Below are positions 1 to 64,000 of a stretch of 64,000 nucleotides of DNA, piece after piece. A program made the position numbers and the translations under genes. How positions within the stretch are numbered: the stretch's first letter is position 1; each line of letters starts with the position of its first letter. The stretch is from a phage. Location of the stretch: assembly GCA_036252695.1 (NCBI GenBank), contig GCA_036252695.1_4122.1. The stretch is one strand, 5' to 3'. The notes beneath the pieces were generated by a model, which saw only the letters and a program-made list of their open reading frames with translations, made no database searches and had not been told where the DNA came from.

Positions 1-33
1 CAAACGTCTTAATACTGTTCCGAAGGATGCACA

Positions 34-204
34 ATGAAAGAAGTAATTGGCTACAAATGTAAAAATTGTGGCAAAGATAAGGGTAAGCATTCAATACAAG
101 GGATGGCTTGTCCAAATCCAGGACGTGGAAATTTCAGAGGGTTCAGTACTGAAAAGTCTTACGAACCGGATCATACCAAACCTGTAATGGGTTATAAATT
201 ATGA
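34..204 (+). CDS. small Cys-rich (zinc-ribbon-like) protein, 56 aa
   Basis: ATG at 34 preceded by GAAGGA; CxxC plus second Cys pair (CKNCG...ACPNPG); stop overlaps next start (ATGA). Below the 60-aa ORF track cutoff. Confidence 0.35.
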   Translation: MKEVIGYKCKNCGKDKGKHSIQGMACPNPGRGNFRGFSTEKSYEPDHTKPVMGYKL

Positions 205-560
205 GTGATTATGTAGCATTTCTTCATCGCTTTGGAGAAGCTAAAGAAAAACATATTATCCGTATGCCATTATATGGTGAAAAAGACTGGTACAAAAGTA
301 CTGTCAGTGTAGGTGCATTTCGTGACCGTGAAGCTGGATTCTTTCTGGGTAAGCAACATGAACGAGAGGTACTTTGCTCACTTTGGCGTTTAGATGAATG
401 GGATAGTGATAACGTAAGAACTGCTGAATCAATGATGGCTATTGTTGGTATTGCGAACTATCAGCACCCATATGATCTATTACCTACATTTGAACATGCT
501 TCTTTGTTTGACTTTTACAAAGCAGTAGGGTATGATTATAAAAAGAAACGTTACGTTTAA
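201..560 (+). CDS. hypothetical protein
   Basis: 119-aa ORF, ATGA coupling to upstream small ORF; no recognisable motif. Confidence 0.5.
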   Translation: MSDYVAFLHRFGEAKEKHIIRMPLYGEKDWYKSTVSVGAFRDREAGFFLGKQHEREVLCSLWRLDEWDSDNVRTAESMMAIVGIANYQHPYDLLPTFEHASLFDFYKAVGYDYKKKRYV

Positions 561-564
561 CATC

Positions 565-596
565 AGTACTGCCATCGTGTGCAGTACTTTTTAATT
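565..596 (+). terminator. rho-independent terminator
   Basis: Inverted repeat AGTACTGC/GCAGTACT followed by TTTTAATT. Confidence 0.5.
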
Positions 597-606
597 GGAG
601 ATTACT

Positions 607-1221
607 ATGACTACATCGGAAAAGTACTGGTGGATTTTGGGTCATCCTAAATTCATAAACAAAGATATGGTTCCAGCTAGGATTGATATTGAACCTCATG
701 ATGTGTGTCCAATGACAAATCGAATTGAAGATTTCAAAGCATTGAATACAAAGACTCAATTTTGGGTAGAATTTCTTTCACCAATGTATATTGAGCAAGA
801 CGACGAATGGGTACAAGCACATGATTATCAATTGGATTGTGGTGGTGATACGTATGAAGAGGCCATTGATGAATTATACAAAAATGTTCTGAACACATAT
901 GGGGATTATACCCAACAGGAAGCAGATGATAAATTTCATAAAATACATTCATTCAATGCATCACAATCAATATATAATCCCGCTAAAACAGTTTGGGAGG
1001 AACGACACAGTTGGAGTTCATGTGTAATCGATGAAGAAACCAAAGAAAAAATCATCGATGACATAAAAAATTTAAAAAATACAATCCAAGCCTTGCGTGC
1101 ATTCATAAAGTCTTGTACAATAGGAGAACAGCAAGAGGCAAAGATACATTTGGAGAGTGAAGAATGTAAACTTTGGGTTCTAGAAAAATCACTTGAAAAG
1201 GGTATAGACTTAGACTTATGA
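607..1221 (+). CDS. hypothetical protein
   Basis: ORF track 595..1221; ATG at 607 follows GGAG with good spacing; no recognisable domain. Confidence 0.5.
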   Translation: MTTSEKYWWILGHPKFINKDMVPARIDIEPHDVCPMTNRIEDFKALNTKTQFWVEFLSPMYIEQDDEWVQAHDYQLDCGGDTYEEAIDELYKNVLNTYGDYTQQEADDKFHKIHSFNASQSIYNPAKTVWEERHSWSSCVIDEETKEKIIDDIKNLKNTIQALRAFIKSCTIGEQQEAKIHLESEECKLWVLEKSLEKGIDLDL

Positions 1222-1586
1222 ATAGTAAATTGGAGAAACTTGTTGAAGAATTACGCCGGATGCCACCTATTGAGCAAGTAGGGAACTACAAGCGGTATCG
1301 TGTGATTGCTCGTGCACTGGATAAAAAAGGTCGAGTACTGGCAACTCGCACAAATTCTTATACACAGACTCACCCAGTACAGAAGGGTTTCGCCATTCGT
1401 GCTGGGCGACCGCAAGGTGAGTTTCTTCATGCTGAAATTTCATGTTTACTGGCTGCTCGTGCTGATGTTCATACTTTACTGATTGCACGGATAAGTAAAG
1501 ATGGAATTCCTGTACCTGCCAAACCATGTGAAATTTGCACATTAGCAATTATGGAATACGGGGTTAAGGAAATTATCCACACATGA
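1218..1586 (+). CDS. small CDA-fold nucleotide deaminase (cytidine/dCMP deaminase-like zinc-binding motifs)
   Basis: HAE (HAEISCLL) and PCxxC (PCEICTLAI) motifs about 32 residues apart; ATGA start-stop overlap with upstream gene. Confidence 0.55.
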   Translation: MNSKLEKLVEELRRMPPIEQVGNYKRYRVIARALDKKGRVLATRTNSYTQTHPVQKGFAIRAGRPQGEFLHAEISCLLAARADVHTLLIARISKDGIPVPAKPCEICTLAIMEYGVKEIIHT

Positions 1587-1807
1587 AGAAAATCGAGCGT
1601 TATACAAACCATACTGTTGTAGTTGAAAATGATATATTTTATTATTATATTTTCAGACCTATACATTGTTGCCAAATAACAACATTCAATAGTGGAAGGT
1701 TTTATGACAAGAACTTTCACATTACTGAGTTAGCAAAATATTCCAGTACTGAACACTTTAGTAATCTAGTATATGTGTACTGTATACCAAACCCAAATAA
1801 TAAGTAG
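1583..1807 (+). CDS. hypothetical protein (doubtful)
   Basis: 74-aa ORF with low-complexity composition in an AT-rich stretch; may be non-coding leader. Confidence 0.2.
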   Translation: MKKIERYTNHTVVVENDIFYYYIFRPIHCCQITTFNSGRFYDKNFHITELAKYSSTEHFSNLVYVYCIPNPNNK

Positions 1808-1816
1808 GAGATTAAA

Positions 1817-2176
1817 ATGGCTAAAACTATTTCTTTAAAAAATGAAAATGTAGGACAACGCAAAGATGGTTTCTTTGGATTCTCATGGACAACACTATTC
1901 TTTGGACCATTCCCTGCATTGTTTCGTGGTGACTTTATTACGTTCATCGGTGCATTTGTAATTTACTTCATCCTCAACGCAGTGTCATTTTGGATTGTGG
2001 GTACAATTGCAATGGTCGTGTGGGCATTTCTTTACAATAAGTACTACACAGTGAATCTCATTAAGAATGGGTATAAATTCAATGGCACACATGAAGAAAA
2101 TGCTGAAGCTGCAATGGCTTTACAAATTGATTTGAATAAAAACAACACAGTTGATAAAAACAAAGATCCAGAATAA
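1817..2176 (+). CDS. small integral membrane protein
   Basis: Strong RBS AGGAG; long hydrophobic stretches consistent with 2-3 TM helices. Confidence 0.5.
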   Translation: MAKTISLKNENVGQRKDGFFGFSWTTLFFGPFPALFRGDFITFIGAFVIYFILNAVSFWIVGTIAMVVWAFLYNKYYTVNLIKNGYKFNGTHEENAEAAMALQIDLNKNNTVDKNKDPE

Positions 2177-2395
2177 ATGGAAAAATATGACATAATTTAC
2201 GATTATTATGGTAAGGCTTATATGAAGTGTGGGCGTTATGTTGAACTCTCTAATAGAGAATCAATAGATCCCCACACTCTTATAACAATTCATAATTCGT
2301 ACTATAAAAAAGTTACAATAGCTAATTTCGCTACATACGTGAATAATCCATTATTTCCTTACATTATTCAGTACTACTGTCGAGTTATAAAATAA
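2177..2395 (+). CDS. hypothetical protein
   Basis: 72-aa ORF immediately after upstream stop. Confidence 0.4.
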   Translation: MEKYDIIYDYYGKAYMKCGRYVELSNRESIDPHTLITIHNSYYKKVTIANFATYVNNPLFPYIIQYYCRVIK

Positions 2396-2405
2396 GGTAA
2401 AAAAA

Positions 2406-2816
2406 ATGTTAGCCGATGATTTTATGTCTCTAAGTACCAAGATATTTGATATATTAGGAGATGAAATAGATTTCCACCTAAATGATACAACTATACCGTT
2501 CGAAGATGGTGGTTATTTTTTTGCATTTGGTTATAAGTACAATGTTGATTTCTCAATTCCGATTCCTGATGGAAGTGATTATACATCATCAACATATTTT
2601 GAATTTCAGTTCAACGGACACAAAGAGCGTTTACTAACATATAGACGTAAAGGTAATTTCAGTAGACCAGAGATTATATTAATGGATATTGAAAAACGAA
2701 TAGAAATTGCAAAGAATAATCCATTCTTCAGTTCTTATGCGTTAAACCAACTTATTGAACTATTTGATGGCTATCCAGACAGAATACGAGGGTCGTTACG
2801 TATCAATGCAGAATGA
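2406..2816 (+). CDS. hypothetical protein
   Basis: 136-aa ORF with AAGG RBS. Confidence 0.5.
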   Translation: MLADDFMSLSTKIFDILGDEIDFHLNDTTIPFEDGGYFFAFGYKYNVDFSIPIPDGSDYTSSTYFEFQFNGHKERLLTYRRKGNFSRPEIILMDIEKRIEIAKNNPFFSSYALNQLIELFDGYPDRIRGSLRINAE

Positions 2817-2991
2817 AATCTTTAAAAAAGAATACGATGGTGAAAGTCTCTATGATATTCAGAGAGATGTGCATGAAGCCTTCGATTCAAGATTTAACCC
2901 ATTAGCTGAACAAATCCCACAAGATGAGTTTGGTTTTCAAGAAGGGACGTTCACAGTAACTATTACATGGAGTCCAGATGAGACTAGCTAA
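2755..2991 (+). CDS. hypothetical protein (start uncertain, possibly ATG at 2806)
   Basis: ORF overlaps end of upstream gene in another frame; followed by a terminator. Confidence 0.3.
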   Translation: MNYLMAIQTEYEGRYVSMQNEIFKKEYDGESLYDIQRDVHEAFDSRFNPLAEQIPQDEFGFQEGTFTVTITWSPDETS

Positions 2992-3093
2992 ACTTGTCAT
3001 AGGTTGCAGTGCACTTGCTGCATATATGCTTTTTTCCGCACCAACCAATGTATTACTGCTAATTTGGGCAGTTGTTATATTAGCAGTACTTTA

Positions 3094-3117
3094 AAAGCAC
3101 CCTTGTGGTGCTTTTTC
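3094..3117 (+). terminator. rho-independent terminator
   Basis: AGCACC / GGTGCT hairpin followed by TTTTT. Confidence 0.5.
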
Positions 3118-3254
3118 TATTTGTGCAAATAAAAAGCAATGTGACTTTTCCTTGATATAGGTCAAGAGAAATAACCTGTTCTGACGCTATAATGTTGTCT
3201 GGTGATATTAAATATCTTCACCCCCAGATGATTTCAAAATACAAGGAATGTACA

Positions 3255-5060
3255 ATGCAATTAGATAAATTATATACCGATGTAACAAATTTCCTAAATC
3301 AGAGTAATACTGATCTTACTAATGAAAACGCTAATAAAGATGCAAAATGCGTCAATACACATAGAGATTTACTAGCAGGTATTCTATCTAAGCATTATTC
3401 ACAAGATGTTATTCCCACCGAGTTAATGCAATGGCATAATGATGGATATGGTCATATTCATGATTTAGATTACTATATTAGCCCATTGACCAATTGTTGC
3501 TTGGTTAACTATCCTGATATGCTTAAAAACGGCTTCACTATTGGTTGTGCTAAAATTGAAGAACCAAAAAGTTTCAGTGTAGCTTGCACAGTACTGACAC
3601 AAATTGTCCAAGCTGTTGCCAGTTCCCAGTACGGTGGACAATCGTTGGCTCATATTGACGTTGGTCTTGAACCTTACGTCCAAAAGTCATGGGATAAGCT
3701 GTTAGAAAAACAAAAGAAATATAATCTAAGTGATGAGTTCATTGAAGAAGAATTACGAAAAGAAGTATACGATGGATGTCAAACATTACTTTACCAGACT
3801 AATTCAATGATTAGCACTAATGGACAAGCTGCATTCATTTCTCTTAGTTTAGGGCTTAATACTTCTAAATTTGGTAAATTAATCACTGAACAGTACTTAA
3901 AAGTTCATGAGAATGGTTTAGGTAAAGATAAGATTACTCCAGTGTTTCCTAAAGTAATTTTCTTTTTACAAGATGGTATAAACATGAATACCAATGATAG
4001 TAATTATGACCTTAAACAGTTAGCTATGCGTTGTGCATCAAAACGAATCTACCCAGACTTTGTTTCAGTTCCATTAAATCACAAAGTGACTGGAAGTAGT
4101 AGTACTGCTGTAACACCGATGGGCTGTCGTTCATTCTTAGGAAAATGGGAAGATTCAAATGGAAATGAACAATACAACGGTCGTTTCAATTTAGGCGTAG
4201 TTTCTATCAATTTACCTCTAATTGCTCTTGAGAGTGCTTCTGATGGAGAGTTTTTTGATAAGATAGACGAGCACATGAATATTGCATATCGTGCTCAGAT
4301 GAACCGTGTGGAGCGTTTAAAAGGCACTAAAGCGAAGCAGAATCCAATTTTGTTCATGGAAGGTGCATTAGCACGTTTAGGTGCAGAAGAAACCATTGAC
4401 AAGCTATTTTACAATGGTTATGCTAGTATTAGTATTGGTTATGTTGGTCTTGTTGAATGTTCAGAAATCCTCACTGGTTCTATCAGTAAGGAGTTTTGTA
4501 TGTCAGTACTGAATTATATGAAAGTAAAATGTGATGAGTTCAAAAAAGAAAGTAATATTGCTTTTAGTCTATATGGAACTCCAGCAGAGTCGCTTTGTTA
4601 TAAATTTGCACGTTGCATTGAAGCAAAATATCCTTCAGTACTAAAACGTGATTACATCACAAATTCCTTCCATCAACCAGTATGGGTAGAAAGTTCTCCA
4701 TTTGATAAATGGAGTTATGAAGAAGGGTTTGCTTACCTAAGTAACGGTGGAAACATCAGTTATGTTGAATCTCCAAACTTAGCAAACAACATTCAAGCAC
4801 TTGAAACATTAGTTAACTATGCGTACACTAAGATACCATATTTTGGTATTAACCAACCAGTTGACCATTGTTATGAATGTGGCTTCCAGGGTGAGTTCAG
4901 TGTAGATAAACATGGTTTCCACTGTCCGGTATGTGATAATCGTAATGAGAAGACAATCTCAGTGATTCGTCGTGTTTCTGGTTACTTGGGTAATCCTTCT
5001 TCGCGTGGATTCAATAAAGGCAAACAACAAGAGTGTTGTGAGCGTATTCAGCACAAATAA
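3255..5060 (+). CDS. nrdD: anaerobic ribonucleoside-triphosphate reductase (class III RNR)
   Basis: Collinear similarity to T4 NrdD (NENANKD near N-terminus, PMGCRSF, C-terminal glycine-radical motif RRVSGYLG, CxxC zinc ribbon). ORF track starts at 3192; ATG at 3255 has an AAGGAA RBS and matches the T4 N-terminus. Confidence 0.9.
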   Translation: MQLDKLYTDVTNFLNQSNTDLTNENANKDAKCVNTHRDLLAGILSKHYSQDVIPTELMQWHNDGYGHIHDLDYYISPLTNCCLVNYPDMLKNGFTIGCAKIEEPKSFSVACTVLTQIVQAVASSQYGGQSLAHIDVGLEPYVQKSWDKLLEKQKKYNLSDEFIEEELRKEVYDGCQTLLYQTNSMISTNGQAAFISLSLGLNTSKFGKLITEQYLKVHENGLGKDKITPVFPKVIFFLQDGINMNTNDSNYDLKQLAMRCASKRIYPDFVSVPLNHKVTGSSSTAVTPMGCRSFLGKWEDSNGNEQYNGRFNLGVVSINLPLIALESASDGEFFDKIDEHMNIAYRAQMNRVERLKGTKAKQNPILFMEGALARLGAEETIDKLFYNGYASISIGYVGLVECSEILTGSISKEFCMSVLNYMKVKCDEFKKESNIAFSLYGTPAESLCYKFARCIEAKYPSVLKRDYITNSFHQPVWVESSPFDKWSYEEGFAYLSNGGNISYVESPNLANNIQALETLVNYAYTKIPYFGINQPVDHCYECGFQGEFSVDKHGFHCPVCDNRNEKTISVIRRVSGYLGNPSSRGFNKGKQQECCERIQHK

Positions 5061-5068
5061 GGTAAATT

Positions 5069-5401
5069 ATGGATTTAAAGCCAATTGTGGTTAACAAATA
5101 CAAAGAACCGTATGATGTGTATATTGGACGTGGGTCTAAATGGGGAAACCCATTTACCCATATTAAAGATAAACAAACTAAAGCCGAATTCATTGTTAGT
5201 ACAAGAGAAGAATCAATTGAAAAATTCAGAGAATACATTATTGAACGTATTTCTTGTGGAGAAGTTAAGATTGATGAATTACTTGAACTCGCAGGGAAAC
5301 GCCTTGGTTGTTTCTGTAAACCAAAATCATGTCACGGCGATGTTCTTGTCGAAATAGTGAGTGCAATATTAGATGAATTACCAGACGATAATGAAGGATG
5401 A
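5069..5401 (+). CDS. DUF4326-family protein
   Basis: Motifs YIGRGSKWGNPF and CFCKPKSCHGDVL characteristic of DUF4326; sits between nrdD and nrdG. Confidence 0.6.
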   Translation: MDLKPIVVNKYKEPYDVYIGRGSKWGNPFTHIKDKQTKAEFIVSTREESIEKFREYIIERISCGEVKIDELLELAGKRLGCFCKPKSCHGDVLVEIVSAILDELPDDNEG

Positions 5402-5843
5402 TTTAGTAAATGGAGAGGGCGTTCGCTGCTCTTTATTTGTTAGTGGGTGTTCGCACGGATGTGATGGTTGCTTCAATGAAGAAGCATGGGACTACCGAAG
5501 TGGACAAGAGTTCAGTACTGAAACAGTTGAGATTATACTACAGGAACTAAAAAAACCATATGTTAGTGGTTTGTCACTTCTAGGCGGCGATCCATTAATG
5601 AAAAAGAATATAGATGAAGTTTTAAATCTATGCAAAGTAGTTAAAGAAACTTATCCTAGTAAAACTATTTGGTGCTGGAGTGGGTATACTTTAGATGAGA
5701 TTATGAAAAATCATGCTAAAGATATACTTCAGTACTTAGATGTATTAGTTGATGGTAAGTTTATCGAGTCCGAAAAGAATTTAAAATTACCTTTCCGTGG
5801 TTCAAATAATCAAAGAATACTATATAAAAATAAAGATTTTTAA
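5373..5843 (+). CDS. nrdG: anaerobic RNR activating protein (radical SAM)
   Basis: CxxxCxxC cluster (GCSHGCDGC) and end-to-end similarity to T4 NrdG (FVNGxG, GGDPL, RGSNNQR). Confidence 0.85.
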   Translation: MNYQTIMKDDLVNGEGVRCSLFVSGCSHGCDGCFNEEAWDYRSGQEFSTETVEIILQELKKPYVSGLSLLGGDPLMKKNIDEVLNLCKVVKETYPSKTIWCWSGYTLDEIMKNHAKDILQYLDVLVDGKFIESEKNLKLPFRGSNNQRILYKNKDF

Positions 5844-5847
5844 CATA

Positions 5848-5869
5848 AGCACCCATTGGGTGCTTTTTT
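5848..5869 (+). terminator. rho-independent terminator
   Basis: AGCACCC / GGGTGCT hairpin plus T6. Confidence 0.55.
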
Positions 5870-5877
5870 GTTATGTA

Positions 5878-5885
5878 TATAAATA
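5878..5885 (+). promoter_or_regulatory. T4-type late promoter core TATAAATA
   Basis: Exact TATAAATA about 35 nt upstream of the tail-fibre start codon. Confidence 0.4.
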
Positions 5886-5919
5886 CATTAACTAATATCT
5901 AATTTATAAGGGATATATA

Positions 5920-8616
5920 ATGTCAAAGAAAATATATGGTGGCTTGGATGTCACACATAATGTGACAGTTAATGGTAAAAGAACAATACAAGGTATCAAT
6001 GATCAAGTATTTGATGCTAATGGCAATATGGAGCTAGATACTTATTCAAGAGATGAAGTACTAGATATCGTCAGTATGATGCCAATTTCCCATTATGGGT
6101 CACAAAACTATCTTCCTGCTGGTGTATCTGGTGATTTCAATGGTGCATCTGAAAACCAGTCCCAACGTAGAAATAAAATTTTATTAGAAAACGATGGTAC
6201 ACTCGTATTATTACGTAGTGGTACAAACGGTAGTGTTGAGGGATTATATTATTCATATTTGGCTAACGCATTATCAGTTGATGACATGAGCCGTACAATT
6301 AACACCAGTCGTCAATACAAGCCTGGTTTTTTCGGTTCAAATCGCGTCGCAATTGGCTTATACAATACTGATCCAAATATTTTACTCGGTAGATATGTAG
6401 ACACTTCTAACAGTACTAATGGATTGTTTATTTCTATTACTAATGGTACATTAGATGATAAATTACATACTGGTTTTTTTGTAAATCAAGCAGATATTTG
6501 CCCTGAAGGTGGTATAGAATTTGCAATGATGGCTGAAGATGGTTCAATCTATGTCTTTAGTGTTCTTAATGAAAATAACCAACTACAGTTAGTTGTTGTC
6601 CGAGTTGTATATAATATTAGCAATGGAACATATACGGCAACTCGTATTACAGGATGGACTACAAAAACATTCTATAATACAACTTATTCTGCACAGAATA
6701 ACATGGTTATTACTAATCAAGTAACTTCAACTAATATAGCAGATAAGCCTTATGTGTATGTACCACAAAACCTACGTGGTATTGGGATTTATATGACATC
6801 CATTGATTTGTATGTTGCACAGCAACCAGGAACACAGAACTTTCGTTTTAGAATGAATGGTGATGCATGGTTTACAATGGCGACATATAATGCCCGACCA
6901 CAACATAGCTACAGCTTTGCATTTAATATGAGTACTAAACAATGCACCCTAGACGCTGGGAATGACATAGGTTCATATCAAGCACCATTGGTTATAACCA
7001 ATACTGGTTCTGCATTAGTGCCTACAGGTAACGTTTTAAATAATGATCCATTATATAATCATGCTAATGCAAGAAACATTTATAGTTCTTATTTTTACTT
7101 AAGTTCAGGTGAAGCTTTTTGTACTGTGTGTCCAAACTTAGCAGAACCATTACTTATGCAAAAAGCAAAGTTTCCTATACAAATTGTTTATAGTATGATT
7201 AACGTTCGTGCAGTACAATCAACTGATTTTAAAGGTGGAGTTGTTAGACCATCCTTTGGTTCAGCAGTTGGTTCATTTATTAATGGTGTGGAGTTGTTAC
7301 CAGATAATAGTACTAAACAATATTCACGTGCGTCTGGTAGTGGTGGGTTTAGACCATCATATGCAGTTCATAAAAGTACTCCTAATTTTACATTTAAATC
7401 ATTATCTTTAGGAACCATACAAGGTTATGAACCTACAACTGAACGTGGTTATGTAGATGATAATGCCAATAATAGAATTTTCATTAGTAGTATTTCAGGT
7501 TCAACTGTAACAACTAATGGCGGTATTTTTATGGTTGGTCAACGTTATTCACAATCATTTTCATATGATAAAAACTTAAATGGTACTGGTGTTATTAGTG
7601 TTACACAATCAGTTCTAGATAACTTTAGAAATACAGAATATGCTAAAGTTCTAAGTGACTGGAACTTATCTTCACAAGCTTATCGTGATATGACATTATT
7701 TGTTCCACAACAAACTGACATTCCGGCTTTTGTTATGTTGAGTACTATAACAAATGACTATAAAAACTATATTAGAATTGCTGAAGTTAACGTTAATACT
7801 AGAGTTGGAAATATAACATCTATTACCTTTAAGCGTTTAGTACTAGAAAATACATATGGTGAAAACTTTACACCTAATGGTAATGGTTCGATTGCATCTT
7901 CTTCTGTTGGGTTAACAATTTATGATGGTGGTTCATTCTACTTCATTGGTGGTTCTGACCCATTAACACATCCAACAATAGGAAATACAGCAACTCATCA
8001 ATTTAGAGCATATGTAACTAAATCAACTGCACAATTTACAAGTTTTGTTATTACTGGTTCTCATGCCAGTTATGAACAAGGAAGACAACCCACTGCGTTG
8101 CCTGGTATTGGATTTGGTATTTTTGATCCACTGGATTATACAAATAAAATGTCATTTCAAAAATATGGAACAACGATAGCCGACTATAATAACTGGACTC
8201 CACAAGGTAGCCCAATTAACGTAGTATCACAAGACGTTGCTCAAGGGTTTATTGTTTATTTTACAGAGGAAACACCAGTTATACTATCAGGTAAGTCTTT
8301 TACACTACCAGTTTCAAATATTGATTTGAGAACTATAAAATCTAATCCAGCAAATACAACATTTTATGTATATGTTAAATTAGAACAAGGGTTGGCAAAC
8401 TACTACATAACTACTGATGTTATTTCCGAAACAGGAACAACTGCATATAATATTTTTTGGATAGGTACTATTCAAACTAACGCAATTCAAATCGAAACTA
8501 TTAATATACAAAAACGTTCACGTTTAGATATATTTGGTGCTTCACTTGAATCAGCAGGTTCATCGTTCCCAGTTAGCTACGGTCTACCATCACAAACAGG
8601 AACCATAAACTGGTAA
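5920..8616 (+). CDS. tail fibre protein (paralogue A, 898 aa)
   Basis: Large Ser/Thr/Gly/Asn-rich ORF behind a late promoter; N- and C-terminal modules shared with 9232..11961. Confidence 0.7.
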   Translation: MSKKIYGGLDVTHNVTVNGKRTIQGINDQVFDANGNMELDTYSRDEVLDIVSMMPISHYGSQNYLPAGVSGDFNGASENQSQRRNKILLENDGTLVLLRSGTNGSVEGLYYSYLANALSVDDMSRTINTSRQYKPGFFGSNRVAIGLYNTDPNILLGRYVDTSNSTNGLFISITNGTLDDKLHTGFFVNQADICPEGGIEFAMMAEDGSIYVFSVLNENNQLQLVVVRVVYNISNGTYTATRITGWTTKTFYNTTYSAQNNMVITNQVTSTNIADKPYVYVPQNLRGIGIYMTSIDLYVAQQPGTQNFRFRMNGDAWFTMATYNARPQHSYSFAFNMSTKQCTLDAGNDIGSYQAPLVITNTGSALVPTGNVLNNDPLYNHANARNIYSSYFYLSSGEAFCTVCPNLAEPLLMQKAKFPIQIVYSMINVRAVQSTDFKGGVVRPSFGSAVGSFINGVELLPDNSTKQYSRASGSGGFRPSYAVHKSTPNFTFKSLSLGTIQGYEPTTERGYVDDNANNRIFISSISGSTVTTNGGIFMVGQRYSQSFSYDKNLNGTGVISVTQSVLDNFRNTEYAKVLSDWNLSSQAYRDMTLFVPQQTDIPAFVMLSTITNDYKNYIRIAEVNVNTRVGNITSITFKRLVLENTYGENFTPNGNGSIASSSVGLTIYDGGSFYFIGGSDPLTHPTIGNTATHQFRAYVTKSTAQFTSFVITGSHASYEQGRQPTALPGIGFGIFDPLDYTNKMSFQKYGTTIADYNNWTPQGSPINVVSQDVAQGFIVYFTEETPVILSGKSFTLPVSNIDLRTIKSNPANTTFYVYVKLEQGLANYYITTDVISETGTTAYNIFWIGTIQTNAIQIETINIQKRSRLDIFGASLESAGSSFPVSYGLPSQTGTINW

Positions 8617-8627
8617 AGGATTACATA

Positions 8628-9215
8628 ATGGCATTTAAAATAAGAGCAGACCTTAAGGCAATGCAACAAGTTACAGTACAGGGTAAAAGTACTGGACTTG
8701 GTGTATTAGGTAATAATATGACTTATTACCCAACAAATTCAAATGGGGAATGTACATTCCCCTCTATTACCAAAGATGAAGTTAACTTTATTGTCAATGG
8801 ATTACCACTTACACAATACGGAGAATTGTATGATGACGCTAGTCTAAATATTACTTCATCAGGCTATAGTCTTACATTTAATAGACAGATACCATCATTT
8901 ATTGGTGGTTATCTTTATAAATTTCCAGCAGTTTCTATTTTTGCTTCAACTGTTTCATCTGGAACACAAACACAATATGTATATGCAACGTTAGTTCTCG
9001 GTGAACCAATTTATAAAATATCACCAACACAAATACAAGAATCTGAAATTATAATGTTTATTGGAACACTGACCGTTGGTACAAGTGGTATTACAAATAT
9101 AAACATTAATAAAGTATCCAGATTTAGTACATATAGACCTAGTGTTACACAAAAAGGTTCTTCATTCCCAGTCAGTACTGGAAAACCATCAGAAACTGGT
9201 ACAATTGGTTGGTAA
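8628..9215 (+). CDS. short tail-fibre-related protein sharing the fibre C-terminal module
   Basis: 195 aa; C-terminus ...GSSFPVSTGKPSETGTIGW matches the C-termini of both large fibres. Confidence 0.5.
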   Translation: MAFKIRADLKAMQQVTVQGKSTGLGVLGNNMTYYPTNSNGECTFPSITKDEVNFIVNGLPLTQYGELYDDASLNITSSGYSLTFNRQIPSFIGGYLYKFPAVSIFASTVSSGTQTQYVYATLVLGEPIYKISPTQIQESEIIMFIGTLTVGTSGITNININKVSRFSTYRPSVTQKGSSFPVSTGKPSETGTIGW

Positions 9216-9231
9216 ATTAAGGAAAAGAAAG

Positions 9232-11961
9232 ATGTCATCAAAACGAATTATAGGAAGTGCCGAGATCCTTGGGAACTTGGCAATTGGACAAAGGTACGCT
9301 ATGCGTACTTTTAATGGAACCTCACCGAATGCCAATACTGGAATTGTTCAATATCCAATATATAAGCGTTCAGAAGTTCAAAGTATTTTAGATATGTTGC
9401 CTATATCACGTGTAGGAGAAATGGATTACTTGCCATTAAACGTAAGTGGGTCGTATGAAGGTGCTACACCTATGTCAAGTGACCAAGTAGTTCAGCCAAC
9501 AATTATTGAAGATGATGGAACCGCCGTTGTTCTGCGTAGCGGAACCAATGGTAGTACTAAAGGTTTTTATTATTCATTTATACGAGAAATCAGAAATATA
9601 ACCATGATTTCACAAGAAAGTGTTATTTCAACCAATTCAATGTATAAACCTTCAATTATGAGTAGTACAGAGAATATTAAGTATTTTATTGGCTCTAATG
9701 GTTATGAAATGCTTGGATGTTTAAGTACAGAAGATAATTATATTTTTACTATAACTAATGGTACATTCAACGAAGTATCACATATTCATGCTAAAGTACC
9801 AAGTACTTCTTTTGGTAATGATATGCCTATATATACTCATATTGTTGGAACAAAAGTATATATTTGGTGTAAAGATAAAAGTGTTTCTAATTTAGGATTA
9901 GCACTTTCAATTTATACAGTAGAGCTAAGTGATGTGAAAGCAAGCTCAATGGCATCATTAACAAAAGTTACTGGATTATCAGGGCAAACTGTTCGAAATA
10001 CAAGTTATTCTGCATCTAATAACATAAGAGTGTTTGATAGATTATATAGTGTTGGTACTAGCTCGGATTCATTATTCGAAGTTACATCACCAGTCTCACG
10101 TGTAGAATTTTCGGATTATACAGACTTTAATATACAAGCAAACGTTAGTACTGATTTATCCAAAATACGTGTAACTTTATACCCAACCCATAGAATGGTT
10201 ACACCTTTATATATTTCAACAGTGTATGGTACTGGTATCAGTTTTGTTTATAATATAAACTCAAAATCTATGTCACTAGATGGTTCTGCTCGTGCTCCTG
10301 CTACAGTTTCATATGATAATGGATTTCAAGTTTCTAACCCATTTGAAATCAATATGGTCAACTTTACTGGGACAACTGCTGCTGGTGTATTAGGAAACGC
10401 AGGTGGTTTATGTCAAACCAAAGATGGTTTAGTATTTGCATCTAAATTTAGATGGAGTTCAACTGAATTTTATGGTCTACAACGATATAAGGTTAGTGGT
10501 ACACCGTTTGATTCATGGGTTGCTAGTACTAGATCCGCAAGTAACGTTATAAATGCAAACGTTTTACCAGTTTTTGGTAGTGCTGTTGGTGCAAACCTAT
10601 TAGGTGTACGTTTCATCGATAATAGAAAAATATTATTAGCATGTTCTGGTACGTATGATGATGTAACATATAATTATAATAATACTGTTTTTTCTGAAAT
10701 AGGCTCACAACCAACATATCAATATAACTCAGTTCAAAATAATACTACATTAAATGGTTTTGCACCACAATCTAATCGTAAACAAATAGGTGATGATTTT
10801 ACATACACTGCTATGATTTCTCTTGTTGATACCGATGGTAGTGTTAGATGTTATGGAACATCATTCATTGAAGGTGTATATAAAACAAGTGGTGGATTAT
10901 TAAACCCAGATACTTTAGAATTTGATGAAACATATACAATAGAACCAACGGTATTAGAATCATTAAAACAAGATATTTTTGCTAATCTAGGAAACTCTGG
11001 CATTGTTGGTACACTATCTGGACAAATTGTATTATATTATGTACCTGATAATACTTTTTCTAAATCCATTGCAGTAGTTTCAGCATATAATCTTAACAAT
11101 AACCAAGGTTATGCAATCTATGCCGAAGTTGATGTTGTATTATCTGGATCTAACATAACTTCAGCTACATTGGTAAGTACTAGATATGAGACACTTAGTT
11201 CTGTTACAGGAATTATTACTGAAGCATATATGAAACGTTGTACTGGTCTAACAGTTGCTAAATATTCAGGATTTGGTTATATTGGTGTTGATGCAGTTCA
11301 TCAATTTTCACAACCAGGTAATGCACAATTTAAGATGATGATAGCTAAAACAGTAAATGGTGTCATAACATCAAATCGTTTTTTATCATCTAGTTACATC
11401 CAACTCGGTGCAGCATATCAACATGGTGTTATTCCTGGTGTTGGTTTTGGATATTACAATTTTCAAGATTCTGACTATCAAACCAAATCTGTATTCAGCG
11501 TTTTTGGTACAACATCTGCTGAAATGGATGGTTTAATTAGCGGAAATGGTAGCGTTAAAGAAAAGATTGTGGTAGTATCACAAGACGTTGCACAAGGATT
11601 CTCAGTGTACTTTACACGTGAAGTTCCGGTATTTTTAGGTGGAATTTTCGACAGACTACCTATACAAAGTGTAGATTTAAGTACTGTAAAAAATAATCCA
11701 GCTAATACTACGTTCTATTTGTATATACAAATGAACAGGAATACTAAGAAAGCTTCATATGTTATTAGTACTGAAACTATTGATGAATCTTTAACTAGCA
11801 CTTACATTGGTAAGATAGTTACTGGAACTTCAGGAATTACTTCGATTGATACTGAAAAAGTGACTCGTTTTTTGACATATCGCCCAAGTACAACGAAACG
11901 TGGTTCAGCGATACCTGCCAGTACTGGTGTACCGTCTGGGTCAGGCACACGTTGGAAATAA
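9232..11961 (+). CDS. tail fibre protein (paralogue B)
   Basis: ORF track 9142..11961; ATG at 9232 with AAGGAAAAG RBS avoids overlap. N-terminus (LPISxxG..YLP, LRSGTNGS) and C-terminus paralogous to 5920..8616. Confidence 0.7.
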   Translation: MSSKRIIGSAEILGNLAIGQRYAMRTFNGTSPNANTGIVQYPIYKRSEVQSILDMLPISRVGEMDYLPLNVSGSYEGATPMSSDQVVQPTIIEDDGTAVVLRSGTNGSTKGFYYSFIREIRNITMISQESVISTNSMYKPSIMSSTENIKYFIGSNGYEMLGCLSTEDNYIFTITNGTFNEVSHIHAKVPSTSFGNDMPIYTHIVGTKVYIWCKDKSVSNLGLALSIYTVELSDVKASSMASLTKVTGLSGQTVRNTSYSASNNIRVFDRLYSVGTSSDSLFEVTSPVSRVEFSDYTDFNIQANVSTDLSKIRVTLYPTHRMVTPLYISTVYGTGISFVYNINSKSMSLDGSARAPATVSYDNGFQVSNPFEINMVNFTGTTAAGVLGNAGGLCQTKDGLVFASKFRWSSTEFYGLQRYKVSGTPFDSWVASTRSASNVINANVLPVFGSAVGANLLGVRFIDNRKILLACSGTYDDVTYNYNNTVFSEIGSQPTYQYNSVQNNTTLNGFAPQSNRKQIGDDFTYTAMISLVDTDGSVRCYGTSFIEGVYKTSGGLLNPDTLEFDETYTIEPTVLESLKQDIFANLGNSGIVGTLSGQIVLYYVPDNTFSKSIAVVSAYNLNNNQGYAIYAEVDVVLSGSNITSATLVSTRYETLSSVTGIITEAYMKRCTGLTVAKYSGFGYIGVDAVHQFSQPGNAQFKMMIAKTVNGVITSNRFLSSSYIQLGAAYQHGVIPGVGFGYYNFQDSDYQTKSVFSVFGTTSAEMDGLISGNGSVKEKIVVVSQDVAQGFSVYFTREVPVFLGGIFDRLPIQSVDLSTVKNNPANTTFYLYIQMNRNTKKASYVISTETIDESLTSTYIGKIVTGTSGITSIDTEKVTRFLTYRPSTTKRGSAIPASTGVPSGSGTRWK

Positions 11962-11967
11962 TTTTAA

Positions 11968-11996
11968 AGCTCGTCTATTGACGGGCTTTTCTTTTA
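11968..11996 (+). terminator. rho-independent terminator
   Basis: AAGCTCGTC / ACGGGCTT hairpin followed by a T-run. Confidence 0.45.
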
Positions 11997-12028
11997 TGTG
12001 TATAATTGAATAAAAATAGGAGGAAATT

Positions 12029-12595
12029 ATGGTTAAATCTTTGCTACCACCACCAAAACGTCATAAAATCAAAGAAATGAAAGAACAACGTACATTAAAG
12101 ATGTACAACAATTTAGTTCAGTTACTGTGTAAAAGTCCATCGCTCAAAGCAGAGTTTAAAACTGATGATGACCGCAAAGCACTAATTGAGATGAAGTATA
12201 TGCTCAGTAAAATGTCCTTTTACAAATTTGTAAAAGAATACACAACTGACCCATTTAGTCCTCGTTGGAGATCCAAACCAAGAGAGTATTTTTACGGTGG
12301 TTCATATACGGATCGCATTCAAGACACAGTGATGGGAGTTGAATTTGAAATCGATTATGAGCCGAATGGTGTGGAAAGCTGGCCGATTGAGAAACGTTTA
12401 CCAAGTGAAGAAGAAATTTATGTTTATGCAAGAAAACTTTCAAATTTCAGTTCAAGAATTACTCTAGGCAATTTAGATTCATTTATTATTTTCTATACAC
12501 GTGTTGGTGTAGATAAAATGGTAACTAAACTCAATGAACTTTCATTACAACAAAAACAGATTAATGCATACAAAGACATTACTGATTTATACTAA
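12029..12595 (+). CDS. hypothetical protein, tandem paralogue family member 1
   Basis: GGAGG RBS; shares motif (D/N)D(D/N)R(K/R).(L/I)(I/L)..KY.LSK with the next two genes. Confidence 0.5.
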   Translation: MVKSLLPPPKRHKIKEMKEQRTLKMYNNLVQLLCKSPSLKAEFKTDDDRKALIEMKYMLSKMSFYKFVKEYTTDPFSPRWRSKPREYFYGGSYTDRIQDTVMGVEFEIDYEPNGVESWPIEKRLPSEEEIYVYARKLSNFSSRITLGNLDSFIIFYTRVGVDKMVTKLNELSLQQKQINAYKDITDLY

Positions 12596-12601
12596 TGAGG
12601 A

Positions 12602-13123
12602 ATGGATATGTTTTTTGGATCAGTTGGAAAACAAAACAGTACTTTAATTTGGCATGAAATTATCTTTAAAATTATATCTAAAAGCTACTCACTAAAGGAT
12701 ATTATTACCACAGATAATGATAGACGTATCCTGTTAGATGCAAAATATAAATTGAGCAAACACCCTTTACTTTCTTTAATCATTGATTACGTTTGTGATT
12801 ATGAATCTAGTCGTTGGAAGTGGGAAGACGGCGGTTTATTTCGTGGAAAAACATTCTACGGTGCGGAACGATATGTTTTCAGTGATACATCAAATGGCGT
12901 TAAGTTTGTTATTAGAAACTTTAACTCCAAAGAAAATGATTATCTTGAAAGTGGAGTGAAAGTATATATCGATAATAATAGCAATGTACTAACATATGAC
13001 GAATCACTAATTATGTTACAAATAATGCGTGGTGTTGAAGGTGTAAGAAACAACCTTACTAAATTGAAAATCCAGCAAAATGATATACATAATAGACAGA
13101 AAATTAAGGGTTTATATAAATGA
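12602..13123 (+). CDS. hypothetical protein, tandem paralogue family member 2
   Basis: Paralogue of 12029..12595. Confidence 0.5.
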   Translation: MDMFFGSVGKQNSTLIWHEIIFKIISKSYSLKDIITTDNDRRILLDAKYKLSKHPLLSLIIDYVCDYESSRWKWEDGGLFRGKTFYGAERYVFSDTSNGVKFVIRNFNSKENDYLESGVKVYIDNNSNVLTYDESLIMLQIMRGVEGVRNNLTKLKIQQNDIHNRQKIKGLYK

Positions 13124-13629
13124 TTTCATTTTTCAAAAAGAAACAAAAAGTTGATGAAACCGGATTAGAATCGTTTCTATGGACTCTTATCATCAAAAAA
13201 AGTCCATTGATAAAAGAATATGCTATCAATGATGCTAATAGAAAAACTATCATTGAATACAAATATGAATTATCTAAATGTGATCCAATTGTTTATCACT
13301 TTGCGAAGTACTGTTCAAAAAATTTATCGGATATCACAATCTACCACGAGTCAGTCCCAATGAGTTTTCCTTATGGTGATTGGGTAGATACTTTTGATAT
13401 TTTTGATGGGTCAAATGGTTTCAGTTTCTTTTACTCGTCAAATAAAGCAAGTGTTCGTATTAAAACAGACATAGGTTGGACAAAGCATAGCTCAAATAAA
13501 GAAGATTATAATTTATTAGCTGACGTATACCGAAGTGTGAAGAATTCAAAGGATATTGATGAAAGAATTAAAAAGCAAAATCGTATATCTTTATCACTTG
13601 AAACATACAAGTCAAAGTATGGTGGTTAA
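13120..13629 (+). CDS. hypothetical protein, tandem paralogue family member 3
   Basis: Paralogue of the two preceding genes; ATGA start-stop overlap. Confidence 0.5.
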   Translation: MISFFKKKQKVDETGLESFLWTLIIKKSPLIKEYAINDANRKTIIEYKYELSKCDPIVYHFAKYCSKNLSDITIYHESVPMSFPYGDWVDTFDIFDGSNGFSFFYSSNKASVRIKTDIGWTKHSSNKEDYNLLADVYRSVKNSKDIDERIKKQNRISLSLETYKSKYGG

Positions 13630-13631
13630 CT

Positions 13632-14033
13632 ATGACTACAGTTGATGATATCTATAGCACTATACGCAATATGAGTACAGATAGAAAAGTATTTGGCGAT
13701 AAAGAAAAATCTAAGTGTTATGGTATTGATTCTTTTGATATAATTTCTTATGAGTACAATACAAGTGGAAATAGTTCACTGAATATCGTCTGTCCTCGTG
13801 ATCCAGAAAATAATTTTATGTATGTTGAAATTAATAATGATGGAATGTTTTTTACAAAAGTTTTCAAAGGTGGAATTAATTACGAACCTATTGAATGTAT
13901 GAATGAAGAAACTTTCTTTCAAGAAGATACAATTATCAATTTAGGTTTTAGTTTTGATGATTATAAAACATTAGAACATGACTTTAATCGTTATTATAAT
14001 GGTTTCTTAAAGGAGTTAACAATTTATCTATGA
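13632..14033 (+). CDS. hypothetical protein
   Basis: 133-aa ORF; stop overlaps start of next gene. Confidence 0.5.
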   Translation: MTTVDDIYSTIRNMSTDRKVFGDKEKSKCYGIDSFDIISYEYNTSGNSSLNIVCPRDPENNFMYVEINNDGMFFTKVFKGGINYEPIECMNEETFFQEDTIINLGFSFDDYKTLEHDFNRYYNGFLKELTIYL

Positions 14034-16306
14034 ATAACCAATATATTGAACAAACAATAGTGAAACACTTGGCTGGGTCACAAGCCTACGGAACCAGTAC
14101 ACCTGAAAGTGATACTGATTATCGTGGTATTTTTCTTGCTAATAAAGAATTTATTCTTACACCCTTCTATAAGGTCAAAGAGGTAGCTGATAAAAGCGAA
14201 GAAGATACTAAATTCTATGAGTTGAATCAGTATTTAAAATTATACACTGAAGCTAACCCTAATATTCTTGAATCACTTTGGGTTGAACCTGAACACATTG
14301 TTGAAAGTACTGAAATTTATGACTATCTTCGTTCATTTAACCAAAAACTTCTTAGTTCCAAGATTGCATTTTCATATACTGGTTATGCATATAATCAGAT
14401 TAAGCGTATGACAAATCATCACGGTTGGATGGATAAAGAGCATATTGCTGAACGTAAACTAAATGAAATTTTAGAAGAACATCCAGTCGATGAGGTTCTT
14501 GCGTGGATGTATGATTCATTTCCACAATATCTTGTTGAACGTTTAGATACATCGAACTTACATCCATTTAATGCTAAAAAGATTGATTTTGAAAAATATA
14601 TGCGTGATACGTCATTGCAGTTAGTTTCGAAAAATCCATTAAAGCAATATCATTTTGTAAGATTAGTGCATAACTACACTACTGATAAAATTCTAGATCG
14701 TGATTTCAATTTATTGAATTTTAATAATGGCTATGAACTAATTCATTACGGAGAAAACATTTTTGCGATTATTAAAAATCCGAATGAAAGTACTATCAAT
14801 GCTGATGGTTCACTACGTTACTTCAATAAAGAACGTACTTCGGAAGAATTAAAAGTTCGTCCTGAACTCATTGTAAAATTCAATGAAAAGGAATACAAAG
14901 AAAATAGTGAGAACCGTAAGAGTTATCACAAATGGAAGCAGAACCGTAATGCCAAACGTGCTATTCTTGAATCACACCACGGTTATGACTGTTATAGTTT
15001 TGATACTGAATTCTTAACTAAAGATGGTTGGAAGTTATTTGATGATATTACTGAAAACGATCTATTAGCTACTTTTGACAAAAATCACAAAGTTGAATAT
15101 CAGAAATACACTGAACGTTTTGATAATTTATATAATGGCAATCTATACCATTTCACTGGTCATCACCAAGATACTTTAGTGACTGCTAACCACCGAATGT
15201 ATGTTAAGGATTATGCACGAAATCAACAAAAAGATATGTCTGATTGGAAATTTGTAGAAGCAGCACAATTAAAAGAAACATATAAAATTTTGAATACAAT
15301 ATCCCCAATAACTAAAGAACACAAAGATAAAAAAAGTCCAATTGACTACATGGATATCAAAGTTTATCTTCAACTCATGGGATGGTTTATTTCAGATGGG
15401 TGCATAAATTTCAGGGATGGTAAAGTAAAATCTTTATATATTTCCCAGTCAAAAACTAGTCAAGGTATGCGTTGTGCTTTATCAAAATACAAAAAATCTG
15501 GTCAATTAATGTTTAATGAATACATTATAGAAAAGAAAGATTATCAAGCTAATGACGAATCAAGATATACATTCCCAAGTGAAGTAGCTGAAGCATTATA
15601 TAATGATTGTGGACATGGTTCATATAATAAACGAATTCCAAATTGGGTATTTGATTTAACAAAACGTAAAATGGATTTCCTTCTGAAAGGTTTGTTACAA
15701 GGGGATGGAACAAAACGAAATTTAGTTAATGACAATGATACATTTGTATATTATACTGCCAATTCATTATTAGCTGATGATGTTCAAAAACTAGCATTAC
15801 TATGTGGTTATGAAACATCAAAATGGGGACCATACACAAACGAAACCAATTTTGGTAGTGTTGATATATATCAAATTCATATCAATATGAAACCCAAAAC
15901 CGAAAAAATGAACATGAAACAAAATCTTGAAAAAATTCCAGTTACTAATTACAGAACTGTGTGTTTTTCTGTTCCCAACGGAACACTCATTACTCGTAGA
16001 AATGGAAAAACCGCATTACATGGAAATTGCAAACATGCTATGCATACAATCAGGCTGCTGAATACAGCCGAGGAAGCACTTGAAACTGGTATCATCCAAG
16101 TTCACCGACCGGATGCTGCTATGTTGATGGACATTCGTAACGGGAAGTGGTTGTATCAAGAAGTTATGGATTATTTCAACGAAAAGGTTGACTACATCCG
16201 AAATGTGGCGTATCATAAAACTCATCTACCGAAGCGACCGAACATAAAGTTGGCGACAAAGGTACTATTAGATATCCGTGAAATGCAATGGTACAGTAAA
16301 AAATAA
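14030..16306 (+). CDS. Pol-beta superfamily nucleotidyltransferase interrupted by an in-frame intein
   Basis: N-terminal GS...G....SDxD motif (GSQAYGTSTPESDTDYRGIF); residues 321-666 carry intein blocks and LAGLIDADG motifs; flanking extein reads GYD|CKHAMH. Confidence 0.7.
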   Translation: MNNQYIEQTIVKHLAGSQAYGTSTPESDTDYRGIFLANKEFILTPFYKVKEVADKSEEDTKFYELNQYLKLYTEANPNILESLWVEPEHIVESTEIYDYLRSFNQKLLSSKIAFSYTGYAYNQIKRMTNHHGWMDKEHIAERKLNEILEEHPVDEVLAWMYDSFPQYLVERLDTSNLHPFNAKKIDFEKYMRDTSLQLVSKNPLKQYHFVRLVHNYTTDKILDRDFNLLNFNNGYELIHYGENIFAIIKNPNESTINADGSLRYFNKERTSEELKVRPELIVKFNEKEYKENSENRKSYHKWKQNRNAKRAILESHHGYDCYSFDTEFLTKDGWKLFDDITENDLLATFDKNHKVEYQKYTERFDNLYNGNLYHFTGHHQDTLVTANHRMYVKDYARNQQKDMSDWKFVEAAQLKETYKILNTISPITKEHKDKKSPIDYMDIKVYLQLMGWFISDGCINFRDGKVKSLYISQSKTSQGMRCALSKYKKSGQLMFNEYIIEKKDYQANDESRYTFPSEVAEALYNDCGHGSYNKRIPNWVFDLTKRKMDFLLKGLLQGDGTKRNLVNDNDTFVYYTANSLLADDVQKLALLCGYETSKWGPYTNETNFGSVDIYQIHINMKPKTEKMNMKQNLEKIPVTNYRTVCFSVPNGTLITRRNGKTALHGNCKHAMHTIRLLNTAEEALETGIIQVHRPDAAMLMDIRNGKWLYQEVMDYFNEKVDYIRNVAYHKTHLPKRPNIKLATKVLLDIREMQWYSKK
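14990..16027 (+). mobile_element. intein with LAGLIDADG homing-endonuclease domain (346 aa, in-frame)
   Basis: Starts with Cys (CYSFDTEFLTKDGWK, block A), TxxH block B (DTLVTANH), two LAGLIDADG-like motifs (LMGWFISDG, LKGLLQGDG), ends ...ALHGN followed by extein Cys. Confidence 0.6.
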
Positions 16307-16316
16307 GAGGATTGTT

Positions 16317-16736
16317 ATGCTAAACGAACAAATCAAAGACGCACTACGTGTACTGAATCTCGAAGTTAACCGCATCCAGAAAAGTACTGACCGTTATAAA
16401 GTAATGCATGAAATCAAACAAGAATTGGAATCTATTAATAAGGGAGAGTGGTGGTATCTTCAGCCCGAATATCAAACTCGTGAATTAAACGATGTTGAAA
16501 AAGAAATTGTCAAATTCATCACTACTCGTTATTGTGATACATCAGAGAATGATGTATCAGCGAACTTCAATCTTACTAAATTGGAAGTCGAAGAAAAATT
16601 CCATTTTGATTGGCTTGATTGGATTGAAATGGTAATGGAACTAGAAGAAAAATTCAATGTTGAAGTTGATGAAAAGTTCGAGAATAATGAAACTAAGCTG
16701 TATGAACTAGTAGAACATATTCAAAAAATGTTGTAA
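16317..16736 (+). CDS. hypothetical protein
   Basis: ORF track 16278..16736; ATG at 16317 with AGAGG RBS lies downstream of the upstream stop. Confidence 0.5.
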   Translation: MLNEQIKDALRVLNLEVNRIQKSTDRYKVMHEIKQELESINKGEWWYLQPEYQTRELNDVEKEIVKFITTRYCDTSENDVSANFNLTKLEVEEKFHFDWLDWIEMVMELEEKFNVEVDEKFENNETKLYELVEHIQKML

Positions 16737-16789
16737 AACTATACAATTGTATACTCTAAATAATATCATCAACTATAGGAGATATTATT

Positions 16790-17164
16790 ATGAGTATGTT
16801 AGAAATAATTGTTTCAAAAATTCTTATTCCATTTTGGAAACCAATTTCTTTTGTATTATTAATTGGCGGTTCAGCTTATGCTGGTTGGGAAGCTAATACT
16901 TATTACAGTGGATATCAACAAAGCATAGAGCAACAAATAGCTAAAAAAGTTGATACCGCCTTGGATAAAATGCAACAAGAAAATGCAAAAAATTACCTTG
17001 AAACTAAAAAAATCATGGAAGATAATGCTAAAGTTATTGAAACAAAGGTTCCTTTTATTGTAGAACGTGAAGTTTATAAGAATGTATGTTTAGATGAAGA
17101 TGGTGTAAAAGTACTAAATGAACTAAAACAAAATTCTCAAGCAGCGAGGAATAAATTCAAATGA
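16790..17164 (+). CDS. i-spanin (Rz-like inner-membrane spanin component)
   Basis: N-terminal TM helix followed by charged coiled-coil-like periplasmic region; overlaps the lipoprotein gene by ATGA. Confidence 0.5.
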   Translation: MSMLEIIVSKILIPFWKPISFVLLIGGSAYAGWEANTYYSGYQQSIEQQIAKKVDTALDKMQQENAKNYLETKKIMEDNAKVIETKVPFIVEREVYKNVCLDEDGVKVLNELKQNSQAARNKFK

Positions 17165-17469
17165 AAAAATTATTAGTTCCAATGATTTCTTTTTTAATTA
17201 TAAGTGGGTGTGCCGAGCAAGTAAAACTACAATCCCCCGCACCAATTAAACAAGAAATTCTGTTAGAAAGATGTGATGATGATACACCTCTACCACAAAA
17301 AATTATGATTGACAAAAATGGTTTTAAAGGTTATGATGGTGCAGAAATTCTTAAAGTACTTACTCGTTGGGATGCAGTATACAATGAATGTGCTTTAAAA
17401 CATGACGCATTGATTAAAACTATTCGTGATTTACAAGGTAAAGATATTAAAATCAATATCAAGGAATAA
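17161..17469 (+). CDS. o-spanin (Rz1-like outer-membrane lipoprotein)
   Basis: Signal peptide with lipobox (LIISGC); small periplasmic protein directly after the i-spanin. Confidence 0.55.
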   Translation: MKKLLVPMISFLIISGCAEQVKLQSPAPIKQEILLERCDDDTPLPQKIMIDKNGFKGYDGAEILKVLTRWDAVYNECALKHDALIKTIRDLQGKDIKINIKE

Positions 17470-17470
17470 A

Positions 17471-18082
17471 ATGAACAAATATCATGTTTACTATACGACT
17501 AAATTATCACTTCTTGAAGAATTAAATCAACGAAGTACTAAGATGAAACGCTACACTTTAAATGGAATTACTTTTAGGTATTTCCCACAAAAAGTTCTTA
17601 CATTTATTAAGAATCCAAAATGCGTGGCATGTGGGATTGAAGCCACTGAAGTACGCATTGAACGTTCATTTTGTTCTGATCCAGTATATGGTAAACCACA
17701 TTTAAATATATATGCTGTATGTGGTCTTTATGAAGTGTTGATGACAGTTGATCATAATCATCTGGCATCTAAGGGTGGACCTGATTTAGAGTCAAACTTT
17801 AATACTATGTGCTCCAGATGTAATCAACTACGTTCGAATAAAACTGAAACAGTTGATGAGTTTCTTGAGAAAGTTAAAGGTCGTAATCTTCTCCAAGAAC
17901 ATATGAATAATTTCTTTAATGTACAAAAAAAGAAAAATAACATTGACAAGTCGAAACTACTAGAAGAACGTAGGTTACGTCAAGAATTATGGGAAACTGA
18001 TCATCTATGGCATGTTCGAGAGTTTGGTCGTCATATGAAAGCTTTGAAAAAAGAACAAAAGAAATTGAATAAACATGATTGA
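17471..18082 (+). CDS. free-standing HNH endonuclease
   Basis: Cys pairs plus DHNHLASKGGPD...NFNTMCSRCN (HNH motif); ORF track 17426..18082 but ATG at 17471 follows AAGGAA RBS. Confidence 0.6.
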   Translation: MNKYHVYYTTKLSLLEELNQRSTKMKRYTLNGITFRYFPQKVLTFIKNPKCVACGIEATEVRIERSFCSDPVYGKPHLNIYAVCGLYEVLMTVDHNHLASKGGPDLESNFNTMCSRCNQLRSNKTETVDEFLEKVKGRNLLQEHMNNFFNVQKKKNNIDKSKLLEERRLRQELWETDHLWHVREFGRHMKALKKEQKKLNKHD

Positions 18083-18095
18083 TATGATATTATAG

Positions 18096-18123
18096 GGACT
18101 TGAGTATTCAAGTCCTTTTTTTT
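18096..18123 (+). terminator. rho-independent terminator
   Basis: GGACTTGA / TCAAGTCC hairpin plus T8. Confidence 0.5.
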
Positions 18124-18134
18124 GGAGAAAATAT

Positions 18135-18407
18135 ATGAAAACTAAATTATTTCCACAACAAATAATGATTGAACTGTGCGAACATCAGTCTGGTGAAGTT
18201 GTTACAATCAGTGGTGATACGTATTCCATCATTTTAAATGAACAACAATTTGATCATACAAATCATACGAATGAACTGTATAATCTTATGTTTATGGACG
18301 ATAAGAGTGAAAAATACTATCATTGTACATATGAACGATGTATAGATACAACACCATTTTGTAATGAAATGGTTGGTGTTAAATGTTATGAATGTGAAGT
18401 GTTATGA
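18135..18407 (+). CDS. hypothetical Cys-rich protein, paralogue pair member 1
   Basis: Shares MKTK.F.PQ..M.ELCEH..G.VVTISG ... KYYHCTYER ... GVKCYE with 18428..18784. Confidence 0.5.
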   Translation: MKTKLFPQQIMIELCEHQSGEVVTISGDTYSIILNEQQFDHTNHTNELYNLMFMDDKSEKYYHCTYERCIDTTPFCNEMVGVKCYECEVL

Positions 18408-18427
18408 AGTTTTTTAGGTAAAAATAT

Positions 18428-18784
18428 ATGAAAACAAAAATCTTTCTACCACAAACCATGATGGAACTGTGTGAACATGATGCAGGAGATGTTGTCACTA
18501 TTAGTGGTTCCTGGAATGAGAGTACTGAAGACTTTATGCCAGATGAGGTATATTCTGTTGTTTTAAATGAACAGTACAATACAAGCCGTTGGAATGAACA
18601 GTACAATCTAGTTTTTCTTGACAATAACAATGAAAAGTACTATCATTGTACGTATGAACGAGGTCTGACAGAACGTAACTACACAACTCCTTTCTGTGAT
18701 GAAATGGATGGTGTAAAGTGCTATGAAGTTTCTGTTCGTCAGGTTCCAGTTGTTACTTACAAAACCGAGTGGGATTATCTGTAA
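18428..18784 (+). CDS. hypothetical Cys-rich protein, paralogue pair member 2
   Basis: Tandem paralogue of 18135..18407. Confidence 0.5.
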   Translation: MKTKIFLPQTMMELCEHDAGDVVTISGSWNESTEDFMPDEVYSVVLNEQYNTSRWNEQYNLVFLDNNNEKYYHCTYERGLTERNYTTPFCDEMDGVKCYEVSVRQVPVVTYKTEWDYL

Positions 18785-19182
18785 TGCTTAAAGATTTAGA
18801 TTTTTCAAATTTAGAGATCATCAGTGCAGTGAAGAATATTACTGATATGGATGATGAAAAAGGTGTAATGGTAACTATCACTTTCGTAAAGGAAGAGGAT
18901 AGCTATAAGCATCTTACTGGAATTGAAGAACTAATTCATAAAACCAATCTTGAGAATGATGGTAAACTCATCAAGCTTCAGGCTTCATATACGCAAAAAA
19001 CGTCAAATTTTATAGACCTAAATAATGTAGTCAAGGTGGTATACAATCATCCTGATCACACATATAGGAACACGACAAGAAATGAAAATGTTGCTAACGA
19101 TTCGAATATTATCGAAGATGTTGAATTCATAAACACAATTTTTGATCGTTGTTCTAAGGATTTAAAAAAAGTATACATGTAA
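18784..19182 (+). CDS. hypothetical protein
   Basis: ORF track 18769 (GTG); ATG at 18784 overlaps upstream stop (TAATG). Confidence 0.45.
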   Translation: MLKDLDFSNLEIISAVKNITDMDDEKGVMVTITFVKEEDSYKHLTGIEELIHKTNLENDGKLIKLQASYTQKTSNFIDLNNVVKVVYNHPDHTYRNTTRNENVANDSNIIEDVEFINTIFDRCSKDLKKVYM

Positions 19183-19183
19183 T

Positions 19184-19211
19184 GGGACATTATATGTTCC
19201 AATGATATAAT
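19184..19211 (+). promoter_or_regulatory. sigma70-like promoter (GGGACA-N16-TATAAT with TG extension)
   Basis: -35-like GGGACA at 19184-19189, 16-nt spacer, TGATATAAT at 19203-19211; same architecture recurs at 29933 and 48945. Confidence 0.4.
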
Positions 19212-19214
19212 GTA

Positions 19215-19735
19215 TATAGAAAATGACAACGGACATTGAAAAATGGACACTGAGAACCTACTTCTCTTGAAAATGTAAAGGATAGATGAGCTTTACCGTT
19301 GTAGCGAACAGCAGAAGAAACCTGTTAGAGTACTGGCATTTAAACAAACACGATGTAAGACCACGAATCACGGCGACACGGCTGTATAAAGAACTCCGAT
19401 AAGCATACAGAGAGTTCCTAGATAGATGTATAAGGTTCGCACCTTACCAGATTTGCTAAGGGAGTTTAAGAATAGCGGACGCAATTTTACAAGAAAGTTG
19501 CGTCCAAAATTTGAGAACAGGTACTTACTTTGATCGAATAGAGTTAGTACTGAGTGCTGTTGATGAAAAGACCAGCGACCGTTGCATATGACTGCGATAG
19601 AGAGAAACCGAGCAACCCGCTTTCGCTCTCTAAATTTTGGTACAAGAAAGATCCGTCCAAAATTTGAGAAATTCGCAATTCGATAATATCCGATGCCATC
19701 ATCGTCAAGAGAGACTTAATTGTCTCTTTTTTATT
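19215..19735 (+). ncRNA. candidate structured non-coding RNA (function unknown)
   Basis: About 0.5 kb between promoter and terminator with no ORF of 60 aa or more, higher G+C than neighbours, two near-identical 29-nt direct repeats (19488-19516 and 19641-19669) each forming a hairpin. Confidence 0.3.
19709..19733 (+). terminator. rho-independent terminator
   Basis: GAGAGAC / GTCTCT hairpin (loop TTAATT) plus T6. Confidence 0.5.
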
Positions 19736-19872
19736 ACCTTCATTCCCCTGCGGGGGGATGTAATAGTCCTCAACAAATCCCGTCAAGTTTTTAAAGTACA
19801 TTATCATTTTCAGAAGGAACTAGTTTACGAAGTAAACGCAGTGACTTCTTGAGTTACGAGAGAACGAAGTGA

Positions 19873-20301
19873 ATGAGTAACACAACGAAAATATCCGATA
19901 AATCTGAATTAACACAAATGTTATTCAAAGAATATTTTGAGTTCCAGATAAAAGACGAACATCAATTACCACAGCAATATTTGAAAAGAATTAAAGATCC
20001 GTCAGTAATTACTAAAGAAACTAATTTTTATAATAGTATTTTAGATTTCGTTAAATCAGTTCATACAACAAGACCTATTGTAGTTTTGTTTTTTGATAAA
20101 TCTATTCCTTTAGTAGTTCCTGAAAATGTATTTTTTATCTCAGAAACTGATTTAAATAATCAAAGTACTGTAAGTAGATTAAGAAATTGCTTACTTGTAG
20201 TATGTGATTCTTCTTTGTATAATAATAGAATACTATGGGATAGAAGTAAACGCAATGCAGTTTCGGAAATGAATCCTGAAATTACCTTTATTATTAACTA
20301 A
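19873..20301 (+). CDS. hypothetical protein
   Basis: 142-aa ORF; weak RBS. Confidence 0.45.
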   Translation: MSNTTKISDKSELTQMLFKEYFEFQIKDEHQLPQQYLKRIKDPSVITKETNFYNSILDFVKSVHTTRPIVVLFFDKSIPLVVPENVFFISETDLNNQSTVSRLRNCLLVVCDSSLYNNRILWDRSKRNAVSEMNPEITFIIN

Positions 20302-20333
20302 ATAATAATAGAATAACTCTAAGGAGAGATATT

Positions 20334-20774
20334 ATGGAAGATATTAATGATTTACGACACGTAATGGACTTTATCGGAAGTACTGAAGAAGATAATTCAT
20401 ATGATGAAGTACTATTAACTTTTATTGAAAATAGTTTGTTTTTAAGTTCTGCTGCACATAACTGGCACTTACAATGTCATTTTTATACAAAGCATTTACA
20501 ATTAGATGAACTATATAAAGAATTACCAGAATATGTAGACGCATTTGTTGAAGGTATCATGAATAATCGTGGTGCTTTGCAAGTTGGGACTGGTAATAGT
20601 TATCGTTTTACACCAATTGAAGATTGTGTACCAATTCTTGAAGAATATGTTGAGCAATGCAGAGCAATTCATGATATGCTTGAAGAATCGGGTGATTACG
20701 GCAGTGTAAACACATTAGAAGATATTATGAGTTTTGTTGAAGGAACACTTTACAAACTTAAAGTTTTACAATAA
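20334..20774 (+). CDS. hypothetical protein
   Basis: GGAGAG RBS; acidic 146-aa product. Confidence 0.5.
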   Translation: MEDINDLRHVMDFIGSTEEDNSYDEVLLTFIENSLFLSSAAHNWHLQCHFYTKHLQLDELYKELPEYVDAFVEGIMNNRGALQVGTGNSYRFTPIEDCVPILEEYVEQCRAIHDMLEESGDYGSVNTLEDIMSFVEGTLYKLKVLQ

Positions 20775-20781
20775 ACTATAT

Positions 20782-20810
20782 GGAGAGTCGCTATGACTCT
20801 CCTTTTATTT
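20782..20810 (+). terminator. rho-independent terminator
   Basis: GGAGAGTC / GACTCTCC hairpin followed by TTTTATTTT. Confidence 0.45.
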
Positions 20811-20822
20811 TGGAGAAATAAT

Positions 20823-21455
20823 ATGAAATCGCATGAATTAGCAAAATTACTACTGTCTCAACCGAATCTAGACATTTATCATTATGATGCAGAGAGTGAC
20901 TTGCATTATCAGAATTTTGATAATAGATTAATGGTTACACCATCTGGTATTTTCACCACAGTAAAAACCACATTAGATTATGAAAATGTACTTACTCCAT
21001 ACCATACACCACTCTTGGGTCACGTCCAAATTTTCTTTAAGGATGGTACTATTACTCCAAAATTGGAGGGTTCACATATCCAAACTGTTCTTAACTTAGA
21101 ATATGGGTTGGTATTTAACATTCCTTATGAAAAGCCAATTATTTTATTAGGTAAAAATCAATCAACACAATTCACTAATCAACATGCTGTTTGTTATACA
21201 TCCGATGATATTGATTTCATTTCAGTACTGACAGAATATGATCCTAATACTTGGCACGAAACATGGGAAACTATGTCATATGATGAAGCAATTGAATGTG
21301 GTAAAAATTTAGCCAAAATGTTATTTCCACCGAAAAAAGAACTTTCACAAGAACAAAATGAATCATTTTCTAAAGATTTTCCTGATTCTGAATTCAATGT
21401 TAAAGTATCAACTACCAAAATTGGTGAATTTCTAAATGAAAATCAAAAAGATTAA
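20823..21455 (+). CDS. hypothetical protein, paralogue of 21825..22409
   Basis: ORF track 20793; ATG at 20823 with GGAGAA RBS lies after the terminator; N-terminus paralogous to 21825..22409. Confidence 0.5.
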   Translation: MKSHELAKLLLSQPNLDIYHYDAESDLHYQNFDNRLMVTPSGIFTTVKTTLDYENVLTPYHTPLLGHVQIFFKDGTITPKLEGSHIQTVLNLEYGLVFNIPYEKPIILLGKNQSTQFTNQHAVCYTSDDIDFISVLTEYDPNTWHETWETMSYDEAIECGKNLAKMLFPPKKELSQEQNESFSKDFPDSEFNVKVSTTKIGEFLNENQKD

Positions 21456-21828
21456 ATTCCACCAGCATTGTTCTATACATGTCTGTGATGATTGTGGTAT
21501 ACAAATGAGTGATATTTATACAGTTTCCTGTAAAGGTTTCAAATTCACTCACGGTGAACCTGCATATTGTTATGGCACAGAAGAAGGTGATATCGAAGTA
21601 GTACTGAAAGAATTGTTCCAGTACTTGCAAAGTGTAGGTCATGATGTTACAATACCCACATATTATGAAGATGATTATGATGCACATGTAGAAGAAAATA
21701 CATATTATAATCAATTCGTTTATGGTAATGGTTTTATCACATACCTACATGAGAATGGTATTGGGGTAAAAACTAAGTACACCAGTGATGATTATGATGA
21801 TGATAATTCTATGGAGATTGTAGATTGA
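21436..21828 (+). CDS. hypothetical Cys-rich acidic protein
   Basis: 130-aa ORF overlapping the upstream gene end. Confidence 0.4.
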   Translation: MKIKKIKFHQHCSIHVCDDCGIQMSDIYTVSCKGFKFTHGEPAYCYGTEEGDIEVVLKELFQYLQSVGHDVTIPTYYEDDYDAHVEENTYYNQFVYGNGFITYLHENGIGVKTKYTSDDYDDDNSMEIVD

Positions 21829-22409
21829 AAGCAAAAGACTTAGCAGCACTGTTGTTGCAGAATCCTGAAATGGAAGTGTATCATGAGCACATGCACATTG
21901 ATGACATGTGTGACGCTTACTATTCACCAGAAAATGTGTCTGGTATTGAAATTACCCCTAGTGGAGTATTCATCAGTACTGAACGTATTGATTACAATTC
22001 CCAGCAAGAAATCAAAACTCCACATAATAAACCTCGCATTGGTGCAATTGACCTAGTATTTCATCAGGACCGTTTGGTGGAATATGATGAAGACGATGGT
22101 ACTACCCGAACAGATGTTGAGAATGTTGTTTTTCGTTTTTATAATGCATACGAAGACCCAACTACTGGAGAAGATTTCTTCCGTGAGCTATTAGAGGATG
22201 GAGAAGTTTATGGTCAGGATGGTACGGTTTTTGTACTGGACCCTAACTATGAGCCAGATCACAATACATGGCAATTCTATACACCAGAAGATGTAATGGA
22301 AGTTAAAGTACTTATCGATATTGACGATAAATGGAATCCTATGTATACTTCAATGACATATGAAGAAGCCAAAGAATACTTCGTTTCTAAACTAAACATT
22401 ACAAAATAA
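21825..22409 (+). CDS. hypothetical protein, paralogue of 20823..21455 (TTG start)
   Basis: Non-ATG start overlapping upstream stop; N-terminal motif LAALLLQNPEMEVYH matches its paralogue. Confidence 0.5.
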   Translation: MKAKDLAALLLQNPEMEVYHEHMHIDDMCDAYYSPENVSGIEITPSGVFISTERIDYNSQQEIKTPHNKPRIGAIDLVFHQDRLVEYDEDDGTTRTDVENVVFRFYNAYEDPTTGEDFFRELLEDGEVYGQDGTVFVLDPNYEPDHNTWQFYTPEDVMEVKVLIDIDDKWNPMYTSMTYEEAKEYFVSKLNITK

Positions 22410-22426
22410 TAAGGATTCACAAATTT

Positions 22427-22708
22427 ATGAAAATTGTTGCAAGTGCATGGATGAAACTACCAGATGGTACAACTGCTTTTGAAGAATATGGCTTTGTTGA
22501 AAGTGTCGATGAATTAAAGCGTTTCAAGTGTGAAAATGATGATGATGTTTTTGATATTGTATTTGTATATCATCATATTCCTAATGATACTGATTATGAA
22601 CATTATTATTATCATCCTGATTTGTTGGAAACACTTGTATGCGACAACTATCATGAAATTGATGAAAATACAGCTTTACTAATGTTGAGTACCGTATCTC
22701 CGGTATAA
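22427..22708 (+). CDS. hypothetical protein
   Basis: 93-aa acidic ORF. Confidence 0.45.
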   Translation: MKIVASAWMKLPDGTTAFEEYGFVESVDELKRFKCENDDDVFDIVFVYHHIPNDTDYEHYYYHPDLLETLVCDNYHEIDENTALLMLSTVSPV

Positions 22709-22716
22709 GGAGTAAT

Positions 22717-23196
22717 ATGTATAATCTTATAATTATCCGCGAACCATATGAATCTGACAACAGTTCAACTGATGGTGAGGTTTTAGTATATCAAAGTTAT
22801 GAACAAAGTGGCATTGAACATGAATTAAAAGATTATTTACGTCAACATATATATCTATATCGTACAGAACCACGTGAACAGTATGGAGATATAATGTTTA
22901 TCGTAACTCATAATGGTGCAGTAATTGAACATGTAAATATGACAAATAACATGTATTTTCATAATTACACTGACACGTCTAAAGAATTAGGAAACGATTT
23001 CAAGTCTGTTTTCGATGCATTGCGTATCAATTTTTTTAAAAATGACAAATTCTGTACTGATATTAGATTAGAAGAAGCAAATACAAAAAAGAAACTTTCT
23101 CGAAAATACGAGAGTGATAGAAAAAAAGAACAAGAGATTCAGCGTTTACACGAATTGATGAAAAAATACCCTAATGAGGTACAACATGGCTCTTAG
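22717..23196 (+). CDS. hypothetical protein
   Basis: 159-aa ORF with AGGAG RBS. Confidence 0.5.
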   Translation: MYNLIIIREPYESDNSSTDGEVLVYQSYEQSGIEHELKDYLRQHIYLYRTEPREQYGDIMFIVTHNGAVIEHVNMTNNMYFHNYTDTSKELGNDFKSVFDALRINFFKNDKFCTDIRLEEANTKKKLSRKYESDRKKEQEIQRLHELMKKYPNEVQHGS

Positions 23197-23524
23197 AGGT
23201 TCAAATCAATATAAATGTATTGCAGAGATCAAGAAGAAAGATGGAACACTTGTAGACCGAGCATTGAAGCAAGAATATAAAGAATTATGTGATGTGGTAC
23301 ATAATGATAGTTATGGTGGGATGCGTCGTCAAAAAATTTATGAATATCTAAAGAAAGGTTTAGAAATTCAGGTTAATGGTCTTCATTGTATTCAAACAAA
23401 AAACGATCCTGATATTCTACGTTTGTTGAAAGAAGATAAGATTGAAATGTTTAATGTTCCTATTTCATTCTATGGTAATAAACTAAAATGTAAGCATACT
23501 TTCTTGAGGATTAAAAATGGTTGA
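23186..23524 (+). CDS. hypothetical protein
   Basis: ORF track 23174; ATG at 23186 preceded by GAGGT. Confidence 0.45.
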   Translation: MALRGSNQYKCIAEIKKKDGTLVDRALKQEYKELCDVVHNDSYGGMRRQKIYEYLKKGLEIQVNGLHCIQTKNDPDILRLLKEDKIEMFNVPISFYGNKLKCKHTFLRIKNG

Positions 23525-23741
23525 TTCATTTATGAAAAAAATCTTTAAAAAATTACTATCTGGATTTGAAAAAGCAGCAAGTCTTATTTTCAGTTCAGTT
23601 GTAATGGTTATTACAGTACTGGCGTTTTCACTAGTACTGCATTTTGTACCATTCTGGTTAATCTTTATTGTACTTATTGCTCTGCTAGGTGCACATGTTT
23701 ATTATGTTTACCGTGACGCATTGGATGATGATAACGATTAA
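23517..23741 (+). CDS. small two-TM membrane protein (holin-like or immunity-like, unassigned)
   Basis: 74 aa with two predicted hydrophobic helices; followed by a terminator-like hairpin. Confidence 0.45.
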   Translation: MVDSFMKKIFKKLLSGFEKAASLIFSSVVMVITVLAFSLVLHFVPFWLIFIVLIALLGAHVYYVYRDALDDDND

Positions 23742-23786
23742 ATGTATTTGACCTCACTATGTGGGGTCTTTTTTAAGGAAAATTAT

Positions 23787-24239
23787 ATGCTTATAGAAAC
23801 AGCAACATTTAAGCGTTTTATTGACGTATGTCGTGATACGTGTTTTTGTTATCTTTCATCACAAGAACAGTTCGATGCAATGAGTGATGTGTTAGGTTAT
23901 CGCCGTTCGGTATTGATGTATTTTGATGGTCCTTTGATTGAAGTTCATGATGATGTGTATTCCCTACAATATGTATCAATTAACAATGCGTTCATTTTTA
24001 TTGCTGACTCGTACTCAATTGTAGTTGAGGAACGTGGTAAAGGTATACCAACAACACACTATATTGATTGTCAAAGAACTGATTGTGTTTATAGTTCTGG
24101 ACTAATACAAACACCAATTCCATATCCTAGCATTTATATAAACACACTCCATCAAGAAATAATTGAGTACTGTAATAGTATTTCTGATACAGATACACAG
24201 TATTTTCCTATTGTATTATTGAAAGGAATTAGAACATGA
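23787..24239 (+). CDS. hypothetical protein
   Basis: ORF track 23742; ATG at 23787 with AAGGAAA RBS lies after hairpin plus T-run. Confidence 0.45.
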   Translation: MLIETATFKRFIDVCRDTCFCYLSSQEQFDAMSDVLGYRRSVLMYFDGPLIEVHDDVYSLQYVSINNAFIFIADSYSIVVEERGKGIPTTHYIDCQRTDCVYSSGLIQTPIPYPSIYINTLHQEIIEYCNSISDTDTQYFPIVLLKGIRT

Positions 24240-24625
24240 GATGGAAGAAACGTCACATTAAGCGTTTTGACAAAATAATTAAAAAATATTACTCACATAA
24301 GTTAGATCCGATGAATCTTCAGCTAAGGACCAGTATTTTTGATAGACGTTATCCGCAGTGTTTAGCATCGTACAGTCGTAAGCGTTCCAAGAATGAATAC
24401 CAGGTGTATCGTTATGATTTATCTGAATTGTTTTTGAATACTCGTGTATCAGTACCAATCAAGCTGTACTCAAGGGTAAAACGAAGTAGGGTTCAAGATA
24501 TTACATATGGATATCTTATGATTGAAATCGACGACATCAATGAAAAAACTGGCAGAAATTACAGTACTTTATGTCTGGAAAACCATGATTCAATAAAAAG
24601 AATCATAGAAGAGTTGGGAAAGTGA
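24236..24625 (+). CDS. hypothetical basic protein
   Basis: 129-aa ORF; ATGA overlap with upstream gene. Confidence 0.45.
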   Translation: MRWKKRHIKRFDKIIKKYYSHKLDPMNLQLRTSIFDRRYPQCLASYSRKRSKNEYQVYRYDLSELFLNTRVSVPIKLYSRVKRSRVQDITYGYLMIEIDDINEKTGRNYSTLCLENHDSIKRIIEELGK

Positions 24626-24654
24626 GATTTTTAGTGCTATAATTGGAGATGAGT

Positions 24655-24999
24655 ATGAAATACATCGATAAAGGTACAGTGGAGACACAGTACTGGAATA
24701 TCCATATTGCTGGTGATATTCAAACAGCAAGAGAGTACACAAGAAAATTTGCGTTTAAGCATGGCTTTTGTGTACAATTAATTCCCTGTGAATATATCTA
24801 CACTGGCGGTCTTGAAAGTGGGATGTGTGCTCGTATTATTCAGTACCCACGCTTTCCAAAAGAAGAAGTATATCTCAACCGAGATGTATTAAACTATGCA
24901 AAGGGTTTAGCTGAAGAGTTGTGTCAAAAGAGCTTTACTATAGAGCGAAATAATGATACAATTTATTATGAAAGTGATGAACCTTTACACAAGAAATAA
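24655..24999 (+). CDS. hypothetical protein
   Basis: ORF track 24643; ATG at 24655 follows GGAG RBS. Confidence 0.45.
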   Translation: MKYIDKGTVETQYWNIHIAGDIQTAREYTRKFAFKHGFCVQLIPCEYIYTGGLESGMCARIIQYPRFPKEEVYLNRDVLNYAKGLAEELCQKSFTIERNNDTIYYESDEPLHKK

Positions 25000-25010
25000 A
25001 AGGAAAATAT

Positions 25011-25142
25011 ATGAATGGACTAAAGAAATTTGGTAAAGATTTTCTAAAATGTATACGCTATACATATGATGCAAACCCAGAAATGACTGCTATTGTGGGT
25101 GTGTTTATTACACTTGTTGTATTAAGTTTTATTGTGGTGTAA
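25011..25142 (+). CDS. small C-terminally anchored membrane peptide (43 aa)
   Basis: AAGGAAA RBS; hydrophobic C-terminal helix; below ORF track cutoff. Confidence 0.3.
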   Translation: MNGLKKFGKDFLKCIRYTYDANPEMTAIVGVFITLVVLSFIVV

Positions 25143-25146
25143 AAGT

Positions 25147-25350
25147 ATGATTGAAATTAATGCTGATATATATTGTAGTGCATCACCCAATTACTTCATT
25201 TATGCACTAAGTACATTTGGTGAAACTGAAGGTGAAACTTTTGTTTTAGTAGAGAATACTACATGGTTCAAAACAAGTAATAAAATTCCGAAAGATGTTT
25301 TGGAAACATATGTTCGTATTGAAAATAAAAACATATATGTAATTTTATAG
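25147..25350 (+). CDS. hypothetical protein
   Basis: ORF track 25132..25350; ATG at 25147. Confidence 0.35.
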   Translation: MIEINADIYCSASPNYFIYALSTFGETEGETFVLVENTTWFKTSNKIPKDVLETYVRIENKNIYVIL

Positions 25351-25357
25351 GTAACAT

Positions 25358-25768
25358 ATGATTGAAATGGAAGGAACTCTGGTGTATGATCCAGAACGTG
25401 GCACTATGAAAAAGAAGAAGGACTTCTGGTTAGTACTACAACTTCCATTACAGTTGGTTCGATACTACCAGTACTTCATCAGAACTGACTTACATATTGA
25501 TATTAAAGACCCACAATGGGGAGCACATGTCAGTATCGTTCGTGGTGAAGTGCCACCAAATCCAGAGTACTGGAAAAAGTACGATGGAATGAAAGTAAAG
25601 ATAAAGTTCAATCCTTGTATTGAGATAGTAAAAGATAAAAAGAATCCAGGTTCATTCTTTATCATTGAATTTGAAGATGATTTCATCACACATATTAGAA
25701 ATGAACTAGGACTACCAACCAAGTACTTTAAATATCACATCACTGTAGGTAGAACCTACTACGATTAA
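25358..25768 (+). CDS. 2H phosphoesterase superfamily protein (LigT/cyclic phosphodiesterase-like; possible Acb1-like anti-CBASS nuclease)
   Basis: Two H-x-(S/T)-x motifs (AHVSIV and YHITVG) about 70 residues apart in a ~136-aa protein, the hallmark of the 2H fold. Confidence 0.55.
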   Translation: MIEMEGTLVYDPERGTMKKKKDFWLVLQLPLQLVRYYQYFIRTDLHIDIKDPQWGAHVSIVRGEVPPNPEYWKKYDGMKVKIKFNPCIEIVKDKKNPGSFFIIEFEDDFITHIRNELGLPTKYFKYHITVGRTYYD

Positions 25769-25903
25769 TGTGGTTTTTACAGTAAATATGTCTTGTAATA
25801 AAATAAAAATATGCTATACTACTTAAACATTTGAAAAGAACGTTTTTGTACTGTAGAAAGTCCGATGAGGCTTTTACAAATGGCCTCTTTGCCATCTTTG
25901 TGA

Positions 25904-26863
25904 TTGCCCATCTTAACAATCAACAAAGGAGGCGTTTTGAAACAAGCGAAAAAAGCACTGAAAACTAAGACTACTTATGGTGTTCTAGTTTGCACAGTAC
26001 TTGTCGCTGCGATTGGATTTTATGGTTTTTCTCAAAATGATCGTGTATCATCATCGGACGAAAGTCAGGTACACAATTTAAAACCACAAGTTACGCAAAT
26101 TCAAAAGCAGGAATTACCAAAGGTAGAAATATCAAAGGATGTTCCACGCGGCGAGAAGCATTATACGGTTCAACCTGGTGATAGTTATTATTCTATTGCT
26201 AAAAAGTTTAAACCTAAAAATGTACAACTTGAAGAGTATGTTATTTTGTTGAAAAATATCAATTTAAATGCTACTCTTCATACTTCTCAGGGTATCTTTA
26301 TCCCAACAAAAGAGGATTTGAAGAACGTATTGTTACCAGATGTGACTGTACTGTTTGATTATAATGATCCAGAAATTGTCAATCACATCAAAGAAGCTGA
26401 AGGTTCAATTGAATTTCAGTCCAAGAACAAACGCCGTTTACTTGGTGGGAAAGTCGGAGTTCCTTTCCACAATTCTAAATTTCATCCCTACAAGGACATG
26501 AAAGGTAATTATACAATAGGTTATGGGCATTATTTGGGTAGAAAAGAATCTGATGCGATTAAGTACAGAAACGGTATTACCAAAGCTCAAGCCAATAAAC
26601 TTTTAATGCAAGATATGAAAAGAACATATAATGACTTTTTATTATTGATGCAGAAAAAAGAAGCAGTAAATCTGACCAAAGAACAACAACGTATTCTTTA
26701 TGAAATGTCCTATACAATGGGTGTTGATAAATTAGCAACGTTTAATAAACTTTGGAAAAGTGTGAAAAATGATAACCCTAAGAAATTTAAAAAAGAAATT
26801 ATGAATTCCTTATGGTATCGTCAAGTTACAAACCGAGCAGATTTGTTGTTAAGTTCACTCTAA
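25904..26863 (+). CDS. LysM-domain lysozyme (T4 e-like, GH24) with N-terminal transmembrane anchor; start codon uncertain (TTG)
   Basis: C-terminal half matches T4 lysozyme (YKDxxGxYTIGxGH, WYxQxxNRA); LysM motif YTVQPGDSYYSIAKKF; hydrophobic helix near N-terminus; no in-frame ATG before the domain, strong AAAGGAGG at 25925-25932. Confidence 0.75.
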   Translation: MPILTINKGGVLKQAKKALKTKTTYGVLVCTVLVAAIGFYGFSQNDRVSSSDESQVHNLKPQVTQIQKQELPKVEISKDVPRGEKHYTVQPGDSYYSIAKKFKPKNVQLEEYVILLKNINLNATLHTSQGIFIPTKEDLKNVLLPDVTVLFDYNDPEIVNHIKEAEGSIEFQSKNKRRLLGGKVGVPFHNSKFHPYKDMKGNYTIGYGHYLGRKESDAIKYRNGITKAQANKLLMQDMKRTYNDFLLLMQKKEAVNLTKEQQRILYEMSYTMGVDKLATFNKLWKSVKNDNPKKFKKEIMNSLWYRQVTNRADLLLSSL

Positions 26864-26880
26864 AAAAAGGAAGGTGAAGT

Positions 26881-27213
26881 ATGCTAAATCTAAATATCCA
26901 AGGCAACGTTGATATCACTCCAGCAATCCAAGATGCTATTTACAATGAAGCAAAAAGTCTGGATAAGTACCGTACTTCTTCAGTACTAGACATTGGTGTT
27001 CATGTTAAGAAAGAGCATAAAACTCAATATGCTGTAACTTTAACTGCTGGTAGTAAATCAGTAACTGCTGATGATGCTGATTTGTATAAAGCAATTGTTG
27101 AATCTTTTGATAAGATGGAAACTGTATTCAGTAAAGACAAAAGCATTAAATTACACCGCCGAAACCATCCAGAACACCCAGTTCTTGATGATTTGACAGA
27201 AAACGAAGAGTAA
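26881..27213 (+). CDS. hpf: ribosome hibernation-promoting factor (HPF/YfiA/RaiA family)
   Basis: Alignable along its length with E. coli HPF (MLNLNIQGNVDIT.. versus MQLNITGNNVEIT..; DLYKAI versus DMYAAI); AAGGAAGG RBS. Confidence 0.65.
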   Translation: MLNLNIQGNVDITPAIQDAIYNEAKSLDKYRTSSVLDIGVHVKKEHKTQYAVTLTAGSKSVTADDADLYKAIVESFDKMETVFSKDKSIKLHRRNHPEHPVLDDLTENEE

Positions 27214-27224
27214 TATATACTAAA

Positions 27225-27249
27225 GGGACAGATTAATTCTGTCCCTTTT
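27225..27249 (+). terminator. rho-independent terminator
   Basis: GGGACAGA / CTGTCCC hairpin plus T-run. Confidence 0.5.
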
Positions 27250-27266
27250 CTTATGGAGTTTTAATT

Positions 27267-34596: not shown

Positions 34597-37260
34597 ATGG
34601 CAGGAGATCTACTCTCACCTGGCGTTTCCATTTCAGTAACTGATGAAAGTATGAGTACCGCTGCTGCTCCTGGCACTGTACCACTATTTGTAATCGCTAC
34701 TGCTGAAGACAAACTTGTCCCAGGAAGCAGTGCAATTGCTGCGGGAACTACTAAAGCAAACGCTGGAAAACTACAGCTTCTAACATCACAAAAAAGCTCA
34801 CTTGATACCTATGGTACACCAATTTTTCAAATGAATAACGGTTCTGTTGTTCAAGGTGATGAACTAAACGAATATGGCCTACATGCAGTATATTCTTATC
34901 TAGGCATTACTAACCGTGCATATGTAATTCGTGCTGATATCGATCTAGCACAACTAGCACCAAGTGCTGAAGCACCAACTGGCCCAGTATCCAATGGTAC
35001 TTTGTGGTTTGATACCGCACAATCACAAGTAGAAGCGTATGTAGCGAAGAAAGATAGTCCAAGCAGTTTTTATGATTGGCAACTTAAGCCAGTAACTATT
35101 GTAAGTGCTGAAGAAGTTGAAGATGTAAGTCTAGTAGGTTTAAATGTTGATGATTTAGTTCTACGTTACAAACCAAGCAATGGTCAGATGCTAATGTATA
35201 AACGTTCTGCTTCTGGGCTAGTGCAAATGGAAACTTATCTATCACCAATTAACAAAGTTCCAGTTGGCTCAACTGTAGAAAAAGGTAACATTTGGATTCG
35301 TGATGGTTACACCCAAAATGGTTCAAACTATTTTGGTACTCGTTTTGTTATTAAACGTTATGCATCCCTAACTCAAGTTTGGAATATTGTACCAGCATAT
35401 ACTGGTAATTCATTCCAAGAAATTGAAGCGAAAAGTGGTGTACTAAACAATAGTTATATCGCATCTCGTTTTGATGAAGATAGTAAGAGTTTCTCTTTCT
35501 ATATTCAAAGTGCAAAACTAACAACAATTAGTGCTCCTGCTTTGCCACTTGGTGAAACTATTATTGAACAAGCAGGTGCTGATAGTTATATGACTTTTGT
35601 TTATTTGAATAAATCAGTTAAAGTACTAGCAGTTCCACAAGGCGGTGTTATTAATACCCAAACTATCATCAATAATCTAAATGCAAATGCTGAAATTATT
35701 AACGATGGTTTTAAATTTAAACGTGAAACTAATGGTGGTTTAGTTGTTTCCAATACAAAAGGTTACAGTTTCAAAATCACACAAAGTGGTGATGATATTT
35801 TTGCTGAATCTGAACTACAAAAACTAACAGTAGATAGTAACAACTACTCTCTAATTAACGTGAATAACTTCCGTGTTAGTTATTCAGTACCACGTAGTGT
35901 AGCAAAAGAAGGAACTCTCTGGTATGATTTCGGGAACTCCGATAATCTAACTGTAACTATGTATGTTGCTGATGTTGCTAATGATGAATGGGATCTAGTA
36001 CAAGAAGAAAACAAATATGTACAAGTTGATGAACCAGCGGCTGACCGTTTAATTTGGGTTTGTCCTTTGTCTCAAGGCATTGATGGTTATGATTTCTATC
36101 GTAACGTTGATGGTGAATGGGTTAAACTTGACAGTACTGATCAAAGTACACTAAATGGTATGATTTTCCAAGACTTTAATTTCCCAAGCCAAGTTCCTGC
36201 TGCGGCATTGTATCAAAATGGTATGCTTGCAGTTGACCTAGGTAACACTGAAGGTGTTGTTAAGAAAATGGTTAATGGTCAATGGGAAGTTGTTAGTGGT
36301 GTAAGTCTTGATGGTGCTGGCCTATTTGGTCGTGCTGCACAACGTCAACTAGTAGTTGAAGCACTAGCTGCTGTTATTATTGGTAATGATGACATTCGTT
36401 CTGAATTTATTGATTTTAACCTAATTTGTGTACCTGGTTACGTTGAAACACTTGATGAATGTGTAACTTTAAACACTGATCGTAAAGAAACTGCATTTAT
36501 TGTTACTGACGTTCCAGCACGTTTGAATCCAACCGGAAACGGTAGTGCTGTACAACAATGGGCTACTAATGCTAACAATGCACCAAGCAACGGTTCAGTT
36601 GGTCGTACAACTGCTTATGATTATGCTGCTCAGTATATGGGTTGGTGTCTAAGTACTAACGTTGATGGTGAAGAAGTTGCAGTTCCTGGTAGTACTATTG
36701 CAATGCGTACATATGCATACAGTGATAGTGTTAGTTATGTATGGTATCCACCTGCTGGTACAACTCGTGGTGTTGTAACAAACGCTGCAAGTACTGGTTT
36801 TATCAACAGCGAAGGTGAATATCAACCAGTAGTATACAACCAAGGTCAACGTGACGTTATGTATACTAACAACATTAACCCAATTGCAATGCGTCCTAAC
36901 CGTGGATTGCTTGTTTATGGAGATAAAACTCTATCTGCTAATCAAACTTCTGCACTAAGTCGTGTTAACGTTGCTCGTTTAGTTGTTTATATTCGTCGTC
37001 AACTAGAAATTATTTCCGAACCATTCCTATTCCGTTTGAATACTCCAAGTACTCGTCAGGAATTTAGTGGTGTAGTTAATAGCTTCTTGGCTGAAATTGT
37101 TCAACAACAGGGTCTTTATAACTTCGCAGTGGTTTGTGATGAAAGTAACAACACCGCAGAGCGTATTGACCGTAATGAACTTTGGATGGATATTGCAATT
37201 CAACCAACTAAGAGTATTAACTTCATTTACGTACCAATCCGTATCGAGAAAACTCAATAA
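34597..37260 (+). CDS. contractile tail sheath protein (T4 gp18 homologue)
   Basis: N-terminal LLSPGV matches gp18 LLSPGI; C-terminus VCDESNNTAERIDRNEL...IQPTKSINFIYVP matches gp18 VCDTTNNTPSVIDRNEF...IQPARSINYITLN; 887 aa, GGAGGA RBS. Confidence 0.9.
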   Translation: MAGDLLSPGVSISVTDESMSTAAAPGTVPLFVIATAEDKLVPGSSAIAAGTTKANAGKLQLLTSQKSSLDTYGTPIFQMNNGSVVQGDELNEYGLHAVYSYLGITNRAYVIRADIDLAQLAPSAEAPTGPVSNGTLWFDTAQSQVEAYVAKKDSPSSFYDWQLKPVTIVSAEEVEDVSLVGLNVDDLVLRYKPSNGQMLMYKRSASGLVQMETYLSPINKVPVGSTVEKGNIWIRDGYTQNGSNYFGTRFVIKRYASLTQVWNIVPAYTGNSFQEIEAKSGVLNNSYIASRFDEDSKSFSFYIQSAKLTTISAPALPLGETIIEQAGADSYMTFVYLNKSVKVLAVPQGGVINTQTIINNLNANAEIINDGFKFKRETNGGLVVSNTKGYSFKITQSGDDIFAESELQKLTVDSNNYSLINVNNFRVSYSVPRSVAKEGTLWYDFGNSDNLTVTMYVADVANDEWDLVQEENKYVQVDEPAADRLIWVCPLSQGIDGYDFYRNVDGEWVKLDSTDQSTLNGMIFQDFNFPSQVPAAALYQNGMLAVDLGNTEGVVKKMVNGQWEVVSGVSLDGAGLFGRAAQRQLVVEALAAVIIGNDDIRSEFIDFNLICVPGYVETLDECVTLNTDRKETAFIVTDVPARLNPTGNGSAVQQWATNANNAPSNGSVGRTTAYDYAAQYMGWCLSTNVDGEEVAVPGSTIAMRTYAYSDSVSYVWYPPAGTTRGVVTNAASTGFINSEGEYQPVVYNQGQRDVMYTNNINPIAMRPNRGLLVYGDKTLSANQTSALSRVNVARLVVYIRRQLEIISEPFLFRLNTPSTRQEFSGVVNSFLAEIVQQQGLYNFAVVCDESNNTAERIDRNELWMDIAIQPTKSINFIYVPIRIEKTQ

Positions 37261-37267
37261 AACACTA

Positions 37268-37292
37268 AGGGAACCAAAAGGTTCCCTTTTTT
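37268..37292 (+). terminator. rho-independent terminator
   Basis: AGGGAACC / GGTTCCCT hairpin plus T6. Confidence 0.55.
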
Positions 37293-37656
37293 ATTGATTA
37301 AAATTAAATACCTTTATATTGATGTTATAAAGGAACATTATGGATATGGAAGAAATACTAAAAAAAAACAATACAAGATGTCAGTAAAATAGTTTTAACT
37401 CAGTTGGAATCAGTACACATACTAAATATATTTTTAAAAAATTTGGAAGATTGTCGGTATAATTGAAAAATACGAAGTATACACAAATGGAAAATGGTCT
37501 ATATCAGTAAACTATATTGACCACACTAAACGAAAAAGATACTTATATTGTGTTAATATTAATTGGTTCCCTGTTGATGACACTTTAGTTAATTAAAAAT
37601 ATACTTCCAGATAGATAAATAATATAAAGATGTCATTCCATAATAGGAGAATATAA

Positions 37657-38343
37657 ATGGCTACAATGCTTGATCGATATGGCGTACCGCTCGCTGGCGG
37701 TGGTCGTATCTCTATGAAACAACCAAAAGCAAAATACAAATTTCGTGTTATTTTCTTTGGTTTTGGTACTAATGATGATGGTAATATGATTACACTAGAC
37801 ACCAATACAGTTGGGGCAGTATCTGTATCACATGAAAATGTCACTGTTCATAGTTACAACAGTTCTGCACACTATAAAGGTAAGTACACTTGGGATACAA
37901 TTGATGTTGCTTTCCGTGACTCAGTAGGTAATGCTTCTGCTAAAGCACTATACAACCAAATGCGTAAAGAATTCAACTACTACAGTCAAGAATCTCGCAT
38001 GACTGATTCACAATTTAAATTCGAAATGTGGATTCAAGAACTTGATGGTTCTAATAGTGAAAATACAACAAACTTGTTTGAAGGAACATTGAGTACTTGG
38101 GTATGTCAAGGTTGCTTTATTGAATCCAGTAACTTTGGTGATTGGGATTATTCCTCAAGTGAAGCACAAGTTATTTCAATGACTGTTCAACCAGATGGTT
38201 GTGCTAAATTGGGTCCAAATGGCGAAGCGTTCGGTGATGAAGTTAGTGGCTTCGGTAATCCATCAACTGCTACCTCTATTTCTGGTGCACAAACTAATAT
38301 TAGTAGTACTACTCTACCAGATAGTAACTTCTACGAAAATTAA
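37657..38343 (+). CDS. putative tail tube protein (paralogue 1)
   Basis: Immediately downstream of sheath gene; N-terminus YGVPL.GG.R.SM.QPKAKYKFRVI shared with 38439..39215; AGGAGA RBS. Confidence 0.5.
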   Translation: MATMLDRYGVPLAGGGRISMKQPKAKYKFRVIFFGFGTNDDGNMITLDTNTVGAVSVSHENVTVHSYNSSAHYKGKYTWDTIDVAFRDSVGNASAKALYNQMRKEFNYYSQESRMTDSQFKFEMWIQELDGSNSENTTNLFEGTLSTWVCQGCFIESSNFGDWDYSSSEAQVISMTVQPDGCAKLGPNGEAFGDEVSGFGNPSTATSISGAQTNISSTTLPDSNFYEN

Positions 38344-38364
38344 TTTTATTTAAACTTAATATAT

Positions 38365-38393
38365 AGCCTCGAATCTATTCGGGGCTTTTTTTA
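38365..38393 (+). terminator. rho-independent terminator
   Basis: AGCCTCG / CGGGGCT hairpin followed by T7. Confidence 0.4.
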
Positions 38394-38438
38394 TGCTAAA
38401 TAAAGTATAATGCCTTATAAAATAAAAAAGAGGTTGCT

Positions 38439-39215
38439 ATGGCAAATAACATGATTAATAAATATGGCGTTCCTTTACCATCGGGGCGTAATCGTTCAAT
38501 GCTACAACCGAAAGCAAAATACAAGTTTCGTGTTATTGTGTATAATTTCGGTACTGATATAGATGAACGTGATCACATCGCATTAGATGTTGATAAAATT
38601 GATAGACCTACTGTAACATTTAGTACTCATAAACTATATCAATTTACTACTAATACTTCCTATATAGGTAGTCATGATTGGGAACCAATTACAATATCTA
38701 TCCGTGATTCAGTTGGTAATGCATCAGCAAAAGCATTATCACGCCAATTACAAAAACAACTTGACTTTCAACGCAGAATAACTTCAAGAAGTGACCAAGA
38801 TTATGGTTCTTATAAATTTGGTTTGGTTATACAGATGTTGAGTGGACGTAACTCAGATGATACACTAGGAAATCTAGGAAGAGATACTCTAGTAGATGCT
38901 GCAACTGCTGCAACAAATAATTCTGGCTTAGTAAATGCAGTAGATCAATTTATTGGTGGTTCTTCATATAACAGTGCTGGTGTTATGGAATACTTTGTTT
39001 TAACCGGATGTGTTATTCAAAACATATCATACGATTCATTAGATTATAGCTCAAGTTCTCCAGTTGAAATGGTAGTGACTATCAAACCAGATAATTGTAT
39101 ACAATTTGATAATATTGAAGAAATGTATAGTACCAGAATTAATTCACTTTTACCTGAAAATGTCAATCAAGGTTTAGATATCATTGATCGTGTTTTTGGT
39201 AGTGTAGGATTTTAA
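38439..39215 (+). CDS. putative tail tube protein (paralogue 2)
   Basis: Paralogue of 37657..38343 (KYGVPLPSGRNRSMLQPKAKYKFRVIVYNFG). Confidence 0.5.
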   Translation: MANNMINKYGVPLPSGRNRSMLQPKAKYKFRVIVYNFGTDIDERDHIALDVDKIDRPTVTFSTHKLYQFTTNTSYIGSHDWEPITISIRDSVGNASAKALSRQLQKQLDFQRRITSRSDQDYGSYKFGLVIQMLSGRNSDDTLGNLGRDTLVDAATAATNNSGLVNAVDQFIGGSSYNSAGVMEYFVLTGCVIQNISYDSLDYSSSSPVEMVVTIKPDNCIQFDNIEEMYSTRINSLLPENVNQGLDIIDRVFGSVGF

Positions 39216-39226
39216 GGAGATAATGA

Positions 39227-41334
<2,108 letters not shown>

Positions 41335-41361
41335 CTTAAACGACCTTATGGAGTTATTAAA

Positions 41362-41898
41362 ATGAATAGATTACAACAAATCCTAACTGAAAAGAAACCA
41401 GTTTATGAATACCGAGTTAAGTTTGCAGTTGAACCAACACCTGAACAACTTAGTAAAGTAACACAGCGACTAATGGATCGCTATGATGCGTTTGAAATTG
41501 GAGCACTAAAGAAAACAATTTTTATGGAAAAACCATTAGATTTCTATGAATTAGATTGTGGTGAAATTTGGATGTTTGACTTTAAATGTCATCGTGGCGT
41601 TCAATCAAATGTACTAATGTATGAAATTGGCAATTTACTAAGCATGACAGAAGCATTGATTCGTGTTCGTAGTAAAGATGAACCTCGTCAAATTGAAATG
41701 ACTGATTTGGAAGATGATATCGATTTTGATGATGTTGATGAACCAGTTATTGGAGTGGATTTTGGCAAACCAGAAGACAGTTATGACTTAGCTGGACAAC
41801 AACGTGCAGACACTGCCGTTGATGATGCAATTGAAGCATCGAAAAAAGACAATAAATACTCTCAATATATGAGTGCTGGTTTTGGTAAAAAGGATTAA
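41362..41898 (+). CDS. hypothetical acidic protein
   Basis: 178-aa ORF with GGAG RBS. Confidence 0.5.
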   Translation: MNRLQQILTEKKPVYEYRVKFAVEPTPEQLSKVTQRLMDRYDAFEIGALKKTIFMEKPLDFYELDCGEIWMFDFKCHRGVQSNVLMYEIGNLLSMTEALIRVRSKDEPRQIEMTDLEDDIDFDDVDEPVIGVDFGKPEDSYDLAGQQRADTAVDDAIEASKKDNKYSQYMSAGFGKKD

Positions 41899-41901
41899 CA
41901 C

Positions 41902-42444
41902 ATGAGTATACTTAATGAAATGTTAGATTATGAAGACAATGAGTTAAATGAAGCTCGTCCTTATAGTCGTTCACAAAGTGCAGTTGATAGTGCAAAAGGA
42001 AAAGTAAAAGGCTTTTTTGGTAGTGGACAGATTGAACAAGGTGCACAAGAAGTTGGTGCTGAAGCCAACCGCTTATGGGCAGAGTTTAAACGTTATGTTG
42101 GACGTAAATATGGTAAAGCTCAACCATCAGTACCTTACGCTGATGTGGCACAGTTTTTTAAAGGTAACAATCTTGATATTAAACATTTAGGGAACAATCC
42201 TCGTCGTTCTTTTACACCAAAAGATGTAGGTACTGCTCTATTAAATGCTGCTCGTGATATAATGAATGACTACCGTGACCAACAAGGCGGCGAAGAAAGT
42301 TCAGAATCACAACCATCACAATCGACCTCAACTGAGCAACCAGCACAACAAGAACAACCAAAAGCACAAGGTTCCAGTATCCCTGATGCTCTACAAAAAT
42401 TAAGTCCAGAGCAACGCGACCAACTGTTACGTATGCTTTCTTAA
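41902..42444 (+). CDS. hypothetical protein with Gln/Ser-rich low-complexity tail
   Basis: 180-aa ORF. Confidence 0.5.
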   Translation: MSILNEMLDYEDNELNEARPYSRSQSAVDSAKGKVKGFFGSGQIEQGAQEVGAEANRLWAEFKRYVGRKYGKAQPSVPYADVAQFFKGNNLDIKHLGNNPRRSFTPKDVGTALLNAARDIMNDYRDQQGGEESSESQPSQSTSTEQPAQQEQPKAQGSSIPDALQKLSPEQRDQLLRMLS

Positions 42445-42457
42445 GGAGAATCAACAC

Positions 42458-43975
42458 ATGGATAATTTTTTCAGTACTGAAACTACCACAGTTCCTAATG
42501 GATATGTATATACGTCACATACTGGTGCAAAATATGTATTTCTTGAAGGATTCTGGTTCAATGACAATAATATGTTAATGGTAGACCCTAGAAAATACCC
42601 ATCCATGTACGCAAGTGCTCGACAACAGATTGTCGAGCACAATCTAGCTTCAAATGAATATAAGATTGGTAACAAATATATTGTTGAAGGTAAAGAGTGT
42701 ACATTTATTGGTGAAAACCGTTTCAATTCAAAAGATGGAATTCTATTAACTGAAAGTGAATTCATCACTGAATTAATGGCAGATGATCATCGAGTATATA
42801 ATGTTTCTAAAGAAACACTACAAAAAGAATGGAATGCATTAAAATTTTACATTCTTCCACCATATGCTGATGATATATCAATTCCAGCAGGTATGGAAGT
42901 AAGTGGTTTTAAATTTGTGCCAAAGAATCACCGTTTTGTTGATATGAAATCAGGACGAGCAGTTGATCCAGCAATGACCCGTAAACTATCAGATGAAGGT
43001 ATGCGTATTGCTCGTCAGTTAGCTTCTAAAAATAAACTAATTCCAATCAAATCAACCTTAGTTCAAGGCAATACACGTTGTGAGTGGAATGGTAAAGAAT
43101 TTTGTGATAATGATGGTAATGTAGTGATTCCAGAACAAAATGCACATGCAATTATTAATGCATATCAGCAATTTGTTAAGAATAACCCAAGTGATTTTCC
43201 TACATTAACGGGTGAACAAGAACATAGTGAGCAACGTTTTGGTTCAGGTGAAAAGCCACATAAAGCTTCACACCCTGCTAAACAGCCAGTATTTGCAACT
43301 AAAGAATCAATTAATGAAGCAGATGAAGAAATTGAAGAATTTGAAAGCATTACTGTTCCTGACGGTTATAGAATGACTTCTTCTAAAGGAAAAACATACG
43401 CTAAGAAAAATAACTTGTGGTATGATATCGAAAGTAAAAAGCAACTTAACACAAGTGCTTCTAAAAGTGTTGAACGAGCAGCACAGCGTGATATTTTCCG
43501 TCATAACAATTCCGGTGCTATGAAAATCGGTACAAAAGTTAAATCCAAACAAGGCAAAGAATATTCGTATGTTGGTGGTGACAGATTCATTAGTGCTGAT
43601 GGTAAGTTTATACCAAAAGCAACTGCTGCTAAATTACTTGCCAAATATGAACAAGATAAAGAAGTTAAAAGTGATGAAACACCTGAAGTAGACTCTGGTA
43701 CTGAGCAAATTCAATCAAAAGAAGAACCTAAGAAAGAACCAGAATCTGAACAAAAACCAGACGAAGTTTCTGAACCAGAAACTAAATCTGAAACAATTGC
43801 TGGTGATGATGTACAATCATTAGCTTCTAAAATTAAAGAGTCACCTTATGCTAAAAAAATCACAGTACTACTAACTCGTGGTGATGAGGTTTCTCTACTT
43901 GCTGCTGACATTTTACTTTCAGGTAAAAAGGATGAAACAGTGCAAATTTTAAAATCATTAAATAATAATGATTGA
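42458..43975 (+). CDS. hypothetical protein with internal sequence repeat
   Basis: 505 aa; N-terminal segment VPNGYVYTSHTGAKY..NN.W repeats near residue 300 (VPDGYRMTSSKGKTY..NNLW); Lys/Glu-rich C-terminus. Confidence 0.55.
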   Translation: MDNFFSTETTTVPNGYVYTSHTGAKYVFLEGFWFNDNNMLMVDPRKYPSMYASARQQIVEHNLASNEYKIGNKYIVEGKECTFIGENRFNSKDGILLTESEFITELMADDHRVYNVSKETLQKEWNALKFYILPPYADDISIPAGMEVSGFKFVPKNHRFVDMKSGRAVDPAMTRKLSDEGMRIARQLASKNKLIPIKSTLVQGNTRCEWNGKEFCDNDGNVVIPEQNAHAIINAYQQFVKNNPSDFPTLTGEQEHSEQRFGSGEKPHKASHPAKQPVFATKESINEADEEIEEFESITVPDGYRMTSSKGKTYAKKNNLWYDIESKKQLNTSASKSVERAAQRDIFRHNNSGAMKIGTKVKSKQGKEYSYVGGDRFISADGKFIPKATAAKLLAKYEQDKEVKSDETPEVDSGTEQIQSKEEPKKEPESEQKPDEVSEPETKSETIAGDDVQSLASKIKESPYAKKITVLLTRGDEVSLLAADILLSGKKDETVQILKSLNNND

Positions 43976-43997
43976 TAACTAAAAGGATTTATTTAAA

Positions 43998-44978
43998 ATG
44001 GCTAAAAAAATTAATGAAGCACAAGTTAAAATCGATATCGCAGGTTTAGAATCTGATGATTTGGAAACTCTATCACGTATGTTAGCTCTTGCTGGTCAAG
44101 CTGAACGTCAAGACCCAGTAGTTGCCGCTCCAGTACCATCTATGGGGTCTATGACTCCATCTCTTCCACCTATTGCTCCACTAGATCTCGATTCTATTGG
44201 TGCTGAAGAAGAAATTGGTGGAATTGAAACTTCAGTTGAAGACCCACTAGCAGCGGCAGTTGATGATCTTTCCGCTGATGTTGGTGATTTTGGTGCTGAC
44301 ACAGATGAAGTTAGTATGGATGCTGAATTTTCAGAACCAGGTGTAGAAGGTGAAGAAGATTTTTCTCTTGACCTTAGTGGTCAACCTCAACTAGAATCAG
44401 TTGAAGAAGACGATGAGGAAGAAGAAGAAATTATTGAAGAAGAATTCGATTTTAGTCGTATGCTATCTCTTGCTGGTATTAACGAAGAAGAAGACGAAGA
44501 TTTTTCAGTAGAGGGTAATCCTGCTACCGATAAAGAAATGAAAGATACCCAATTTCTACCAGATCTAAGTATCTCTGAAGATGAAGAACCATCTAACAGT
44601 ACTGATTATGGTCCATATGATACAGAAGCTGATGCCGTTCGTGATGGTCAACTAAAGACTAATGGTGTTGAAGGTGACCATTTTGTTGTAATTGCAAAAG
44701 GCAATCAATTTTATTGGAGACGTGTTGTAGATGAAGATCTTGACAATCGTCCAGAACCTGAGTATTATGATAATGAAGGGAACGAAAATCGTGTTCATAA
44801 ATTTGAACCAAAATTCCCAGGCACTGCATTAGGAGATAACCCACTAAATGTTAATGAAAGTGAAGAAGATGATTCACCTGAAGGTAACATTGACTTGGAA
44901 GATGATTCTGATGAAGAAGTAGAAGATATTTTTGAAAGTCTCCAAGAAAAATACAAGAAATTTTTAGGAGACAAATAA
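43998..44978 (+). CDS. hypothetical highly acidic protein
   Basis: 326 aa with long Asp/Glu runs (EEDDEEEEEIIEEEFDF). Confidence 0.55.
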   Translation: MAKKINEAQVKIDIAGLESDDLETLSRMLALAGQAERQDPVVAAPVPSMGSMTPSLPPIAPLDLDSIGAEEEIGGIETSVEDPLAAAVDDLSADVGDFGADTDEVSMDAEFSEPGVEGEEDFSLDLSGQPQLESVEEDDEEEEEIIEEEFDFSRMLSLAGINEEEDEDFSVEGNPATDKEMKDTQFLPDLSISEDEEPSNSTDYGPYDTEADAVRDGQLKTNGVEGDHFVVIAKGNQFYWRRVVDEDLDNRPEPEYYDNEGNENRVHKFEPKFPGTALGDNPLNVNESEEDDSPEGNIDLEDDSDEEVEDIFESLQEKYKKFLGDK

Positions 44979-44979
44979 T

Positions 44980-45375
44980 ATGCAATATAATTATCGTGAA
45001 CTAGTTGAAGCGTTAGACGAAATTACCGGAAGAGATGAAGACGAAAGTTTTTCAGTTGAAGTTGAATCCGATGTTGTAGCAGTTGATGTTCTTAAGGATA
45101 TTACCAAATGTCTTATTGATATTGTTGATAAGATTAAATCTGGTGAAGACCAAAAAGAAATTGTAGATAAACTACAAAAAGCCTGTGACATTTTGTCTGA
45201 CATTCGATATAATGATGAAAGTACTGAAGTTGCTGATGAAGAAGTGTTGGAAGCCATTGCAGGTTGTTTTGGAACTGAAGGTATGGGACCAACAATTGAC
45301 AAAGAAGGCGTACAACACTATAATGAGCCTGGTGCACCATCATATGCTGCACGTCAAGGTTTTGTTGGAGACTAA
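44980..45375 (+). CDS. hypothetical acidic protein
   Basis: 131-aa ORF starting right after upstream stop. Confidence 0.5.
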   Translation: MQYNYRELVEALDEITGRDEDESFSVEVESDVVAVDVLKDITKCLIDIVDKIKSGEDQKEIVDKLQKACDILSDIRYNDESTEVADEEVLEAIAGCFGTEGMGPTIDKEGVQHYNEPGAPSYAARQGFVGD

Positions 45376-45378
45376 TAT

Positions 45379-45759
45379 ATGTTTCCAGAACCATCACATA
45401 ACAGTACTGAATATCAAAATAATGTACTTTCCAAAGTTAGGGAAGTACATGAATCAGATTCAGAAATAACAGACCGTATGCTTCTGATGTCAATTTTTGA
45501 AAATTTCAGAACTGGCGGTGGTTTACGTCTTAGCAAGTTTGGGTATGGAATTTGTAAAGAAAATAATCTTTATGAATTTACAAAAATCCCCTTGCAAAGA
45601 GAATTTAAAAGTTCTATAATGTTTACATCACTTGACAGAATATGTACTTCACCTTATTATGTTGAAGGTCAGTACATATATCTGACAGATGCAATGATAA
45701 TAACTGAATTAACATTGTGTTGTGATGATTTTAAACAGTTATTTTCTATTCATATGTAA
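45379..45759 (+). CDS. hypothetical protein
   Basis: 126-aa ORF. Confidence 0.45.
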   Translation: MFPEPSHNSTEYQNNVLSKVREVHESDSEITDRMLLMSIFENFRTGGGLRLSKFGYGICKENNLYEFTKIPLQREFKSSIMFTSLDRICTSPYYVEGQYIYLTDAMIITELTLCCDDFKQLFSIHM

Positions 45760-45782
45760 GAAAAATGAATTAAAAATAAATG

Positions 45783-45810
45783 TTGACAAGATAGAATGAT
45801 GTGATACAAT
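45783..45810 (+). promoter_or_regulatory. sigma70-type promoter P1 (TTGACA-N16-TGATACAAT)
   Basis: Consensus -35, 16-nt spacer, extended -10; first of two near-identical tandem promoter copies. Confidence 0.5.
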
Positions 45811-45875
45811 AAGCATCAGACATAAAGTTTTCAAGCGACACAAGATGTGAGTTTGAAAAAAAAGAAAAAAAGTGA

Positions 45876-45903
45876 TTGACAAGTTGAAACGATGTGATAT
45901 AAT
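45876..45903 (+). promoter_or_regulatory. sigma70-type promoter P2 (TTGACA-N16-TGATATAAT)
   Basis: Second tandem copy about 93 bp downstream of P1; consensus -35 and extended -10. Confidence 0.5.
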
Positions 45904-46072
45904 GTTCACATCAAGACAGCAAAGAGATTTACCTTTTAAACACACGGATGATTCATGAAGTAACAAAGGAACTGATAAGTTAAATTATTTTAACACAGTT
46001 CCTTTACTTTTGCCCACGGATTGGCTATAATAGAAACTTAAACGATTTTATCCAACAAAAGGAAATATATAC

Positions 46073-47398
46073 ATGACTACTCAAAACGATATCCTGAACG
46101 TTAAACTGACTCCAAAGAAAGCTAAAGAAGCAATGGCACTAGCTGACATGATTCAAGATAGCCTGATGATTTGGGGTAGCCCAGGTATCGGTAAGTCTGC
46201 AATCGCTCGTCAATACGCTGATGAAAATTACCCACTGCGTAAAGATAACGTAGCTAAAATCGAGTTCATGAAACAACAAATCGAAGCTGACCCTGAAAAT
46301 GCTGATCAGCTACGCCGTGAACTGGCTGCATTTGAAGCAAAACTAATCGACCAAGATACTAACTTTATCGATTTCCGTTTGTCTCAAATCGAACCAAGTG
46401 ACCTTCGCGGTATTCCAGTACCAGAGAAGCTTTTCCGTAAAACTGACGGTTCTCTTCTGAAAGAATCTGAGCTTGCCGAAGCAAAAGATTATGTAGCTGA
46501 AACTGCGGTAGTATGGGCTGCACCTAAAGTTCTGAAATTGTCCGAAGATTGGAAAGGTGTTATTCTGTTTGACGAAATTAACTCTGCAATGCCTATTGTT
46601 CAGGCAGCGTCTTATCAGCTAATCCTCGACCGTTGTGTTGGTGAGATGAAGCTACCTAAGACTGCACTGATTCTTGCAGCAGGTAACCGTGAAACTGATG
46701 GCGGTGTAACTTTCTCTCTTGCTACACCACTGCGTGACCGTATGACTCACATTGAGATGATTCCTTATCATCAAGATTGGATTAACGATTATGCGATTGC
46801 AAAACGTTTGAACCCAGCAACTGTTGCGTTCATCAACAACACTGGTTCTAAGTACTTTAACACACTTAGTCCACAAGATCCTTCTCACAGTGGTGGTACT
46901 TCTCCACGTTCATGGGAAGCAGTAGCACGCTACGAAGATCTCAAGAAAACTAAGACAATTGATAAAGAAGTGTTCCGTGCAATGATTGCTGGTCGTGTTG
47001 GTGAAGGTGTTGCAACTGAATACATTGAGTACGTTGAGAACGTTGCTAAATTACCAGATACTATGTCTATTCTGTCTGGTGAAATCAAAGAAATCGACGC
47101 AACGCTGGATATTTCTGCGAACTACTTTATCACTCTGAACTTGGTTTATAAAATTATCGACCTGTTCAATGAGAAGCAAGAACAACGTCTACCAGTGGAA
47201 GAATGGGGTAAACTGTGTAACAACTTCATCACCTTCCTAGACCATAACTTCTCTGCAACTCAAGCAGAACTGGCAGTACTGGCAATTCGTACCATCACGC
47301 TTCATAAGGTTGCGATTTCCATTAAAGATGTACCAGCGTTTAAAGATTTCATCGCTAAGTACTCTGATCTTGTACGTAAAGCACGCTCTCTTGGCTAA
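46073..47398 (+). CDS. AAA+ ATPase, MoxR-like
   Basis: Walker A GSPGIGKS, Walker B ILFDEIN, sensor AAGN; strong RBS; elevated G+C and CGT/CTG codon preference relative to neighbours. Confidence 0.8.
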   Translation: MTTQNDILNVKLTPKKAKEAMALADMIQDSLMIWGSPGIGKSAIARQYADENYPLRKDNVAKIEFMKQQIEADPENADQLRRELAAFEAKLIDQDTNFIDFRLSQIEPSDLRGIPVPEKLFRKTDGSLLKESELAEAKDYVAETAVVWAAPKVLKLSEDWKGVILFDEINSAMPIVQAASYQLILDRCVGEMKLPKTALILAAGNRETDGGVTFSLATPLRDRMTHIEMIPYHQDWINDYAIAKRLNPATVAFINNTGSKYFNTLSPQDPSHSGGTSPRSWEAVARYEDLKKTKTIDKEVFRAMIAGRVGEGVATEYIEYVENVAKLPDTMSILSGEIKEIDATLDISANYFITLNLVYKIIDLFNEKQEQRLPVEEWGKLCNNFITFLDHNFSATQAELAVLAIRTITLHKVAISIKDVPAFKDFIAKYSDLVRKARSLG

Positions 47399-47419
47399 TT
47401 AACAAAGAGTTGTTGACAA

Positions 47420-47449
47420 GAAGGATGCCTAATGGTATCCTTCTTTTAT
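47420..47449 (+). terminator. rho-independent terminator
   Basis: GAAGGAT / ATCCTTC hairpin followed by TTTTAT. Confidence 0.5.
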
Positions 47450-47472
47450 CTTAACTAAACGAGGAAATATAC

Positions 47473-48897
47473 ATGTCAGATAACAAATCTACTTCAAGAT
47501 TCAATGAAGTATCTCCGGCACTCCAGAAAGAATGTCAAGATCGTCTGGTTCTGGCTCGTACATCTTTGATGTTAACTGCACCATTCTTTGGTGTACTCGC
47601 TTCACGTTTACGTCCAGTTCCTAATAATACATGGTGTCGTACTCTAGCAGTTGATGGTAAACATCTATTCTACAACGTAGAATTTGTAATGGGTATTCAA
47701 GACCCATCTAAAAAGAAAGAATATGAAGAAGCTATTCGTGAAAAGCATCCTGAAGTTACAGACGAACAATTAAAAGAAATGACTGAAGGTTTGACTGATG
47801 AAAACCTTATTGCTGTAATTTGTCATGAAATTCTACACTGTGCTTACGATCACTTCCTTCGTCGTGGTATGCGTGATCCACAACGTTATAACCGTGCAGC
47901 GGATTATGCCATTAACCAAATCATCGTTCGTGAGAAAATTGGAAAAATCCAAAGTTCATGGTTGTATGATAAAAAATATGAAGGTATGACCGCAGAAGAG
48001 ATTTACATTCTTCTTGAAGAAGAAGAACAAAAAGAAGATGGTGAAGGTGAAGGTCAACCACAAAGTGGTGGCGGTGAAGGTGAAGGTAAAAATCGCGGTA
48101 CTTTTGGCGATATTAAAGATGGTAAGGGTAAACCAAAAGGTACTACCATTGACCAGCATGACGTTCCACAAGAAGGTCAAGAAGGTGGTTCAAGTGAACA
48201 GCAAAAACGTGATTATATGGATGATTTCAAAACAGCAATGATGAATGCTGCACGTGCAGGTGGTACACCAGCAGAAATCGCTCGTATGATTAACAACTTT
48301 AAAGAACCAAAGATTGACTGGCGTTCAAAACTTCAACGTACACTTCGTAGTTGGTTGAAGTCTGATGCAACGTATCAAAGTCCTTCTCGTCGTTCATGGG
48401 GTGCTGGTTTTGGTTCTAATGGTTCATTCTATGGTAATCCAATTTACCCAGGGATGAAACCAGATGATGATATTGATATTGCGATTGCACTAGATGCTTC
48501 TGGGTCTATTTCTGAAGATATGCTTCGTGATTTCATTAGTGAAGTTCTTGGCATCACTAAACAATTCAAACAGTTTAAGATTCGTATCATGACTTTTGAT
48601 ACTGAAGTTTATACTGTAAAGGATTACAAAACTGGCGAAGAACGTAAGATTCTGGAATATCCAGTAAAAGGTGGTGGTGGTACTGACTTTGAAGCAGTAT
48701 GGGTTCATATGAAGAACGACAACTACAAGCCTAAACAGCTTGTAATGTTTACTGATGGTGAACCGTGGCAGTCATGGGGTGATCCAAACTACTGTAAAAC
48801 ACTGTTCGTGATTCACAGTAACCCAAATAAAGTTGCACCATTTGGTGAGACTGTACACTACGAATATGAAGCTGATAAAAAGCGTCAACGTAGTTAA
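47473..48897 (+). CDS. VWA-domain protein with N-terminal HExxH metallopeptidase-like motif (partner of the AAA+ ATPase)
   Basis: HEILHCAYDH motif in N-terminal half; MIDAS-like DASGS (IALDASGSIS) in C-terminal half; Gly/Glu-rich linker. Confidence 0.75.
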   Translation: MSDNKSTSRFNEVSPALQKECQDRLVLARTSLMLTAPFFGVLASRLRPVPNNTWCRTLAVDGKHLFYNVEFVMGIQDPSKKKEYEEAIREKHPEVTDEQLKEMTEGLTDENLIAVICHEILHCAYDHFLRRGMRDPQRYNRAADYAINQIIVREKIGKIQSSWLYDKKYEGMTAEEIYILLEEEEQKEDGEGEGQPQSGGGEGEGKNRGTFGDIKDGKGKPKGTTIDQHDVPQEGQEGGSSEQQKRDYMDDFKTAMMNAARAGGTPAEIARMINNFKEPKIDWRSKLQRTLRSWLKSDATYQSPSRRSWGAGFGSNGSFYGNPIYPGMKPDDDIDIAIALDASGSISEDMLRDFISEVLGITKQFKQFKIRIMTFDTEVYTVKDYKTGEERKILEYPVKGGGGTDFEAVWVHMKNDNYKPKQLVMFTDGEPWQSWGDPNYCKTLFVIHSNPNKVAPFGETVHYEYEADKKRQRS

Positions 48898-48907
48898 GTA
48901 CTAAATA

Positions 48908-48940
48908 AAGAGAACGGAATTTTCCGTTCTCTTCTTTTAT
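48908..48940 (+). terminator. rho-independent terminator
   Basis: AAGAGAACGG / CCGTTCTCTT hairpin plus T-run. Confidence 0.55.
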
Positions 48941-48944
48941 AAGT

Positions 48945-48972
48945 GGGACAACTTATAAAAATATGATATAAT
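48945..48972 (+). promoter_or_regulatory. sigma70-like promoter (GTGGGACA-N16-TGATATAAT)
   Basis: Third copy of the GGGACA-N16-TATAAT architecture. Confidence 0.4.
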
Positions 48973-49006
48973 AGTTAATGTACCAATATACATGGAGAGT
49001 ATTAAA

Positions 49007-49252
49007 ATGGAACAAGAAAATAATCAAATTCAACTAACCCTTCTAGACCTAATCAATGCTGCAAAAATCATGGAAGCTGCTGTTGCACGAAACACCTTTA
49101 AAGTTGAAGAACTTGTTGAGGTTGCTCCAGTTGTATCTAAATTTGTTTCTTTTGCAAATGTAGCTCTTGAAGATATTAAAGCACAAGAAGATGCAGCTAA
49201 AGAAGAAGCTGAATCACAAGATAGTGAAACTCAAGAAGATAAAGGAGAATAA
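49007..49252 (+). CDS. hypothetical acidic protein
   Basis: ORF track 48992; ATG at 49007 follows GGAGAG. Confidence 0.45.
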   Translation: MEQENNQIQLTLLDLINAAKIMEAAVARNTFKVEELVEVAPVVSKFVSFANVALEDIKAQEDAAKEEAESQDSETQEDKGE

Positions 49253-49254
49253 TT

Positions 49255-49911
49255 ATGGCAGCTATTCGTCATGTTGGTGTAATGCGTAATACAGGTTCTC
49301 GTGTTTTTGTTGTTTGGCGTTCACTACCAGATGATCCTGAACACTGCCTTATCGTTTATCGTGATTCACTACCAGAAGCATATGTTCACGCAGTAACTGA
49401 TATTGTTATGGGTCATGGTCAATCTAATATTGATTTGTGGGAAGTAATGCATAAAATTGGTTATCTCGATGGACGCAAAATGCTAGATGTTCTACACAAC
49501 ATGCAGCATCTACGTCGCGTTCGTACTTGTGACATTGATATGCACACTGGTGGTAATAATAAAATTTCTCTTGATGTTCTAAACAAAGCATTAGATGAAA
49601 ATCAAGCGAAAGTACAAGAAGATGGTAAAGTAAAAGACTTTAACCCATTCAATCCACAAGAAGCGGACACTAAAGTAGAAGAAGCTACTATTGTAGAACA
49701 ACTTCTCACTGATGCACAAAAATATGAAAAACTGGCTAAAGAACATTATGAACGTGCATATAATTTAGAGCCAAGCTTGCGTCCGCAAACACAAGTTGTT
49801 GAACAACCGAAAGATAGTAAAACAATTTATCTAGAAATTCCAGAAGGTATTTCACAGACTAAAGCTATTGAGAAAGTAAAACAACTATTTGCAGAACGTA
49901 AAGCAAAATAA
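49255..49911 (+). CDS. hypothetical protein
   Basis: 218-aa ORF with AAGGAGA RBS. Confidence 0.5.
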   Translation: MAAIRHVGVMRNTGSRVFVVWRSLPDDPEHCLIVYRDSLPEAYVHAVTDIVMGHGQSNIDLWEVMHKIGYLDGRKMLDVLHNMQHLRRVRTCDIDMHTGGNNKISLDVLNKALDENQAKVQEDGKVKDFNPFNPQEADTKVEEATIVEQLLTDAQKYEKLAKEHYERAYNLEPSLRPQTQVVEQPKDSKTIYLEIPEGISQTKAIEKVKQLFAERKAK

Positions 49912-49914
49912 AAT

Positions 49915-50508
49915 ATGAAAAAGAATGAATTAGATGAAGCAATTAAAGGTTTATCTAATGTATGTTTTAGTGGCGGGGCAGCAGGTGCTGACCGCCTTTT
50001 TTCTATCTATGCAAAAAATAATGGATTTGAAGTTATTAATTTTTCATTCAAAGGTCATGAGCATAGTGTAGATGAAAGTACTATATTAGAAATACCATCC
50101 AATATTCTATCTGATATTTCTATATTAAATCAACTAAACATTGCATGTTACTCGTTGCAGCGAAAAGTACCAAAACCTGGTTCTTATGTTTACAACTTAC
50201 TTGCAAGGAATAGTTATCAGATACTTAATACAGAAAGAATATATTGTATTGCAAATATCACATCACCAACTAAGGTAAGTGGTGGTACTGCATGGGCAGT
50301 ACAGATGTATATGGATTCAGTTGAAAATCCTGAAATTTATTGTTATGATATGAATTCACGTTCAGTATTTTATTTCGATACAGTACTGAAAGAGTTCACA
50401 CAAACATTCGTCGTTCCAGCACCACATGGTAACTGGACTGGTATTGGTTCACGCAATGCCACCGAAAAACATATGGAACATTTTATTACATTTTTCAAGG
50501 AAGAATAA
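49915..50508 (+). CDS. DprA/Smf-like (SLOG-type Rossmann) protein, tentative
   Basis: GGAAGAD near N-terminus, LLARNSYQI and SGGTAWAVQMY resemble the DprA G.ARGID, FP.RNR and SGS..TA motifs; directly upstream of td with ATGA overlap. Confidence 0.4.
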   Translation: MKKNELDEAIKGLSNVCFSGGAAGADRLFSIYAKNNGFEVINFSFKGHEHSVDESTILEIPSNILSDISILNQLNIACYSLQRKVPKPGSYVYNLLARNSYQILNTERIYCIANITSPTKVSGGTAWAVQMYMDSVENPEIYCYDMNSRSVFYFDTVLKEFTQTFVVPAPHGNWTGIGSRNATEKHMEHFITFFKEE

Positions 50509-51437
50509 TGAAACAACTACAAGAACTATATCAAAAAATTCTAGATGAAGGCGTAGAAAGCGTTGACCGTACTGGTGTTGGAACAATCAAACTTATCGGT
50601 CAACAAATGCGTTTTGACCTTAAAGATGGTTTCCCAGCAGTGACGACAAAACGTCTAGCTTGGAAAGCAATGACTTCAGAATTACTATGGTTTATTGAAG
50701 GTTCCCATGATGAGCGTCGCCTTTGTGAAATTTTGCATGGAACTCGTGATACAGAAAAGAAAACTATTTGGACAGATAATTACCTAAATCAAGGCGTTGC
50801 TCTTGGTTATACTGATGGTGAGTTAGGTCCAGTGTATGGTAAGCAATGGCGTGAATGGGAAGATTATAAATTTAGTTCCAGTACTGAAGAAATTCAAGAA
50901 TTAAAAGATAAAGGATACAAAGTTATCGATTATACTGGTTCACATGGTGTTGTTATGAAACGTACAACTGACCAATTACAAGAACTAATCAAAGGTATAA
51001 AGTCCGACCCATATGGTCGTCGCCACATTCTAAGTGCATGGAACGTTGGTGAGCTTGATGATATGACGTTGCCACCTTGTCATAGCTTTGTGCAATTTTG
51101 TGTAGTACAAGGGAAACTAAGCTGCATTCTACATCAACGCTCCGCTGATCTATTTTTAGGAGTTCCATTTAATATCAGTAGTTACTCACTACTAACTCAT
51201 ATGATTGCACAAATTACTGGTTTAGATGTTGGTGAATTTATTTGGAATGGTGGTGATTGTCACATTTATAAAAACCACGTTGAACAAGTAAAAGAACAAC
51301 TACAGCGAAAACCTCGTGAATTACCTGAATTGTGGCTTGATCCTACAATTACTAATATTGAAGATTTCACAATGGATTCTTTCAAATTAGTGAATTACAA
51401 CCCAATGCCAACAATTAAAGCACCGATGGCTGTATAA
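50508..51437 (+). CDS. td: thymidylate synthase (ThyA-type)
   Basis: Canonical motifs DRTGVGT, GPVYGKQWR, LPPCH, QRSADLFLGVPFNISSYSLL; uninterrupted ORF. Confidence 0.9.
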   Translation: MKQLQELYQKILDEGVESVDRTGVGTIKLIGQQMRFDLKDGFPAVTTKRLAWKAMTSELLWFIEGSHDERRLCEILHGTRDTEKKTIWTDNYLNQGVALGYTDGELGPVYGKQWREWEDYKFSSSTEEIQELKDKGYKVIDYTGSHGVVMKRTTDQLQELIKGIKSDPYGRRHILSAWNVGELDDMTLPPCHSFVQFCVVQGKLSCILHQRSADLFLGVPFNISSYSLLTHMIAQITGLDVGEFIWNGGDCHIYKNHVEQVKEQLQRKPRELPELWLDPTITNIEDFTMDSFKLVNYNPMPTIKAPMAV

Positions 51438-51444
51438 ACGAAAA

Positions 51445-51471
51445 GGGAGAACATTAGTTCTCCCTTTTTTT
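51445..51471. terminator. bidirectional rho-independent terminator between convergent gene blocks
   Basis: GGGAGAAC / GTTCTCCC hairpin with flanking A-run and T7; lies between td (+) and the first minus-strand fibre gene. Confidence 0.55.
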
Positions 51472-51472
51472 A

Positions 51473-53437
51473 TTATCTAATTGTTACCAATGTTCTTCCG
51501 TCGAAACGTACATCAGGAGTTGAAGGTATACTAAACACTACGTTAGTGCCGTTAAACGTAACGCTATCGACCTCAACACGAGTATAGACACCAGGACTAA
51601 CCTGTTCCTGTATCTCTGCTGTGACGATGTTTGAGGCTGTTACAGTAAGGGTGTAGTAGTTACCACTTAATACCCAAGATGAAATTGTAAAAGCATCGGT
51701 TCTCACTGAACCTGAACCAATTGGAACCCATTGACCTTGAACTTTTTGCATTGAAGTACGCTCGGTATTGGAGTATGCAATCATACCATCAACGCCAACA
51801 GAGTTATCAATAGTAGCTAGTACTGGTAATTGGATACCATATCTATTAAAACGTGTTCTTATAGTTCCATTATCATAGATACTTACATCAGCATAATTAC
51901 CCATTGATAGTTTTAAATCAGAACTAACTAATTGGATTGTACTTTGATTAGTAGTACTTTCTAATGTAATTATACCATTAGCTAATAGATTTATATTTTT
52001 AAATTTATTAGTTGTTCCATTGAAATTAGTGTTTGCTGTAAACGTACTAACTCCATTAACTGTAATTGTATCAGATGCAGCATCGCCTAATGTAGTATTA
52101 CCTTGAATGTTCAAATTACCACTAGCAGTGATATTACTAGCTGATGTATCACCAGTCAATGTACTTGTACCATCAACCACAATATTACCATGAAACGCAC
52201 TTTCACCATTTTTAAATTCAACTTGTACTTTATTCATTGAACTAAATGAAATAATATTACTACTAGCACTTAGTCCAACATTAGTATTGGTTGCATTATC
52301 AAATCTTAGTACTGGGGTTGATGCTGGGGTTGAAGTTGTTTGGTATAATGTTAATGTTGAATTATTAATTCTAATACGTTCAGTTCCAGCAGTACTGAAA
52401 CCAATTGCATCATCTGCTGGATGAAACATACCAGTATTAGCGTCTGACCATTTTGCAGGATCATTACCTGGGTTATTGGTTGGATCAAATGGATTGTTAT
52501 TAAATGTCAATGCTGGTGCTGCTGCACTACCATAGACCACACCAAAACGCCCTGAGCCGCTTGTTCCATCATTATACATGGAATCACCAGTTCTACGTAA
52601 ACACTCAATCACAACGTTATCTATGGATGTTTGAACGGTCCCTGCGTTTGTCCTAAATTGACGATGATTTGCAATCATTACAGTATTGTCATATAATACT
52701 GAAGCAGCGGAAATGCTTGTTCTTGACTGGCGTAGACGTATGTTTTTATCTTCAGTTATAATAATCCAATCACCATCTGATAGTGCGGTTTGGTTCATTG
52801 GAACACCTGAAGCAAATGGTTTGGTTAAGTCAGCATCTGTTGCTAAATTTTTAAGACCATCATGACCAGTACTAGGAATAGATGCAGGAATAATTCTAGC
52901 GAAAGCGTATGTTACTAGTTTAGCACCAGATATATTTGGATTAGAGTCAACATAATATAAAATTTCAATCCAATTACCTTGTCCAGTTGGATTTGTAGGT
53001 GTAAATGTAACAGGACTTGTTTGTGGATTATTTGCTTCATAATGGGCTTGTGCGGCATCCATAATACCACGAACAACATAATAATCACCATTTAGTGATG
53101 CTGCTGGTGCTGGTAGTGGTGTTTGTGCTAAAGGTGGATCAATATCATCTGGGATAGGATTGTATGTACCAACAAACTGTAAACCACTAGTTACTGAATC
53201 TGGTAATTGGGAAGTAAGAAGTTTACCATTTGCATCTAAGTTTGCAAAGCGGCGATATGCCATAGTACCATCTTCAAAATCCAGAACACCTTCAAATGAT
53301 TTCCATTCCTTATTGTATCTAATCATCCCTGATCTTATTACATCAGCGGTTTCTTTTGATGGTGCTTTCGGTAACTCTAAAAAAGATTTACTATCAATAA
53401 TTACACCACCATCACCTCTAATTCGATTTATACTCAT
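51473..53437 (-). CDS. tail fibre protein (654 aa)
   Basis: GAGGAA RBS; Thr/Ser/Asn/Gly-rich with beta-rich repeats; part of the minus-strand fibre cluster. Confidence 0.65.
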   Translation of the reverse strand: MSINRIRGDGGVIIDSKSFLELPKAPSKETADVIRSGMIRYNKEWKSFEGVLDFEDGTMAYRRFANLDANGKLLTSQLPDSVTSGLQFVGTYNPIPDDIDPPLAQTPLPAPAASLNGDYYVVRGIMDAAQAHYEANNPQTSPVTFTPTNPTGQGNWIEILYYVDSNPNISGAKLVTYAFARIIPASIPSTGHDGLKNLATDADLTKPFASGVPMNQTALSDGDWIIITEDKNIRLRQSRTSISAASVLYDNTVMIANHRQFRTNAGTVQTSIDNVVIECLRRTGDSMYNDGTSGSGRFGVVYGSAAAPALTFNNNPFDPTNNPGNDPAKWSDANTGMFHPADDAIGFSTAGTERIRINNSTLTLYQTTSTPASTPVLRFDNATNTNVGLSASSNIISFSSMNKVQVEFKNGESAFHGNIVVDGTSTLTGDTSASNITASGNLNIQGNTTLGDAASDTITVNGVSTFTANTNFNGTTNKFKNINLLANGIITLESTTNQSTIQLVSSDLKLSMGNYADVSIYDNGTIRTRFNRYGIQLPVLATIDNSVGVDGMIAYSNTERTSMQKVQGQWVPIGSGSVRTDAFTISSWVLSGNYYTLTVTASNIVTAEIQEQVSPGVYTRVEVDSVTFNGTNVVFSIPSTPDVRFDGRTLVTIR

Positions 53438-53489
53438 TTAAATATTTCCTCAGAATAGATTTATATGATGTATTTATTTTAGTTAAAAG

Positions 53490-53516
53490 AAAAGGCCAAG
53501 CATAGGCTTGACCTTA
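53490..53516 (-). terminator. rho-independent terminator (minus strand)
   Basis: Imperfect hairpin (GGTCAAGCC / GCTTGGCC on minus strand) followed by T-run on minus strand. Confidence 0.4.
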
Positions 53517-53521
53517 AAAAA

Positions 53522-54301
53522 TTAACGTATACGTTCAGGAATATCAACACCTTCATATACCCAAGTTGCAGCTTGTTGTGCCTTATAAATTGCATCAGGA
53601 TCTAAATCATCAACTGCATCAATTGCTGCACACTGATTGTCACATTCTGTAAACAATTGCTCAATCATAGCAAAGGCTCCAGTGTATAGTTGTGTCATTT
53701 CAGTAGCAGATAATTTTACAATTGCGTCATCAAGAAAAATAGAAACACTTTCAGAACCTGAAGTGACTTGTGTATAGTAATTAAGAAGCATTTGACGACC
53801 AGACATATCAGTACTGTAACGATGACCATTGAACATATAACCAGAATTCATACGATTTGTACGTTCTGATATAGTTCTTGCTTTTAAATCAACTTTAACA
53901 TCTGCTATTGGCATATCAATATAATGATATGTTTTAAGAACAGTTAGTGCTTTATATTCTTCGGTAGCGTCTTCTAAAAATTCAACAATAGGTTGATTTT
54001 CATCTTTTAATTTAATAAACTCCAACGGTTGTTCAATAGCATTAACATTTCCAACATTTTTATACACTAACCACCAAAAACCTTCTTCTTTTCTAACAGC
54101 ATCATTAGGTTCTACTGGGGAACCATCTTTACTTGAAATACCATAAAGAGTTCTAATATCACTATAAAGATAACGATAGGTTTGTGGATCTTCTGGTGTT
54201 GCACCAGGACGTTCTTTAAGTCCTTTTACACCAATTGGATTGGAAATAATGTTTCCCAATTCATAATTTTCTTTTGAATTTCCTTTCACATATGTGAACA
54301 T
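53522..54301 (-). CDS. hypothetical protein within fibre cluster (possible fibre assembly/accessory protein)
   Basis: 259-aa ORF with GAGGT RBS between two fibre genes. Confidence 0.5.
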   Translation of the reverse strand: MFTYVKGNSKENYELGNIISNPIGVKGLKERPGATPEDPQTYRYLYSDIRTLYGISSKDGSPVEPNDAVRKEEGFWWLVYKNVGNVNAIEQPLEFIKLKDENQPIVEFLEDATEEYKALTVLKTYHYIDMPIADVKVDLKARTISERTNRMNSGYMFNGHRYSTDMSGRQMLLNYYTQVTSGSESVSIFLDDAIVKLSATEMTQLYTGAFAMIEQLFTECDNQCAAIDAVDDLDPDAIYKAQQAATWVYEGVDIPERIR

Positions 54302-54365
54302 ATAACTACCTCACTTGTTATGATGGTGTCACCCAAAATGAGTGACACCTTTATTATTATAATTA

Positions 54366-57300
54366 TTAAGCAGTACGTTGTGCAATAAACATATCTGTTA
54401 CTGGACTCACACCGTCATAAATGACTTGGTAGATAGTTACAGAGTTTGCAGTTTTGTTCAGTGTGCCATCAACAACCGCATAAGTACCATCAGTAGTAAA
54501 GTTTCTATTACCTGTTGCATCTTGTTTCACATAAATGTATACTGAAGATGCTTTACCACCACCGATTAGACCAGTGATTGGTGCTAGAGTGGTATCTTGA
54601 TCTAGAGTGATAAAGTATACGTTGCTAGTACCGTCTGGGGTCCAAGTACCAGTTGGTGCGATAACAGAAGAAGTTACTTGATTAGGAATAACATCATATT
54701 TTTTAGTAGTTACTGTTGTAGTAGTTAGGTCAGCATTAGTAGTTGTTAATTGACCAGTTACAGTTACATCTTTATCAAATACTGCATTTTCTTTGAAAGA
54801 AGATGTTGCATTGACAGTTAATGTATCAGCAGCAGCGTCACCTAAAACAACACTACCATTTGCAGTCATTAAACCAGTAACAGTTAAAGTACCACCGATT
54901 GTTGCTGCTCCAGTAACAGATGCACTAGCAAGTGTTGCTGCACCAGAAGTAGTAATGGTAGTTACTGAAGTTGCTGCTAGGGTTGCAGTACCTGTTGCAG
55001 AAATATCACCACCAACAGTTAGGTTACCAGAAGTAATTCCAACGGTTCCAGTAATGTTAGCACCACTTGACATTGTTACTGCACCACCAAATGAACCAGT
55101 AGTAGTTACTTCAAGGGTGTTCCCTTTTAGTAGACCAGTTGCAGTAATACTTGTACCTGCGGTAATACTAGTACCAGCAGCAACACTGTTGGTTGCAGTT
55201 AATGATTTAACAGCCACGTCAGAGTTTGCTTGGTTTAGTGTTGCGTTAAGTAGACCAGTTACTGTAAAGTTACCGTTGTTAACTACGTTACCATTGATTG
55301 TTAAGTTGTTGTTTTGTGAACCAACATCACCAATAGTTGCTGATTTGGAAATCAACTCTGCACCAGAAGTAATATTACCCGCTGCACTAATAGTGTCCGC
55401 CGCAACAACTGCATAAGGTTCAATTGTTTGACCACTAACGTCAATATCAGCGTTGATACCACCATCTACACGCAAGGAGCCAGCAATGTAAGTATTAGGG
55501 AAAATCTGAACTGTCTCTGGTTGATCGCCAATTTTAGTACCGATAATAACATCAGCACCAGTTTTAACTGCACCAGAGGTTGTTAGAGAACCTAAAGTTG
55601 TAGCACCAGTTACACCTAATGTACCACCAATTGTTGCGTTATTAGTAACTGCTAACGCAGCACCTTCACCATTAAGAGCGATTGATGGAGCAGATACTGC
55701 ACCAGTTACGCCTAATGTGCCACCAATTGTTGCGTTGCCATCTGAATGTAGAGTTGTAGCTACAGAAAGACTGTTAGCAACTACATCAGTACTAGCTAAA
55801 TCCAATGCACCTGGGGTTAATGTACCAGTAATGTTAACATTATTACCAAAGGTCGCTGCACCAGTCACATCTAGTGTAGTACTAAATGTACCAGATGTTG
55901 CAGAGATTGCACCTGAATCTAGTGATCCAACAGTTGCTTTACCAGTTACACCTAAAGTTCCACCAACAGTTCCATTTGTGGTTACATCCAATGTACCAGT
56001 ACTTAGTTCTTGTGCGGTTACCTTACCGGATGCAGTAACAGTTGAAGTGGAAACACCACCAGTTAGAGTACTAGCACCAGTAACACTTAATGTGGTTGCC
56101 GCAGTTACGCTATTCACACTAAGATCAGCACCGGATAAGTCCAAACCACCTTCAGGAACAAATACACCCTTAACAGTTAGTTTTTGTACTGTACTATCAC
56201 CTGTTACATCCAATGTAGAAGCAGTTAAACCACCATTCATACTTGCTGCACCAGTAACACCTAGTGTAGTGGTTACAGTAGCACTATTAAGTGTTGAGCT
56301 ACCAGAAATATTAGCACTAGAAGCAGTAATAGTTCCAGAATCAACTTGTATACCACCAGCAACAACCTGAATTCCACCAGCATTAACTGTTAGTTTACCA
56401 GCAGTATTCAATGTATTTGAAACTGTTGTTGCACCAGTTAAAGTTGTAGTGCCAGTTACACCTAAGTTACCAGAAATAGATGGACTACCTGTAATGTTAC
56501 CAGTAGTTAGTATCAAATCAGTACCTACGGTAGTGGAGCCAGTACTTTCTAGTGTTACACCGACGATGTTTGCAGAACTTAGGTTAATAGTACCATCAAC
56601 AGTTAAGTTACCTTGAACGGTTGCATCACCTAGAGAAGTTAATGTCTTCACAGACACATCAGTTGTGCTAAGATCAATAACACCCGCAGTTAGTGTTCCA
56701 GATACTGCTAAATTACCAGTAATCGCGGTATTTTTAGTAATGGATACATTTTCTGCCGCTGAAGTAATAGAACCAACAGTAAGTACACCACCAACAGTTG
56801 CGTTATTAGTTACATTTAGAGCAGTTCCAACACCAGATAGTGTTGCTGACCCACCAGTAATTGCACCTGAGATTGAAGCTGTTGCTGCTGAAACATCACC
56901 AGAAACTACTGCATTTGTTGCATTTAGAGCAGACACAGTAACTTCAGTACTTTGAACTTTAGGTAGAACGTTGATACCTTCTGCACTACTAACTGTAATA
57001 ATACCAGTACTTGTTAGAGATTTAACAGATACATCAGCACCACTTAAATCAACTGTACCAGAAACAACAAGATCTCCACCAATATTTGCTCCAGCGGTAG
57101 TAGTAATGGATTTTGCACTTACATCAGTTGTGCTCAAATCAATTGCACCTGGTGTTACTGTACCAGAAACTGTTAGGTCACCAGTAATAGATGTATTATT
57201 GGAAATAGATACACCATCAACGTTACTAATTGTTGGGGTTTCTACAGAAACTGCTTTAACTTTACCTGAAGAAGTTACGTCAGCTACGGTAGATGCACCA

Positions 57301-59891
57301 GTAACATTCAAATTAGTAATATTTGCAGTTGTTGAACCAAGGGTTGCAATAGTTGCATCAGTACTTTGAAGTTTAGGTAGAACACTACTAATTGTGGATT
57401 CATTACTAACAATTGCACCAGTACTAGTTAAAGATTTGACAGTAACATCAGCCGTAGTAAGATCTACTGTACCATTAACAGTTAGGTTACCACCAATAGT
57501 TGCACCAGCAGTAGTAGTAATGGATTTAGCATTAACATCAGTTGTTGCTAGATCGATAGAGCCTGGAATAACTGCACCAGTAACAGTTAGGTCACCAGTT
57601 ACATTTGTATTATTGGAAATAGTGACACCACTTGCATTTGAAATGGTTGGGGTAACCAACGATGCAGTTGTAGTTTCACCAGTTACAGTTAAAGTTGACC
57701 CAACTAGAACAGATGAGCTTGAGTAAATTGTACCCAAATTAGCAGATCCGGTAACAGTTATATCATCAGCATTAACAGTAGTTGCCGTTATGGTAGTACT
57801 ATTAAGTACTGGAAGTACGTTAGCATTAACAAGATCATTACTTTTAACAATACCAGAAGTAGTTAATGATTTAACATTAAGGTCGGCTGCTGATAAATCA
57901 AAAGAGCCTTGAACTACTAAATCACCACCAATAGTTGCACCAGCAGTAGTAGTGATTGATTTAGCATTAATATCGGTAGTGCTCAAGTCTAGAGAACCAA
58001 CAGTTAAGCTACCAGTAATATCAACATTTTCTGTAAAGTTAGTATTACCACTAATAGTTGGTGCAGTCAGAGTTGTTGCACTAATATTAGTACCGTTAAT
58101 TGTTTGCCCACTTACAGTTCCACTCGCAGTGATAGTAGGGGCCGTTACTTCAGTAGATGCACTAATTGTTGGTGCAGATACAGAAGTTGTACCAGTAATA
58201 GAACCAGAACTTACTGAACCAGCGGATAATGCACCAGAAAGAGTTGCAGTTGTACCAGCAATATCACCAGTAACAGTTAGTTTAGCACCCACGGTAGTGT
58301 TACCAGTACTTTCAAGTGTTGCACCTTTAATATTTGCTGCCGCGACAACAGAATTAGGTGTTAGATCCTGCCCACTAACATCAACAGTTAGTCCAGTTAC
58401 TGTTCCAGTAAATTCAACATCATTAAGAATTGCTTTACCACCAACTTGTAGGAATGGTGTACCTGGAGCTTGTGTTTCGTTACCAGTAATAGTTAGGTAA
58501 TCTAGTTTGTTTAGACCGTTACCAGTAATACCATAAGTGGAAAGAGAAGCGTTACCGAAAGTTGCTGTTTTAAGAACGTTCAATGTAGAAGGAGAAACGA
58601 CTTCTGATTGAACTTCGTTAGGTAGAATAACTGTTGGGCGTTGACCTGGTGCAGTATATCCAAAACCTAGTTTCACTGCCGCATCTTGACTATTTTGACC
58701 TAAGCTGATAGCTTTAAAGGATGCAGTACTGTTATAACCAGTAATATTAGAACCAAGAGTAACACCACCAACTAATGAAGTTACACCAGTAACGTTCAAA
58801 GATACTGCATTAATATCGTCTAGTTGGAACGTTCCACCAAGAAGACCAGAAACATTAATGTTATTAAAATTAGCAGTACCAGTACTTTCGATATTTGGAA
58901 TAGTTGCAGTTCCGGTTACTTCAAAGTCAGCAACTTTAGTTTTTCCTTTTTGAACTTCTAATAGTGGTGTGTCTGGTGATTGTGTATTGTTACCAGAAAC
59001 TGTTAGATAATCTAATTTGTTTAGACCATTACCAGTAATACCATAAGAAGATAATGACGCATTACCAAAAGAAGCAGAGGTCAATACTGTCAAGTTTGCA
59101 GGTGACATTAGCTCGGACTGAATTTCGTTTTGTAGAATAACAGTTGGGCGTTTACCAGGAGCAGTGTAAGGGAAGCTTAATCTGAAGGTTTGTGATTCAG
59201 AGTTAGAACCAATACGAATGTCTTTAAAAGTAGCAGTACTGTTAATACCAGTTACGTTAGCACCGAAAGTTACTGCACCTTGTTGGTTAGATGCACCAGT
59301 AACGTTCAATGTTACTGCATTTAAGTCAGATAGATTAAACTCACCACCAAGTGTACCACTAATTGTCACATCGTTAAATGTAGCAGTACCAGTACTACTA
59401 ATATCTGTTGTACTTACATTAGTAATTTCTGCGGTATTAGCAGTAATTTTATCAAATGCAGCAGTAGTCCCAACATCAGCAGTAATATTACCTTTAAATG
59501 CTGTTGTTTCAGCAACTTCTAAGTTTTTAACTTTAGTTGCTTGTAGAGTGGTTGTACCAGCAGTTTGTGTAAAATCAGAACCAACTGATACAGTACCGTT
59601 AAAGGTAGCGTTTGAATTAATTGTTGCTGTATCAGACCCGACAACTGCACTACCGATTGTAGTATTACCCTCAACACCAAGACCACCAGAAAGTGTTGCT
59701 TTGCCACCTACATCTAAAGTAGATGTAATGTTGGCAGTTGATGATTCAATGGCAGTAAAAGTTGCATTTGCAAAAGTTACAGTACCATTTACAGTTAGGT
59801 TATTGTTGAAAACAGCATTTCCTTTGACTAAAAGATCCTTACCAACCGTACCAGCACCAGTAATATCTAAGTCAGTTTTTATTGAGTACAT
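54366..59891 (-). CDS. giant tail fibre / adhesin-like protein (1841 aa) with internal tandem repeats
   Basis: GGAGGG RBS; extremely Thr/Gly/Ser/Ala/Val-rich; contains a ~170-aa duplicated segment and three or more ~135-aa repeat units. Confidence 0.7.
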   Translation of the reverse strand: MYSIKTDLDITGAGTVGKDLLVKGNAVFNNNLTVNGTVTFANATFTAIESSTANITSTLDVGGKATLSGGLGVEGNTTIGSAVVGSDTATINSNATFNGTVSVGSDFTQTAGTTTLQATKVKNLEVAETTAFKGNITADVGTTAAFDKITANTAEITNVSTTDISSTGTATFNDVTISGTLGGEFNLSDLNAVTLNVTGASNQQGAVTFGANVTGINSTATFKDIRIGSNSESQTFRLSFPYTAPGKRPTVILQNEIQSELMSPANLTVLTSASFGNASLSSYGITGNGLNKLDYLTVSGNNTQSPDTPLLEVQKGKTKVADFEVTGTATIPNIESTGTANFNNINVSGLLGGTFQLDDINAVSLNVTGVTSLVGGVTLGSNITGYNSTASFKAISLGQNSQDAAVKLGFGYTAPGQRPTVILPNEVQSEVVSPSTLNVLKTATFGNASLSTYGITGNGLNKLDYLTITGNETQAPGTPFLQVGGKAILNDVEFTGTVTGLTVDVSGQDLTPNSVVAAANIKGATLESTGNTTVGAKLTVTGDIAGTTATLSGALSAGSVSSGSITGTTSVSAPTISASTEVTAPTITASGTVSGQTINGTNISATTLTAPTISGNTNFTENVDITGSLTVGSLDLSTTDINAKSITTTAGATIGGDLVVQGSFDLSAADLNVKSLTTSGIVKSNDLVNANVLPVLNSTTITATTVNADDITVTGSANLGTIYSSSSVLVGSTLTVTGETTTASLVTPTISNASGVTISNNTNVTGDLTVTGAVIPGSIDLATTDVNAKSITTTAGATIGGNLTVNGTVDLTTADVTVKSLTSTGAIVSNESTISSVLPKLQSTDATIATLGSTTANITNLNVTGASTVADVTSSGKVKAVSVETPTISNVDGVSISNNTSITGDLTVSGTVTPGAIDLSTTDVSAKSITTTAGANIGGDLVVSGTVDLSGADVSVKSLTSTGIITVSSAEGINVLPKVQSTEVTVSALNATNAVVSGDVSAATASISGAITGGSATLSGVGTALNVTNNATVGGVLTVGSITSAAENVSITKNTAITGNLAVSGTLTAGVIDLSTTDVSVKTLTSLGDATVQGNLTVDGTINLSSANIVGVTLESTGSTTVGTDLILTTGNITGSPSISGNLGVTGTTTLTGATTVSNTLNTAGKLTVNAGGIQVVAGGIQVDSGTITASSANISGSSTLNSATVTTTLGVTGAASMNGGLTASTLDVTGDSTVQKLTVKGVFVPEGGLDLSGADLSVNSVTAATTLSVTGASTLTGGVSTSTVTASGKVTAQELSTGTLDVTTNGTVGGTLGVTGKATVGSLDSGAISATSGTFSTTLDVTGAATFGNNVNITGTLTPGALDLASTDVVANSLSVATTLHSDGNATIGGTLGVTGAVSAPSIALNGEGAALAVTNNATIGGTLGVTGATTLGSLTTSGAVKTGADVIIGTKIGDQPETVQIFPNTYIAGSLRVDGGINADIDVSGQTIEPYAVVAADTISAAGNITSGAELISKSATIGDVGSQNNNLTINGNVVNNGNFTVTGLLNATLNQANSDVAVKSLTATNSVAAGTSITAGTSITATGLLKGNTLEVTTTGSFGGAVTMSSGANITGTVGITSGNLTVGGDISATGTATLAATSVTTITTSGAATLASASVTGAATIGGTLTVTGLMTANGSVVLGDAAADTLTVNATSSFKENAVFDKDVTVTGQLTTTNADLTTTTVTTKKYDVIPNQVTSSVIAPTGTWTPDGTSNVYFITLDQDTTLAPITGLIGGGKASSVYIYVKQDATGNRNFTTDGTYAVVDGTLNKTANSVTIYQVIYDGVSPVTDMFIAQRTA
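56640..58030 (-). repeat. in-frame tandem coding repeats (~415-430 bp unit, about 3.3 copies) inside giant fibre gene
   Basis: Repeated DNA blocks seen near 56650, 57001, 57418 and 57851, encoding (I/L)DLSTTDV.AKSITTTAGA.IGG.L.V.GT.DL. Confidence 0.5.
58440..59460 (-). repeat. in-frame tandem duplication (~510 bp x 2) inside giant fibre gene
   Basis: 58451-58570 aligns with 58961-59080 at the DNA level; encodes duplicated TGTA(T/N)FN...GITGNGLNKLDYLT segment. Confidence 0.5.
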
Positions 59892-59994
59892 TTATACCCT
59901 CCATTATAACCTTGTTAATATGTATATATTTAGTTTTATTATGCTGTTATCCAACAATTAATATGTTATTTGACAAAAGCAAATATAATAAAAA

Positions 59995-60020
59995 CCAGAC
60001 TTATTTAGAACAAGTCTGGT
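59995..60020 (-). terminator. rho-independent terminator (minus strand)
   Basis: CCAGACTT / AAGTCTGG hairpin flanked by A-run and T-run. Confidence 0.45.
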
Positions 60021-60028
60021 TAATTTTT

Positions 60029-60925
60029 TTACTTACCAGAGATGACAATCTTACCACTGAAAGAAATATCAGAAGTGAAGATTACATCACCAGTACTACT
60101 AATTTGTGTATCAGTCACTACCAATTCAAATGGAGATGACGAAACACTCCCAGGTGTTTTATTTGCATAAATTGAAATATACAAATTATCTGGTGTTTGA
60201 TTGTGTTCAGATGCAGGAATAGTGATTGTAAAATCACCATCACTAGAAACCCAATCTGCTTGGTTTACCAATTTACTATAAGGTACTGTCATTGTTGTTG
60301 CTCCTATAATGTTTACTTTAACACTTGCATAATCTGTGATTTGACCAATCACATCAATTGTTATATCCCCAATACCACTAACTGTTACTGTGGTTTGGAA
60401 TACTGATTCCAATGCAACATTACCTGGGTCACCTTGTAGTTGGATCATAATATCAGAACCTCTACCATGAACTGATTCTGGTAGTGTGTAAGTATAATGA
60501 TCAGTAGTATCTGGCACTAATGTAAATGCAGAAACAGGAACTATTTCAGTAGTTACATATGAGCTATCAGTCCCAGGTGAGCTACCTTTAAATGGTTTCC
60601 AAATACCAAGATCTTTAATATAAATTTGAAGAACATTAGTACTATCAACCAAAAAGTAAACGTCACCATCTAGACCGATCGAATCGGATGGTGCTGTTGT
60701 TCCACGTAAGATACCAGAACTACCACCACCACTGTGTGCGTTTAAATATCCCAATGTAACCAAGTGTGTGTTTGCAGTTGGTTCACCTGCTGAAATTGGA
60801 AGAAGTTGTGTTCCTGAGTAGTTTTGAATTTGCACAACACTACCATTTGTGGTAATCTGTGCACCATTCTTCCCAAGAATGAAGGACTTCTTCATGGTTC
60901 CTTCTAAATTAGAAAAAACTGCCAT
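60029..60925 (-). CDS. tail fibre/spike protein with conserved N-terminal anchor module (298 aa)
   Basis: AAAGGAG RBS; N-terminus MAVFSNLEGTMKKSFILGKNGAQI paralogous to N-terminus of 60942..63083. Confidence 0.55.
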   Translation of the reverse strand: MAVFSNLEGTMKKSFILGKNGAQITTNGSVVQIQNYSGTQLLPISAGEPTANTHLVTLGYLNAHSGGGSSGILRGTTAPSDSIGLDGDVYFLVDSTNVLQIYIKDLGIWKPFKGSSPGTDSSYVTTEIVPVSAFTLVPDTTDHYTYTLPESVHGRGSDIMIQLQGDPGNVALESVFQTTVTVSGIGDITIDVIGQITDYASVKVNIIGATTMTVPYSKLVNQADWVSSDGDFTITIPASEHNQTPDNLYISIYANKTPGSVSSSPFELVVTDTQISSTGDVIFTSDISFSGKIVISGK

Positions 60926-60941
60926 TTTAATATAATCTCCT

Positions 60942-63083
60942 TTATGGTAGGGTTATGTAAGTTACGGGTTGGGCAGCTTTTAATGCTGCACCAGCGGCAG
61001 TTGCTGTTATGATAGGATCTGCAATATCAATTCTATATACGTTGTTTACAACATACACTGCACGAGTTATATACGTTCTCAAATCACCACCATTTTCACC
61101 AGCACCGGATATAATGATCTCAGTACCAGCAGCTTTTGCATATTGGTTTTCACCCCATGACACACCCAATGCTTCTATGTATGTTTGTCCTGCTACCGTT
61201 TGTCTAATTGTGTCATATTTTCCGAAAAAAGAACCACCAACAGTTACAATATATTTTCCACCCGATTGTTTATGAATAATCGTGCCTTCAGAGAAATAGC
61301 GTCCCCCAGGAAAAGTATCGTATGGAATATAATATTGCTCAACTACAGGTATCAGTACTGGGCCACGGTGTCCTGTACCATCGATTGCAGTTGTAACTTT
61401 AAAGTTATTAGATGATTGGTCTATTCTGTCTACATACATTTTAGAAAAACTATATTTTGAAACATTACAATCATCTTGAACAACACAGTTAGTCCAATTA
61501 GTATAAGTATATTTAGAGCGAGTATAGATACCACCACCTTCGCCTTCGGTAGAGAGGTGTTGACCAATTACATCTAATTCTTTAGTTCTAATATCACTAA
61601 ATTTAGATGATGATGGCAAACCACGCCAAAGGATTTTAGAACAGGTGATATTGCTCAATTCTGTATTATTTAACCAATTATCAGAACCGGAAGTATAAAC
61701 AAGTATAGAAGACTCTGGAATATAGAGATTAGAAATTTTAAAGTTTCTAGGTGGTCCAGCAAAACGACCAGAAGTTACACCCCAGTTTATTGAAACCATT
61801 CTATTTGTGATAGAAGGATCATTAAGCAAATGACCAGTCAACCCATCAATAATGAATTCTTTCGAACCATAAGTTATAACACCAGCAGTGGTTAATCCAG
61901 TACCAACAGAAACTAAAGATGATGGATAAACTTCATTATTAAGTATTTTAAAGTCCATTCCTAATTCAACGTGGATACATTGTCTAACATTATATAGTCT
62001 GTTATTTTTAATAACAAAGTTTCTGACATATTGTGTATCTGGTGCATCTAAACCATAAGGACCAGAACCAGCAACGCCAATACCAATGCCCCAGTTTGAA
62101 AGTGGGATTGGAGCGTTAGAACCATCAACGTTTTCAATTACGTTTCCTTCAATCACAAAACCATCAGGATAATGTGAGTTAATTACGTTTAGTTCAATTG
62201 CATCACCATATATATCATGTATGTGGTTATATGAATATCTACCAACCTTCATTTTCTCACCAGTACCTTGTTGAAGAACACCATACTTACATTGGGTCAT
62301 TTCATTAAAGCAAAAATCTATTGTTCCTGGTTGTGTCATACCTTGCATTAAAAATGCAGCAGTACTTGTGATGTTTATAAATTTATTAAAATAAAACTTA
62401 CCATCGCCACCGAAGAATTTTAAATAACATCCAGTAAGTGTTGCAAATTGTATTTGGGAATTAATAACGGATACCATAGTACCACCATTACCAGTAATAG
62501 TTCCCCCAAACCAAGTTACATCTTCCAGGTATATTGCAGTTTTGATACGGTAATTACCACCAGCCTGAATTTGGATTTTATTTTCTTTAGCATAAGCAGC
62601 ACATAAATTTACAGCAGCAGTGTCATCAGTTTCGCCATCACCTTTAGCACCAAATTCTTCTGGTGTTATATAAAACTGGGCCTGTTGAACTGTACCTCCA
62701 GTAATAAGTCCGATGAAATCGCCACCATTTTTACTGGATATAACTTTTTTATTAATGTATAATGATTTTACCCATGTGCCATTACTTTTTGCAAAAATAT
62801 CAACAATACCATCTTCATCAATTTGAAAATACGTATTATTGTTCTTTCCTACATCATCGGTAGGGGGTACAACACCAAATAATGCATTAGGGTTATCTTC
62901 AAGATATTTTACGTTAACTGCTGAATTAGGGTCAGATGAAGTTCCTACCTTCAGTGGTAGGAACTGTTCTCCTAGATAATCTTTTATAGAAACTGAATCA
63001 TTGATAAAATTTATTGAAGCACCTTTTTTCCCCAATATGAATTTGGGCTGCATAGTTCCTTCAAAATTAGAAAATACTGCCAT
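60942..63083 (-). CDS. tailspike protein with predicted right-handed beta-helix (possible polysaccharide depolymerase)
   Basis: AGGGAGGA RBS; shared N-terminal anchor MAVFSNFEGTMQPKFILGKKGASI; central region with repetitive Asn/Gly/Val beta-helix-like rungs. Confidence 0.6.
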   Translation of the reverse strand: MAVFSNFEGTMQPKFILGKKGASINFINDSVSIKDYLGEQFLPLKVGTSSDPNSAVNVKYLEDNPNALFGVVPPTDDVGKNNNTYFQIDEDGIVDIFAKSNGTWVKSLYINKKVISSKNGGDFIGLITGGTVQQAQFYITPEEFGAKGDGETDDTAAVNLCAAYAKENKIQIQAGGNYRIKTAIYLEDVTWFGGTITGNGGTMVSVINSQIQFATLTGCYLKFFGGDGKFYFNKFINITSTAAFLMQGMTQPGTIDFCFNEMTQCKYGVLQQGTGEKMKVGRYSYNHIHDIYGDAIELNVINSHYPDGFVIEGNVIENVDGSNAPIPLSNWGIGIGVAGSGPYGLDAPDTQYVRNFVIKNNRLYNVRQCIHVELGMDFKILNNEVYPSSLVSVGTGLTTAGVITYGSKEFIIDGLTGHLLNDPSITNRMVSINWGVTSGRFAGPPRNFKISNLYIPESSILVYTSGSDNWLNNTELSNITCSKILWRGLPSSSKFSDIRTKELDVIGQHLSTEGEGGGIYTRSKYTYTNWTNCVVQDDCNVSKYSFSKMYVDRIDQSSNNFKVTTAIDGTGHRGPVLIPVVEQYYIPYDTFPGGRYFSEGTIIHKQSGGKYIVTVGGSFFGKYDTIRQTVAGQTYIEALGVSWGENQYAKAAGTEIIISGAGENGGDLRTYITRAVYVVNNVYRIDIADPIITATAAGAALKAAQPVTYITLP

Positions 63084-63097
63084 TATGACATCCTCCC

Positions 63098-64000
63098 TTA
63101 AATATTATCTTGAATCGGTTGGATAGGAGCTTGCCATGAAAGAGTACAAATAATTTCCATTTTTCCATAAGGACTGTTGTTAACAGAATCGTTGAATACA
63201 CATGAAATAATTTCATCAACATCGGATGCTGCATGATTAGTTTCATTAACAATAAAACGCATCTGACGATTGATATCAAAGTAGGAAGTTGGTGCAATTA
63301 CAGTCCCACCAATATCTTCTTGTGCTTCACCACCAAAACGTACAAACATATCAGTTACAGGAAGAGAATAAGGTTGTATAACGTTTACATCAATATTAGA
63401 AACTACATATCCAGCAGGACACGTACCAATAACTAATAGTGCGTTAGTCCATGAGCTATCTATTGTATTTCTAATAGAAATTGTATCTTTACCTGGTGCA
63501 CCTGGTTCGCCTTGTATACCTTGAATACCTTGCTGACCTTCTTTACCACGGAATAGAATACCCTCACTCCACTCTTTTGCAGGAGGGGTAGTTGTAGTTA
63601 CTTCATCAACATAATATAGTTTTCCATCAGTGTTGTTATAAAAACAATAATCAACTGGAAGATTTTCAATACTTGGAAATTGATCACCACTGCTATCAAT
63701 ATGGAAACGACCACGCGGACCTTGTTCACCACGGAAAGGTATACCATCACTCCAAGTAGCAGTTACACTTTGATAGAAATAAAGTTTACCATCTTGAGTA
63801 TTATAAAATGTATAGTTATCAAAAAGACCAGTTGTTGGGAAAGTAGTTCCAGCACTATCAATGTGGAACGGCTTACCCGCTTCACCCGTATCACCTTTAC
63901 CAAACTCAACACTAATCCATGTACTTGTCGGATCTTGTGCATCATTTGATTTAAAGTATAGAGTACTGGTATTGTTAGCCAAGCTTAAGTAGCACCACCC
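63098..64000 (-). CDS. collagen-like repeat-containing tail fibre protein (5' end beyond window)
   Basis: Gly-X-Y runs (GKGDTGEAGKP, GEQGPRGR, GKEGQQGIQGIQGEPGAPGKD); reading frame stays open to the window edge, so the true start is probably outside. Confidence 0.6.
   Translation of the reverse strand, partial: GWCYLSLANNTSTLYFKSNDAQDPTSTWISVEFGKGDTGEAGKPFHIDSAGTTFPTTGLFDNYTFYNTQDGKLYFYQSVTATWSDGIPFRGEQGPRGRFHIDSSGDQFPSIENLPVDYCFYNNTDGKLYYVDEVTTTTPPAKEWSEGILFRGKEGQQGIQGIQGEPGAPGKDTISIRNTIDSSWTNALLVIGTCPAGYVVSNIDVNVIQPYSLPVTDMFVRFGGEAQEDIGGTVIAPTSYFDINRQMRFIVNETNHAASDVDEIISCVFNDSVNNSPYGKMEIICTLSWQAPIQPIQDNI

Follow-up and report, generated by a model that had tools for sequence, protein, structure and literature searches.

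On which substrate does a CDA-fold deaminase of only 122 amino acids act, and why do large phages carry a gene for it? The question is raised by an open reading frame near the start of a 64,000-nt stretch of phage DNA (the window; contig GCA_036252695.1_4122.1 of NCBI GenBank assembly GCA_036252695.1). The original prediction saw there a minimal deaminase, which could be a stripped-down dCMP or cytidine deaminase feeding thymidylate synthesis, or else a nucleic-acid-editing enzyme. The phage has a G+C content of 32-37%. Over the first 6 kb, the window shares 100% identity with Escherichia phages vB_EcoM_G17 (G17) and Sharanji and 98.6% with phage 121Q, all three of which are Asteriusvirus jumbo myoviruses of ~350-370 kb. 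The open reading frame is annotated as a CDS in each of these records, as 121Q gp490 ('dCMP deaminase'), G17_00433 and Sharanji gp468 (both 'hypothetical'). The GenBank annotation of the gene is thus already known, and the fold and chemistry of its product are ordinary. The features discussed below are located in Table 1.

Table 1. Location in the window of the mini-deaminase gene, its motif codons and the surrounding features.
Feature	Position (nt)	Strand	Basis or remark
Terminator-like hairpin ending the preceding transcription unit	565-588	+	Hairpin scan; terminator also annotated in G17
204-aa ORF (121Q gp489, PHROG 16370), function unassigned	607-1221	+	PHROG 16370 at E 8e-102
Mini CDA-fold deaminase CDS, 122 aa, ATG start, stop included	1218-1586	+	ORF; PF00383; AlphaFold model; CDS in three phage records
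Codons of residues 46-55, N-S-Y-T-Q-T-H-P-V-Q (family motif N-x-x-K-[TS]-H-P-x-Q)	1353-1382	+	Family alignment, model
Codons of His71-Ala72-Glu73 (first zinc ligand and catalytic Glu, start of helix 2)	1428-1436	+	Sequence read
Codons of Pro103-Cys104-Glu-Ile-Cys107 (second and third zinc ligands, start of helix 3)	1524-1538	+	Sequence read
Small ORFs downstream in the deaminase unit	1583-1807, 1817-2176, 2177-2395, 2406-2816	+	
Terminator-like hairpin ending the deaminase unit	3093-3115	+	Hairpin scan; agrees with G17 annotation
nrdD ORF, start ambiguous	3192/3255-5060	+	Start at 3192 (622 aa) possible; 601-aa product from 3255 annotated in G17, 121Q and Sharanji
DUF4326 gene, between nrdD and nrdG	5069-5401	+	PF14216, E 6e-24; 29-nt overlap with nrdG start
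Terminator-like hairpin	5847-5865		Hairpin scan; agrees with G17 annotation
Thymidylate synthase ThyA	50508-51437	+	Translation contains '...DLFLGVPFNISSYSLL...'; annotated thyA in Sharanji

The HAE and PCxxC motifs of the predicted 122-aa protein were borne out by the sequence and by profile comparison. The product carries the [HC]-A-E and P-C-x-x-C motifs of the superfamily, which are kept in its relatives, and it matches Pfam PF00383 (dCMP_cyt_deam_1) with 29.4 bits against a gathering cut-off of 25 (E 7.8e-7) over profile positions 20-99 of 102, as well as PHROG 174 'dCMP deaminase' at E 6.6e-13. The motifs are thus no chance occurrence. Among the NCBIfam equivalog models, none for dCMP deaminases was matched, ComEB (TIGR02571) and the TadA equivalog (NF008113) gave no match at E up to 1, and TIGR01354 for tetrameric cytidine deaminase scored 13.8 bits against a cut-off of 113.65. 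In the profile-to-PDB comparison, the closest entries were the dCMP deaminases of S-TIM5 (4p9c, 1.4e-6), S. mutans (2hvv, 1.6e-6) and T4 (1vq2, 1.3e-5); TadA-like proteins reached only ~3e-3, and no cytidine deaminase appeared among the 28 sequence matches at E up to 1. Foldseek instead ranked tetrameric cytidine deaminases (4wif, 4f3w, 3ijf), human DCTD and blasticidin-S deaminase highest, with TM-scores of ~0.5, and fold searches gave no separation of dCMP deaminase, TadA and cytidine deaminase.

Judged by sequence searches, the protein belongs to a large and mainly viral family. A word-indexed search returned 50 relatives, and an exhaustive profile search of 1.84 billion representatives returned 4706 proteins at E<1e-3, of which the best 150 are all 96-166 aa long; at E<1e-10, 1156 clusters remained. 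Using tblastn, we located the gene in 196 phage records, the carriers including RaK2-like jumbo phages, phiKZ (PHIKZ260) and its relatives, T4-like cyanophages, Aeromonas phages and Salicola phage SCTP-2. A scan of 185,579 prokaryotic genomes (GTDB), which was pattern-based and of limited sensitivity, yielded two loci, and one of these is on a phage contig within a MAG. Public labels for the family are inconsistent and include dCMP deaminase, TadA and hypothetical protein. In the literature, neither phiKZ gp260 nor 121Q gp490 nor any of their relatives was found to have been studied functionally, and we found no description of a virus-dominated clade of mini-deaminases with its own motif, of its shortened or hairpin C-terminus, or of its coexistence with canonical Cd or Dcd.

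An alignment of 160 diverse family members was used for conservation analysis. The first zinc motif is close to invariant (H71 in 159, A72 in 154 and E73 in all 160 members), as is the second (P103 in 159, C104 and C107 in all 160). Loss of the zinc ligands in relatives, which had been named as grounds for rejecting the deaminase assignment, was therefore not seen, and the claim of a CDA-fold deaminase with intact ligands is upheld. Since the ligands and the catalytic Glu are retained in relatives, the protein is very probably an active enzyme, and a degenerate or inactive domain was rejected in view of the invariant catalytic residues. The family motif is also well conserved (N46 in 158, K50 in 131 or 82%, H52 and P53 in 145 each and Q55 in 141 members), with Q replacing the usual K at position 50 in the phage of the window, and R91 in strand 3 is conserved across the same alignment. 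From the fold and the invariant residues, we firmly infer zinc-deaminase chemistry: His71, Cys104 and Cys107 would hold a zinc-bound water, Glu73 would shuttle the proton, and the reaction would be the deamination of an amino-pyrimidine or amino-purine.

The AlphaFold model built with the family alignment (pLDDT 92.2) has the elements a1, b1, b2, an inserted helix, a2, b3, a3 and b4. Its helices span residues 3-14, 53-61, 72-80 (with HAE) and 105-114 (with PCxxC), and its strands residues 28-34, 40-45, 86-92 and 118-121, which gives an alpha/beta/alpha fold with the zinc motifs at the N-termini of helices 2 and 3. The extra helix, 53-61, sits between strand 2 and helix 2, carries T-H-P-x-Q and is opened by the N-x-x-K-[TS]-H-P-x-Q motif, while a loop of 8-10 residues separates strand 86-92 from the PCxxC helix. 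The chain stops at Thr122, directly after strand 4. The description of the protein as minimal is well founded in this sense, as the model has four strands only and is without the segment of helix 4 and strand 5.

The same stopping point recurs in the family: 66 of the 160 relatives end within two residues of it, and most of the others have 8-17 additional C-terminal residues, often of the type 'YTTDEGxxxL'. In the model of a 143-aa relative (P0049; pLDDT 87.7), strands 125-130 and 133-138 are joined by a two-residue turn into a hairpin, and helix 4 is absent. In these models, the family chain would either end at strand 4 or add a short hairpin strand 5. T4 Cd, TadA, RibD and guanine deaminase are members of the helix-4 division. 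A division of the fold into C-terminal-hairpin and helix-4 layouts has reportedly been published by Iyer et al. in 2011. Because the longer member has a hairpin and no helix 4, the mini family is predicted to have either this hairpin layout at the C-terminus or a truncated form of it. We also considered a split gene with its C-terminus encoded in the next ORF (1583-1807); this was rejected, as that ORF is found only in the closest phages, and it is further countered by the many family members that end at the same point.

The original prediction had described the protein as much smaller than T4 dCMP deaminase (193 aa), which holds for T4 Cd itself. Across the fold, however, a length of 122 aa is not exceptional: tetrameric cytidine deaminases and blasticidin-S deaminase in the PDB have chains of ~120-136 residues, and the dCMP deaminase of cyanophage S-TIM5 has 138 aa. 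According to the model, what would be unusual in the protein is the stop of the chain at strand 4.

The dCMP deaminases (T4 Cd, ComEB, human DCTD, S-TIM5 dCD and PBCV-1 bi-DCD; IPR016473) share with the mini-deaminase the HAE and PCxxC motifs at a spacing of ~30 residues, a long insertion after strand 2 and before the HAE helix, and an occurrence in large phages alongside nucleotide-metabolism genes. However, all solved members have helix 4 followed by a parallel strand 5, and canonical dCMP deaminases run 25-40 residues beyond strand 4, whereas the mini-deaminase ends there. It also lacks the second-zinc-site cysteines of T4 Cd, and differs in its strand 3 to PCxxC loop and in its own N-x-x-K-T-H-P-x-Q motif, while its profile similarity to the group remains at only ~1e-6. 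The residues by which T4 Cd contacts the deoxycytidine moiety are V24, N40, A105, E106 and P131 (PMC12697855). They align with V29, N46, A72, E73 and P103 of the mini-deaminase, all of which are conserved in the family; such contacts are common to other nucleoside-type CDA enzymes and are not specific to dCMP deaminases. Since the sequence is nearest to dCMP deaminases but neither their architecture nor a match to their equivalog models was found, we treat the mini family as a distinct clade of the superfamily, closest in sequence to the dCMP deaminases.

A further comparison is offered by mSCD-B5 and its relatives, which are likewise phage-encoded single-domain PF00383 proteins and show that 'dCMP deaminase' labels can hide dCTP and ssDNA activity (bioRxiv 10.1101/2024.12.05.627091). 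mSCD-B5 is 154 aa long and has the prototypical mononucleotide deaminase fold, matching 7fh4 in Foldseek at 3e-15, whereas the mini-deaminase reaches 1.5e-3. Genes of the mSCD-B5 type adjoin homologs of dCMP-methylating thymidylate synthase; the mini-deaminase gene does not, and the ThyA encoded in the window is of the dUMP type. This last assignment follows the published Asn/Asp criterion for dUMP-specific ThyA (bioRxiv 10.1101/2024.12.05.627091): the residue equivalent to E. coli ThyA N177 is Asn ('...GVPFNISSY...'), which predicts ordinary conversion of dUMP to dTMP and, as a consequence, phage DNA in which T and C are unmodified.

The Asteriusvirus lineage also encodes a canonical deaminase. 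Sharanji gp491 (159 aa; OR545507.1, 302356-302835, minus strand) lies ~11 kb upstream of the point corresponding to window position 1, scores 78 bits with PF00383 and 71 bits with ComEB, and aligns with T4 Cd (1vq2) over its full length at E 5.9e-35; the alignment covers the second-zinc cysteines as well as the helix-strand segment at the C-terminus. Outside the genus, it is most closely related to the cd genes of T4-like phages, with 41-45% identity. The paper describing Sharanji names gp491 a tRNA adenosine deaminase; by sequence comparison, this 'tRNA-specific adenosine deaminase' label looks like a misannotation. The inconsistent annotation conceals that in these phages the mini-deaminase and the true Cd ortholog are encoded by different genes. 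Two CMP/dCMP deaminases are reported in the CBB paper, and gp495 is given as dCMP deaminase in the RaK2 paper, while the RaK2 homolog of the mini-deaminase is recorded as hypothetical. Going by its gene number relative to nrdD, RaK2 gp495 appears to be the canonical deaminase and not the mini gene. A phiKZ-like carrier of the mini gene encodes a Dcd-type dCTP deaminase as well, and in two marine viral contigs a second deaminase ORF of 144-160 aa is found within 8 kb of the mini gene, with weaker matches (E 2e-4 and 1e-5). As the same phage lineage has a Cd ortholog, RaK2 and CBB also have two deaminases, and the phiKZ-like carrier has Dcd, the mini-deaminase would be an addition to a complete dTMP route and not a reduced substitute for Cd. 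The suggestion of a stripped-down dCMP deaminase feeding thymidylate synthesis is accordingly weakened, both by the full-length Cd ortholog and by the failure to match ComEB or any other equivalog.

The reading we prefer, with a rough probability of 0.45, is that the substrate would be a free cytosine (deoxy)ribonucleotide and that the protein would serve as an additional, allosterically unregulated deaminase. A free cytosine nucleotide is favoured because of the sequence affinity to dCMP deaminases and the conserved sugar- and base-contact residues, and also because of the conserved basic residues and the nucleotide-metabolism genes nearby. K50 and R91, near-invariant in the family, together with K102 would fit a phosphate-bearing substrate. 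Candidates would be dCMP, dCDP, dCTP or their ribo forms, and the activity may shift the flow of pyrimidines to dU and onward to dT nucleotides, for a genome of 32-37% G+C. The enzyme would probably work as a homo-oligomer, and allosteric control would be lacking because the segment after strand 4 of the regulated enzymes is missing. If this is true, four strands suffice for a working CDA fold, with no need of an allosteric module, and two parallel cytosine-deaminating routes operate in many large phages, a point of relevance to how their dNTP ratios are set.

Genomic context does not decide for or against this reading. In a survey of 67 IMG/VR loci, in which genes were called, the deaminases assigned to 24 lineages and the neighbours clustered, PhoH, glutaredoxin, PolB, UvsX, DnaB and ClpP recurred across lineages, all of which are generic large-myovirus genes. 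The neighbours PhoH, glutaredoxin, PolB, UvsX and DnaB, the nrdD-nrdG unit that comes next in the window, and the combination of a dUMP-type ThyA with low G+C in the phage are in favour of a nucleotide role. Against it, a second dC-to-dU route looks redundant beside Cd or Dcd, no thymidylate synthase linkage was found in the 67 viral loci, no equivalog model is matched, the post-strand-4 segment is missing, and fold searches are flat.

The alternative that survives best, though we consider it rather unlikely, is a polynucleotide deaminase that edits tRNA, other RNA or ssDNA (C-to-U or A-to-I), which could serve to take over the host, to tune tRNA decoding or to damage competing DNA. The mini-deaminase has a pI of 9.71 and the family is uniformly basic, with a median pI of 9.6 and 97.5% of members above 8, which suits a nucleic-acid binder at least as well as an enzyme of nucleotide metabolism. 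Several members are labelled TadA by JGI pipelines, one T4-like context adjoins RNA ligases and PNK, and dUMP supply is already covered by Cd or Dcd; in addition, enzymes of the dCMP-deaminase type from phages accept both ssDNA and nucleotides as substrates (bioRxiv 10.1101/2024.12.05.627091). On the other hand, the profile of the family is nearer to dCMP deaminases than to TadA, and the mini-deaminase has no additional nucleic-acid-binding or targeting domain. A free ssDNA deaminase would also introduce mutations into the genome of the phage itself, and Sharanji is described as not nucleus-forming. No tRNA genes were found within the window. TadA has C-terminal helices after strand 5, whereas the mini-deaminase is without helix 4, strand 5 and such helices, and gave no TadA equivalog match. 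Taken further, the family could represent natural stand-alone polynucleotide deaminases of ~100-120 aa that act on ssDNA, RNA or tRNA for editing in large phages, with the 204-aa partner of RaK2-like phages as a possible targeting or regulatory subunit; this wider proposal we regard as unlikely. Interest in the family would rise sharply if it edits nucleic acids: it would then provide a phage editing enzyme of record small size and clear biotechnological value, and the smallest known scaffolds for editing deaminases, suited to compact base-editor domains.

A nucleoside-level cytidine or deoxycytidine deaminase, as a cut-down analogue of the tetrameric enzymes for pyrimidine salvage, is quite improbable. 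It draws on the Foldseek ranking, in which 4wif, 4f3w, 3ijf and blasticidin-S deaminase come top, on the similar size of 120-136 aa, and on the longer relatives, whose strand-4/strand-5 hairpin without helix 4 resembles that of the tetrameric group. Tetrameric cytidine deaminases have Cys-Ala-Glu (CAE) as their first motif and PCGxCRQ as their second, whereas the mini-deaminase has HAE, with His as first ligand, and PCEICT. In the phage of the window it is, moreover, without strand 5 altogether, unlike the homotetrameric enzymes. The TIGR01354 score, the TM-scores of only ~0.5 and the absence of cytidine deaminases from the profile-to-PDB matches also count against this assignment, and the conserved basic residues suggest that the substrate bears a phosphate group.

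We regard as very improbable that the mini gene encodes the main dCMP deaminase of the phage, a shortened equivalent of T4 Cd that would supply dUMP to ThyA: the annotation in 121Q and several other records, the PHROG 174 match and the presence of ThyA in the window would agree with it, but the true Cd ortholog of the same lineage is elsewhere, and the published RaK2 gp495 appears not to be the mini gene. Least probable of all is a counter-defence or niche role on another small molecule, such as a cytosine-containing immune signal, a modified base or an antibiotic-like nucleoside, for which the redundancy with Cd or Dcd, the blasticidin-S deaminase among the structural neighbours and the position amid small, fast-evolving unassigned genes in phiKZ, a cyanophage and an Aeromonas phage could be cited, but which has no conserved link to known anti-defence genes and sits poorly with the conserved N46, the counterpart of the sugar-contacting Asn of T4 Cd, which points to an ordinary nucleoside moiety.

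Within RaK2-like phages, the free-nucleotide deaminase that we prefer may cooperate with the translationally coupled 204-aa protein encoded upstream. The start of the mini-deaminase gene overlaps the stop of this ORF (ATGA, 1218-1221), and the partner gene lies immediately 5' of, and overlaps, the called deaminase start in 13 of 13 RaK2-like loci, by 4 nt in most, even though the partner proteins are only 34-54% identical across these loci and all other neighbours vary. His, Cys and Asp residues are invariant within the first 100 aa of the partner, and its C-terminal half is coiled-coil-like; beyond coiled-coil noise, neither Pfam nor the PDB gave a match, and no fusions with the deaminase were found among its homologs. 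Its N-terminal domain stands alone in three other phages, where it does not adjoin a deaminase, and the pairing is therefore specific to the RaK2-like lineage. Moderate evidence thus supports the partner and the deaminase as a lineage-specific functional pair.

The two genes belong to a unit of small genes at ~590-3115 that is delimited by terminator-like hairpins, of which nine were found against 2.8 expected, and that is followed by the nrdD-DUF4326-nrdG unit. The stop of the mini-deaminase gene overlaps the start of the next ORF (1583-1586). Among the loci compared, the four small ORFs that follow have homologs only in the closest Asteriusvirus loci, and this region 3' of the mini-deaminase turns over fast, unlike the conserved partner-deaminase pair; the product of 1817-2176 is labelled 'HrgC' in 121Q. 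The hairpin at the end of the unit lies just upstream of both candidate nrdD starts. The DUF4326 product gives a weak match to a PHROG labelled 'ribonucleotide reductase NrdA-like' and may be an accessory factor of the anaerobic reductase.

In other phages, namely cyanophage ACG-2014f, phiKZ and Aeromonas phage 4L372D, the mini gene lies among small hypothetical genes, a setting that offers no clue to function. In Synechococcus phage ACG-2014f (NC_026927.1, 28256-40540), it is also within ~6 kb of genes for a 2OG-Fe(II) oxygenase and two DNA methyltransferases, a possible sign that it is connected with modified cytosine in this lineage. Finally, the coordinate offset between the window and Sharanji is not constant: in the ThyA region it differs by 2576 bp from that in the first 6 kb, and the window therefore has an indel relative to Sharanji between ~6 kb and 50 kb.

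Follow-up and report, generated by a model that had tools for sequence, protein, structure and literature searches.

Two large proteins and a short one, encoded side by side on one strand of a jumbo phage genome, end in a similar domain closed by a tryptophan. The question is what such a domain does there: whether it helps its carrier to fold and is then discarded, or stays in the virion as part of an appendage. An initial annotation of this DNA likened it to an intramolecular chaperone or tip-attachment domain at the ends of divergent fibers, and took the short protein for what looked like a free-standing copy. The window, by which we mean the whole stretch of DNA analyzed (64,000 nucleotides), comes from a 121Q-like Asteriusvirus, a jumbo phage of E. 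coli, and all three genes are labelled hypothetical in every genome record examined.

Gene organization and transcription signals

The three plus-strand open reading frames lie where they had first been placed. Gene A (positions 5920 to 8616) encodes a class-A large protein of 898 amino acids (p898, equal to 121Q gp499), gene B (8628 to 9215) a body-less class-B protein of 195 amino acids (p195, gp500) and gene C (9232 to 11961) a class-C large protein of 909 amino acids (p909, gp501), with gaps of 11 nt between A and B and 16 nt between B and C. The frame of gene C is open from 9142; the ATG at 9232, which gives the 909 residues, has an AAGGA ribosome-binding site and yields N-terminal homology to p898, and the 121Q record starts gp501 at a later ATG equivalent to position 9301 of the window.

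A hairpin scan places an intrinsic terminator-like structure on the plus strand at each end of this unit, one at 5847 to 5865, at the end of the upstream nrdD/nrdG unit, and one at 11966 to 11989, closing the three genes. The upstream hairpin (AAGCACCC...GGGTGCTTTTTT) is kept in front of gene A in seven related phages, and phage Munch has terminators annotated at equivalent positions. Some 40 nt before gene A begins, at 5878 to 5886 on the plus strand, lies TATAAATAC, a promoter-like sequence resembling T4 late promoters. In the window TATAAATA is rarer than expected (2 occurrences versus 10.5), and nATAAATAC stands equally far from the ATG in Munch, CBB, SNUABM_47, Yen9-04, Hallingskeid and phAPEC6. 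A scan for sigma-70 promoters showed no enrichment (35 sites, 42 expected). Judged from these signals, the TATAAATAC element probably works as a promoter, and A, B and C would constitute a single cassette that is transcribed and expressed late.

The shared C-terminal module

A module is common to all three C-termini, and the likeness is not merely compositional: in tblastn searches of the window, residues 77-195 of p195 align to the C-terminal ends of both p909 (E 3e-22, 42.5% identity) and p898 (E 6e-15, 36% identity), and p195 detects no further copy within the 64 kb. The module, to which a 33-residue tail is joined, spans about 120-130 amino acids, less than the roughly 150 initially claimed, and on the plus strand it occupies positions 8215 to 8514 in gene A (amino acids 766-865), 8862 to 9113 in gene B (79-162) and 11590 to 11859 in gene C (approximately 787-876). 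Two motifs that had been ascribed to every copy, SQDVAQGF..YFT.E.PV and NPANTTFY.Y, occur in p898 and p909 only, p195 having diverged at both sites (ITSSGYSLTFNRQIP and SSGTQTQYVYA). Nor is the similarity of the large proteins confined to the module that they do share, since p898 and p909 are homologous over their full length (27% identity, E 6e-59); the module is their best conserved part (50% identity versus 21% in the body).

The signature of the module retrieves more than 500 related protein clusters from jumbo phages of many hosts. Among 540 cluster representatives, which fall into two size classes of about 170-250 and 880-1170 amino acids, it is nearly always found at the extreme C-terminus, ending 0-1 residue from the last position in 79 of the 147 examined. 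Together with its tail, the module is kept across phages of Escherichia, Salmonella, Erwinia, Pectobacterium, Yersinia, Pseudomonas, Xanthomonas, Proteus and Aeromonas.

In an AlphaFold2 model of p195, residues 70-160 form a confident beta-sandwich core (pLDDT 83-95) whose structural neighbors are the shoulder domains of phage receptor-binding proteins and of TssK, and the shoulder fold of the gene A module is assigned from this model. No Pfam family matches p898 or p909 at E values up to 1, and p195 gives noise only. The three proteins do match PHROG families 3573, 26864 and 7449 (p898, E 1e-274; p195, 4e-115; p909, 2e-265), but these families are without assigned function and membership therefore says nothing on mechanism.

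The tryptophan-terminal tail

The tails occupy positions 8515 to 8613 in gene A (amino acids 866-898, signature KRSRLDxFGxSLExAGSSFPVSYGLPSxxGTINW), 9114 to 9212 in gene B (163-195, KVSRFxTYRPSxTQKGSSFPVSTGxPxQTGTIxW) and 11860 to 11958 in gene C (877-909, KVTRFLTYRPSTTKRGSAIPASTGVPSGxGTRW[KHN]), all on the plus strand. The terminal pattern originally described, G(S/T)(S/A)xPxSxGxPSxxGTxxW, is indeed found in all three, with the exception that the tryptophan of p909 is penultimate (...GTRWK). Inside each class no segment is better conserved than the tail (0.85 in A, 0.88 in C), whereas conservation between classes is 0.39, making it class-specific. In monomer models it is poorly defined, with pLDDT below 50 in gene A and of 29-40, without secondary structure, in gene B. 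An alignment of 65 large homologues shows the tryptophan that is penultimate in p909 in every one of them, and hundreds of relatives keep a tryptophan at or adjoining the true C-terminus, a sign that it has a role in the mature protein. No indication of processing emerged, and the best reading would be that the C-terminal domain is retained, uncleaved, in the mature protein.

The N-terminal element and the propeller body

In gene A, the N-terminal element (5920 to 6144, plus strand, amino acids 1-75) combines a helix with an LP(I/L)SxYG...YLPxxVSG motif, in which P55, S57, G60 and P66 never vary among 65 homologues; its pLDDT in the monomer model is low. Between this element and the module lies the variable part, a body (6145 to 8214, plus strand, amino acids ~76-765) predicted as an all-beta, propeller-type structure of about 50 strands with pLDDT above 90. 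For the whole of p898 the model reaches a pLDDT of 86.7 and a pTM of 0.81, and its Foldseek matches are beta-propeller proteins only. The word "fibers" is thus a poor description of a protein predicted with high confidence to be globular. In the short relative P0075, residues 94-114 match p898 residues 53-73 and residues 109-231 match 772-898; the N-terminal element directly abuts the module, and so the body appears as an insertion of about 700 amino acids. Relative to phAPEC6, a divergent recombinant patch specific to gene A covers the body, its flanks being 98-100% identical.

Origin of the short protein

Over its first ~65 residues p195 also resembles the N-terminal ends of the large proteins (E 4e-5), a similarity that had been missed. 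Calling p195 a free-standing copy of the module is accordingly incomplete, because the protein consists of an N-terminal element (amino acids 1-67), an 11-residue linker, the module (79-162) and the tail (163-195). It aligns with CBB gp148 over residues 1-67 and 798-916 of the latter and is taken as the body-less orthologue of a third large paralogue. Class-B proteins have 895-916 amino acids in CBB, SNUABM_47 and Yen9-04, and 190-195 in 121Q-like phages, Munch and Hallingskeid. A neighbor-joining tree of modules cleanly recovers classes A and C but does not group the short B proteins with the large ones, and for this reason the orthology of B is argued from gene position, N-terminus and tail signature. 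Values of pN/pS are 0.05-0.10, with 0.10 for gene B against phAPEC6; in phAPEC6 itself the counterpart of p195 is unannotated. An assembly chaperone of the Tfa/gp38 type was considered for p195 and rejected, as the protein has no Pfam match and is homologous to both ends of structural paralogues.

Relatives, synteny and presence in virions

The order A-B-C, with class-specific tails, is found directly after nrdG in six genomes of at least three genera. Three adjacent module genes also occur in the phiKZ-like phages RAY, Proteus phage 10 and Xoo-sp14, beside baseplate genes, and in RaK2 the slot after nrdG is the tail-fiber/tailspike cluster ORF525-534. Some short relatives carry a coiled coil and an NNPH fiber motif, with the module as their sole globular domain. 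EL ORF115 has a p898-like body and module (E 3e-10), 121Q gp499 aligning only to EL residues 273-1185, and its residues 9-261 match the phiKZ-type gp131 N-terminal fiber-attachment domain (E 3e-7; PMC13250141). Phage SHEFM2K is 99.7% identical in this region. The study of that phage reportedly suggests flagella as its receptor.

All three classes are present in virions of relatives, each in a related phage, although the mass-spectrometric support is thin. The class-A orthologue gp323c was found by mass spectrometry in phAPEC6 virions (4 peptides, 5.6% coverage), and orthologues of classes B and C, the latter being GAP32_145, were found in those of GAP32; virion mass spectrometry of CBB did not detect the B and C orthologues. 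The published phAPEC6 and GAP32 virion proteomes give peptide counts only, and no C-terminal tryptic peptides are listed in the CBB supplements. The proteins were also considered as the whiskers that give phAPEC6 and CBB their "hairy" tail sheaths. This was rejected, because a globular propeller protein of ~100 kDa is unlike hairs of 119 nm, and because the triad is present in GAP32, a phage in which the authors of the CBB study did not expect whisker genes.

Discussion

Based upon the shoulder-like domain and the conserved Trp-ended peptide that they share, the three proteins are probably chains of one host-recognition appendage, and not fibers with a cleavable chaperone. The appendage would most probably sit on the baseplate periphery. 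On balance, the homology, domain boundaries, predicted folds, conservation pattern and synteny lead us to favor a late host-recognition cassette in which module and tail make up an uncleaved oligomerization or registration knob, possibly of an A:B:C heterotrimer. Each chain would be built from an N-terminal element, an optional propeller body of ~700 amino acids at a fixed point, the module and the 33-residue tail. Module and N-terminal element could together form the knob that joins three chains, while the tail, disordered in the lone chain, might clamp the subunits together in a way comparable to the p2 receptor-binding protein, where an interlaced neck comes after the shoulders; the class-specific sequence of the tail may help to choose the chain or the docking site. 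The propeller bodies would bear the variable binding or enzymatic function. We propose that chain B of Asteriusvirus lost its body and that purifying selection maintains it for its assembly parts, which remain necessary. A more far-reaching version, which we offer only tentatively, is that A, B and C form an obligate pseudo-threefold heterotrimer in which the Trp peptides select chain and register, the bodies are inserted in the knob and the Asteriusvirus B is a body-less "dummy" retained solely so that the trimer is complete; this would be an unrecognized common plan of jumbo-phage baseplates, both Rak2-like and phiKZ-like.

The same features could be produced by three separate homotrimers, each using its module and C-terminal tail to dock at its own place on the baseplate or phage tail, with the B trimer as a plug needed for baseplate integrity. 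All of the structurally matched shoulder proteins are homotrimers that dock via that domain, conserved class-specific tails would fit three distinct docking sites, and the phAPEC6 tail offers several distinct appendage positions (PMC7247149). However, a strict trio in fixed order within a tight operon is more simply explained by a 1:1:1 complex, and in EL and related phages, which have a gp131-like N-terminal attachment domain, the module is expected to be distal; we consider homotrimers possible but doubtful. A distal module, as expected should the N-terminal end face the virion in the manner of EL and phiKZ-type fibers, might also be a receptor-binding tip that touches the host receptor with its Trp-terminal peptide. 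This seems improbable, given that module and tail are what is most conserved across phages of many hosts and the bodies are what varies and shows allele exchange, a pattern opposite to that normally seen in receptor-binding tips, and that the parts matched in known receptor-binding proteins are assembly shoulders and not heads.

The initial annotation was right to see a structured, conserved domain, and its suggestion of attachment or assembly points in the right direction, but an intramolecular chaperone that makes the trimer fold before being cut off by autoproteolysis, with p195 as a trans-acting copy, is very improbable. Such C-terminal chaperones are removed autoproteolytically from the K1F endosialidase and the T5 L-shaped fiber, and the C-terminal place of the module, its presence in proteins with divergent bodies, the small gene between two large structural genes and conserved Ser/Lys residues by the module/tail boundary (K865, S875, S881) would all suit this role. 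Nevertheless, there is no match to Peptidase_S74 or any other Pfam family, and the predicted beta-sandwich resembles receptor-binding protein shoulders, not a helical chaperone domain. Constraint is strongest on the C-terminal tryptophan and the tail, and one would not expect this of a part that is thrown away. Moreover, p195 keeps a structural N-terminal element and appears to descend from a full-length structural paralogue, and the short coiled-coil and NNPH members have nothing globular apart from the module.

The trio can be nominated as the host-recognition cassette of 121Q/PBECO4-type jumbo coliphages, with its variable parts defined as the propeller bodies and its constant assembly parts as N-terminal element, module and tail. 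The conserved boundaries of the module would be natural splice points for body swaps in host-range engineering. Should the heterotrimer prove true, a short C-terminal peptide would select chains in a phage appendage, and one subunit would have been reduced to its assembly domains.

Comparison with known appendage proteins

Like the Peptidase_S74 domains of the K1F endosialidase and T5 pb1, the module is a C-terminal domain common to divergent appendage proteins that probably helps three chains to assemble. It differs in lacking the S74 signature and in being a predicted beta-sandwich, where S74 domains are largely helical with a coiled-coil stalk. Closer in predicted fold are the shoulders of ORF18 of the lactococcal phage p2, the phage 1358 receptor-binding protein, SPP1 gp22 and the type VI secretion protein TssK. 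Shoulder domains of receptor-binding proteins and TssK trimerize and dock onto baseplates, those of p2 on its baseplate and those of TssK on TssG. The module is only 9-14% identical to them, with no Pfam match or sequence similarity, and the modeled likeness could be convergent. Shoulders are N-terminal, with a neck and then a C-terminal head behind them, whereas no head follows the module at the extreme C-terminus. Also unlike receptor-binding protein shoulders, the domain can be split by an insertion of ~700 amino acids, and the module proteins form three paralogous classes that end in a conserved Trp-terminal peptide.

The body of p898 recalls another receptor-binding protein, that of the Staphylococcus phage phi11 (Gp45), a baseplate protein which has a beta-propeller; 5efv is among the Foldseek matches of the predicted structure (E 1.8e-4), as are sialidase, GH43 and GH74 propellers. 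TM-scores of 0.12-0.19 against the phi11 protein and the propeller glycosidases indicate a generic propeller likeness within a different overall architecture; no residue of the p898 propeller could be given a catalytic or sugar-binding role.

As a set, the window proteins are like phiKZ gp131, gp133, gp134 and gp135, adjacent paralogous tail-fiber proteins with a conserved shared assembly region, which have been modeled as a hetero-oligomeric baseplate fiber and among which a probable role in host binding is ascribed to the gp131 beta-propeller (Sycheva et al. 2012; PMC13250141). [quoted passage not shown] A broadened HMM of the module gave weak hits in gp131-135 (E 7e-4 to 0.1, the space searched being tiny), rejected because they fall on the NNPH repeat, a fiber repeat located ahead of the module in some short relatives. 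The region that the phiKZ proteins share is at their N-terminus, and they have neither the shoulder-like module nor its Trp tail; the gp131-type N-terminal domain is missing from the window proteins, which have their own N-terminal element of ~65-75 amino acids instead. The two groups nevertheless resemble each other as adjacent paralogous virion proteins of jumbo phages that share an assembly region, and EL ORF114/115 join a gp131-type N-terminal domain to a p898-type body and module.

A shared module in three paralogous chains

The initial annotation described three genes with a common C-terminal module, and this holds for genes A (5920-8616), B (8628-9215) and C (9232-11961), all on the plus strand and encoding p898, p195 and p909. 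A tblastn search within the window pairs residues 77-195 of p195 with the C-terminal ends of p909 (E 3e-22) and p898 (E 6e-15), and the 64 kb contain no further module copies. The terminal motif G-S-x-x-P-x-S-x-G-x-P-S-x-x-G-T-x-x-W is common to all three proteins as claimed, although p909 ends in WK rather than in Trp, and the SQDVAQGF and NPANTTFY strings attributed to all three are absent from p195. The module is indeed the best conserved part of p898 and p909 (50% identity, versus 36% in the 33-aa tail that follows it and 21% in the body between N-terminal element and module), but these supposedly divergent proteins are homologous along their full length (27% identity, E 6e-59). Likewise, p195 contains the module but is not simply a free-standing copy of it, as it also shares homology with the large proteins at the N-terminus (its residues 1-65, E 4e-5). 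No Pfam families match p898, p195 or p909; PHROG 3573, 26864 and 7449 match them and are families without known function.

The region is 99.7% identical to the Escherichia jumbo phages 121Q and SHEFM2K (Asteriusvirus), and the 121Q counterparts, genes 499, 500 and 501, are each annotated 'hypothetical protein'. Directly upstream are nrdD and nrdG, separated by a small ORF for a DUF4326 protein (5069-5401; E 6e-24); in CBB the annotation of this domain lies further downstream (gp154). We take ATG 9232 as the start of gene C because of an AAGGA ribosome-binding site and because its product (MSSKRIIGS...) aligns with p898 (MSKKIYGG...) from residue 1; in 121Q a later ATG is annotated. Gaps of 11 and 16 nt separate A from B and B from C, terminator-like hairpins lie before (5847-5865) and after (11966-11989) the unit, and a TATAAATAC element is found ~40 nt upstream of gene A. 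The T4 late promoter is TATAAATA, which is strongly depleted in the whole 64 kb (2 versus 10.5 expected; at least 2 in all 100 shuffles), and such scarcity would be consistent with its serving this phage as a promoter signal. Seven related phages have the terminator and an nATAAATAC element at this same position, and the unit is probably expressed late.

Three tandem small paralogues (12029-13629; 188, 173 and 169 aa; 121Q 502-504) lie just past the terminator and are preceded by a near-consensus sigma-70-like site (TTGACG-17-TATAAT, 11978-12006); they have the common motif ...D(D/N)R(K/R)x(L/I)(L/I)(E/D)xKYxLSK... and no Pfam match. An RlaP-type nucleotidyltransferase ORF (14030-16306) has 758 aa versus 410 aa in 121Q and carries a LAGLIDADG_3 domain (aa 551-601), possibly from the insertion of an intein or homing endonuclease. 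Comparison of 14993-16316 shows that 3.8 kb of 121Q with genes 507-509 (two annotated 'tail fiber', one of them 929 aa) lacks a counterpart in the window, which continues at 121Q gene 510. The arrangement is the same as in Escherichia virus TH47 (96%).

Distribution and the origin of the short chain

In six genomes spanning Mimasvirus, Eneladusvirus, Asteriusvirus and unclassified relatives, three module genes directly follow nrdG in the same order, each with its own tail signature; the paralogy of CBB_147-149 was already listed in supplement S2 of the CBB paper. Class B, the type of gene B, has 190-195 aa in 121Q-like phages, Munch and Hallingskeid, and 895-916 aa in CBB, SNUABM_47 and Yen9-04, where it is paralogous to A and C from end to end (26-31% identity). 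Because p195 aligns to both ends of CBB gp148 (residues 1-67, E 2e-10; residues 798-916, 45% identity, E 1e-30), it appears to be a class-B chain that has lost ~730 residues of body. Gene B is under purifying selection (pN/pS 0.10 versus phAPEC6), and its length is conserved across 12 clusters, down to 45% identity. Three adjacent module genes also occur in phiKZ-like phages, next to baseplate genes: 423, 1176 and 1161 aa in RAY, 418, 1155 and 1005 aa in Proteus phage 10, and a 305-aa ORF (241 aa annotated), 997 and 972 aa in Xoo-sp14. EL has ORF114 and ORF115, and ORF116, judged by eye, contains a divergent third copy.

An exhaustive profile search yielded 540 cluster representatives (319 at E up to 1e-10) in two size classes, ~170-250 and ~880-1170 aa. 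In nearly all cases the module lies at the extreme C-terminus, with the protein ending 0-1 residue past the profile's last position (Trp) in 79 of the 147 examined and within 10 residues of the profile end in ~130. Some phiKZ-like relatives (Erwinia phage RAY, L005, 9385-12867; P0144, P0154, P0161 and P0142) have an internal module followed by an extra ~150-aa domain ending ...PSAANDYT..W.V.DGPGG..Y.F.L.V.Y.; the tail thus does not form the end of the protein in every case. The family tail consensus is K[VR][ST]R[LF]xx[YF]RxSxxxxG[SA][AS][IF]P[VA]S[TS]GxPxxxGxxxW, with class versions ...KRSRLDxFGxSLExAGSSFPVSYGLPSxxGTINW (A), ...KVSRFxxYRPSxTQxGSxFPVSxGxPxQxGTIxW (B) and ...KVTRFLTYRPSTTKRGSAIPxSTGVPSGxGTRW+1 (C). 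Within-class conservation is highest in the tail (0.85 and 0.88), whereas the consensus tails of A and C are the same at just 39% of positions, a pattern that would be expected of a specificity determinant.

Predicted folds

The AlphaFold2 model of p898, built with 65 homologues (mean pLDDT 86.7, pTM 0.81), has ~50 beta-strands at residues ~70-765 (pLDDT >90), the module at 766-863, and pLDDT <50 at 1-65 and 871-898. Foldseek against the PDB returned only beta-propeller proteins (tandem WD40, DPP4, GH43, sialidase, GH74 and phi11 RBP), at E 1e-6 to 1e-3 and low TM-scores. The large proteins, initially called fibres, are therefore predicted to be globular proteins of the propeller type rather than fibres.

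In the AlphaFold2 model of p195, residues 70-160 form a confident beta-sandwich (pLDDT 83-95), the low-confidence N-terminus has strands and a helix at 49-58, and the tail (163-195) is without secondary structure. The structural matches of p195 are the lactococcal phage p2 RBP (score 8.7, 120 residues aligned), the cyanophage A-1(L) tail fibre (7.8), phage 1358 RBP (6.8), SPP1 gp22 (6.2), the HFTV1 tail fibre (5.9), TssK (5.8, 5.1 and 4.6), the phi812 baseplate protein (5.3) and Bordetella Mtd (4.3); Foldseek returns the same names weakly. What these have in common, as reportedly established in structural work by Spinelli in 2006, Sciara and Veesler in 2010, and Nguyen in 2017, is a trimeric 'shoulder' beta-sandwich that docks RBPs or TssK in baseplates.

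Virion association and proposed assembly

Several observations speak for a role of the three chains in the virion and in host recognition. The class-A orthologue phAPEC6 gp323c is in the virion proteome with 4 peptides (PMC7247149), and the class B and C orthologues of GAP32 are structural proteins detected by MS (CBB paper, supplement S5). In RaK2, a tail-fibre/tailspike cluster (ORF525-534) fills the slot right after nrdG; Rak2-like phages thus use this locus for their exchangeable receptor-binding genes. Against phAPEC6, the stretch of gene A between its start and the module (5920 to ~8320) is a divergent patch of 86-92% identity (pS 0.37-0.40, pN/pS 0.06) between flanks of 98-100%. It represents an allele exchange with the conserved module as its boundary, a frequent occurrence in receptor-binding genes. 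Taking the A body (5920-8320) together with part of the C body (9520-10420), identity is 86-96% against surroundings of 98-100%, and these patches indicate a mosaic exchange of alleles that is confined to the propeller bodies.

In the literature that we searched, neither the module and its fold nor the tail classes and the body-less chain had been described before. The reading of the module as an intramolecular, cleavable chaperone does not stand up to the tests applied here: it lacks the S74 signature, its predicted fold is wrong, and the very C-terminus is conserved. Instead, the module and N-terminal element would form an uncleaved oligomerisation and registration knob of the shoulder fold, with the propeller bodies as variable functional parts. 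The tail, which is class-specific, very strongly conserved and unstructured in the model of a single chain, would most likely form inter-chain contacts. Three homotrimers docking at three sites are possible. However, the presence of exactly three paralogues, their fixed order in a tight operon, the retention of a body-less chain under selection, a matched fold with threefold symmetry and the phiKZ precedent slightly, though only indirectly, favor a single A:B:C heterotrimer.

In phiKZ, gp131-type N-terminal domains are at baseplate fibre-attachment sites, and the fibres are modelled as hetero-oligomers of paralogues (PMC13250141). EL ORF115, which also speaks for a host-recognition role, combines a homologue of the phiKZ gp131 N-terminal domain (E 3e-7) with a second region homologous to 121Q gp499 residues ~53-898 (E 3e-10). 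The triad has its nearest known counterpart in the phiKZ gp131-135 paralogue fibres, which follow the same logic but with another shared domain. Similarly, the module comes closest to the RBP and TssK shoulder domains, with the same fold in a different position and context. In the p2 RBP an interlaced neck follows the shoulders, and we propose the Trp-terminal tail as its counterpart here.

What the first reader, a model, noticed from the sequence alone, without database searches (positions are those of the whole stretch)
12029..13629. Triplicated paralogue family of unknown function upstream of the intein-bearing gene
Three consecutive ~170-190-aa genes share a core motif ((D/N)D.R(K/R).(L/I)(I/L)..KY.LSK) but are otherwise diverged. 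Tandem amplification with divergence in an accessory region is a pattern seen for host-takeover or counter-defence factors.
Basis: seen in the sequence. Interest (0 to 1): 0.4.

Follow-up and report, generated by a model that had tools for sequence, protein, structure and literature searches.

The report
Jumbo-phage paralogue trio upstream of RlaP
Three adjacent small genes in a 121Q-like jumbo coliphage are old, diverged copies of one phage-only protein family with no known fold or function, sharing an apparent operon with an RNA-repair enzyme; this is a modest lead, not a surprise.

The parts
11966..11999 (+). Intrinsic-terminator-like hairpin (AAAGCTCGTC-TATT-GACGGGCTTT) plus T-run, ending the upstream virion-gene transcript
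   Evidence: The same hairpin plus T-run occurs at the equivalent gap in 13 lineages, with different stem sequences but preserved pairing.
11978..12006 (+). Sigma70-type promoter TTGACG-17-TATAAT (11/12), with its -35 element embedded in the terminator loop and 3' arm
   Evidence: It is one of only 5 TTGAC-N17-19-TAWAAT matches in 64 kb, against 1.15 expected. The -35 and -10 are conserved in JNE01, the Klebsiella phages, GAP32, Eneladusvirus, PHA46 and metagenomic relatives at 10-12/12.
12018..12023 (+). Shine-Dalgarno AGGAGG, 5 nt before the ATG of A
   Evidence: Read directly from the sequence.
12029..12595 (+). Paralogue A (188 aa; 121Q gp502 and phAPEC6 gp321c orthologue; phrog_18641)
12602..13123 (+). 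Paralogue B (173 aa, or 171 aa from the ATG at 12608; 121Q gp503; phrog_18641). This is the protein that was modelled.
13120..13629 (+). Paralogue C (169 aa; 121Q gp504; phrog_7868). Its start overlaps the stop of B (ATGA).
13632..14033 (+). 133-aa gene of unknown function (phrog_22376), conserved between the family and RlaP across the clade. It is not a family member.
   Evidence: (hhalign negative).
14030..16306 (+). RlaP-family (PF10127) nucleotidyltransferase, interrupted by a 348-aa LAGLIDADG intein (nt 14990-16033). Its start overlaps the g133 stop (ATGA).
9142..11961 (+). Context: upstream ~900-aa virion-type protein (phrog_3573; 121Q gp501), paralogous in its C-terminal part to ORFs 5920-8616 and 8628-9215
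   Evidence: The phAPEC6 virion proteome lists a 98.6-kDa gp323c in this block.

Best explanation
A, B and C are three ancient, non-redundant members of a small-protein family restricted to Rak2-like jumbo phages. The proteins are about 170 aa and mostly basic. The predicted fold is an N-terminal four-helix unit carrying the K-S...D..R..KY..SK signature, a four-stranded beta-sheet, and a 40-residue C-terminal helix ending in an almost invariant Tyr. They are intracellular, non-virion proteins. They are transcribed from a host-type sigma70 promoter as the first genes of a tightly packed unit that continues through a 133-aa gene into the RlaP RNA 3'-end-repair nucleotidyltransferase. The most likely role is as accessory components (RNA-binding, substrate-selecting or partner-binding subunits) of the phage's RNA/tRNA end-repair and counter-defence module. 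The different paralogues would serve different substrates or partners. Shown here: homology, phyletic distribution, orthology, gene packing, the promoter/terminator architecture, absence from one published virion proteome, and a confident fold with no known relative. Inferred: co-transcription, early timing, and any involvement in RNA repair or any RNA binding.
For: Homology and family definition.
Orthologue groups and old duplications.
Gene junctions: 6 nt (A-B), a 4-nt overlap (B-C), 2 nt (C-g133) and a 4-nt overlap (g133-RlaP), with no terminator-like site predicted inside the unit.
Transcript boundary: a terminator with an embedded 10-12/12 sigma70 promoter lies immediately upstream in 13 lineages.
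Neighbourhood: RlaP lies 1-6 genes downstream in every locus long enough to show it. In GAP32 and Eneladusvirus, and in L008, L009 and L010, family members flank Thg1 and DUF4326. In L010 the large structural genes are absent while an HD+kinase gene and Thg1 are present.
Function of neighbours: RlaP adds 1-2 NMPs to damaged RNA 3' ends (PMC12776372). RlaP and Thg1 are read as anti-tRNA-nuclease repair in jumbo phages (PMC7824862).
Non-structural: not among the 62 phAPEC6 virion proteins, although the flanking gp314c, gp315c and gp323c are.
Site and charge: eleven polar positions are conserved at >=78% in a family with ~20% identity, and the alpha3 residues lie on one helical face. 28 of 40 members have pI above 8.5.
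Against: All of the neighbourhood evidence comes from one syntenic phage clade, so the linkage to RlaP and Thg1 may be inherited gene order rather than functional coupling. XaC1 has Thg1, DUF4326 and RlaP but no detectable family member, and KLEP7 and 4MG have RlaP without it. The family is therefore not a general or obligatory RlaP/Thg1 partner. No RNA-binding or enzymatic fold was recognised. Spanin genes follow in the same orientation with no predicted terminator up to 17.5 kb, so 'early operon' is not established. No expression data were found.
Confidence: 0.35

Rival explanations
1. Generic host-takeover or counter-defence effectors unrelated to RNA repair. Each paralogue would bind and neutralise a different host protein, and the position next to RlaP would be historical accident.
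For: The family is phage-only with no cellular homologues among 1.84 billion representatives. It has a host-type promoter. It diverges about 2-fold faster than its neighbours. Copy number ranges from 0 to 4. It is not in virions.
Against: Gene-wide dN/dS is 0.10-0.33, so there is no positive-selection signal. Orthologue groups are stable over deep divergence. Eleven conserved polar residues point to one conserved ligand or partner rather than shifting host targets. There is no PADLOC-related or other hit to guide a target.
Confidence: 0.25
2. Enzymes of an unrecognised fold acting on nucleic acids or nucleotides, for example end-healing or base/backbone modification. They would work alongside the DUF4326, methyltransferase, Thg1 and RlaP genes with which they are interleaved.
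For: Near-invariant K27, S28, D38, R41, K48, Y49, S52, K53, D95, an acidic residue at 134 and Y172 resemble a catalytic or phosphate-binding constellation. The family is interleaved with enzymes in GAP32 and Eneladusvirus. The confident model has no PDB relative.
Against: No similarity to any enzyme family was found. Multiple diverged paralogues per genome are more typical of binding or adaptor proteins. The small helix-sheet-helix domain has no obvious cleft information available here, because model coordinates could not be inspected.
Confidence: 0.15
3. Assembly chaperones or accessory factors for the large fibre-like virion proteins encoded immediately upstream, analogous in position to tail-fibre assembly genes.
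For: The first family member directly follows the ~920-aa virion-type gene in nearly all loci. Chaperones are also expected to be absent from virions.
Against: A conserved terminator and a fresh sigma70 promoter separate them from the fibre-like gene in 13 lineages. In L010 the family member lies next to NrdG and Thg1 with no large structural gene. XaC1 keeps a homologous-size structural protein but has no family member. Members are interleaved with Thg1, DUF4326 and a methyltransferase. There is no similarity to known chaperone families.
Confidence: 0.1
4. Chance similarity or non-coding ORFs: there is no real gene family.
For: Pairwise similarity of C to A and B is weak, at 1e-4 over 30-40 residues.
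Against: A-B scores 9e-15. Full-length profile matches, 49 representative clusters, conserved synteny and purifying selection all support real genes. The AlphaFold model has pLDDT 90.4.
Confidence: 0.01

Closest known systems
PHROGs families phrog_18641 and phrog_7868 (both 'unknown function')
   Same: A and B are full-length members of phrog_18641 (E 7e-79 and 5e-85) and C of phrog_7868 (3e-56). The genes are therefore already catalogued as hypothetical proteins in dozens of genomes.
   Different: PHROGs splits them into two families. Cross-hits, one HMM and one alignment show they form a single family with A-, B- and C-type subgroups. No function is attached to either PHROG.
RlaP/Thg1-centred phage RNA-repair gene neighbourhoods (Burroughs and Aravind concept; jumbo-phage survey PMC7824862; RlaP biochemistry PMC12776372)
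   Same: The family shares a tightly packed unit with RlaP, and in other genera with Thg1 and DUF4326.
   Different: The family itself has never been described as a component. It is absent from RlaP/Thg1 loci outside the enterobacterial Rak2-like clade. No RNA-related domain is detectable in it.
XRCC4/PAXX/SAS-6 'head plus long helical stalk' scaffold superfamily
Tail-fibre assembly chaperone genes that follow fibre genes (lambda Tfa, Mu U', T4 gp38; from general knowledge)
   Same: Small genes lying immediately downstream of large fibre-like virion genes, with products absent from virions.
   Different: They are separated from the fibre-like gene by a conserved terminator and promoter. They show no homology to such chaperones. 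Their linkage to the fibre gene is broken in L010.

Membership tests
phrog_18641 / phrog_7868 (uncharacterised phage protein families) | Full-length, highly significant match to the family HMM | tested here: met
   A scores 7.2e-79 and B 4.9e-85 against phrog_18641. C scores 3e-56 against phrog_7868. Reciprocal cross-hits range from 6e-5 to 3e-11.
Single A/B/C superfamily (defined here) | One profile recognises all copies over the full length, with a shared signature (K-S, D..R, KY..SK, beta-strand D, C-terminal Y) | tested here: met
   The A5 HMM scores every copy in 20 loci at 1e-9 to 1e-45. Conservation table.
RNA-repair module component (RlaP/Thg1-associated) | Conserved gene neighbourhood with RNA-repair enzymes | tested here: met
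   The family lies 1-6 genes upstream of RlaP in all sufficiently long loci. It is adjacent to Thg1 in GAP32, Eneladusvirus, L008, L009 and L010. All of these loci belong to one syntenic clade.
RNA-repair module component (RlaP/Thg1-associated) | Co-occurrence with RlaP/Thg1 independent of shared ancestry of the locus (other phage lineages) | tested here: not met
   XaC1 (RlaP+Thg1+DUF4326), KLEP7 and 4MG (RlaP) have no family member by hmmsearch or hhalign, with working positive and negative controls.
RNA-repair module component (RlaP/Thg1-associated) | Physical binding to RNA or to RlaP/Thg1, or an effect on repair activity | not testable with these tools
   This needs EMSA, pull-down or complex prediction.
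Tail-fibre assembly chaperones | Co-transcription with the fibre gene and homology to a known chaperone family | tested here: not met
   A conserved terminator and new promoter lie between the fibre-like gene and A. There are no Pfam or PHROG chaperone hits.
Virion structural proteins | Detection in purified virions by mass spectrometry | tested here: not met
   phAPEC6 gp319c-321c are absent from the 62 virion proteins, while the flanking gp314c, gp315c and gp323c are present. RaK2 gp001 and gp002 are never named in the RaK2 proteome paper. This is negative evidence only.
Known defence-system proteins (PADLOC) and curated NCBIfam families | Significant HMM match | tested here: not met
   Only noise-level hits, E >= 0.014.
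Known anti-defence protein families (Acr, Acb, Tad and similar) | Sequence or structure match to a curated anti-defence family | not tested

The most novel reading that the evidence does not exclude
The family is a new fold of repair-scaffold or adaptor protein. Paralogues would form homo- or hetero-oligomers through the long C-terminal helix and recruit or direct RlaP (3'-end) and Thg1 (5'-end) repair enzymes to particular damaged tRNAs. That would amount to a modular, phage-encoded tRNA repair complex, functionally analogous to XRCC4-type scaffolds in DNA end joining, with copy number (1-4) tracking the range of host tRNA-targeting nucleases faced by each phage lineage.
Probability: 0.12. 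Interest if true: 0.6.

Novelty: new member of a known kind. Interest (0 to 1): 0.3.

Why it matters
Jumbo phages of the Rak2/121Q group devote most of their ~350 kb to genes of unknown function. Here two 'unknown' PHROGs collapse into one clade-defining family with a confident, apparently unmatched fold and a conserved polar site. The family has a fixed place at the head of a unit ending in an RNA-repair nucleotidyltransferase. If it does take part in RNA or tRNA repair or in countering tRNA-targeting defences, it would add a new component type to phage RNA-repair systems, and its 0-4 copy variation would offer a handle on substrate or defence specificity. If not, it remains one of many conserved hypothetical phage families. 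The conserved terminator-embedded promoter also marks transcription-unit boundaries in these genomes.

Tried and rejected
1. Sequence libraries gave nothing beyond the two unknown PHROGs: Pfam on single sequences and on all 40 members at E<=1, NCBIfam, PADLOC, and PDB sequence profiles.
3. The word-indexed protein searches (three used) returned only close relatives and no source names. The exhaustive profile search was what revealed the wider family.
4. The search for related loci with the 40-sequence alignment failed because no stretch was conserved enough. Contexts were obtained through exact-sequence contig look-ups and annotated phage records instead.
5. No extra paralogue is hidden in the window. 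g133 is not a family member, and the XaC1 proteins in equivalent positions are not members.
6. The literature search found no paper mentioning these proteins or PHROGs, and no Asteriusvirus transcriptome.
7. No tRNA genes or Rfam families lie near the cluster.
8. Recent tandem amplification was rejected on the tree and orthology. Positive selection at the whole-gene level was rejected.
9. Model coordinates could not be inspected, so the spatial clustering of the conserved residues is inferred only from helical periodicity.

Full report
**Where we are.** The window is a 121Q/PBECO4-like jumbo coliphage (genus Asteriusvirus, Rak2-like group). Positions 11000-15000 are 97-98.6% identical to phages CRJP21 and 121Q. 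The three ORFs of the finding correspond to 121Q gp502-504 and phAPEC6 gp321c-319c, all annotated as hypothetical proteins.

**Observation.** The ORFs exist as described: A 12029-12595 (188 aa), B 12602-13123 (173 aa) and C 13120-13629 (169 aa). B more probably starts at the ATG at 12608, given the GAGG at 12597-12600 and the 121Q annotation.
- A and B are clearly homologous over their whole length (BLASTP E=9e-15, 29% identity).
- C matches A and B only around the motif in pairwise comparison (9e-5 and 4e-4). Profiles extend this to full length: B hits C's PHROG (phrog_7868) at 3e-11 over residues 10-173, and one family HMM scores all three at 1e-38 to 1e-45.
- No further member is hidden in the window.
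- The motif as written fits only A. Shifted by one register, D.(D/N)R(K/R).(L/I)(I/L)..KY.LSK, it fits exactly A, B and C and nothing else in the window.

**Extent of the family.** tblastn finds the family in all 121Q-like phages, in a second Asteriusvirus clade (JNE01, A4, Turkey5) and in the Klebsiella RaK2-like phages. An exhaustive profile search of 1.84 billion representative proteins gave only 49 clusters at E<=1e-3, 22 of them at E<=1e-10. All are single-domain, 150-200 aa, and match end to end. No source names any of them. Every contig that could be inspected carries the same Rak2-like backbone. BFVD adds the Yersinia phages fHe-Yen9-03 and -04.

Copy number by the family HMM:

| Lineage | Copies |
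|---|---|
| Asteriusvirus, both clades | 3 |
| PHA46 / fENko-Kae01 | 3 |
| Alcyoneusvirus (RaK2 ORF001/002, Muenster, RCIP0023) | 2 |
| GAP32 (Mimasvirus) | 4 |
| Eneladusvirus (fHe-Yen9-04, pEa_SNUABM_44) | 4 |
| Metagenomic relatives | 1-3 |
| Xanthomonas phage XaC1 | 0 |

**History.** A neighbour-joining tree and shared indels pair A with JNE01 copy 1, B with copy 2, and C with copy 3, Muenster copy 2 and L012 copy 2. The C versus A/B duplication therefore predates the Asteriusvirus/Alcyoneusvirus split, and the A/B duplication predates the two Asteriusvirus clades. This is an old, stably retained set of non-redundant paralogues, not a recent amplification.
- Gene-wide dN/dS is 0.10-0.33, against 0.07-0.13 for the neighbours.
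- Between the two Asteriusvirus clades A, B and C keep only 30-38% aa identity, whereas the flanking genes keep 61-65%. The family is constrained but evolves fast.

**Structure.**
- With 14 sequences, AlphaFold2 gave a mediocre model (pLDDT 68.5). With the 40-sequence alignment it gave a confident one (pLDDT 90.4, pTM 0.81).
- The model has helices at 17-25, 31-34, 38-52 and 57-65, strands at 72-74, 89-95, 100-106 and 119-123, and one long helix at 132-171.
- Pfam (including all 40 members at E<=1), NCBIfam, PADLOC and PDB sequence profiles are empty.
- Conservation mapping shows K27, S28, D38, R41, K48, Y49, S52, K53, D95, an acidic residue at 134 and the C-terminal Y172 conserved at >=78% in a family averaging ~20% identity. 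The alpha3 residues lie on one helical face. This argues for a defined binding or catalytic site.
- 28 of 40 members have pI above 8.5.

**Genomic setting.**
- Upstream lie three partly paralogous virion-type genes (898, 195 and 939 aa). The phAPEC6 virion proteome contains flanking proteins gp314c, gp315c and gp323c, but not gp319c-321c. RaK2 gp001 and gp002 are likewise never named among its virion proteins.
- Between the 939-aa gene and A there is a terminator-like hairpin plus T-run (11966-11999). Its loop and 3' arm contain the -35 of a near-consensus sigma70 promoter (TTGACG-17-TATAAT, 11978-12006), followed by AGGAGG.
- The same terminator-embedded promoter (10-12/12) occupies the equivalent gap in 13 lineages, with different stem sequences but preserved pairing.
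- Downstream, the junctions are 6 nt (A-B), a 4-nt ATGA overlap (B-C), 2 nt (C-g133) and a 4-nt ATGA overlap (g133-RlaP). No terminator-like site is predicted within the unit.
- The last gene is an RlaP-family nucleotidyltransferase (PF10127, 9e-15). Here it is split by a 348-aa LAGLIDADG intein that 121Q lacks.

**Functional inference.** RlaP adds one or two NMPs to damaged RNA 3' ends and restores the function of over-trimmed tRNA (PMC12776372). In jumbo phages, RlaP, Thg1 and CCA-adding enzymes are read as countermeasures to host tRNA-cleaving defences (PMC7824862).
- In GAP32 the order is: 917-aa gene, family, Thg1, family, DUF4326, family, family, methyltransferase, a small gene, RlaP. 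In Eneladusvirus and in L008, L009 and L010 a conserved ~85-aa gene also sits between the first family member and Thg1.
- In L010 a family member lies beside Thg1 and near an HD+kinase gene, without the large structural genes.
- The best-supported reading is therefore that these are non-structural accessory proteins of an RNA-end-repair or counter-defence unit.
- The caveats are serious. All of this evidence is synteny within one clade. XaC1 has RlaP, Thg1 and DUF4326 with no family member, and KLEP7 and 4MG have RlaP alone. No RNA-related fold is recognisable. Spanin genes follow without a predicted terminator. No expression data exist. I give this reading about 0.35.

**Rivals.**
- Generic host-takeover or counter-defence effectors: 0.25.
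- Novel-fold enzymes: 0.15.
- Chaperones for the upstream fibre-like proteins: 0.10. This is weakened by the conserved terminator and promoter, by L010 and by XaC1.
- Chance similarity: excluded.

**Verdict.** The 'amplification' framing is wrong in its timing, and the counter-defence idea is neither shown nor excluded. The family is already catalogued as two function-less PHROGs. What is new here is the following:
- their unification into one family;
- the duplication history and the 0-4 copy-number distribution;
- a confident model with no known fold relative;
- the conserved polar site;
- the conserved terminator-embedded promoter;
- the packing of the family with RlaP.

Interest is modest (0.3).

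Noticed in passing
window 11966-12006 (and equivalent gaps in L002-L004, L006, L008, L012, L014, L016, L021-L024): A terminator hairpin whose loop and 3' arm carry the -35 TTGAC(A) of a near-consensus sigma70 promoter. It is conserved in 13 lineages with different stem sequences but kept pairing. GAP32 and Eneladusvirus have a second promoter copy in the same gap. It may be a general transcription-unit punctuation element in Rak2-like phages.
   Followed up: yes
window 14990-16033 (within gene 14030-16306): A 348-aa LAGLIDADG intein (starts with Cys, ends ...HGN followed by Cys) inserted between 'HGYD' and 'CKHAMH' of the RlaP nucleotidyltransferase. 121Q, Ecwhy_1, JNE01 and the Klebsiella phages lack it. 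The C-extein is only 70% identical to 121Q versus 96% for the N-extein, and N-extein dS (0.30) is 6-30 times that of the upstream genes. This is consistent with co-conversion from a divergent donor during homing.
   Followed up: partly
window 12029-13629 versus L015 (Ecwhy_1) 4016-5616: Synonymous divergence of A, B and C between the window and the Ecwhy_1 subclade (dS 0.13-0.43) is far lower than in the flanking genes (about 1.0-1.5). This suggests the paralogue block was exchanged by recombination between subclades (a mosaic).
   Followed up: partly
window 5920-8616, 8628-9215, 9142-11961: The three upstream genes (898, 195 and 939 aa) share a homologous C-terminal region and are conserved across the clade. 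At least one ~98.6-kDa protein of this block (gp323c) is a phAPEC6 virion protein. They are annotated as tail fibre or minor tail proteins in Muenster and fHe-Yen9-04, and may be the hair-like fibres described for 121Q.
   Followed up: partly
window 5069-5401: A DUF4326 gene sits between NrdD and NrdG here. In GAP32, Eneladusvirus, PHA46, L006, L012 and L014 its homologue lies inside or just after the paralogue cluster, so it is a mobile piece of the same neighbourhood.
   Followed up: partly
L001 (121Q) 16341-19759 versus window ~16306 and L015 7255-7266: 121Q and phAPEC6 carry extra genes after RlaP (gp507, tail fibre gp508 and tail protein gp509; gp314c and gp315c are virion proteins). The window and Ecwhy_1 lack them, so there is a variable tail-fibre cassette directly downstream of the unit.
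   Followed up: no
L008 3879-4130, L009 152-421, L010 8485-8751, L021 4945-5211: A conserved ~85-aa protein of unknown function always lies between a family member and Thg1 in GAP32-like and Eneladusvirus-like genomes. It is absent from the window.
   Followed up: partly
window 28813-29925: A CCA-adding/poly(A) polymerase family tRNA nucleotidyltransferase (PF01743 and PF12627) lies ~15 kb downstream. It is a further tRNA-repair-type gene in the same genome. No tRNA genes occur in the window.
   Followed up: no
window 16278-16736: The ORF overlapping the end of the RlaP gene has weak acyl-carrier-protein-like matches (PF14573 at 0.0016; phrog_5934 at 1.7e-7). GAP32 and fHe-Yen9-04 annotate an acyl carrier protein at the equivalent position, just before the spanin genes.
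   Followed up: no
Proteins P0005, P0010, P0011, P0012 (Salmonella phages SD-1_S14 and SD-2_S15; Escherichia phage CMSTMSU): These are truncated or fused versions of A, B and C (114-163 aa; one B-C fusion) in records that are short, fragmented or flagged as unverified. They are probably frameshift or assembly errors rather than biology.
   Followed up: no

Follow-up and report, generated by a model that had tools for sequence, protein, structure and literature searches.

The analysed window, a 64,000-nucleotide stretch of phage DNA, carries at 14030..16306 on the plus strand an open reading frame (ORF) of 758 amino acids plus stop, as given in the ORF list. It encodes the predicted precursor of an RlaP-family nucleotidyltransferase split by an intein. 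The Pfam RlaP model (PF10127) matched residues 13-131 of the precursor (E=9e-15, 55.5 bits against a cut-off of 23) and gave 59.2 bits on the spliced extein (cut-off 23). PHROG 388 'nucleotidyltransferase' matched the precursor as two stretches (E=5e-75). The GS...SDxD motif that the first-pass annotation had read at the ORF start is the Pol-beta signature G16-S17 ... S27-D28-T29-D30, and G16, S17, D28, D30 and D59 were invariant across 41 intein-free homologues. The host protein thus belongs to the RlaP/PF10127 Pol-beta nucleotidyltransferases, here of an Asteriusvirus-type jumbo coliphage. We found 581 homologues of the enzyme, and nearly all of the 120 listed were intein-free with PF10127.

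The N-extein (residues 1-320; 14030..14989, plus strand) holds the Pol-beta NTase core (G16-S17, D28, D30, D59) and a lineage-specific middle domain. Its C-terminal end was conserved in the 41 intein-free homologues as ...W302..R306-N307..R310..E314..G-Y-D320. The C-extein (92 amino acids plus stop; 16028..16306, plus strand) opens with CKHAMHTIRL, which contains the +1 Cys and, from the helical domain, the invariant K..H..R. In spliced numbering, D320, K322, H326 and R329 were invariant in the same 41 homologues. The AlphaFold2 (AF2) model of an intein-free orthologue (pLDDT 91.7) places the insertion site in the loop that connects helix 308-317 with helix 321-340, where the first helix of the C-terminal helical domain begins. 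Since this site falls within D-[C/T/S]-K-x-x-x-H-x-x-R, the best-conserved motif in that half of the enzyme, a precursor that has not spliced is presumably inactive.

Characterised RlaP relatives extend damaged 3' ends of RNA by one or two nucleotides in phage RNA or tRNA repair (PMC12776372), and RlaP has been described as the most prevalent RNA-end-repair NTase among jumbo phages. Like PfRlaP/PaRlaP and T4 NrdC.11 (PMC12776372; PMC7824862), the host protein scored above the PF10127 threshold, has the G-S...D-x-D...D catalytic set and carries its NTase domain at the N-terminus, with a helical domain behind it. It differs from them by a large lineage-specific domain inserted at about residues 125-300, and it matches the Pfam model over the first ~120 residues only. 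The proposed role in RNA repair is an extrapolation from the Pseudomonas RlaP proteins, with a Pfam-level likeness limited to this N-terminal part. A search of the spliced extein against PDB sequences gave zero matches, and Foldseek with the extein model gave only weak matches to Pol-beta NTases (kanamycin NTase, Hailong HalB and MNT; E about 0.03), the PfRlaP structure being apparently outside the library. There was no RNA ligase among ten large ORFs of the window that were examined.

Boundaries, motifs and predicted fold of the intein

The intein, with an embedded LAGLIDADG homing endonuclease, occupies 14990..16027 on the plus strand (346 amino acids, ORF residues 321-666) and is precisely absent from orthologues. 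When the ORF was aligned to the intein-free orthologues from vB_Ec-M-J (412 amino acids) and 121Q (gp506, 410 amino acids), both were colinear with it, skipped exactly residues 321-666 and read HGYD/CKHAMH, where the slash marks the junction. Together with the translation, this shows that the coordinates proposed in the first-pass annotation are exact, and it bears out the predicted GYD/CKHAMH junction and the enzyme of ~412 amino acids. The intein-free DNA of vB_Ec-M-J is identical to the two junction flanks of the window once these are joined. The junction reads ...CACGGTTATGAC/TGCAAACATGC... in the vB_Ec-M-J-type intein-less allele and ...CACGGATACGAT/TGTAAACATGC... in the 121Q-type one. 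The reading frame runs unbroken across both intein junctions.

The splicing blocks were examined in an alignment of 17 family members. Block A (CYSFDTEFLTKDGWK; 14990..15034, plus strand) begins with Cys1 (C321), the expected nucleophile, and C321 and T326-E-F-L-T330 are invariant. Block B (LVTANHRMYV; 15176..15205, plus strand) contains Thr B:7, His B:10 and Met B:12; N387 and H388 are invariant, M390 is nearly so, and B:7 is T or S throughout. Blocks F and G (RTVCFSVPNGTLITRRNGKTALHGN; 15953..16027, plus strand) provide Cys F:4 (C645, placed by spacing and motif alignment), His G:5, the penultimate Gly G:6 and the terminal Asn. V644-C645-F646 and N666 are invariant, and G665 is nearly so. 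The insert ends in ...TALHGN and is followed by CKHAMH, the +1 residue being C, S or T in every member. The N-terminal Cys, the TxxH motif and the terminal Asn followed by Cys, named already in the first reading, are thus present. We count the retention of Cys1, TEFLT, the block B N-H, the block F V-C-F and the terminal Asn across the 17 members, with C, S or T at +1, as support for an intein.

A penultimate His is typical for inteins, though not obligatory, and it normally helps Asn cyclisation together with the His at F:13. Both are absent from the window intein, which has a His at G:5. The first-pass annotation called this HGN end atypical; however, the penultimate Gly is shared by almost every member of the family and by the wider clade as a whole, so it is a trait of the group. 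The block F position that is usually Asp in class 1 inteins is the invariant Cys in this family.

Between the splicing blocks lie the two LAGLIDADG motifs. The first (YLQLMGWFISDGC; 15365..15403, plus strand) has the putative catalytic Asp456, flanked by invariant S455 and G457, and its acidic position is always D or E. The second (DFLLKGLLQGDGT; 15674..15712, plus strand) has the putative catalytic Asp559; G560 is invariant, G558, D559 and T561 are nearly invariant, and the acidic residue is again D or E. Pfam LAGLIDADG_3 covers residues 551-601 with 23.6 bits on the whole ORF and 26.0 bits on the insert alone (cut-off 22.5). No key residue is lost in any of the three Asteriusvirus intein variants (0-37 amino acid differences), and all have the full length of 346 amino acids. 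Variants lie in proteins of 756 (121Q-type) and 759 amino acids (MDI1143759.1, HEA3649797.1 and EOR9074251.1). Selection on the endonuclease was judged from such protein-level conservation alone.

The AF2 model of the intein (pLDDT 92.6, pTM 0.92) gave as top Foldseek matches the TliVMA intein (5e-16), PI-SceI, PI-PfuI and PI-PkoII. Hint domains of Hedgehog and BIL proteins were matched as well, and the middle domain matched I-DmoI with a TMt of about 0.6. This, with the LAGLIDADG_3 score above the gathering cut-off, agrees with the two LAGLIDADG motifs seen in the first pass. The endonuclease would be a double-motif monomeric LAGLIDADG enzyme with both acidic residues kept, predicted to fold as an alpha-beta-beta-alpha-beta-beta-alpha pseudo-dimer.

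Profile searches with the insert, proposed in the first-pass annotation as a check, turned out positive for the endonuclease and for solved inteins, and negative for the Pfam Hint models. A phmmer search of the insert alone against PDB sequences gave weak matches only, and significance was reached with the intein-family profile (PI-PkoII 4e-20, AceL NrdHF 3.5e-9, TliVMA 7e-8). Pfam Hint or intein-splicing models gave no match on the insert at E<=1, and a phmmer search of PDB with the last 45 residues, aimed at the block F register, gave none either. We assign the Hint domain because of the catalytic blocks, the family-profile matches and the predicted fold. Judged by sequence and model, the insert is a genuine intein with a predicted Hint plus LAGLIDADG fold. 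Scans with the intein gave no matches in IMG/VR and none in complete E. coli genomes, and a literature search for 'intein' and 'Asteriusvirus' found no related paper.

The mosaic patch and the proposed homing event

Over the 47.5 kb compared, the window had a median identity of 99.5% to CRJP21 and 84.5% to TH47, and its backbone is of the 121Q/CRJP21 type. Bins of 200 bp closer to TH47 than to CRJP21 occurred only between 14700 and 16300. From the SNP crossovers and binned identities we delimited a TH47/vB_Ec-M-J-type patch in this 121Q/CRJP21-type genome at 14798..16390. This putative co-conversion tract of ~1.59 kb (about 14800-16385) consists of the intein with ~190 bp of left and ~355-360 bp of right flank, and its right end lies inside the next gene. 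The left crossover falls between the last backbone SNP at 14797 and the first donor SNP at 14802, the right one between the last donor SNP at 16379 and the first backbone SNP at 16391. The patch is ~100% identical to the divergent phage TH47, and the two inteins show few nucleotide differences in 1038. In the SNP table, a small isolated donor-type patch with 8 SNPs stands at 14453..14482, where the N-extein is otherwise of backbone type; it may belong to the conversion tract as a detached piece.

These comparisons indicate that the TH47-type patch would be a co-conversion tract left by recent homing across lineages, and the intein is probably still mobile. In a mixed infection, the free endonuclease would cut the intein-less allele, and repair off the intein-bearing genome would copy the intein with short flanks. 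In the event recorded by the window, a 121Q/CRJP21-type genome would have acquired the intein of TH47 type and, on its two sides, donor flanks of ~190 bp and ~355 bp.

The mosaic patch demonstrates transfer with short flanks; a break by the endonuclease is not thereby proven.

The same patch could also have arisen by ordinary homologous recombination between co-infecting Asteriusviruses, with the intein splicing and its endonuclease inactive or uninvolved. Asteriusvirus genomes are generally mosaic, and the best-matching reference changes between segments of the window. Moreover, 121Q-type exteins with their own ~90%-identical intein variant exist, which makes an exchange between two intein-bearing genomes possible; by one such route, the TH47-type variant would have replaced a resident 121Q-type variant. 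However, a donor-type patch of this kind occurs once in 47.5 kb, with the intein at its centre and with short flanks of ~190 and ~355 bp. Across the family and in every variant, the endonuclease has kept its domain length and the acidic residues of its two LAGLIDADG motifs, and most Asteriusvirus alleles are intein-free, which means that susceptible targets are common. We therefore regard recombination of this kind as unlikely, though worth keeping in mind.

As a whole, the best explanation of the locus is an RlaP precursor with a splicing intein that carries a homing endonuclease, the window recording its homing. We give this reading a probability of roughly 0.88. Both crossovers could be mapped to within about 5-12 bp, and as a natural record of a probable homing event the window is unusually clean. 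It also offers a candidate system, already available in a culturable E. coli phage, in which homing of the intein and co-conversion could be measured.

Splicing chemistry

The conserved residues and the predicted fold suggest that the Hint domain excises itself by the standard class 1 route. Cys1 would form a thioester at the HGYD/C junction, and the N-extein would then be moved onto Cys+1. Cyclisation of the terminal Asn would proceed with Gly in place of the usual penultimate His and with a His one position earlier. Joining of the exteins as ...HGYD-CKHAMH... would yield the 412-amino-acid enzyme (~47 kDa by the estimate of the first-pass annotation) and a free intein of ~40 kDa. With an invariant Cys instead of Asp at the block F position, the exact chemistry could differ from the textbook class 1 route.

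One way in which it could differ is that Cys F:4 acts as a second branch point in a class 3-like relay, or that it is linked to Cys1 by a disulfide and splicing is redox-dependent. Class 3 inteins use F:4 as their nucleophile, and most class 1 inteins have Asp there (PMC4031507). Nearly the whole clade of the window intein combines Met B:12, Cys F:4 and Gly G:6 and is without a His at F:13. The solved structure closest by sequence to the N-terminal splicing half belongs to the split intein AceL NrdHF (PDB 6ZGQ), whose membership in class 3 is proven and whose triplet is 'MCT' (PMC7891396). It shares Met B:12 and Cys F:4 with the window intein and likewise lacks both the F:13 and the G:6 histidines. 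However, AceL NrdHF starts with Ala1, carries Thr at G:5 and is a natural split intein without an endonuclease, whereas the window intein has the invariant Cys1 and His G:5, is contiguous and contains the LAGLIDADG domain. Kelley et al. place the nucleotidyltransferase intein among the class 1 inteins (PMC5050341). All complete members of the family have Cys1, whereas class 3 inteins are without a nucleophile at position 1; G:5 holds His or Gln in place of Thr, and B:12 holds a residue other than Trp. C645 was identified with F:4 by spacing and motif alignment. Considering all this, we find a departure from plain class 1 chemistry improbable.

Membership in class 3 itself was rejected, since Cys1 is invariant and the triplet is Met-Cys-His instead of Trp(B:12)-Cys(F:4)-Thr(G:5), only the F:4 Cys being common to both. 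A clade with invariant Cys1 plus Cys F:4, Met B:12 and Gly G:6 and without His F:13 might still stand mechanistically between class 1 and class 3, using a relay from Cys1 to Cys F:4 to Cys+1 or a Cys1-Cys F:4 disulfide switch. We put forward this idea as a long shot. If its disulfide-switch form were true, the maturation of an RNA-repair nucleotidyltransferase would be tied to the redox state during infection.

Phage genes are often interrupted by introns with homing endonuclease genes, and Pfam Hint models did not match the insert, but a group I intron with a homing endonuclease ORF or a permanently retained endonuclease-like domain is effectively refuted by the continuous frame through both junctions, by boundaries that fall exactly at Cys1 and Asn/Cys, by N- and C-terminal parts whose predicted fold is a Hint domain and whose matches are solved inteins, and by splicing residues that stay invariant across a family diverged to 30% identity.

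Comparison with known inteins

Although the exact 758-amino-acid protein is present in NCBI, it is labelled 'DNA polymerase beta superfamily protein' with the intein unannotated. The 758-amino-acid proteins in NCBI and in the TH47 genome appear as 'nucleotidyltransferase', 'DNA polymerase beta superfamily protein' or unannotated. Since the intein was labelled in none of the public records examined, the present assignment corrects this annotation gap. It leaves the current understanding of inteins unchanged.

The solved endonuclease inteins TliVMA/PhoVMA, PI-SceI, PI-PfuI and PI-PkoII resemble the window intein in the overall two-domain fold (Foldseek E 5e-16 to 1e-9, TM about 0.5-0.6), and they have the same Cys1, TxxH, terminal Asn and two LAGLIDADG motifs. 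Their identity to it is 10-13%, and the window intein differs from these class 1 inteins by the penultimate Gly instead of His, by Cys instead of Asp at F:4 and by the missing F:13 His. Another phage intein with Gly at the penultimate position is the class 1 Bethlehem gp51 RDF intein, which splices fast and is slowed by a restored His (PMC5050341). It resides in another extein (metallophosphoesterase/RDF); its splicing is a precedent for functional ends of the ...GN type.

The closest relatives found by tblastn with the insert were the gp3 inteins of cluster C1 mycobacteriophages (32-33% identity, 100% coverage, E about 1e-49). The first-pass annotation held that inteins are not commonly reported from this host-gene class, which did not stand. 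Homologous inteins of PF10127/IPR018775 nucleotidyltransferases were described in the mycobacteriophages ET08, Cali and LRRHood in 2011 (PMC3029335), Table 1 of Kelley et al. 2016 contains 23 nucleotidyltransferase inteins (PMC5050341), and they were analysed again in a 2025 survey (bioRxiv 10.1101/2025.01.02.630785). The splicing tests of Kelley et al. covered the TerL and RDF inteins only (PMC5050341). Since same-site inteins of this enzyme family have thus been known from mycobacteriophages since 2011, the window intein adds a member.

In the Cali gp3 alignment (32.6% identity, 100% coverage, E=3e-49), both junctions fall in the same columns, GYD/C against GWD/C and HGN/CK against HGN/TK, and the Cali motif string reads GWD/CY..TEFLT...MHGN/TK..H..RL. 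Lak-B1 has NYD/CY...FHGN/SK at the same site, and homologous inteins occupy it also in many metagenomic RlaP genes. One and the same intein allele, always at a fixed position in RlaP nucleotidyltransferases, thus spans actinophages, jumbo phages of E. coli, the Lak megaphages of Prevotella and many genomes of uncultured origin.

The mycobacteriophage C1 gp3 inteins (ET08, Cali, LRRHood, Alice; PMC3029335, PMC5050341) share with the window intein the PF10127/IPR018775 host family and the Hint plus LAGLIDADG architecture of ~335-346 amino acids. They also share the site, with G-[Y/W]-D before the intein, C-Y-x-x-D-T-E-F-L-T ... H-G-N at its two ends and [C/T]-K-x-x-x-H-x-x-R-L after it. The population pattern is the same as well, near-identical inteins within divergent exteins, as reported for the actinophage nucleotidyltransferase inteins (bioRxiv 10.1101/2025.01.02.630785). 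They differ in their hosts, actinophages in their case and a Gram-negative jumbo myovirus (Asteriusvirus) in ours. Cali gp3 further differs by Thr instead of Cys at +1 and is without the extra middle domain of ~140 amino acids that is present in the window extein.

The intein and its host enzyme

The 758-aa ORF at 14030-16306 (+) lies in low-GC phage DNA (~35% in the window) and carries the Pol-beta nucleotidyltransferase signature G16-S17 ... D28-x-D30 at its N-terminus. Residues 13-131 matched Pfam RlaP/PF10127 (E=9e-15, 55.5 bits, cut-off 23 bits) and residues 551-601 matched LAGLIDADG_3 above the model cut-off. PHROG 388 ('nucleotidyltransferase') matched the ORF in two separated stretches (E=5e-75), and weaker PHROG and NCBIfam matches were to intein-containing proteins (thymidylate synthase, PhoH, GyrA-with-intein, DnaB). 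The first-pass annotation had placed a LAGLIDADG intein at 14990-16027 in a Pol-beta nucleotidyltransferase gene, expected its removal to restore a compact enzyme of ~412 aa, and proposed aligning the extein to intein-free homologues. In that alignment, the orthologues of vB_Ec-M-J (412 aa) and 121Q (gp506, 410 aa) were colinear with the ORF and left a clean gap exactly over residues 321-666, which begin at nt 14990 and end at nt 16027. Both orthologues read ILESHHGYD/CKHAMHTIRL across the insert site (slash). The joined junction flanks of the window are identical to the intein-free vB_Ec-M-J DNA, and near the junction the 121Q-type and vB_Ec-M-J-type targets differ at synonymous positions only.

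The joined exteins measure 412 aa, as predicted, and kept the RlaP match (59 bits). They retrieved 581 homologues, of which 120 were listed; almost all of these were intein-free proteins of ~335-447 aa with PF10127. The catalytic set G16, S17, D28, D30 and D59 was invariant in 41 diverse intein-free homologues, and so was a C-terminal cluster (W302, R306, N307, R310, E314, D320, K322, H326, R329). The intein is inserted within this cluster, between D320 and residue 321. A confident model of an intein-free orthologue (pLDDT 91.7) predicts a short loop at this site, linking helix 308-317 to helix 321-340. Inteins typically insert in conserved motifs, as here in the helical domain, and the precursor would thus be inactive until the intein is spliced out. 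Foldseek neighbours of the extein model were weak Pol-beta NTases only (kanamycin NTase, Hailong HalB, MNT; E ~0.03). Pseudomonas RlaP enzymes extend RNA 3' ends by one or two NMPs and contribute to the restoration of damaged tRNA, and T4 NrdC.11 belongs to the same family (PMC12776372). Among the RNA-end-repair NTases of jumbo phages, RlaP is reported to be the most prevalent (PMC7824862).

With the insert as query, 49 proteins were matched. We aligned the window ORF with 16 relatives spanning the whole insert: 14 database matches (35-54% identical to the window in the intein), gp3 of the cluster C1 mycobacteriophage Cali and an ORF of the Prevotella megaphage Lak-B1. All members share the extein context G-[Y/F/W]-D before C-Y and [H/Q]-[G/S]-N before [C/S/T]-K-x-A-x-H-x-x-R-L. 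The invariant positions are Cys1 and T-E-F-L-T in block A, N-H in block B (B:7 being T or S), V-C-F in block F and the terminal Asn. Both LAGLIDADG motifs conserve their glycines and keep their acidic residues (D/E in the first, D559 in the second). The AlphaFold2 model of the insert with a few extein residues, built on an alignment of 35 sequences, was confident (pLDDT 92.6, pTM 0.92). Its leading Foldseek matches in the PDB were endonuclease-containing inteins (TliVMA 5e-16, PI-SceI 3e-12, PhoVMA, PI-PfuI, PI-PkoII); the central domain matched I-DmoI and the splicing domain matched Hedgehog and BIL Hint domains. At the sequence level, the intein-family profile matched PI-PkoII (4e-20), the AceL NrdHF intein (3.5e-9) and TliVMA (7e-8). 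The sole negative among the intein tests was the Pfam Hint models, which gave no match in the insert. The insert is therefore a LAGLIDADG-containing intein in an RlaP-type Pol-beta nucleotidyltransferase, and the earlier reading holds in its boundaries, domain content and host gene.

A probable homing tract between Asteriusvirus lineages

At the DNA level, the gene shares 87-94% identity with Asteriusvirus jumbo coliphages (121Q/PBECO4 group). Of 33 phage records with a match, TH47, an unannotated genome, was the only one to cover it at full length. Eight records, including vB_Ec-M-J, matched in two pieces with the middle skipped, and in the remaining listed records (121Q/PBECO4-type) the match was limited to the first 963 bases. 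The exact protein occurs on five ~275-350-kb contigs of NCBI 'E. coli' assemblies, named only 'DNA polymerase beta superfamily protein' or 'nucleotidyltransferase domain-containing protein'. Contig JAYLPS010000004.1 (GCA_036254115.1) showed no difference from the window in the 7.3 kb that was compared. Genome-sized Asteriusvirus contigs (275-359 kb) with the gene recur in assemblies deposited as Escherichia coli (proteins P0170-P0184). A 461-aa fragment in the precursor's 90% cluster was deposited as Actinomadura adrarensis (MFD0850974.1), probably through contamination.

Identity profiles of the window were computed against six related genomes. Up to ~14800 and from ~16420 onward, the window is ~98-100% identical to the 121Q/G17/CRJP21/slurp01 type. 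Between these points it is only 58-85% identical to this type and ~100% identical to TH47, intein included. Over 12500-60000 (47.5 kb), the median identity was 99.5% to CRJP21 and 84.5% to TH47, and 200-bp bins nearer to TH47 were found only within 14700-16300. SNP-level mapping placed the left crossover between 14797 and 14802 and the right one between 16379 and 16391. The donor-type patch of ~1.59 kb thus comprises the 1,038-bp intein, ~190 bp upstream and ~355-360 bp downstream. Its downstream flank extends into the next gene, an acyl-carrier-protein-like ORF (16317-16736, +; annotated 'acyl carrier protein' in vB_Ec-M-J, phAPEC6 and Sharanji). The first ~70 bp of this ORF are donor-type and the remainder is backbone-type, so the gene itself is chimeric. 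An alternative, longer GTG-started ORF from 16278 in the ORF listing overlaps the nucleotidyltransferase gene end.

A patch of this kind is what double-strand-break repair with co-conversion of flanking markers would be expected to leave. The sharply bounded tract probably records a recent homing event across lineages, and this is the most useful feature of the finding. Since the identical mosaic gene is present on at least four contigs, the event is older than their divergence. The patch could also come from an exchange between two intein-bearing genomes without an endonuclease cut, which the existence of a 121Q-type intein variant makes possible. The 28 members of the 90% cluster carry three intein variants: the window/TH47 type (0-1 aa differences, mostly in vB_Ec-M-J-type exteins), one with 35-37 differences in 121Q-type exteins (756 aa) and one with 25 differences (759 aa). 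None of the three is shortened or has lost a key residue. Divergence between the two main variants is ~10%, against ~15% for their N-exteins and ~26% for their C-exteins; the lower divergence of the inteins suggests that they move between lineages.

An isolated 30-bp donor-type stretch at 14453-14482, with eight TH47/vB_Ec-M-J-type SNPs, lies ~320 bp left of the main crossover in an otherwise 121Q-type N-extein. It may be a discontinuous piece of the same conversion tract, left by patchy heteroduplex repair, or it could reflect an older exchange. In 121Q, G17 and CRJP21, ~3.5 kb (three ORFs, annotated as tail fibre or hypothetical) separates the nucleotidyltransferase and ACP-like genes. This spacer is 185 bp in slurp01 and only 10 bp in the window, TH47 and vB_Ec-M-J (16306-16317, compared with related phage loci L002 4734-7963, L006 2755-6324 and L008 6734-10303). 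As the conversion tract covers this indel, the repair event may have removed the segment.

A free-standing HNH endonuclease ORF (17426-18082, +; Pfam HNH 1.3e-5, HNH_5 6e-5) lies ~1.4 kb downstream of the intein gene, perhaps as a second mobile element of this neighbourhood. Several relatives have it annotated as 'HNH endonuclease'; its label in CRJP21 is 'starvation-inducible DNA-binding protein'. The small overlapping ORFs 12602-13123 and 13120-13629 (both +; 173 and 169 aa) resemble diverged paralogues, judging by motifs they have in common, for example KY[KE]LSK close to the N-terminus.

Relatives and splicing class

A tblastn search with the intein against ~50,700 phage genomes returned 250 records. 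TH47 was the best match (99.7%), followed by some 90 cluster C1 mycobacteriophages (32-33% identity, 100% coverage, E ~1e-46 to 1e-50), every one of them in gene 3, annotated 'nucleotidyltransferase'. Both splice junctions of Cali gp3 (EAYGWD/CYLDDTEFLT ... VAMHGN/TKTGYHALRL) fall in the same alignment columns as those of the window ORF. The 765-aa ORF of Lak-B1 has the same arrangement (NYD/CYLNNETEFLT ... FHGN/SKNMMHSFRL). The gp3 inteins of ET08, Cali and LRRHood were described by Pope et al. 2011 (PMC3029335), 23 'NT' inteins were listed in cluster C1 by Kelley et al. 2016 (PMC5050341), and a 2025 preprint counts the IPR018775 nucleotidyltransferase among known intein hosts (bioRxiv 10.1101/2025.01.02.630785). 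The remark in the first-pass annotation that this host class is unusual for inteins therefore fails. The same preprint reports nucleotidyltransferase inteins that are nearly identical although their exteins diverge, and takes this as evidence for recent local homing. Our literature search found no paper describing an intein in Asteriusvirus; the window intein is a jumbo coliphage addition, unannotated in databases, to an already described allele. Homologous nucleotidyltransferase inteins were also seen on a 557-kb contig labelled Promethearchaeota MAG (P0012) and on a 352-kb metagenomic contig (P0005), which may be misbinned jumbo phages or megaphages.

The HGN ending, earlier taken as atypical, is the norm in the family and clade alignments. 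Phage class 1 inteins often have Gly, Lys or Ser in place of the penultimate His, and the Bethlehem RDF intein, with penultimate Gly, splices faster than its own G-to-H mutant (Kelley et al. 2016, PMC5050341). The clade as a whole is marked by Cys1, Met/Leu at B:12, Cys at the assigned F:4, Gly at G:6 and the absence of His from F:13, and this also applies to relatives whose exteins are ThyX, DNA methyltransferase or other proteins; among its more distant members, F:4 is Asp and G:5 is Ser or Cys. Most class 1 inteins have Asp at F:4, the position of the branch-point Cys in class 3 inteins (PMC4031507). Among solved relatives, the AceL NrdHF intein is the nearest to the N-terminal half; it is proven to be class 3, has an unusual Met-Cys-Thr triplet and lacks both histidines (PMC7891396). 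The window intein likewise has Cys at F:4 and lacks the F:13 and G:6 histidines. A role of this Cys in catalysis or redox control is possible but unlikely. In the window intein, Cys1 is invariant and the Trp and Thr of the class 3 triplet are absent. This does not agree with the class 3 definition, and from these residues we treated the intein as class 1.

Follow-up and report, generated by a model that had tools for sequence, protein, structure and literature searches.

Ocr, Arn, Tad1, Tad2 and Acb2 are small acidic phage inhibitors and second-messenger sponges that act in counter-defence. The protein family PHROG 6343, to which the two genes described here belong, resembles them in its small size, its strong negative charge, its early or accessory location and, in some phages, its residence next to a proven anti-defence gene. 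No solved structure was found to resemble the family in sequence or fold, and its invariant core shows stronger conservation than such inhibitors usually do; membership of these groups is not claimed. One member, phi3T_129, is encoded by a 90-codon gene that directly follows gad1 in Bacillus phage phi3T and in SPbetaL1, SPbetaL3 and SPbetaL4, and matches the family profile with an hhalign probability of 99.6%. According to bioRxiv 10.1101/2023.05.01.538930 (main text and Suppl. Table 7), co-expressed phi3T_129 gave no inhibition of Gabija and has the status of not verified. Neither phi3T_129 nor phrog_6343 was found by name in the literature searched, and activity of the family against defence systems other than Gabija was not found in the literature searched. 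Among Asteriusvirus phages, the counterpart is 121Q gp514 (also in PBECO4, and gp309c in phAPEC6), a protein likewise of 118 residues that is the single-copy orthologue in most genomes of the genus. Its gene occupies the same position as the pair described here, after the spanins and an HNH gene and before a DUF7325 gene, behind the same arrangement of promoter, hairpin and ribosome-binding site, while the protein lacks C15, H17 and C90 (numbering of the 118-residue copy throughout).

The locus was found in a 64,000-nucleotide stretch of phage DNA, here called the window (GenBank assembly GCA_036252695.1, contig GCA_036252695.1_4122.1). The source phage is an Asteriusvirus (121Q/PBECO4-like), a jumbo E. 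coli phage whose nearest relative is Escherichia phage vB_EcoM_CRJP21. The features of the locus are as follows:

18065..18093, plus strand: predicted sigma70-type promoter (TTGAAT, 17-nt spacer, TG-n-TATTAT; 9/12 match, extended -10 TG)
18094..18123, plus strand: intrinsic-terminator-like hairpin (GC-rich stem at 18094-18117, 10 pairs, loop of 4; T-run to 18123)
18135..18407, plus strand: copy 1 (90 residues; ATG start; GGAG 8 nt upstream)
18381..18419, plus strand: duplication junction (read from the sequence and from alignments with Turkey5, 121Q, L011 and CRJP21)
18428..18784, plus strand: copy 2 (118 residues; ATG start; full-length PHROG 6343 member)
18784..19182, plus strand: DUF7325 gene (132 residues from the ATG at 18784; PF24011, E=2.2e-55)

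The two ORFs lie exactly where an earlier note on this DNA had placed them (18135-18407 and 18428-18784), and its description of them as tandem paralogues was right. Copies 1 and 2 share 57 identities over 105 positions (54%) in a BLASTP alignment with E=2e-36, a value so far past chance that paralogy follows. The motifs ELCEH, KYYHCTYER and GVKCYE quoted in that note are present in both copies, which have six Cys/His positions in common (C15, H17, H73, C74, C90 and C98). Relative to copy 2, copy 1 carries deletions of 12 and 4 residues and an insertion of 2 residues, and its last ~15 residues are gone. The family HMM identified no further copy elsewhere in the window, and scanning 17000-21000 and 17900-20000 for tRNAs and Rfam families gave no match. 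The pair is already known, as CRJP21 carries the same two genes (DNA 98.8% identical), deposited as hypothetical proteins, and both fall in a catalogued family without assigned function. Copy 2 is syntenic with 121Q gp514 and phAPEC6 gp309c.

Copy 2 matches phrog_6343 over almost its entire length (E=2.3e-23; residues 1-116 aligned with positions 1-108 of the 109-position profile), and copy 1 over residues 6-89 (E=2.1e-5; profile positions 3-95). An HMM built from 136 relatives, all of which match phrog_6343, recovered copy 2 at E=9e-32 and copy 1 at E=2e-18. A profile search of 1.84 billion representatives returned 154 matches at E<=1e-3, mostly of 90-105 residues. Conservation statistics were taken from the alignment of the 136 homologues. 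The family is defined not by Cys/His but by a near-invariant RW / Y / G-TE-Q / PF signature, comprising R54-W55, Y76, G79, T81-E82, Q84 and P88-F89; eight of these residues (R54, W55, Y76, G79, T81, E82, Q84 and P88) each occur in at least 90% of the sequences. Copy 2 retains seven of the eight, Q84 being replaced by Asn, and thus most of the RW / Y / G-TE / PF signature. Copy 1 retains only Y76 and P88, with R54 changed to His, W55 to Thr, G79 to Cys and T81 to Asp, and with E82 and Q84 deleted; it differs from the family in having lost both the signature and the C-terminal segment. Both copies resemble other members, phi3T_129 included, in size class and acidity. The family has a median pI of 4.54 (below 5 in 123 of 136) and a median net charge of -10, while copy 2 has a pI of 4.35 and a charge of -12, and copy 1 a pI of 4.62 and a charge of -9. 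In contrast with members elsewhere, those of Asteriusvirus contain an insertion of ~12 residues (28-39) and a diverged form of the Q-D-E triplet, which reads N-Y-T in this phage. An arms-race inhibitor would not usually keep residues near-invariant in phages whose hosts differ so widely, and such conservation could instead indicate a housekeeping role, such as one in nucleotide metabolism.

The confident AF2 model of copy 2 (pLDDT 93.3, pTM 0.80) displays an N-terminal strand and helix followed by a sheet of long hairpins. Residues 102-118, at the C-terminus, are modelled with confidence as well, yet have no pairing partner in the monomer. Structural matches in BFVD were restricted to uncharacterised phage proteins, among them those of Munch-like phages, Syleon, AS-szw and Cosmo (E=3e-10 to 4e-4). 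Foldseek against the PDB returned nothing at E<=0.001 for this model (best E=0.31, TM 0.30); the overlaps concern short hairpins only, as with the N-terminus of NUDT5 (E=0.3, TM 0.30), and are uninformative. Sequence-profile searches of the PDB yielded no relative, OXA-82 being a chance match (E=0.97). Pfam, NCBIfam and PADLOC contained no match for the two ORFs (in Pfam not even at E<=1) or for family members, and no similarity to named anti-defence families emerged from Pfam or the PDB. Family members of 150-250 residues were without a recognisable extra domain and so provided no informative fusion. Among the longer profile matches, P0020 (SRCR/Ig repeats) and P0143 (HNH_repeat) seem to have been picked up spuriously through their repeats.

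The earlier note had proposed small metal-binding proteins, a reading that it made depend on conservation of the Cys/His positions in related phages. The alignment of 136 homologues does not support it. The full set C15/H17/H73/C74/C90/C98 is confined to this allele type. The 121Q/PBECO4-type orthologue has Ala at position 15 and Arg, Glu or Gln at position 90, and Hallingskeid, EJP2 and Munch have Val or Thr at position 74. Cys or His accounts for 33% and 36% of the non-gap residues at positions 15 and 17, where only 11-12 sequences align, and for 9% at position 73, 5% at 74, 4% at 90 and 79% at 98. C98 is the sole common Cys, and as the remaining members have Phe, Val or Leu there, it fits a buried core position. 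No more than one Cys is present in 74 of the 136 members. With 4-6 Cys and two His in 90-118 residues the two proteins resemble zinc ribbons and treble clefs, the small Cys-rich Zn-binding proteins of phages, but they differ in having no paired knuckles, no profile match and no conservation of the ligand positions in homologues. Neither copy contains CxxC or CxxH, the only arrangements being C-x-H (in ELCEH), an adjacent H-C and isolated Cys, and no Zn-finger profile (Pfam, E<=1) or structure (PDB, by sequence or fold) was matched. The Cys/His set thus appears to be a feature of this allele type and not the basis of family function.

A structural Zn site acquired recently by CRJP21-type alleles, formed by C15, C74, C90 and C98 with H17 and H73 and stabilising the fold, especially that of the trimmed 90-residue copy, would be compatible with the retention of all six positions in both paralogues despite synonymous saturation (dS~0.96), with the finding that no other allele type represented in the 136 sequences combines C15 with C90, and with the two further Cys of copy 1. 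It is nevertheless rather unlikely. The six residues belong to blocks in which the two copies are alike in any case (ELCEH, KYYHCTYER, TTPFC and GVKCYE), knuckles and profile matches are absent as noted, and the family columns of C98 and C74 are filled mainly by hydrophobic or small residues. H73 and C74 are neighbours in a predicted strand, whose geometry would place them on opposite faces of the sheet, and one of the extra Cys of copy 1 is a product of the frame-shifted junction rather than an evolved ligand. The nearest orthologues, of the 121Q type, manage without C15 and C90.

At the junction, a 12-nt near-repeat (AAATGTTATGAA / AAGTGTTATGAA, offset by 16 nt) shifts the frame of copy 1 into ...YECEVL-stop, and ...GAAGTTT is fused to the T-run and AGGT ribosome-binding site of copy 2. 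In L011, the sequence that precedes copy 1, TTTTATAGGTAAAATATATG, recurs after ...GAAGTTT, ahead of copy 2. These alignments show copy 1 to be a 3'-truncated duplicate that arose by illegitimate recombination and was joined at TTT microhomology, the duplicated unit spanning the T-run and ribosome-binding site to about codon 103. Copy 1 retains the helix and core strands, and its ORF is still intact, including in CRJP21 and five metagenome contigs; its deletions are in frame and confined to peripheral parts of the modelled structure. When copy 1 itself served as query for homologues, only the cluster already known (P0007) was recovered. Since the RW / Y / G-TE-Q / PF surface is lost, copy 1 would lack the proposed binding surface and would be sub- or neo-functionalised, or decaying.

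That copy 1 is a non-functional remnant of unequal recombination, not yet purged, which would leave the 118-residue gene as the only relevant one, is a possibility of some weight that we regard as the less probable case. The protein lacks five or six of the eight near-invariant residues as well as the C-terminal segment, is alone among the 136 sequences in having His at R54 and Cys at G79, and ends in a frame-shift product. It is also rare, being restricted to the window, CRJP21 and one 90% cluster from the five metagenome contigs, and the close relatives Turkey5 and JNE01 are without it. Against a remnant, the ORF is intact in two known lineages that differ at 10 sites, with 5 synonymous and 5 non-synonymous changes (pN/pS 0.22; binomial P=0.02 against neutrality), every indel is in frame and spares the core secondary-structure elements, and copy 1 is the first gene past the promoter, with a Shine-Dalgarno sequence (GGAG) that is the best in the unit. 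Its dS of ~1 relative to copy 2 also argues for long persistence.

The predicted promoter, which overlaps the 3' end of the HNH gene, has counterparts in five divergent phages, where -35 and -10 hexamers lie in the same place at a spacing of exactly 17 nt although the spacer sequences differ (TTTACT..TATAAT in Turkey5 and JNE01, TTGAAG..TATACT in EJP2, TTGACA..TATTAT in Munch and TTGACA..CATAAT in Hallingskeid). Because promoter matches in this AT-rich region are overall not above chance (27 found against 23.4 expected), positional conservation is the only support for the assignment at 18065..18093. The hairpin, which ends the spanin/HNH unit, is conserved in 121Q, Turkey5, EJP2, Munch and Hallingskeid and is annotated as a terminator in Munch; it directly follows the -10 hexamer, an arrangement that would place the 5' ends of transcripts from this promoter within the first arm of the stem. 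The start of the DUF7325 gene overlaps the stop of copy 2 (TAATG), and the same order and start/stop overlap were observed in CRJP21, 121Q, Hallingskeid, EJP2, Munch, Turkey5 and JNE01. This gene is the constant downstream partner in Rak2-like phages and was not found beside family members outside them; Asteriusvirus members are thus coupled to DUF7325 and, unlike phi3T_129, do not adjoin Gad1. The promoter is predicted to begin a transcription unit that contains both paralogues and the DUF7325 gene. The two copies and the translationally coupled DUF7325 gene would therefore share a host-type (sigma70-like) promoter and probably be transcribed early.

Conservation along the locus is uneven. 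The spanin and HNH genes are 98-99.7% identical to those of 121Q and the DUF7325 gene is 83.5% identical (dN/dS 0.11), while the family gene reaches only 64% nucleotide and 53-56% amino-acid identity (dS~1, dN/dS 0.42). Turkey5 and JNE01 carry the 118-residue allele only, and Hallingskeid has in the same slot two unrelated small ORFs, which were tested and are not paralogues. The slot is thus allele-swapped between conserved flanks, as expected of an accessory slot.

The two proteins are most likely early accessory host-interaction or counter-defence proteins. The suggestion in the earlier note that they may be host-takeover factors is plausible on the strength of the conserved sigma70-type promoter, the swapped slot, the strong acidity, the linkage of homologues to gad1 and the absence of the family protein from the phAPEC6 virion proteome table, in which the neighbours gp306c and gp314c are listed, but the only homologue that has been assayed fails against Gabija. 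Both copies would be non-virion cytoplasmic proteins. The full-length protein would most likely act stoichiometrically, using its invariant RW / Y / G-TE-Q / PF surface to bind a conserved partner (a small ligand, or a protein of the host or of a defence system), and so would be an accessory host-interaction or counter-defence factor whose target is not Gabija on its own. The overall reading, that copies 1 and 2 are tandem paralogues of PHROG 6343, copy 1 being a truncated duplicate and the full-length protein an accessory factor of this kind, is held with moderate confidence. A more specific version can be offered only tentatively: PHROG 6343 may be a new, widespread counter-defence or host-takeover family, of a fold unseen in the PDB, whose target or signalling ligand would be broadly conserved and contacted through the invariant RW / Y / G-TE-QDE-PF surface. 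The translationally coupled cassette with gad1 in Firmicutes phages would thereby be explained, and allele swapping and the trimmed extra copy would represent arms-race diversification.

Family loci were gathered with a 23-sequence subset of the alignment, and Pfam was run on the flanking genes of eight cluster representatives among 80 family loci. A Gad1 homologue (PF25705, E=7.5e-122) was the commonest immediate upstream neighbour (9 of 62 scored loci). Conversely, 41 of 80 Gad1 loci, those of phi3T and SPbetaL1 included, have an abutting family gene on the same strand, at a start offset of -31 to +13 nt relative to where the Gad1 match ends, with Gad1 identities from 100% down to 34%. These Gad1-adjacent members collapse into just 2 clusters at 50% identity and 4 at 70%, so that much of the linkage may be due to a single cassette passed on vertically. 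In the window, tblastn with three Gad1 proteins found nothing better than E=0.24, and the gene upstream of copy 1 encodes an HNH endonuclease, not Gad1; with no Gad1 in the window, the cassette argument reaches this phage through homology only. It is very improbable that the family is a dedicated partner of Gad1 (a cofactor, chaperone or toxicity neutraliser) within anti-Gabija counter-defence. The abutting or overlapping genes in 41 of 80 Gad1 loci would suit such a role, as would the SPbeta-group phages, which have both genes or neither, and the phi3T Gad1, which belongs to the clade with the partner and was uncloneable, presumably through toxicity, while four homologues were not toxic. However, gad1 alone under its native promoter sufficed to make SPbeta Gabija-resistant, phi3T_129 alone was without anti-Gabija effect, no Gad1 accompanies 53 of the 62 scored family loci or the pair in the window, and the other 39 of the 80 Gad1 loci have no family gene.

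Elsewhere, family loci lie among replication and nucleotide-metabolism genes, and in T4-like Aeromonas phages in the tk-regB and nrdA.1-rnlA regions. An accessory role in nucleotide metabolism or in replication of the phage DNA, unrelated to defence, for instance as a regulator or adaptor of ribonucleotide reductase or of the replisome, could account for the recurrent neighbours, which comprise 5'-3' exonuclease, ribonucleotide reductase and ThyX, tk and nrdA in T4-like phages, and T7-like DNA polymerase and primase-helicase (the last two by sequence inspection). Two BFVD structural neighbours are named 'nucleotide reductase subunit C', and near-invariant residues in phages of unrelated hosts suit a conserved phage-internal partner. 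Such a role is nonetheless considered unlikely, since none of these neighbours regularly adjoins the family gene (they lie anywhere from -9 to +9 genes away), the Asteriusvirus gene sits between lysis genes and DUF7325, a redox CxxC motif is absent, and allele swapping together with the presence/absence pattern is typical of dispensable accessory genes.

These data delimit a large, uncharacterised phage family with real signature residues that is without a Pfam entry or structural relative, and that supplies gad1 with a constant downstream partner in roughly half of the sampled Gad1 loci, including those of the phages in which Gad1 was discovered. Should the family prove to act in counter-defence, its role there would be widespread and readily tested. 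In jumbo phages, the locus provides a clean example of an accessory slot behind a conserved early-type promoter that has been remodelled by allele replacement and illegitimate duplication.

The window forms part of an Asteriusvirus genome, that of a 121Q/PBECO4-like jumbo coliphage. Bases 17000-20000 display 98.8% identity to Escherichia phage vB_EcoM_CRJP21 and ~95% identity, but over 85% coverage only, to 121Q, PBECO4, phAPEC6 and others. The locus comprises the following features:

16790-17164: i-spanin gene (phrog_1152, Rz-like)
17161-17469: o-spanin-like lipoprotein gene (phrog_2425; weak LysC/Rz1-like Pfam match), overlapping the i-spanin gene
17471-18082: HNH endonuclease gene (PF01844; phrog_23285, E=6e-130), listed as an ORF from the GTG at 17426
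18065-18093: predicted sigma70-type promoter (TTGAAT, 17-nt spacer, TG-n-TATTAT), directly upstream of the pair
between the HNH gene and copy 1: hairpin with a T-run
18135-18407, + strand: copy 1, 90 aa
18428-18784, + strand: copy 2, 118 aa
directly after copy 2: DUF7325 gene, its ATG overlapping the copy 2 stop (TAATG)

The HNH gene, placed between the spanin genes and the pair, has no counterpart at the corresponding place in EJP2, which suggests a mobile homing-endonuclease insertion; its label in the CRJP21 record, “starvation-inducible DNA-binding protein”, is apparently an annotation slip. A ferritin/Dps-like protein (DUF5856, E=2e-28; phrog_858, “starvation-inducible transcriptional regulator”) is encoded two genes downstream, at 20334-20774. 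Between the DUF7325 gene and the next + strand gene, ~690 bp (19183-19872) display no convincing ORF, and tRNA and Rfam scans of this segment gave no match; on the minus strand, 121Q annotation places a 51-aa ORF in the matching region and the window contains an 87-aa ORF at 19544-19807.

Both ORFs lie exactly where the earlier note had described a tandem pair of paralogues, and they are 54% identical (E=2e-36), sharing the N-terminus, the blocks ELCEH, KYYHCTYER and GVKCYE, and six Cys/His positions. The same note had proposed small metal-binding proteins, possibly host-takeover factors, and had named lack of conservation of the Cys/His positions in related phages as refuting; these positions are indeed not conserved. 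In the single orthologue of 121Q/PBECO4 type, Ala stands in place of C15, Leu of H17 and Arg/Glu/Gln of C90 (copy 2 numbering), C74 is Val/Thr in Hallingskeid, EJP2 and Munch, and nearly all Cys/His positions are missing in Gordonia phage Syleon and Aeromonas phage AS-zj. Searching 1.84 billion representative proteins with a profile revealed 154 relatives at E<=1e-3. In a 136-sequence alignment, C98 is the only common Cys/His position (79%, otherwise F/V/L), the others being Cys or His in 4-9% of sequences or not aligned, and 74 of the 136 relatives contain 0-1 Cys. Neither copy contains a CxxC or CxxH motif or matches a Zn-finger profile. Family-wide metal binding is therefore rejected, and the metal-binding idea is essentially refuted. 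The complete C15/H17/H73/C74/C90/C98 set is confined to the two window copies, and a lineage-specific Zn site, formed by a Cys cluster particular to this allele type, is possible.

Both ORFs, like all 136 relatives, belong to PHROG 6343, a family without assigned function; searches of Pfam, NCBIfam, PADLOC and the PDB sequences gave no match to it. The family signature comprises R54-W55, Y76, G79, T81-E82, Q84 and P88, each present in at least 90% of sequences, followed by an acidic PFEYE-like stretch and then ECxEV. Members are strongly acidic (median pI 4.54, median net charge -10). AlphaFold2 with a deep alignment gave a confident model of copy 2 (pLDDT 93.3, pTM 0.80), consisting of strand 3-6, helix 8-15 and strand 22-25, three long strands (40-52, 56-65 and 70-79), a conserved loop (80-95), strand 96-101 and a C-terminal segment with no assigned secondary structure. 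A Foldseek search of the PDB returned nothing at E<=0.001 (best E=0.31, TM 0.30); its BFVD matches are all uncharacterised proteins encoded by phages that infect Salmonella, Gordonia, Aeromonas, Mycobacterium, Bacillus, Lactobacillus, Streptomyces and Vibrio. In the 386-kb circular “UNVERIFIED_ORG” record of Escherichia phage CMSTMSU (MH494197.1), tblastn places the family protein twice; at one place the gene is single copy, and the other could represent either a genuine additional copy or a duplication introduced by assembly.

Copy 2 retains seven of the eight signature residues and copy 1 two, R54 being replaced by His, W55 by Thr, G79 by Cys and T81 by Asp, with E82 and Q84 deleted and the last ~15 residues absent. 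In a metagenome relative (L011), the sequence preceding copy 1 (TTTTATAGGTAAAATATATG) is found again after AAGTGTTATGAAGTTT, preceding copy 2, which indicates that the duplicated unit began at the T-run/RBS, reached about codon 103 and was joined through a TTT microhomology. Since a 12-nt near-repeat at the junction, offset by 16 nt, shifts the frame into the YECEVL-stop ending of copy 1, one of its “extra” Cys residues is evidently a frame-shift product. The copies are old relative to the phages carrying them, as dS is ~0.96 between copies against a pS of 0.03-0.10 between lineages. Copy 1 is rare: besides CRJP21 and the window, only one 90% cluster, drawn from five ENA contigs, contains it, and only the 118-aa allele is present in Turkey5 and JNE01, both close relatives. 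A decaying copy is one explanation of these losses. The copy 1 ORF is intact in both known lineages, the substitutions between them (5 synonymous, 5 non-synonymous) give a pN/pS of 0.22 (P=0.02 against neutrality), and all indels keep the reading frame, removing no more than peripheral parts of the model. Although numbers are small, copy 1 has more probably been retained with an altered function than left as a dead remnant.

The slot of copy 2 also differs from its surroundings in divergence from 121Q.

Window genes compared with 121Q (nucleotide identity; dN/dS)
i-spanin: 99.7%; ~0
o-spanin: 99.4%; ~0
HNH endonuclease: 97.9%; 0.07
family gene (copy 2): 64.1%, dS~1; 0.42
DUF7325: 83.5%; 0.11

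The left flank is 121Q-like, while the RBS and allele of copy 2 are Turkey5-like. The divergence of the slot reflects replacement by an old, divergent allele and not in-situ hypermutation. In Erwinia phage Hallingskeid, two small ORFs unrelated to the family (101 and 79 aa; 1947-2505 of locus L003) occupy the copy 1 position immediately after the conserved promoter. Different accessory genes can apparently be accommodated in this slot.

Downstream of the promoter, the hairpin and T-run follow at once and then the RBS, so compactly that predicted promoter, terminator-like hairpin and RBS overlap within 18065-18127, the hairpin adjoining the -10 hexamer. Five divergent Rak2-like phages retain this layout. 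Turkey5/JNE01, EJP2, Munch and Hallingskeid share the order -35, exactly 17-nt spacer, -10, hairpin, T-run and RBS, despite differing spacer and hairpin sequences. From this arrangement we infer that the hairpin terminates the upstream spanin/HNH unit and that promoter transcripts begin within its 5' arm and escape termination, since a hairpin beginning right after the -10 hexamer could be incomplete in them. Copy 1, copy 2 and DUF7325 would then constitute one unit dependent on host RNA polymerase, probably an early one. In the virion proteome of phAPEC6, the family gene product (gp309c) and DUF7325 (gp308c) are absent, while the neighbours gp306c and gp314c are listed. Inside copy 2, an 11/12 sigma70 promoter match (18618-18646; TTGACA, 17-nt spacer, TATCAT) falls in the most conserved coding block (FLDNNNEKYYH), the copy 1 equivalent (18295-18323) matching at 9/12; the copy 2 match could serve DUF7325 as an internal promoter or simply arise from the coding sequence.

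The 80 IMG/VR family loci have replication and nucleotide-metabolism surroundings, with 5'-3' exonuclease, RNR, ThyX and HNH genes as neighbours, together with T7-like DNA polymerase and primase-helicase identified by sequence inspection; in T4-like Aeromonas phages the gene lies in the tk-regB and nrdA.1-rnlA regions. A nucleotide-metabolism accessory is accordingly a rival explanation. The commonest immediate upstream neighbour, at 9 of 62 scored loci, is a homologue of the anti-Gabija protein Gad1 (PF25705, E=7.5e-122), with stop and start abutting or overlapping and the remaining flanking genes varying. In the converse search, from Gad1, 41 of 80 loci carry a same-strand family gene whose start lies between -31 and +13 nt relative to where the Gad1 match ends; Gad1 identity at these loci ranges from 34% to 100%. 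Clustering the partner proteins at 90%, 70% and 50% identity yields 15, 4 and 2 clusters, respectively. The abutting group includes phi3T-like Gad1 and relatives with as little as 34% identity, and most of the other 39 Gad1 loci, which have no family gene, are ~30-37% identical to phi3T Gad1. The linked set includes the phages of Gad1 discovery, and in SPbetaL1 a 90-aa family gene overlaps the annotated Gad1 end. In the SPbeta group, exactly two genes occur in all Gabija-overcoming phages and in none of the sensitive ones, gad1 (phi3T_128) and phi3T_129, the latter giving a negative result against Gabija (Yirmiya et al., bioRxiv 10.1101/2023.05.01.538930). As phi3T_129 belongs to the family (hhalign probability 99.6%, E=6e-25), one member shows genetic linkage to an anti-defence gene, though it is no anti-Gabija factor in its own right. 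The linkage also fits a rival explanation, that the family is a dedicated Gad1 cofactor; no Gad1 was found in the window.

The best-supported reading is that the pair encodes early, non-structural, acidic accessory proteins that would bind a conserved partner, presumably in the cytoplasm, through the invariant RW/Y/G-TE-Q/PF surface and act in host interaction or counter-defence; truncated copy 1 has lost this surface. GenBank already contains the pair, annotated as hypothetical proteins, and a PHROG entry covers the family. Given its link to the Gad1 cassette and its lack of a structural relative, the family would be reasonable and inexpensive to include in counter-defence screens.
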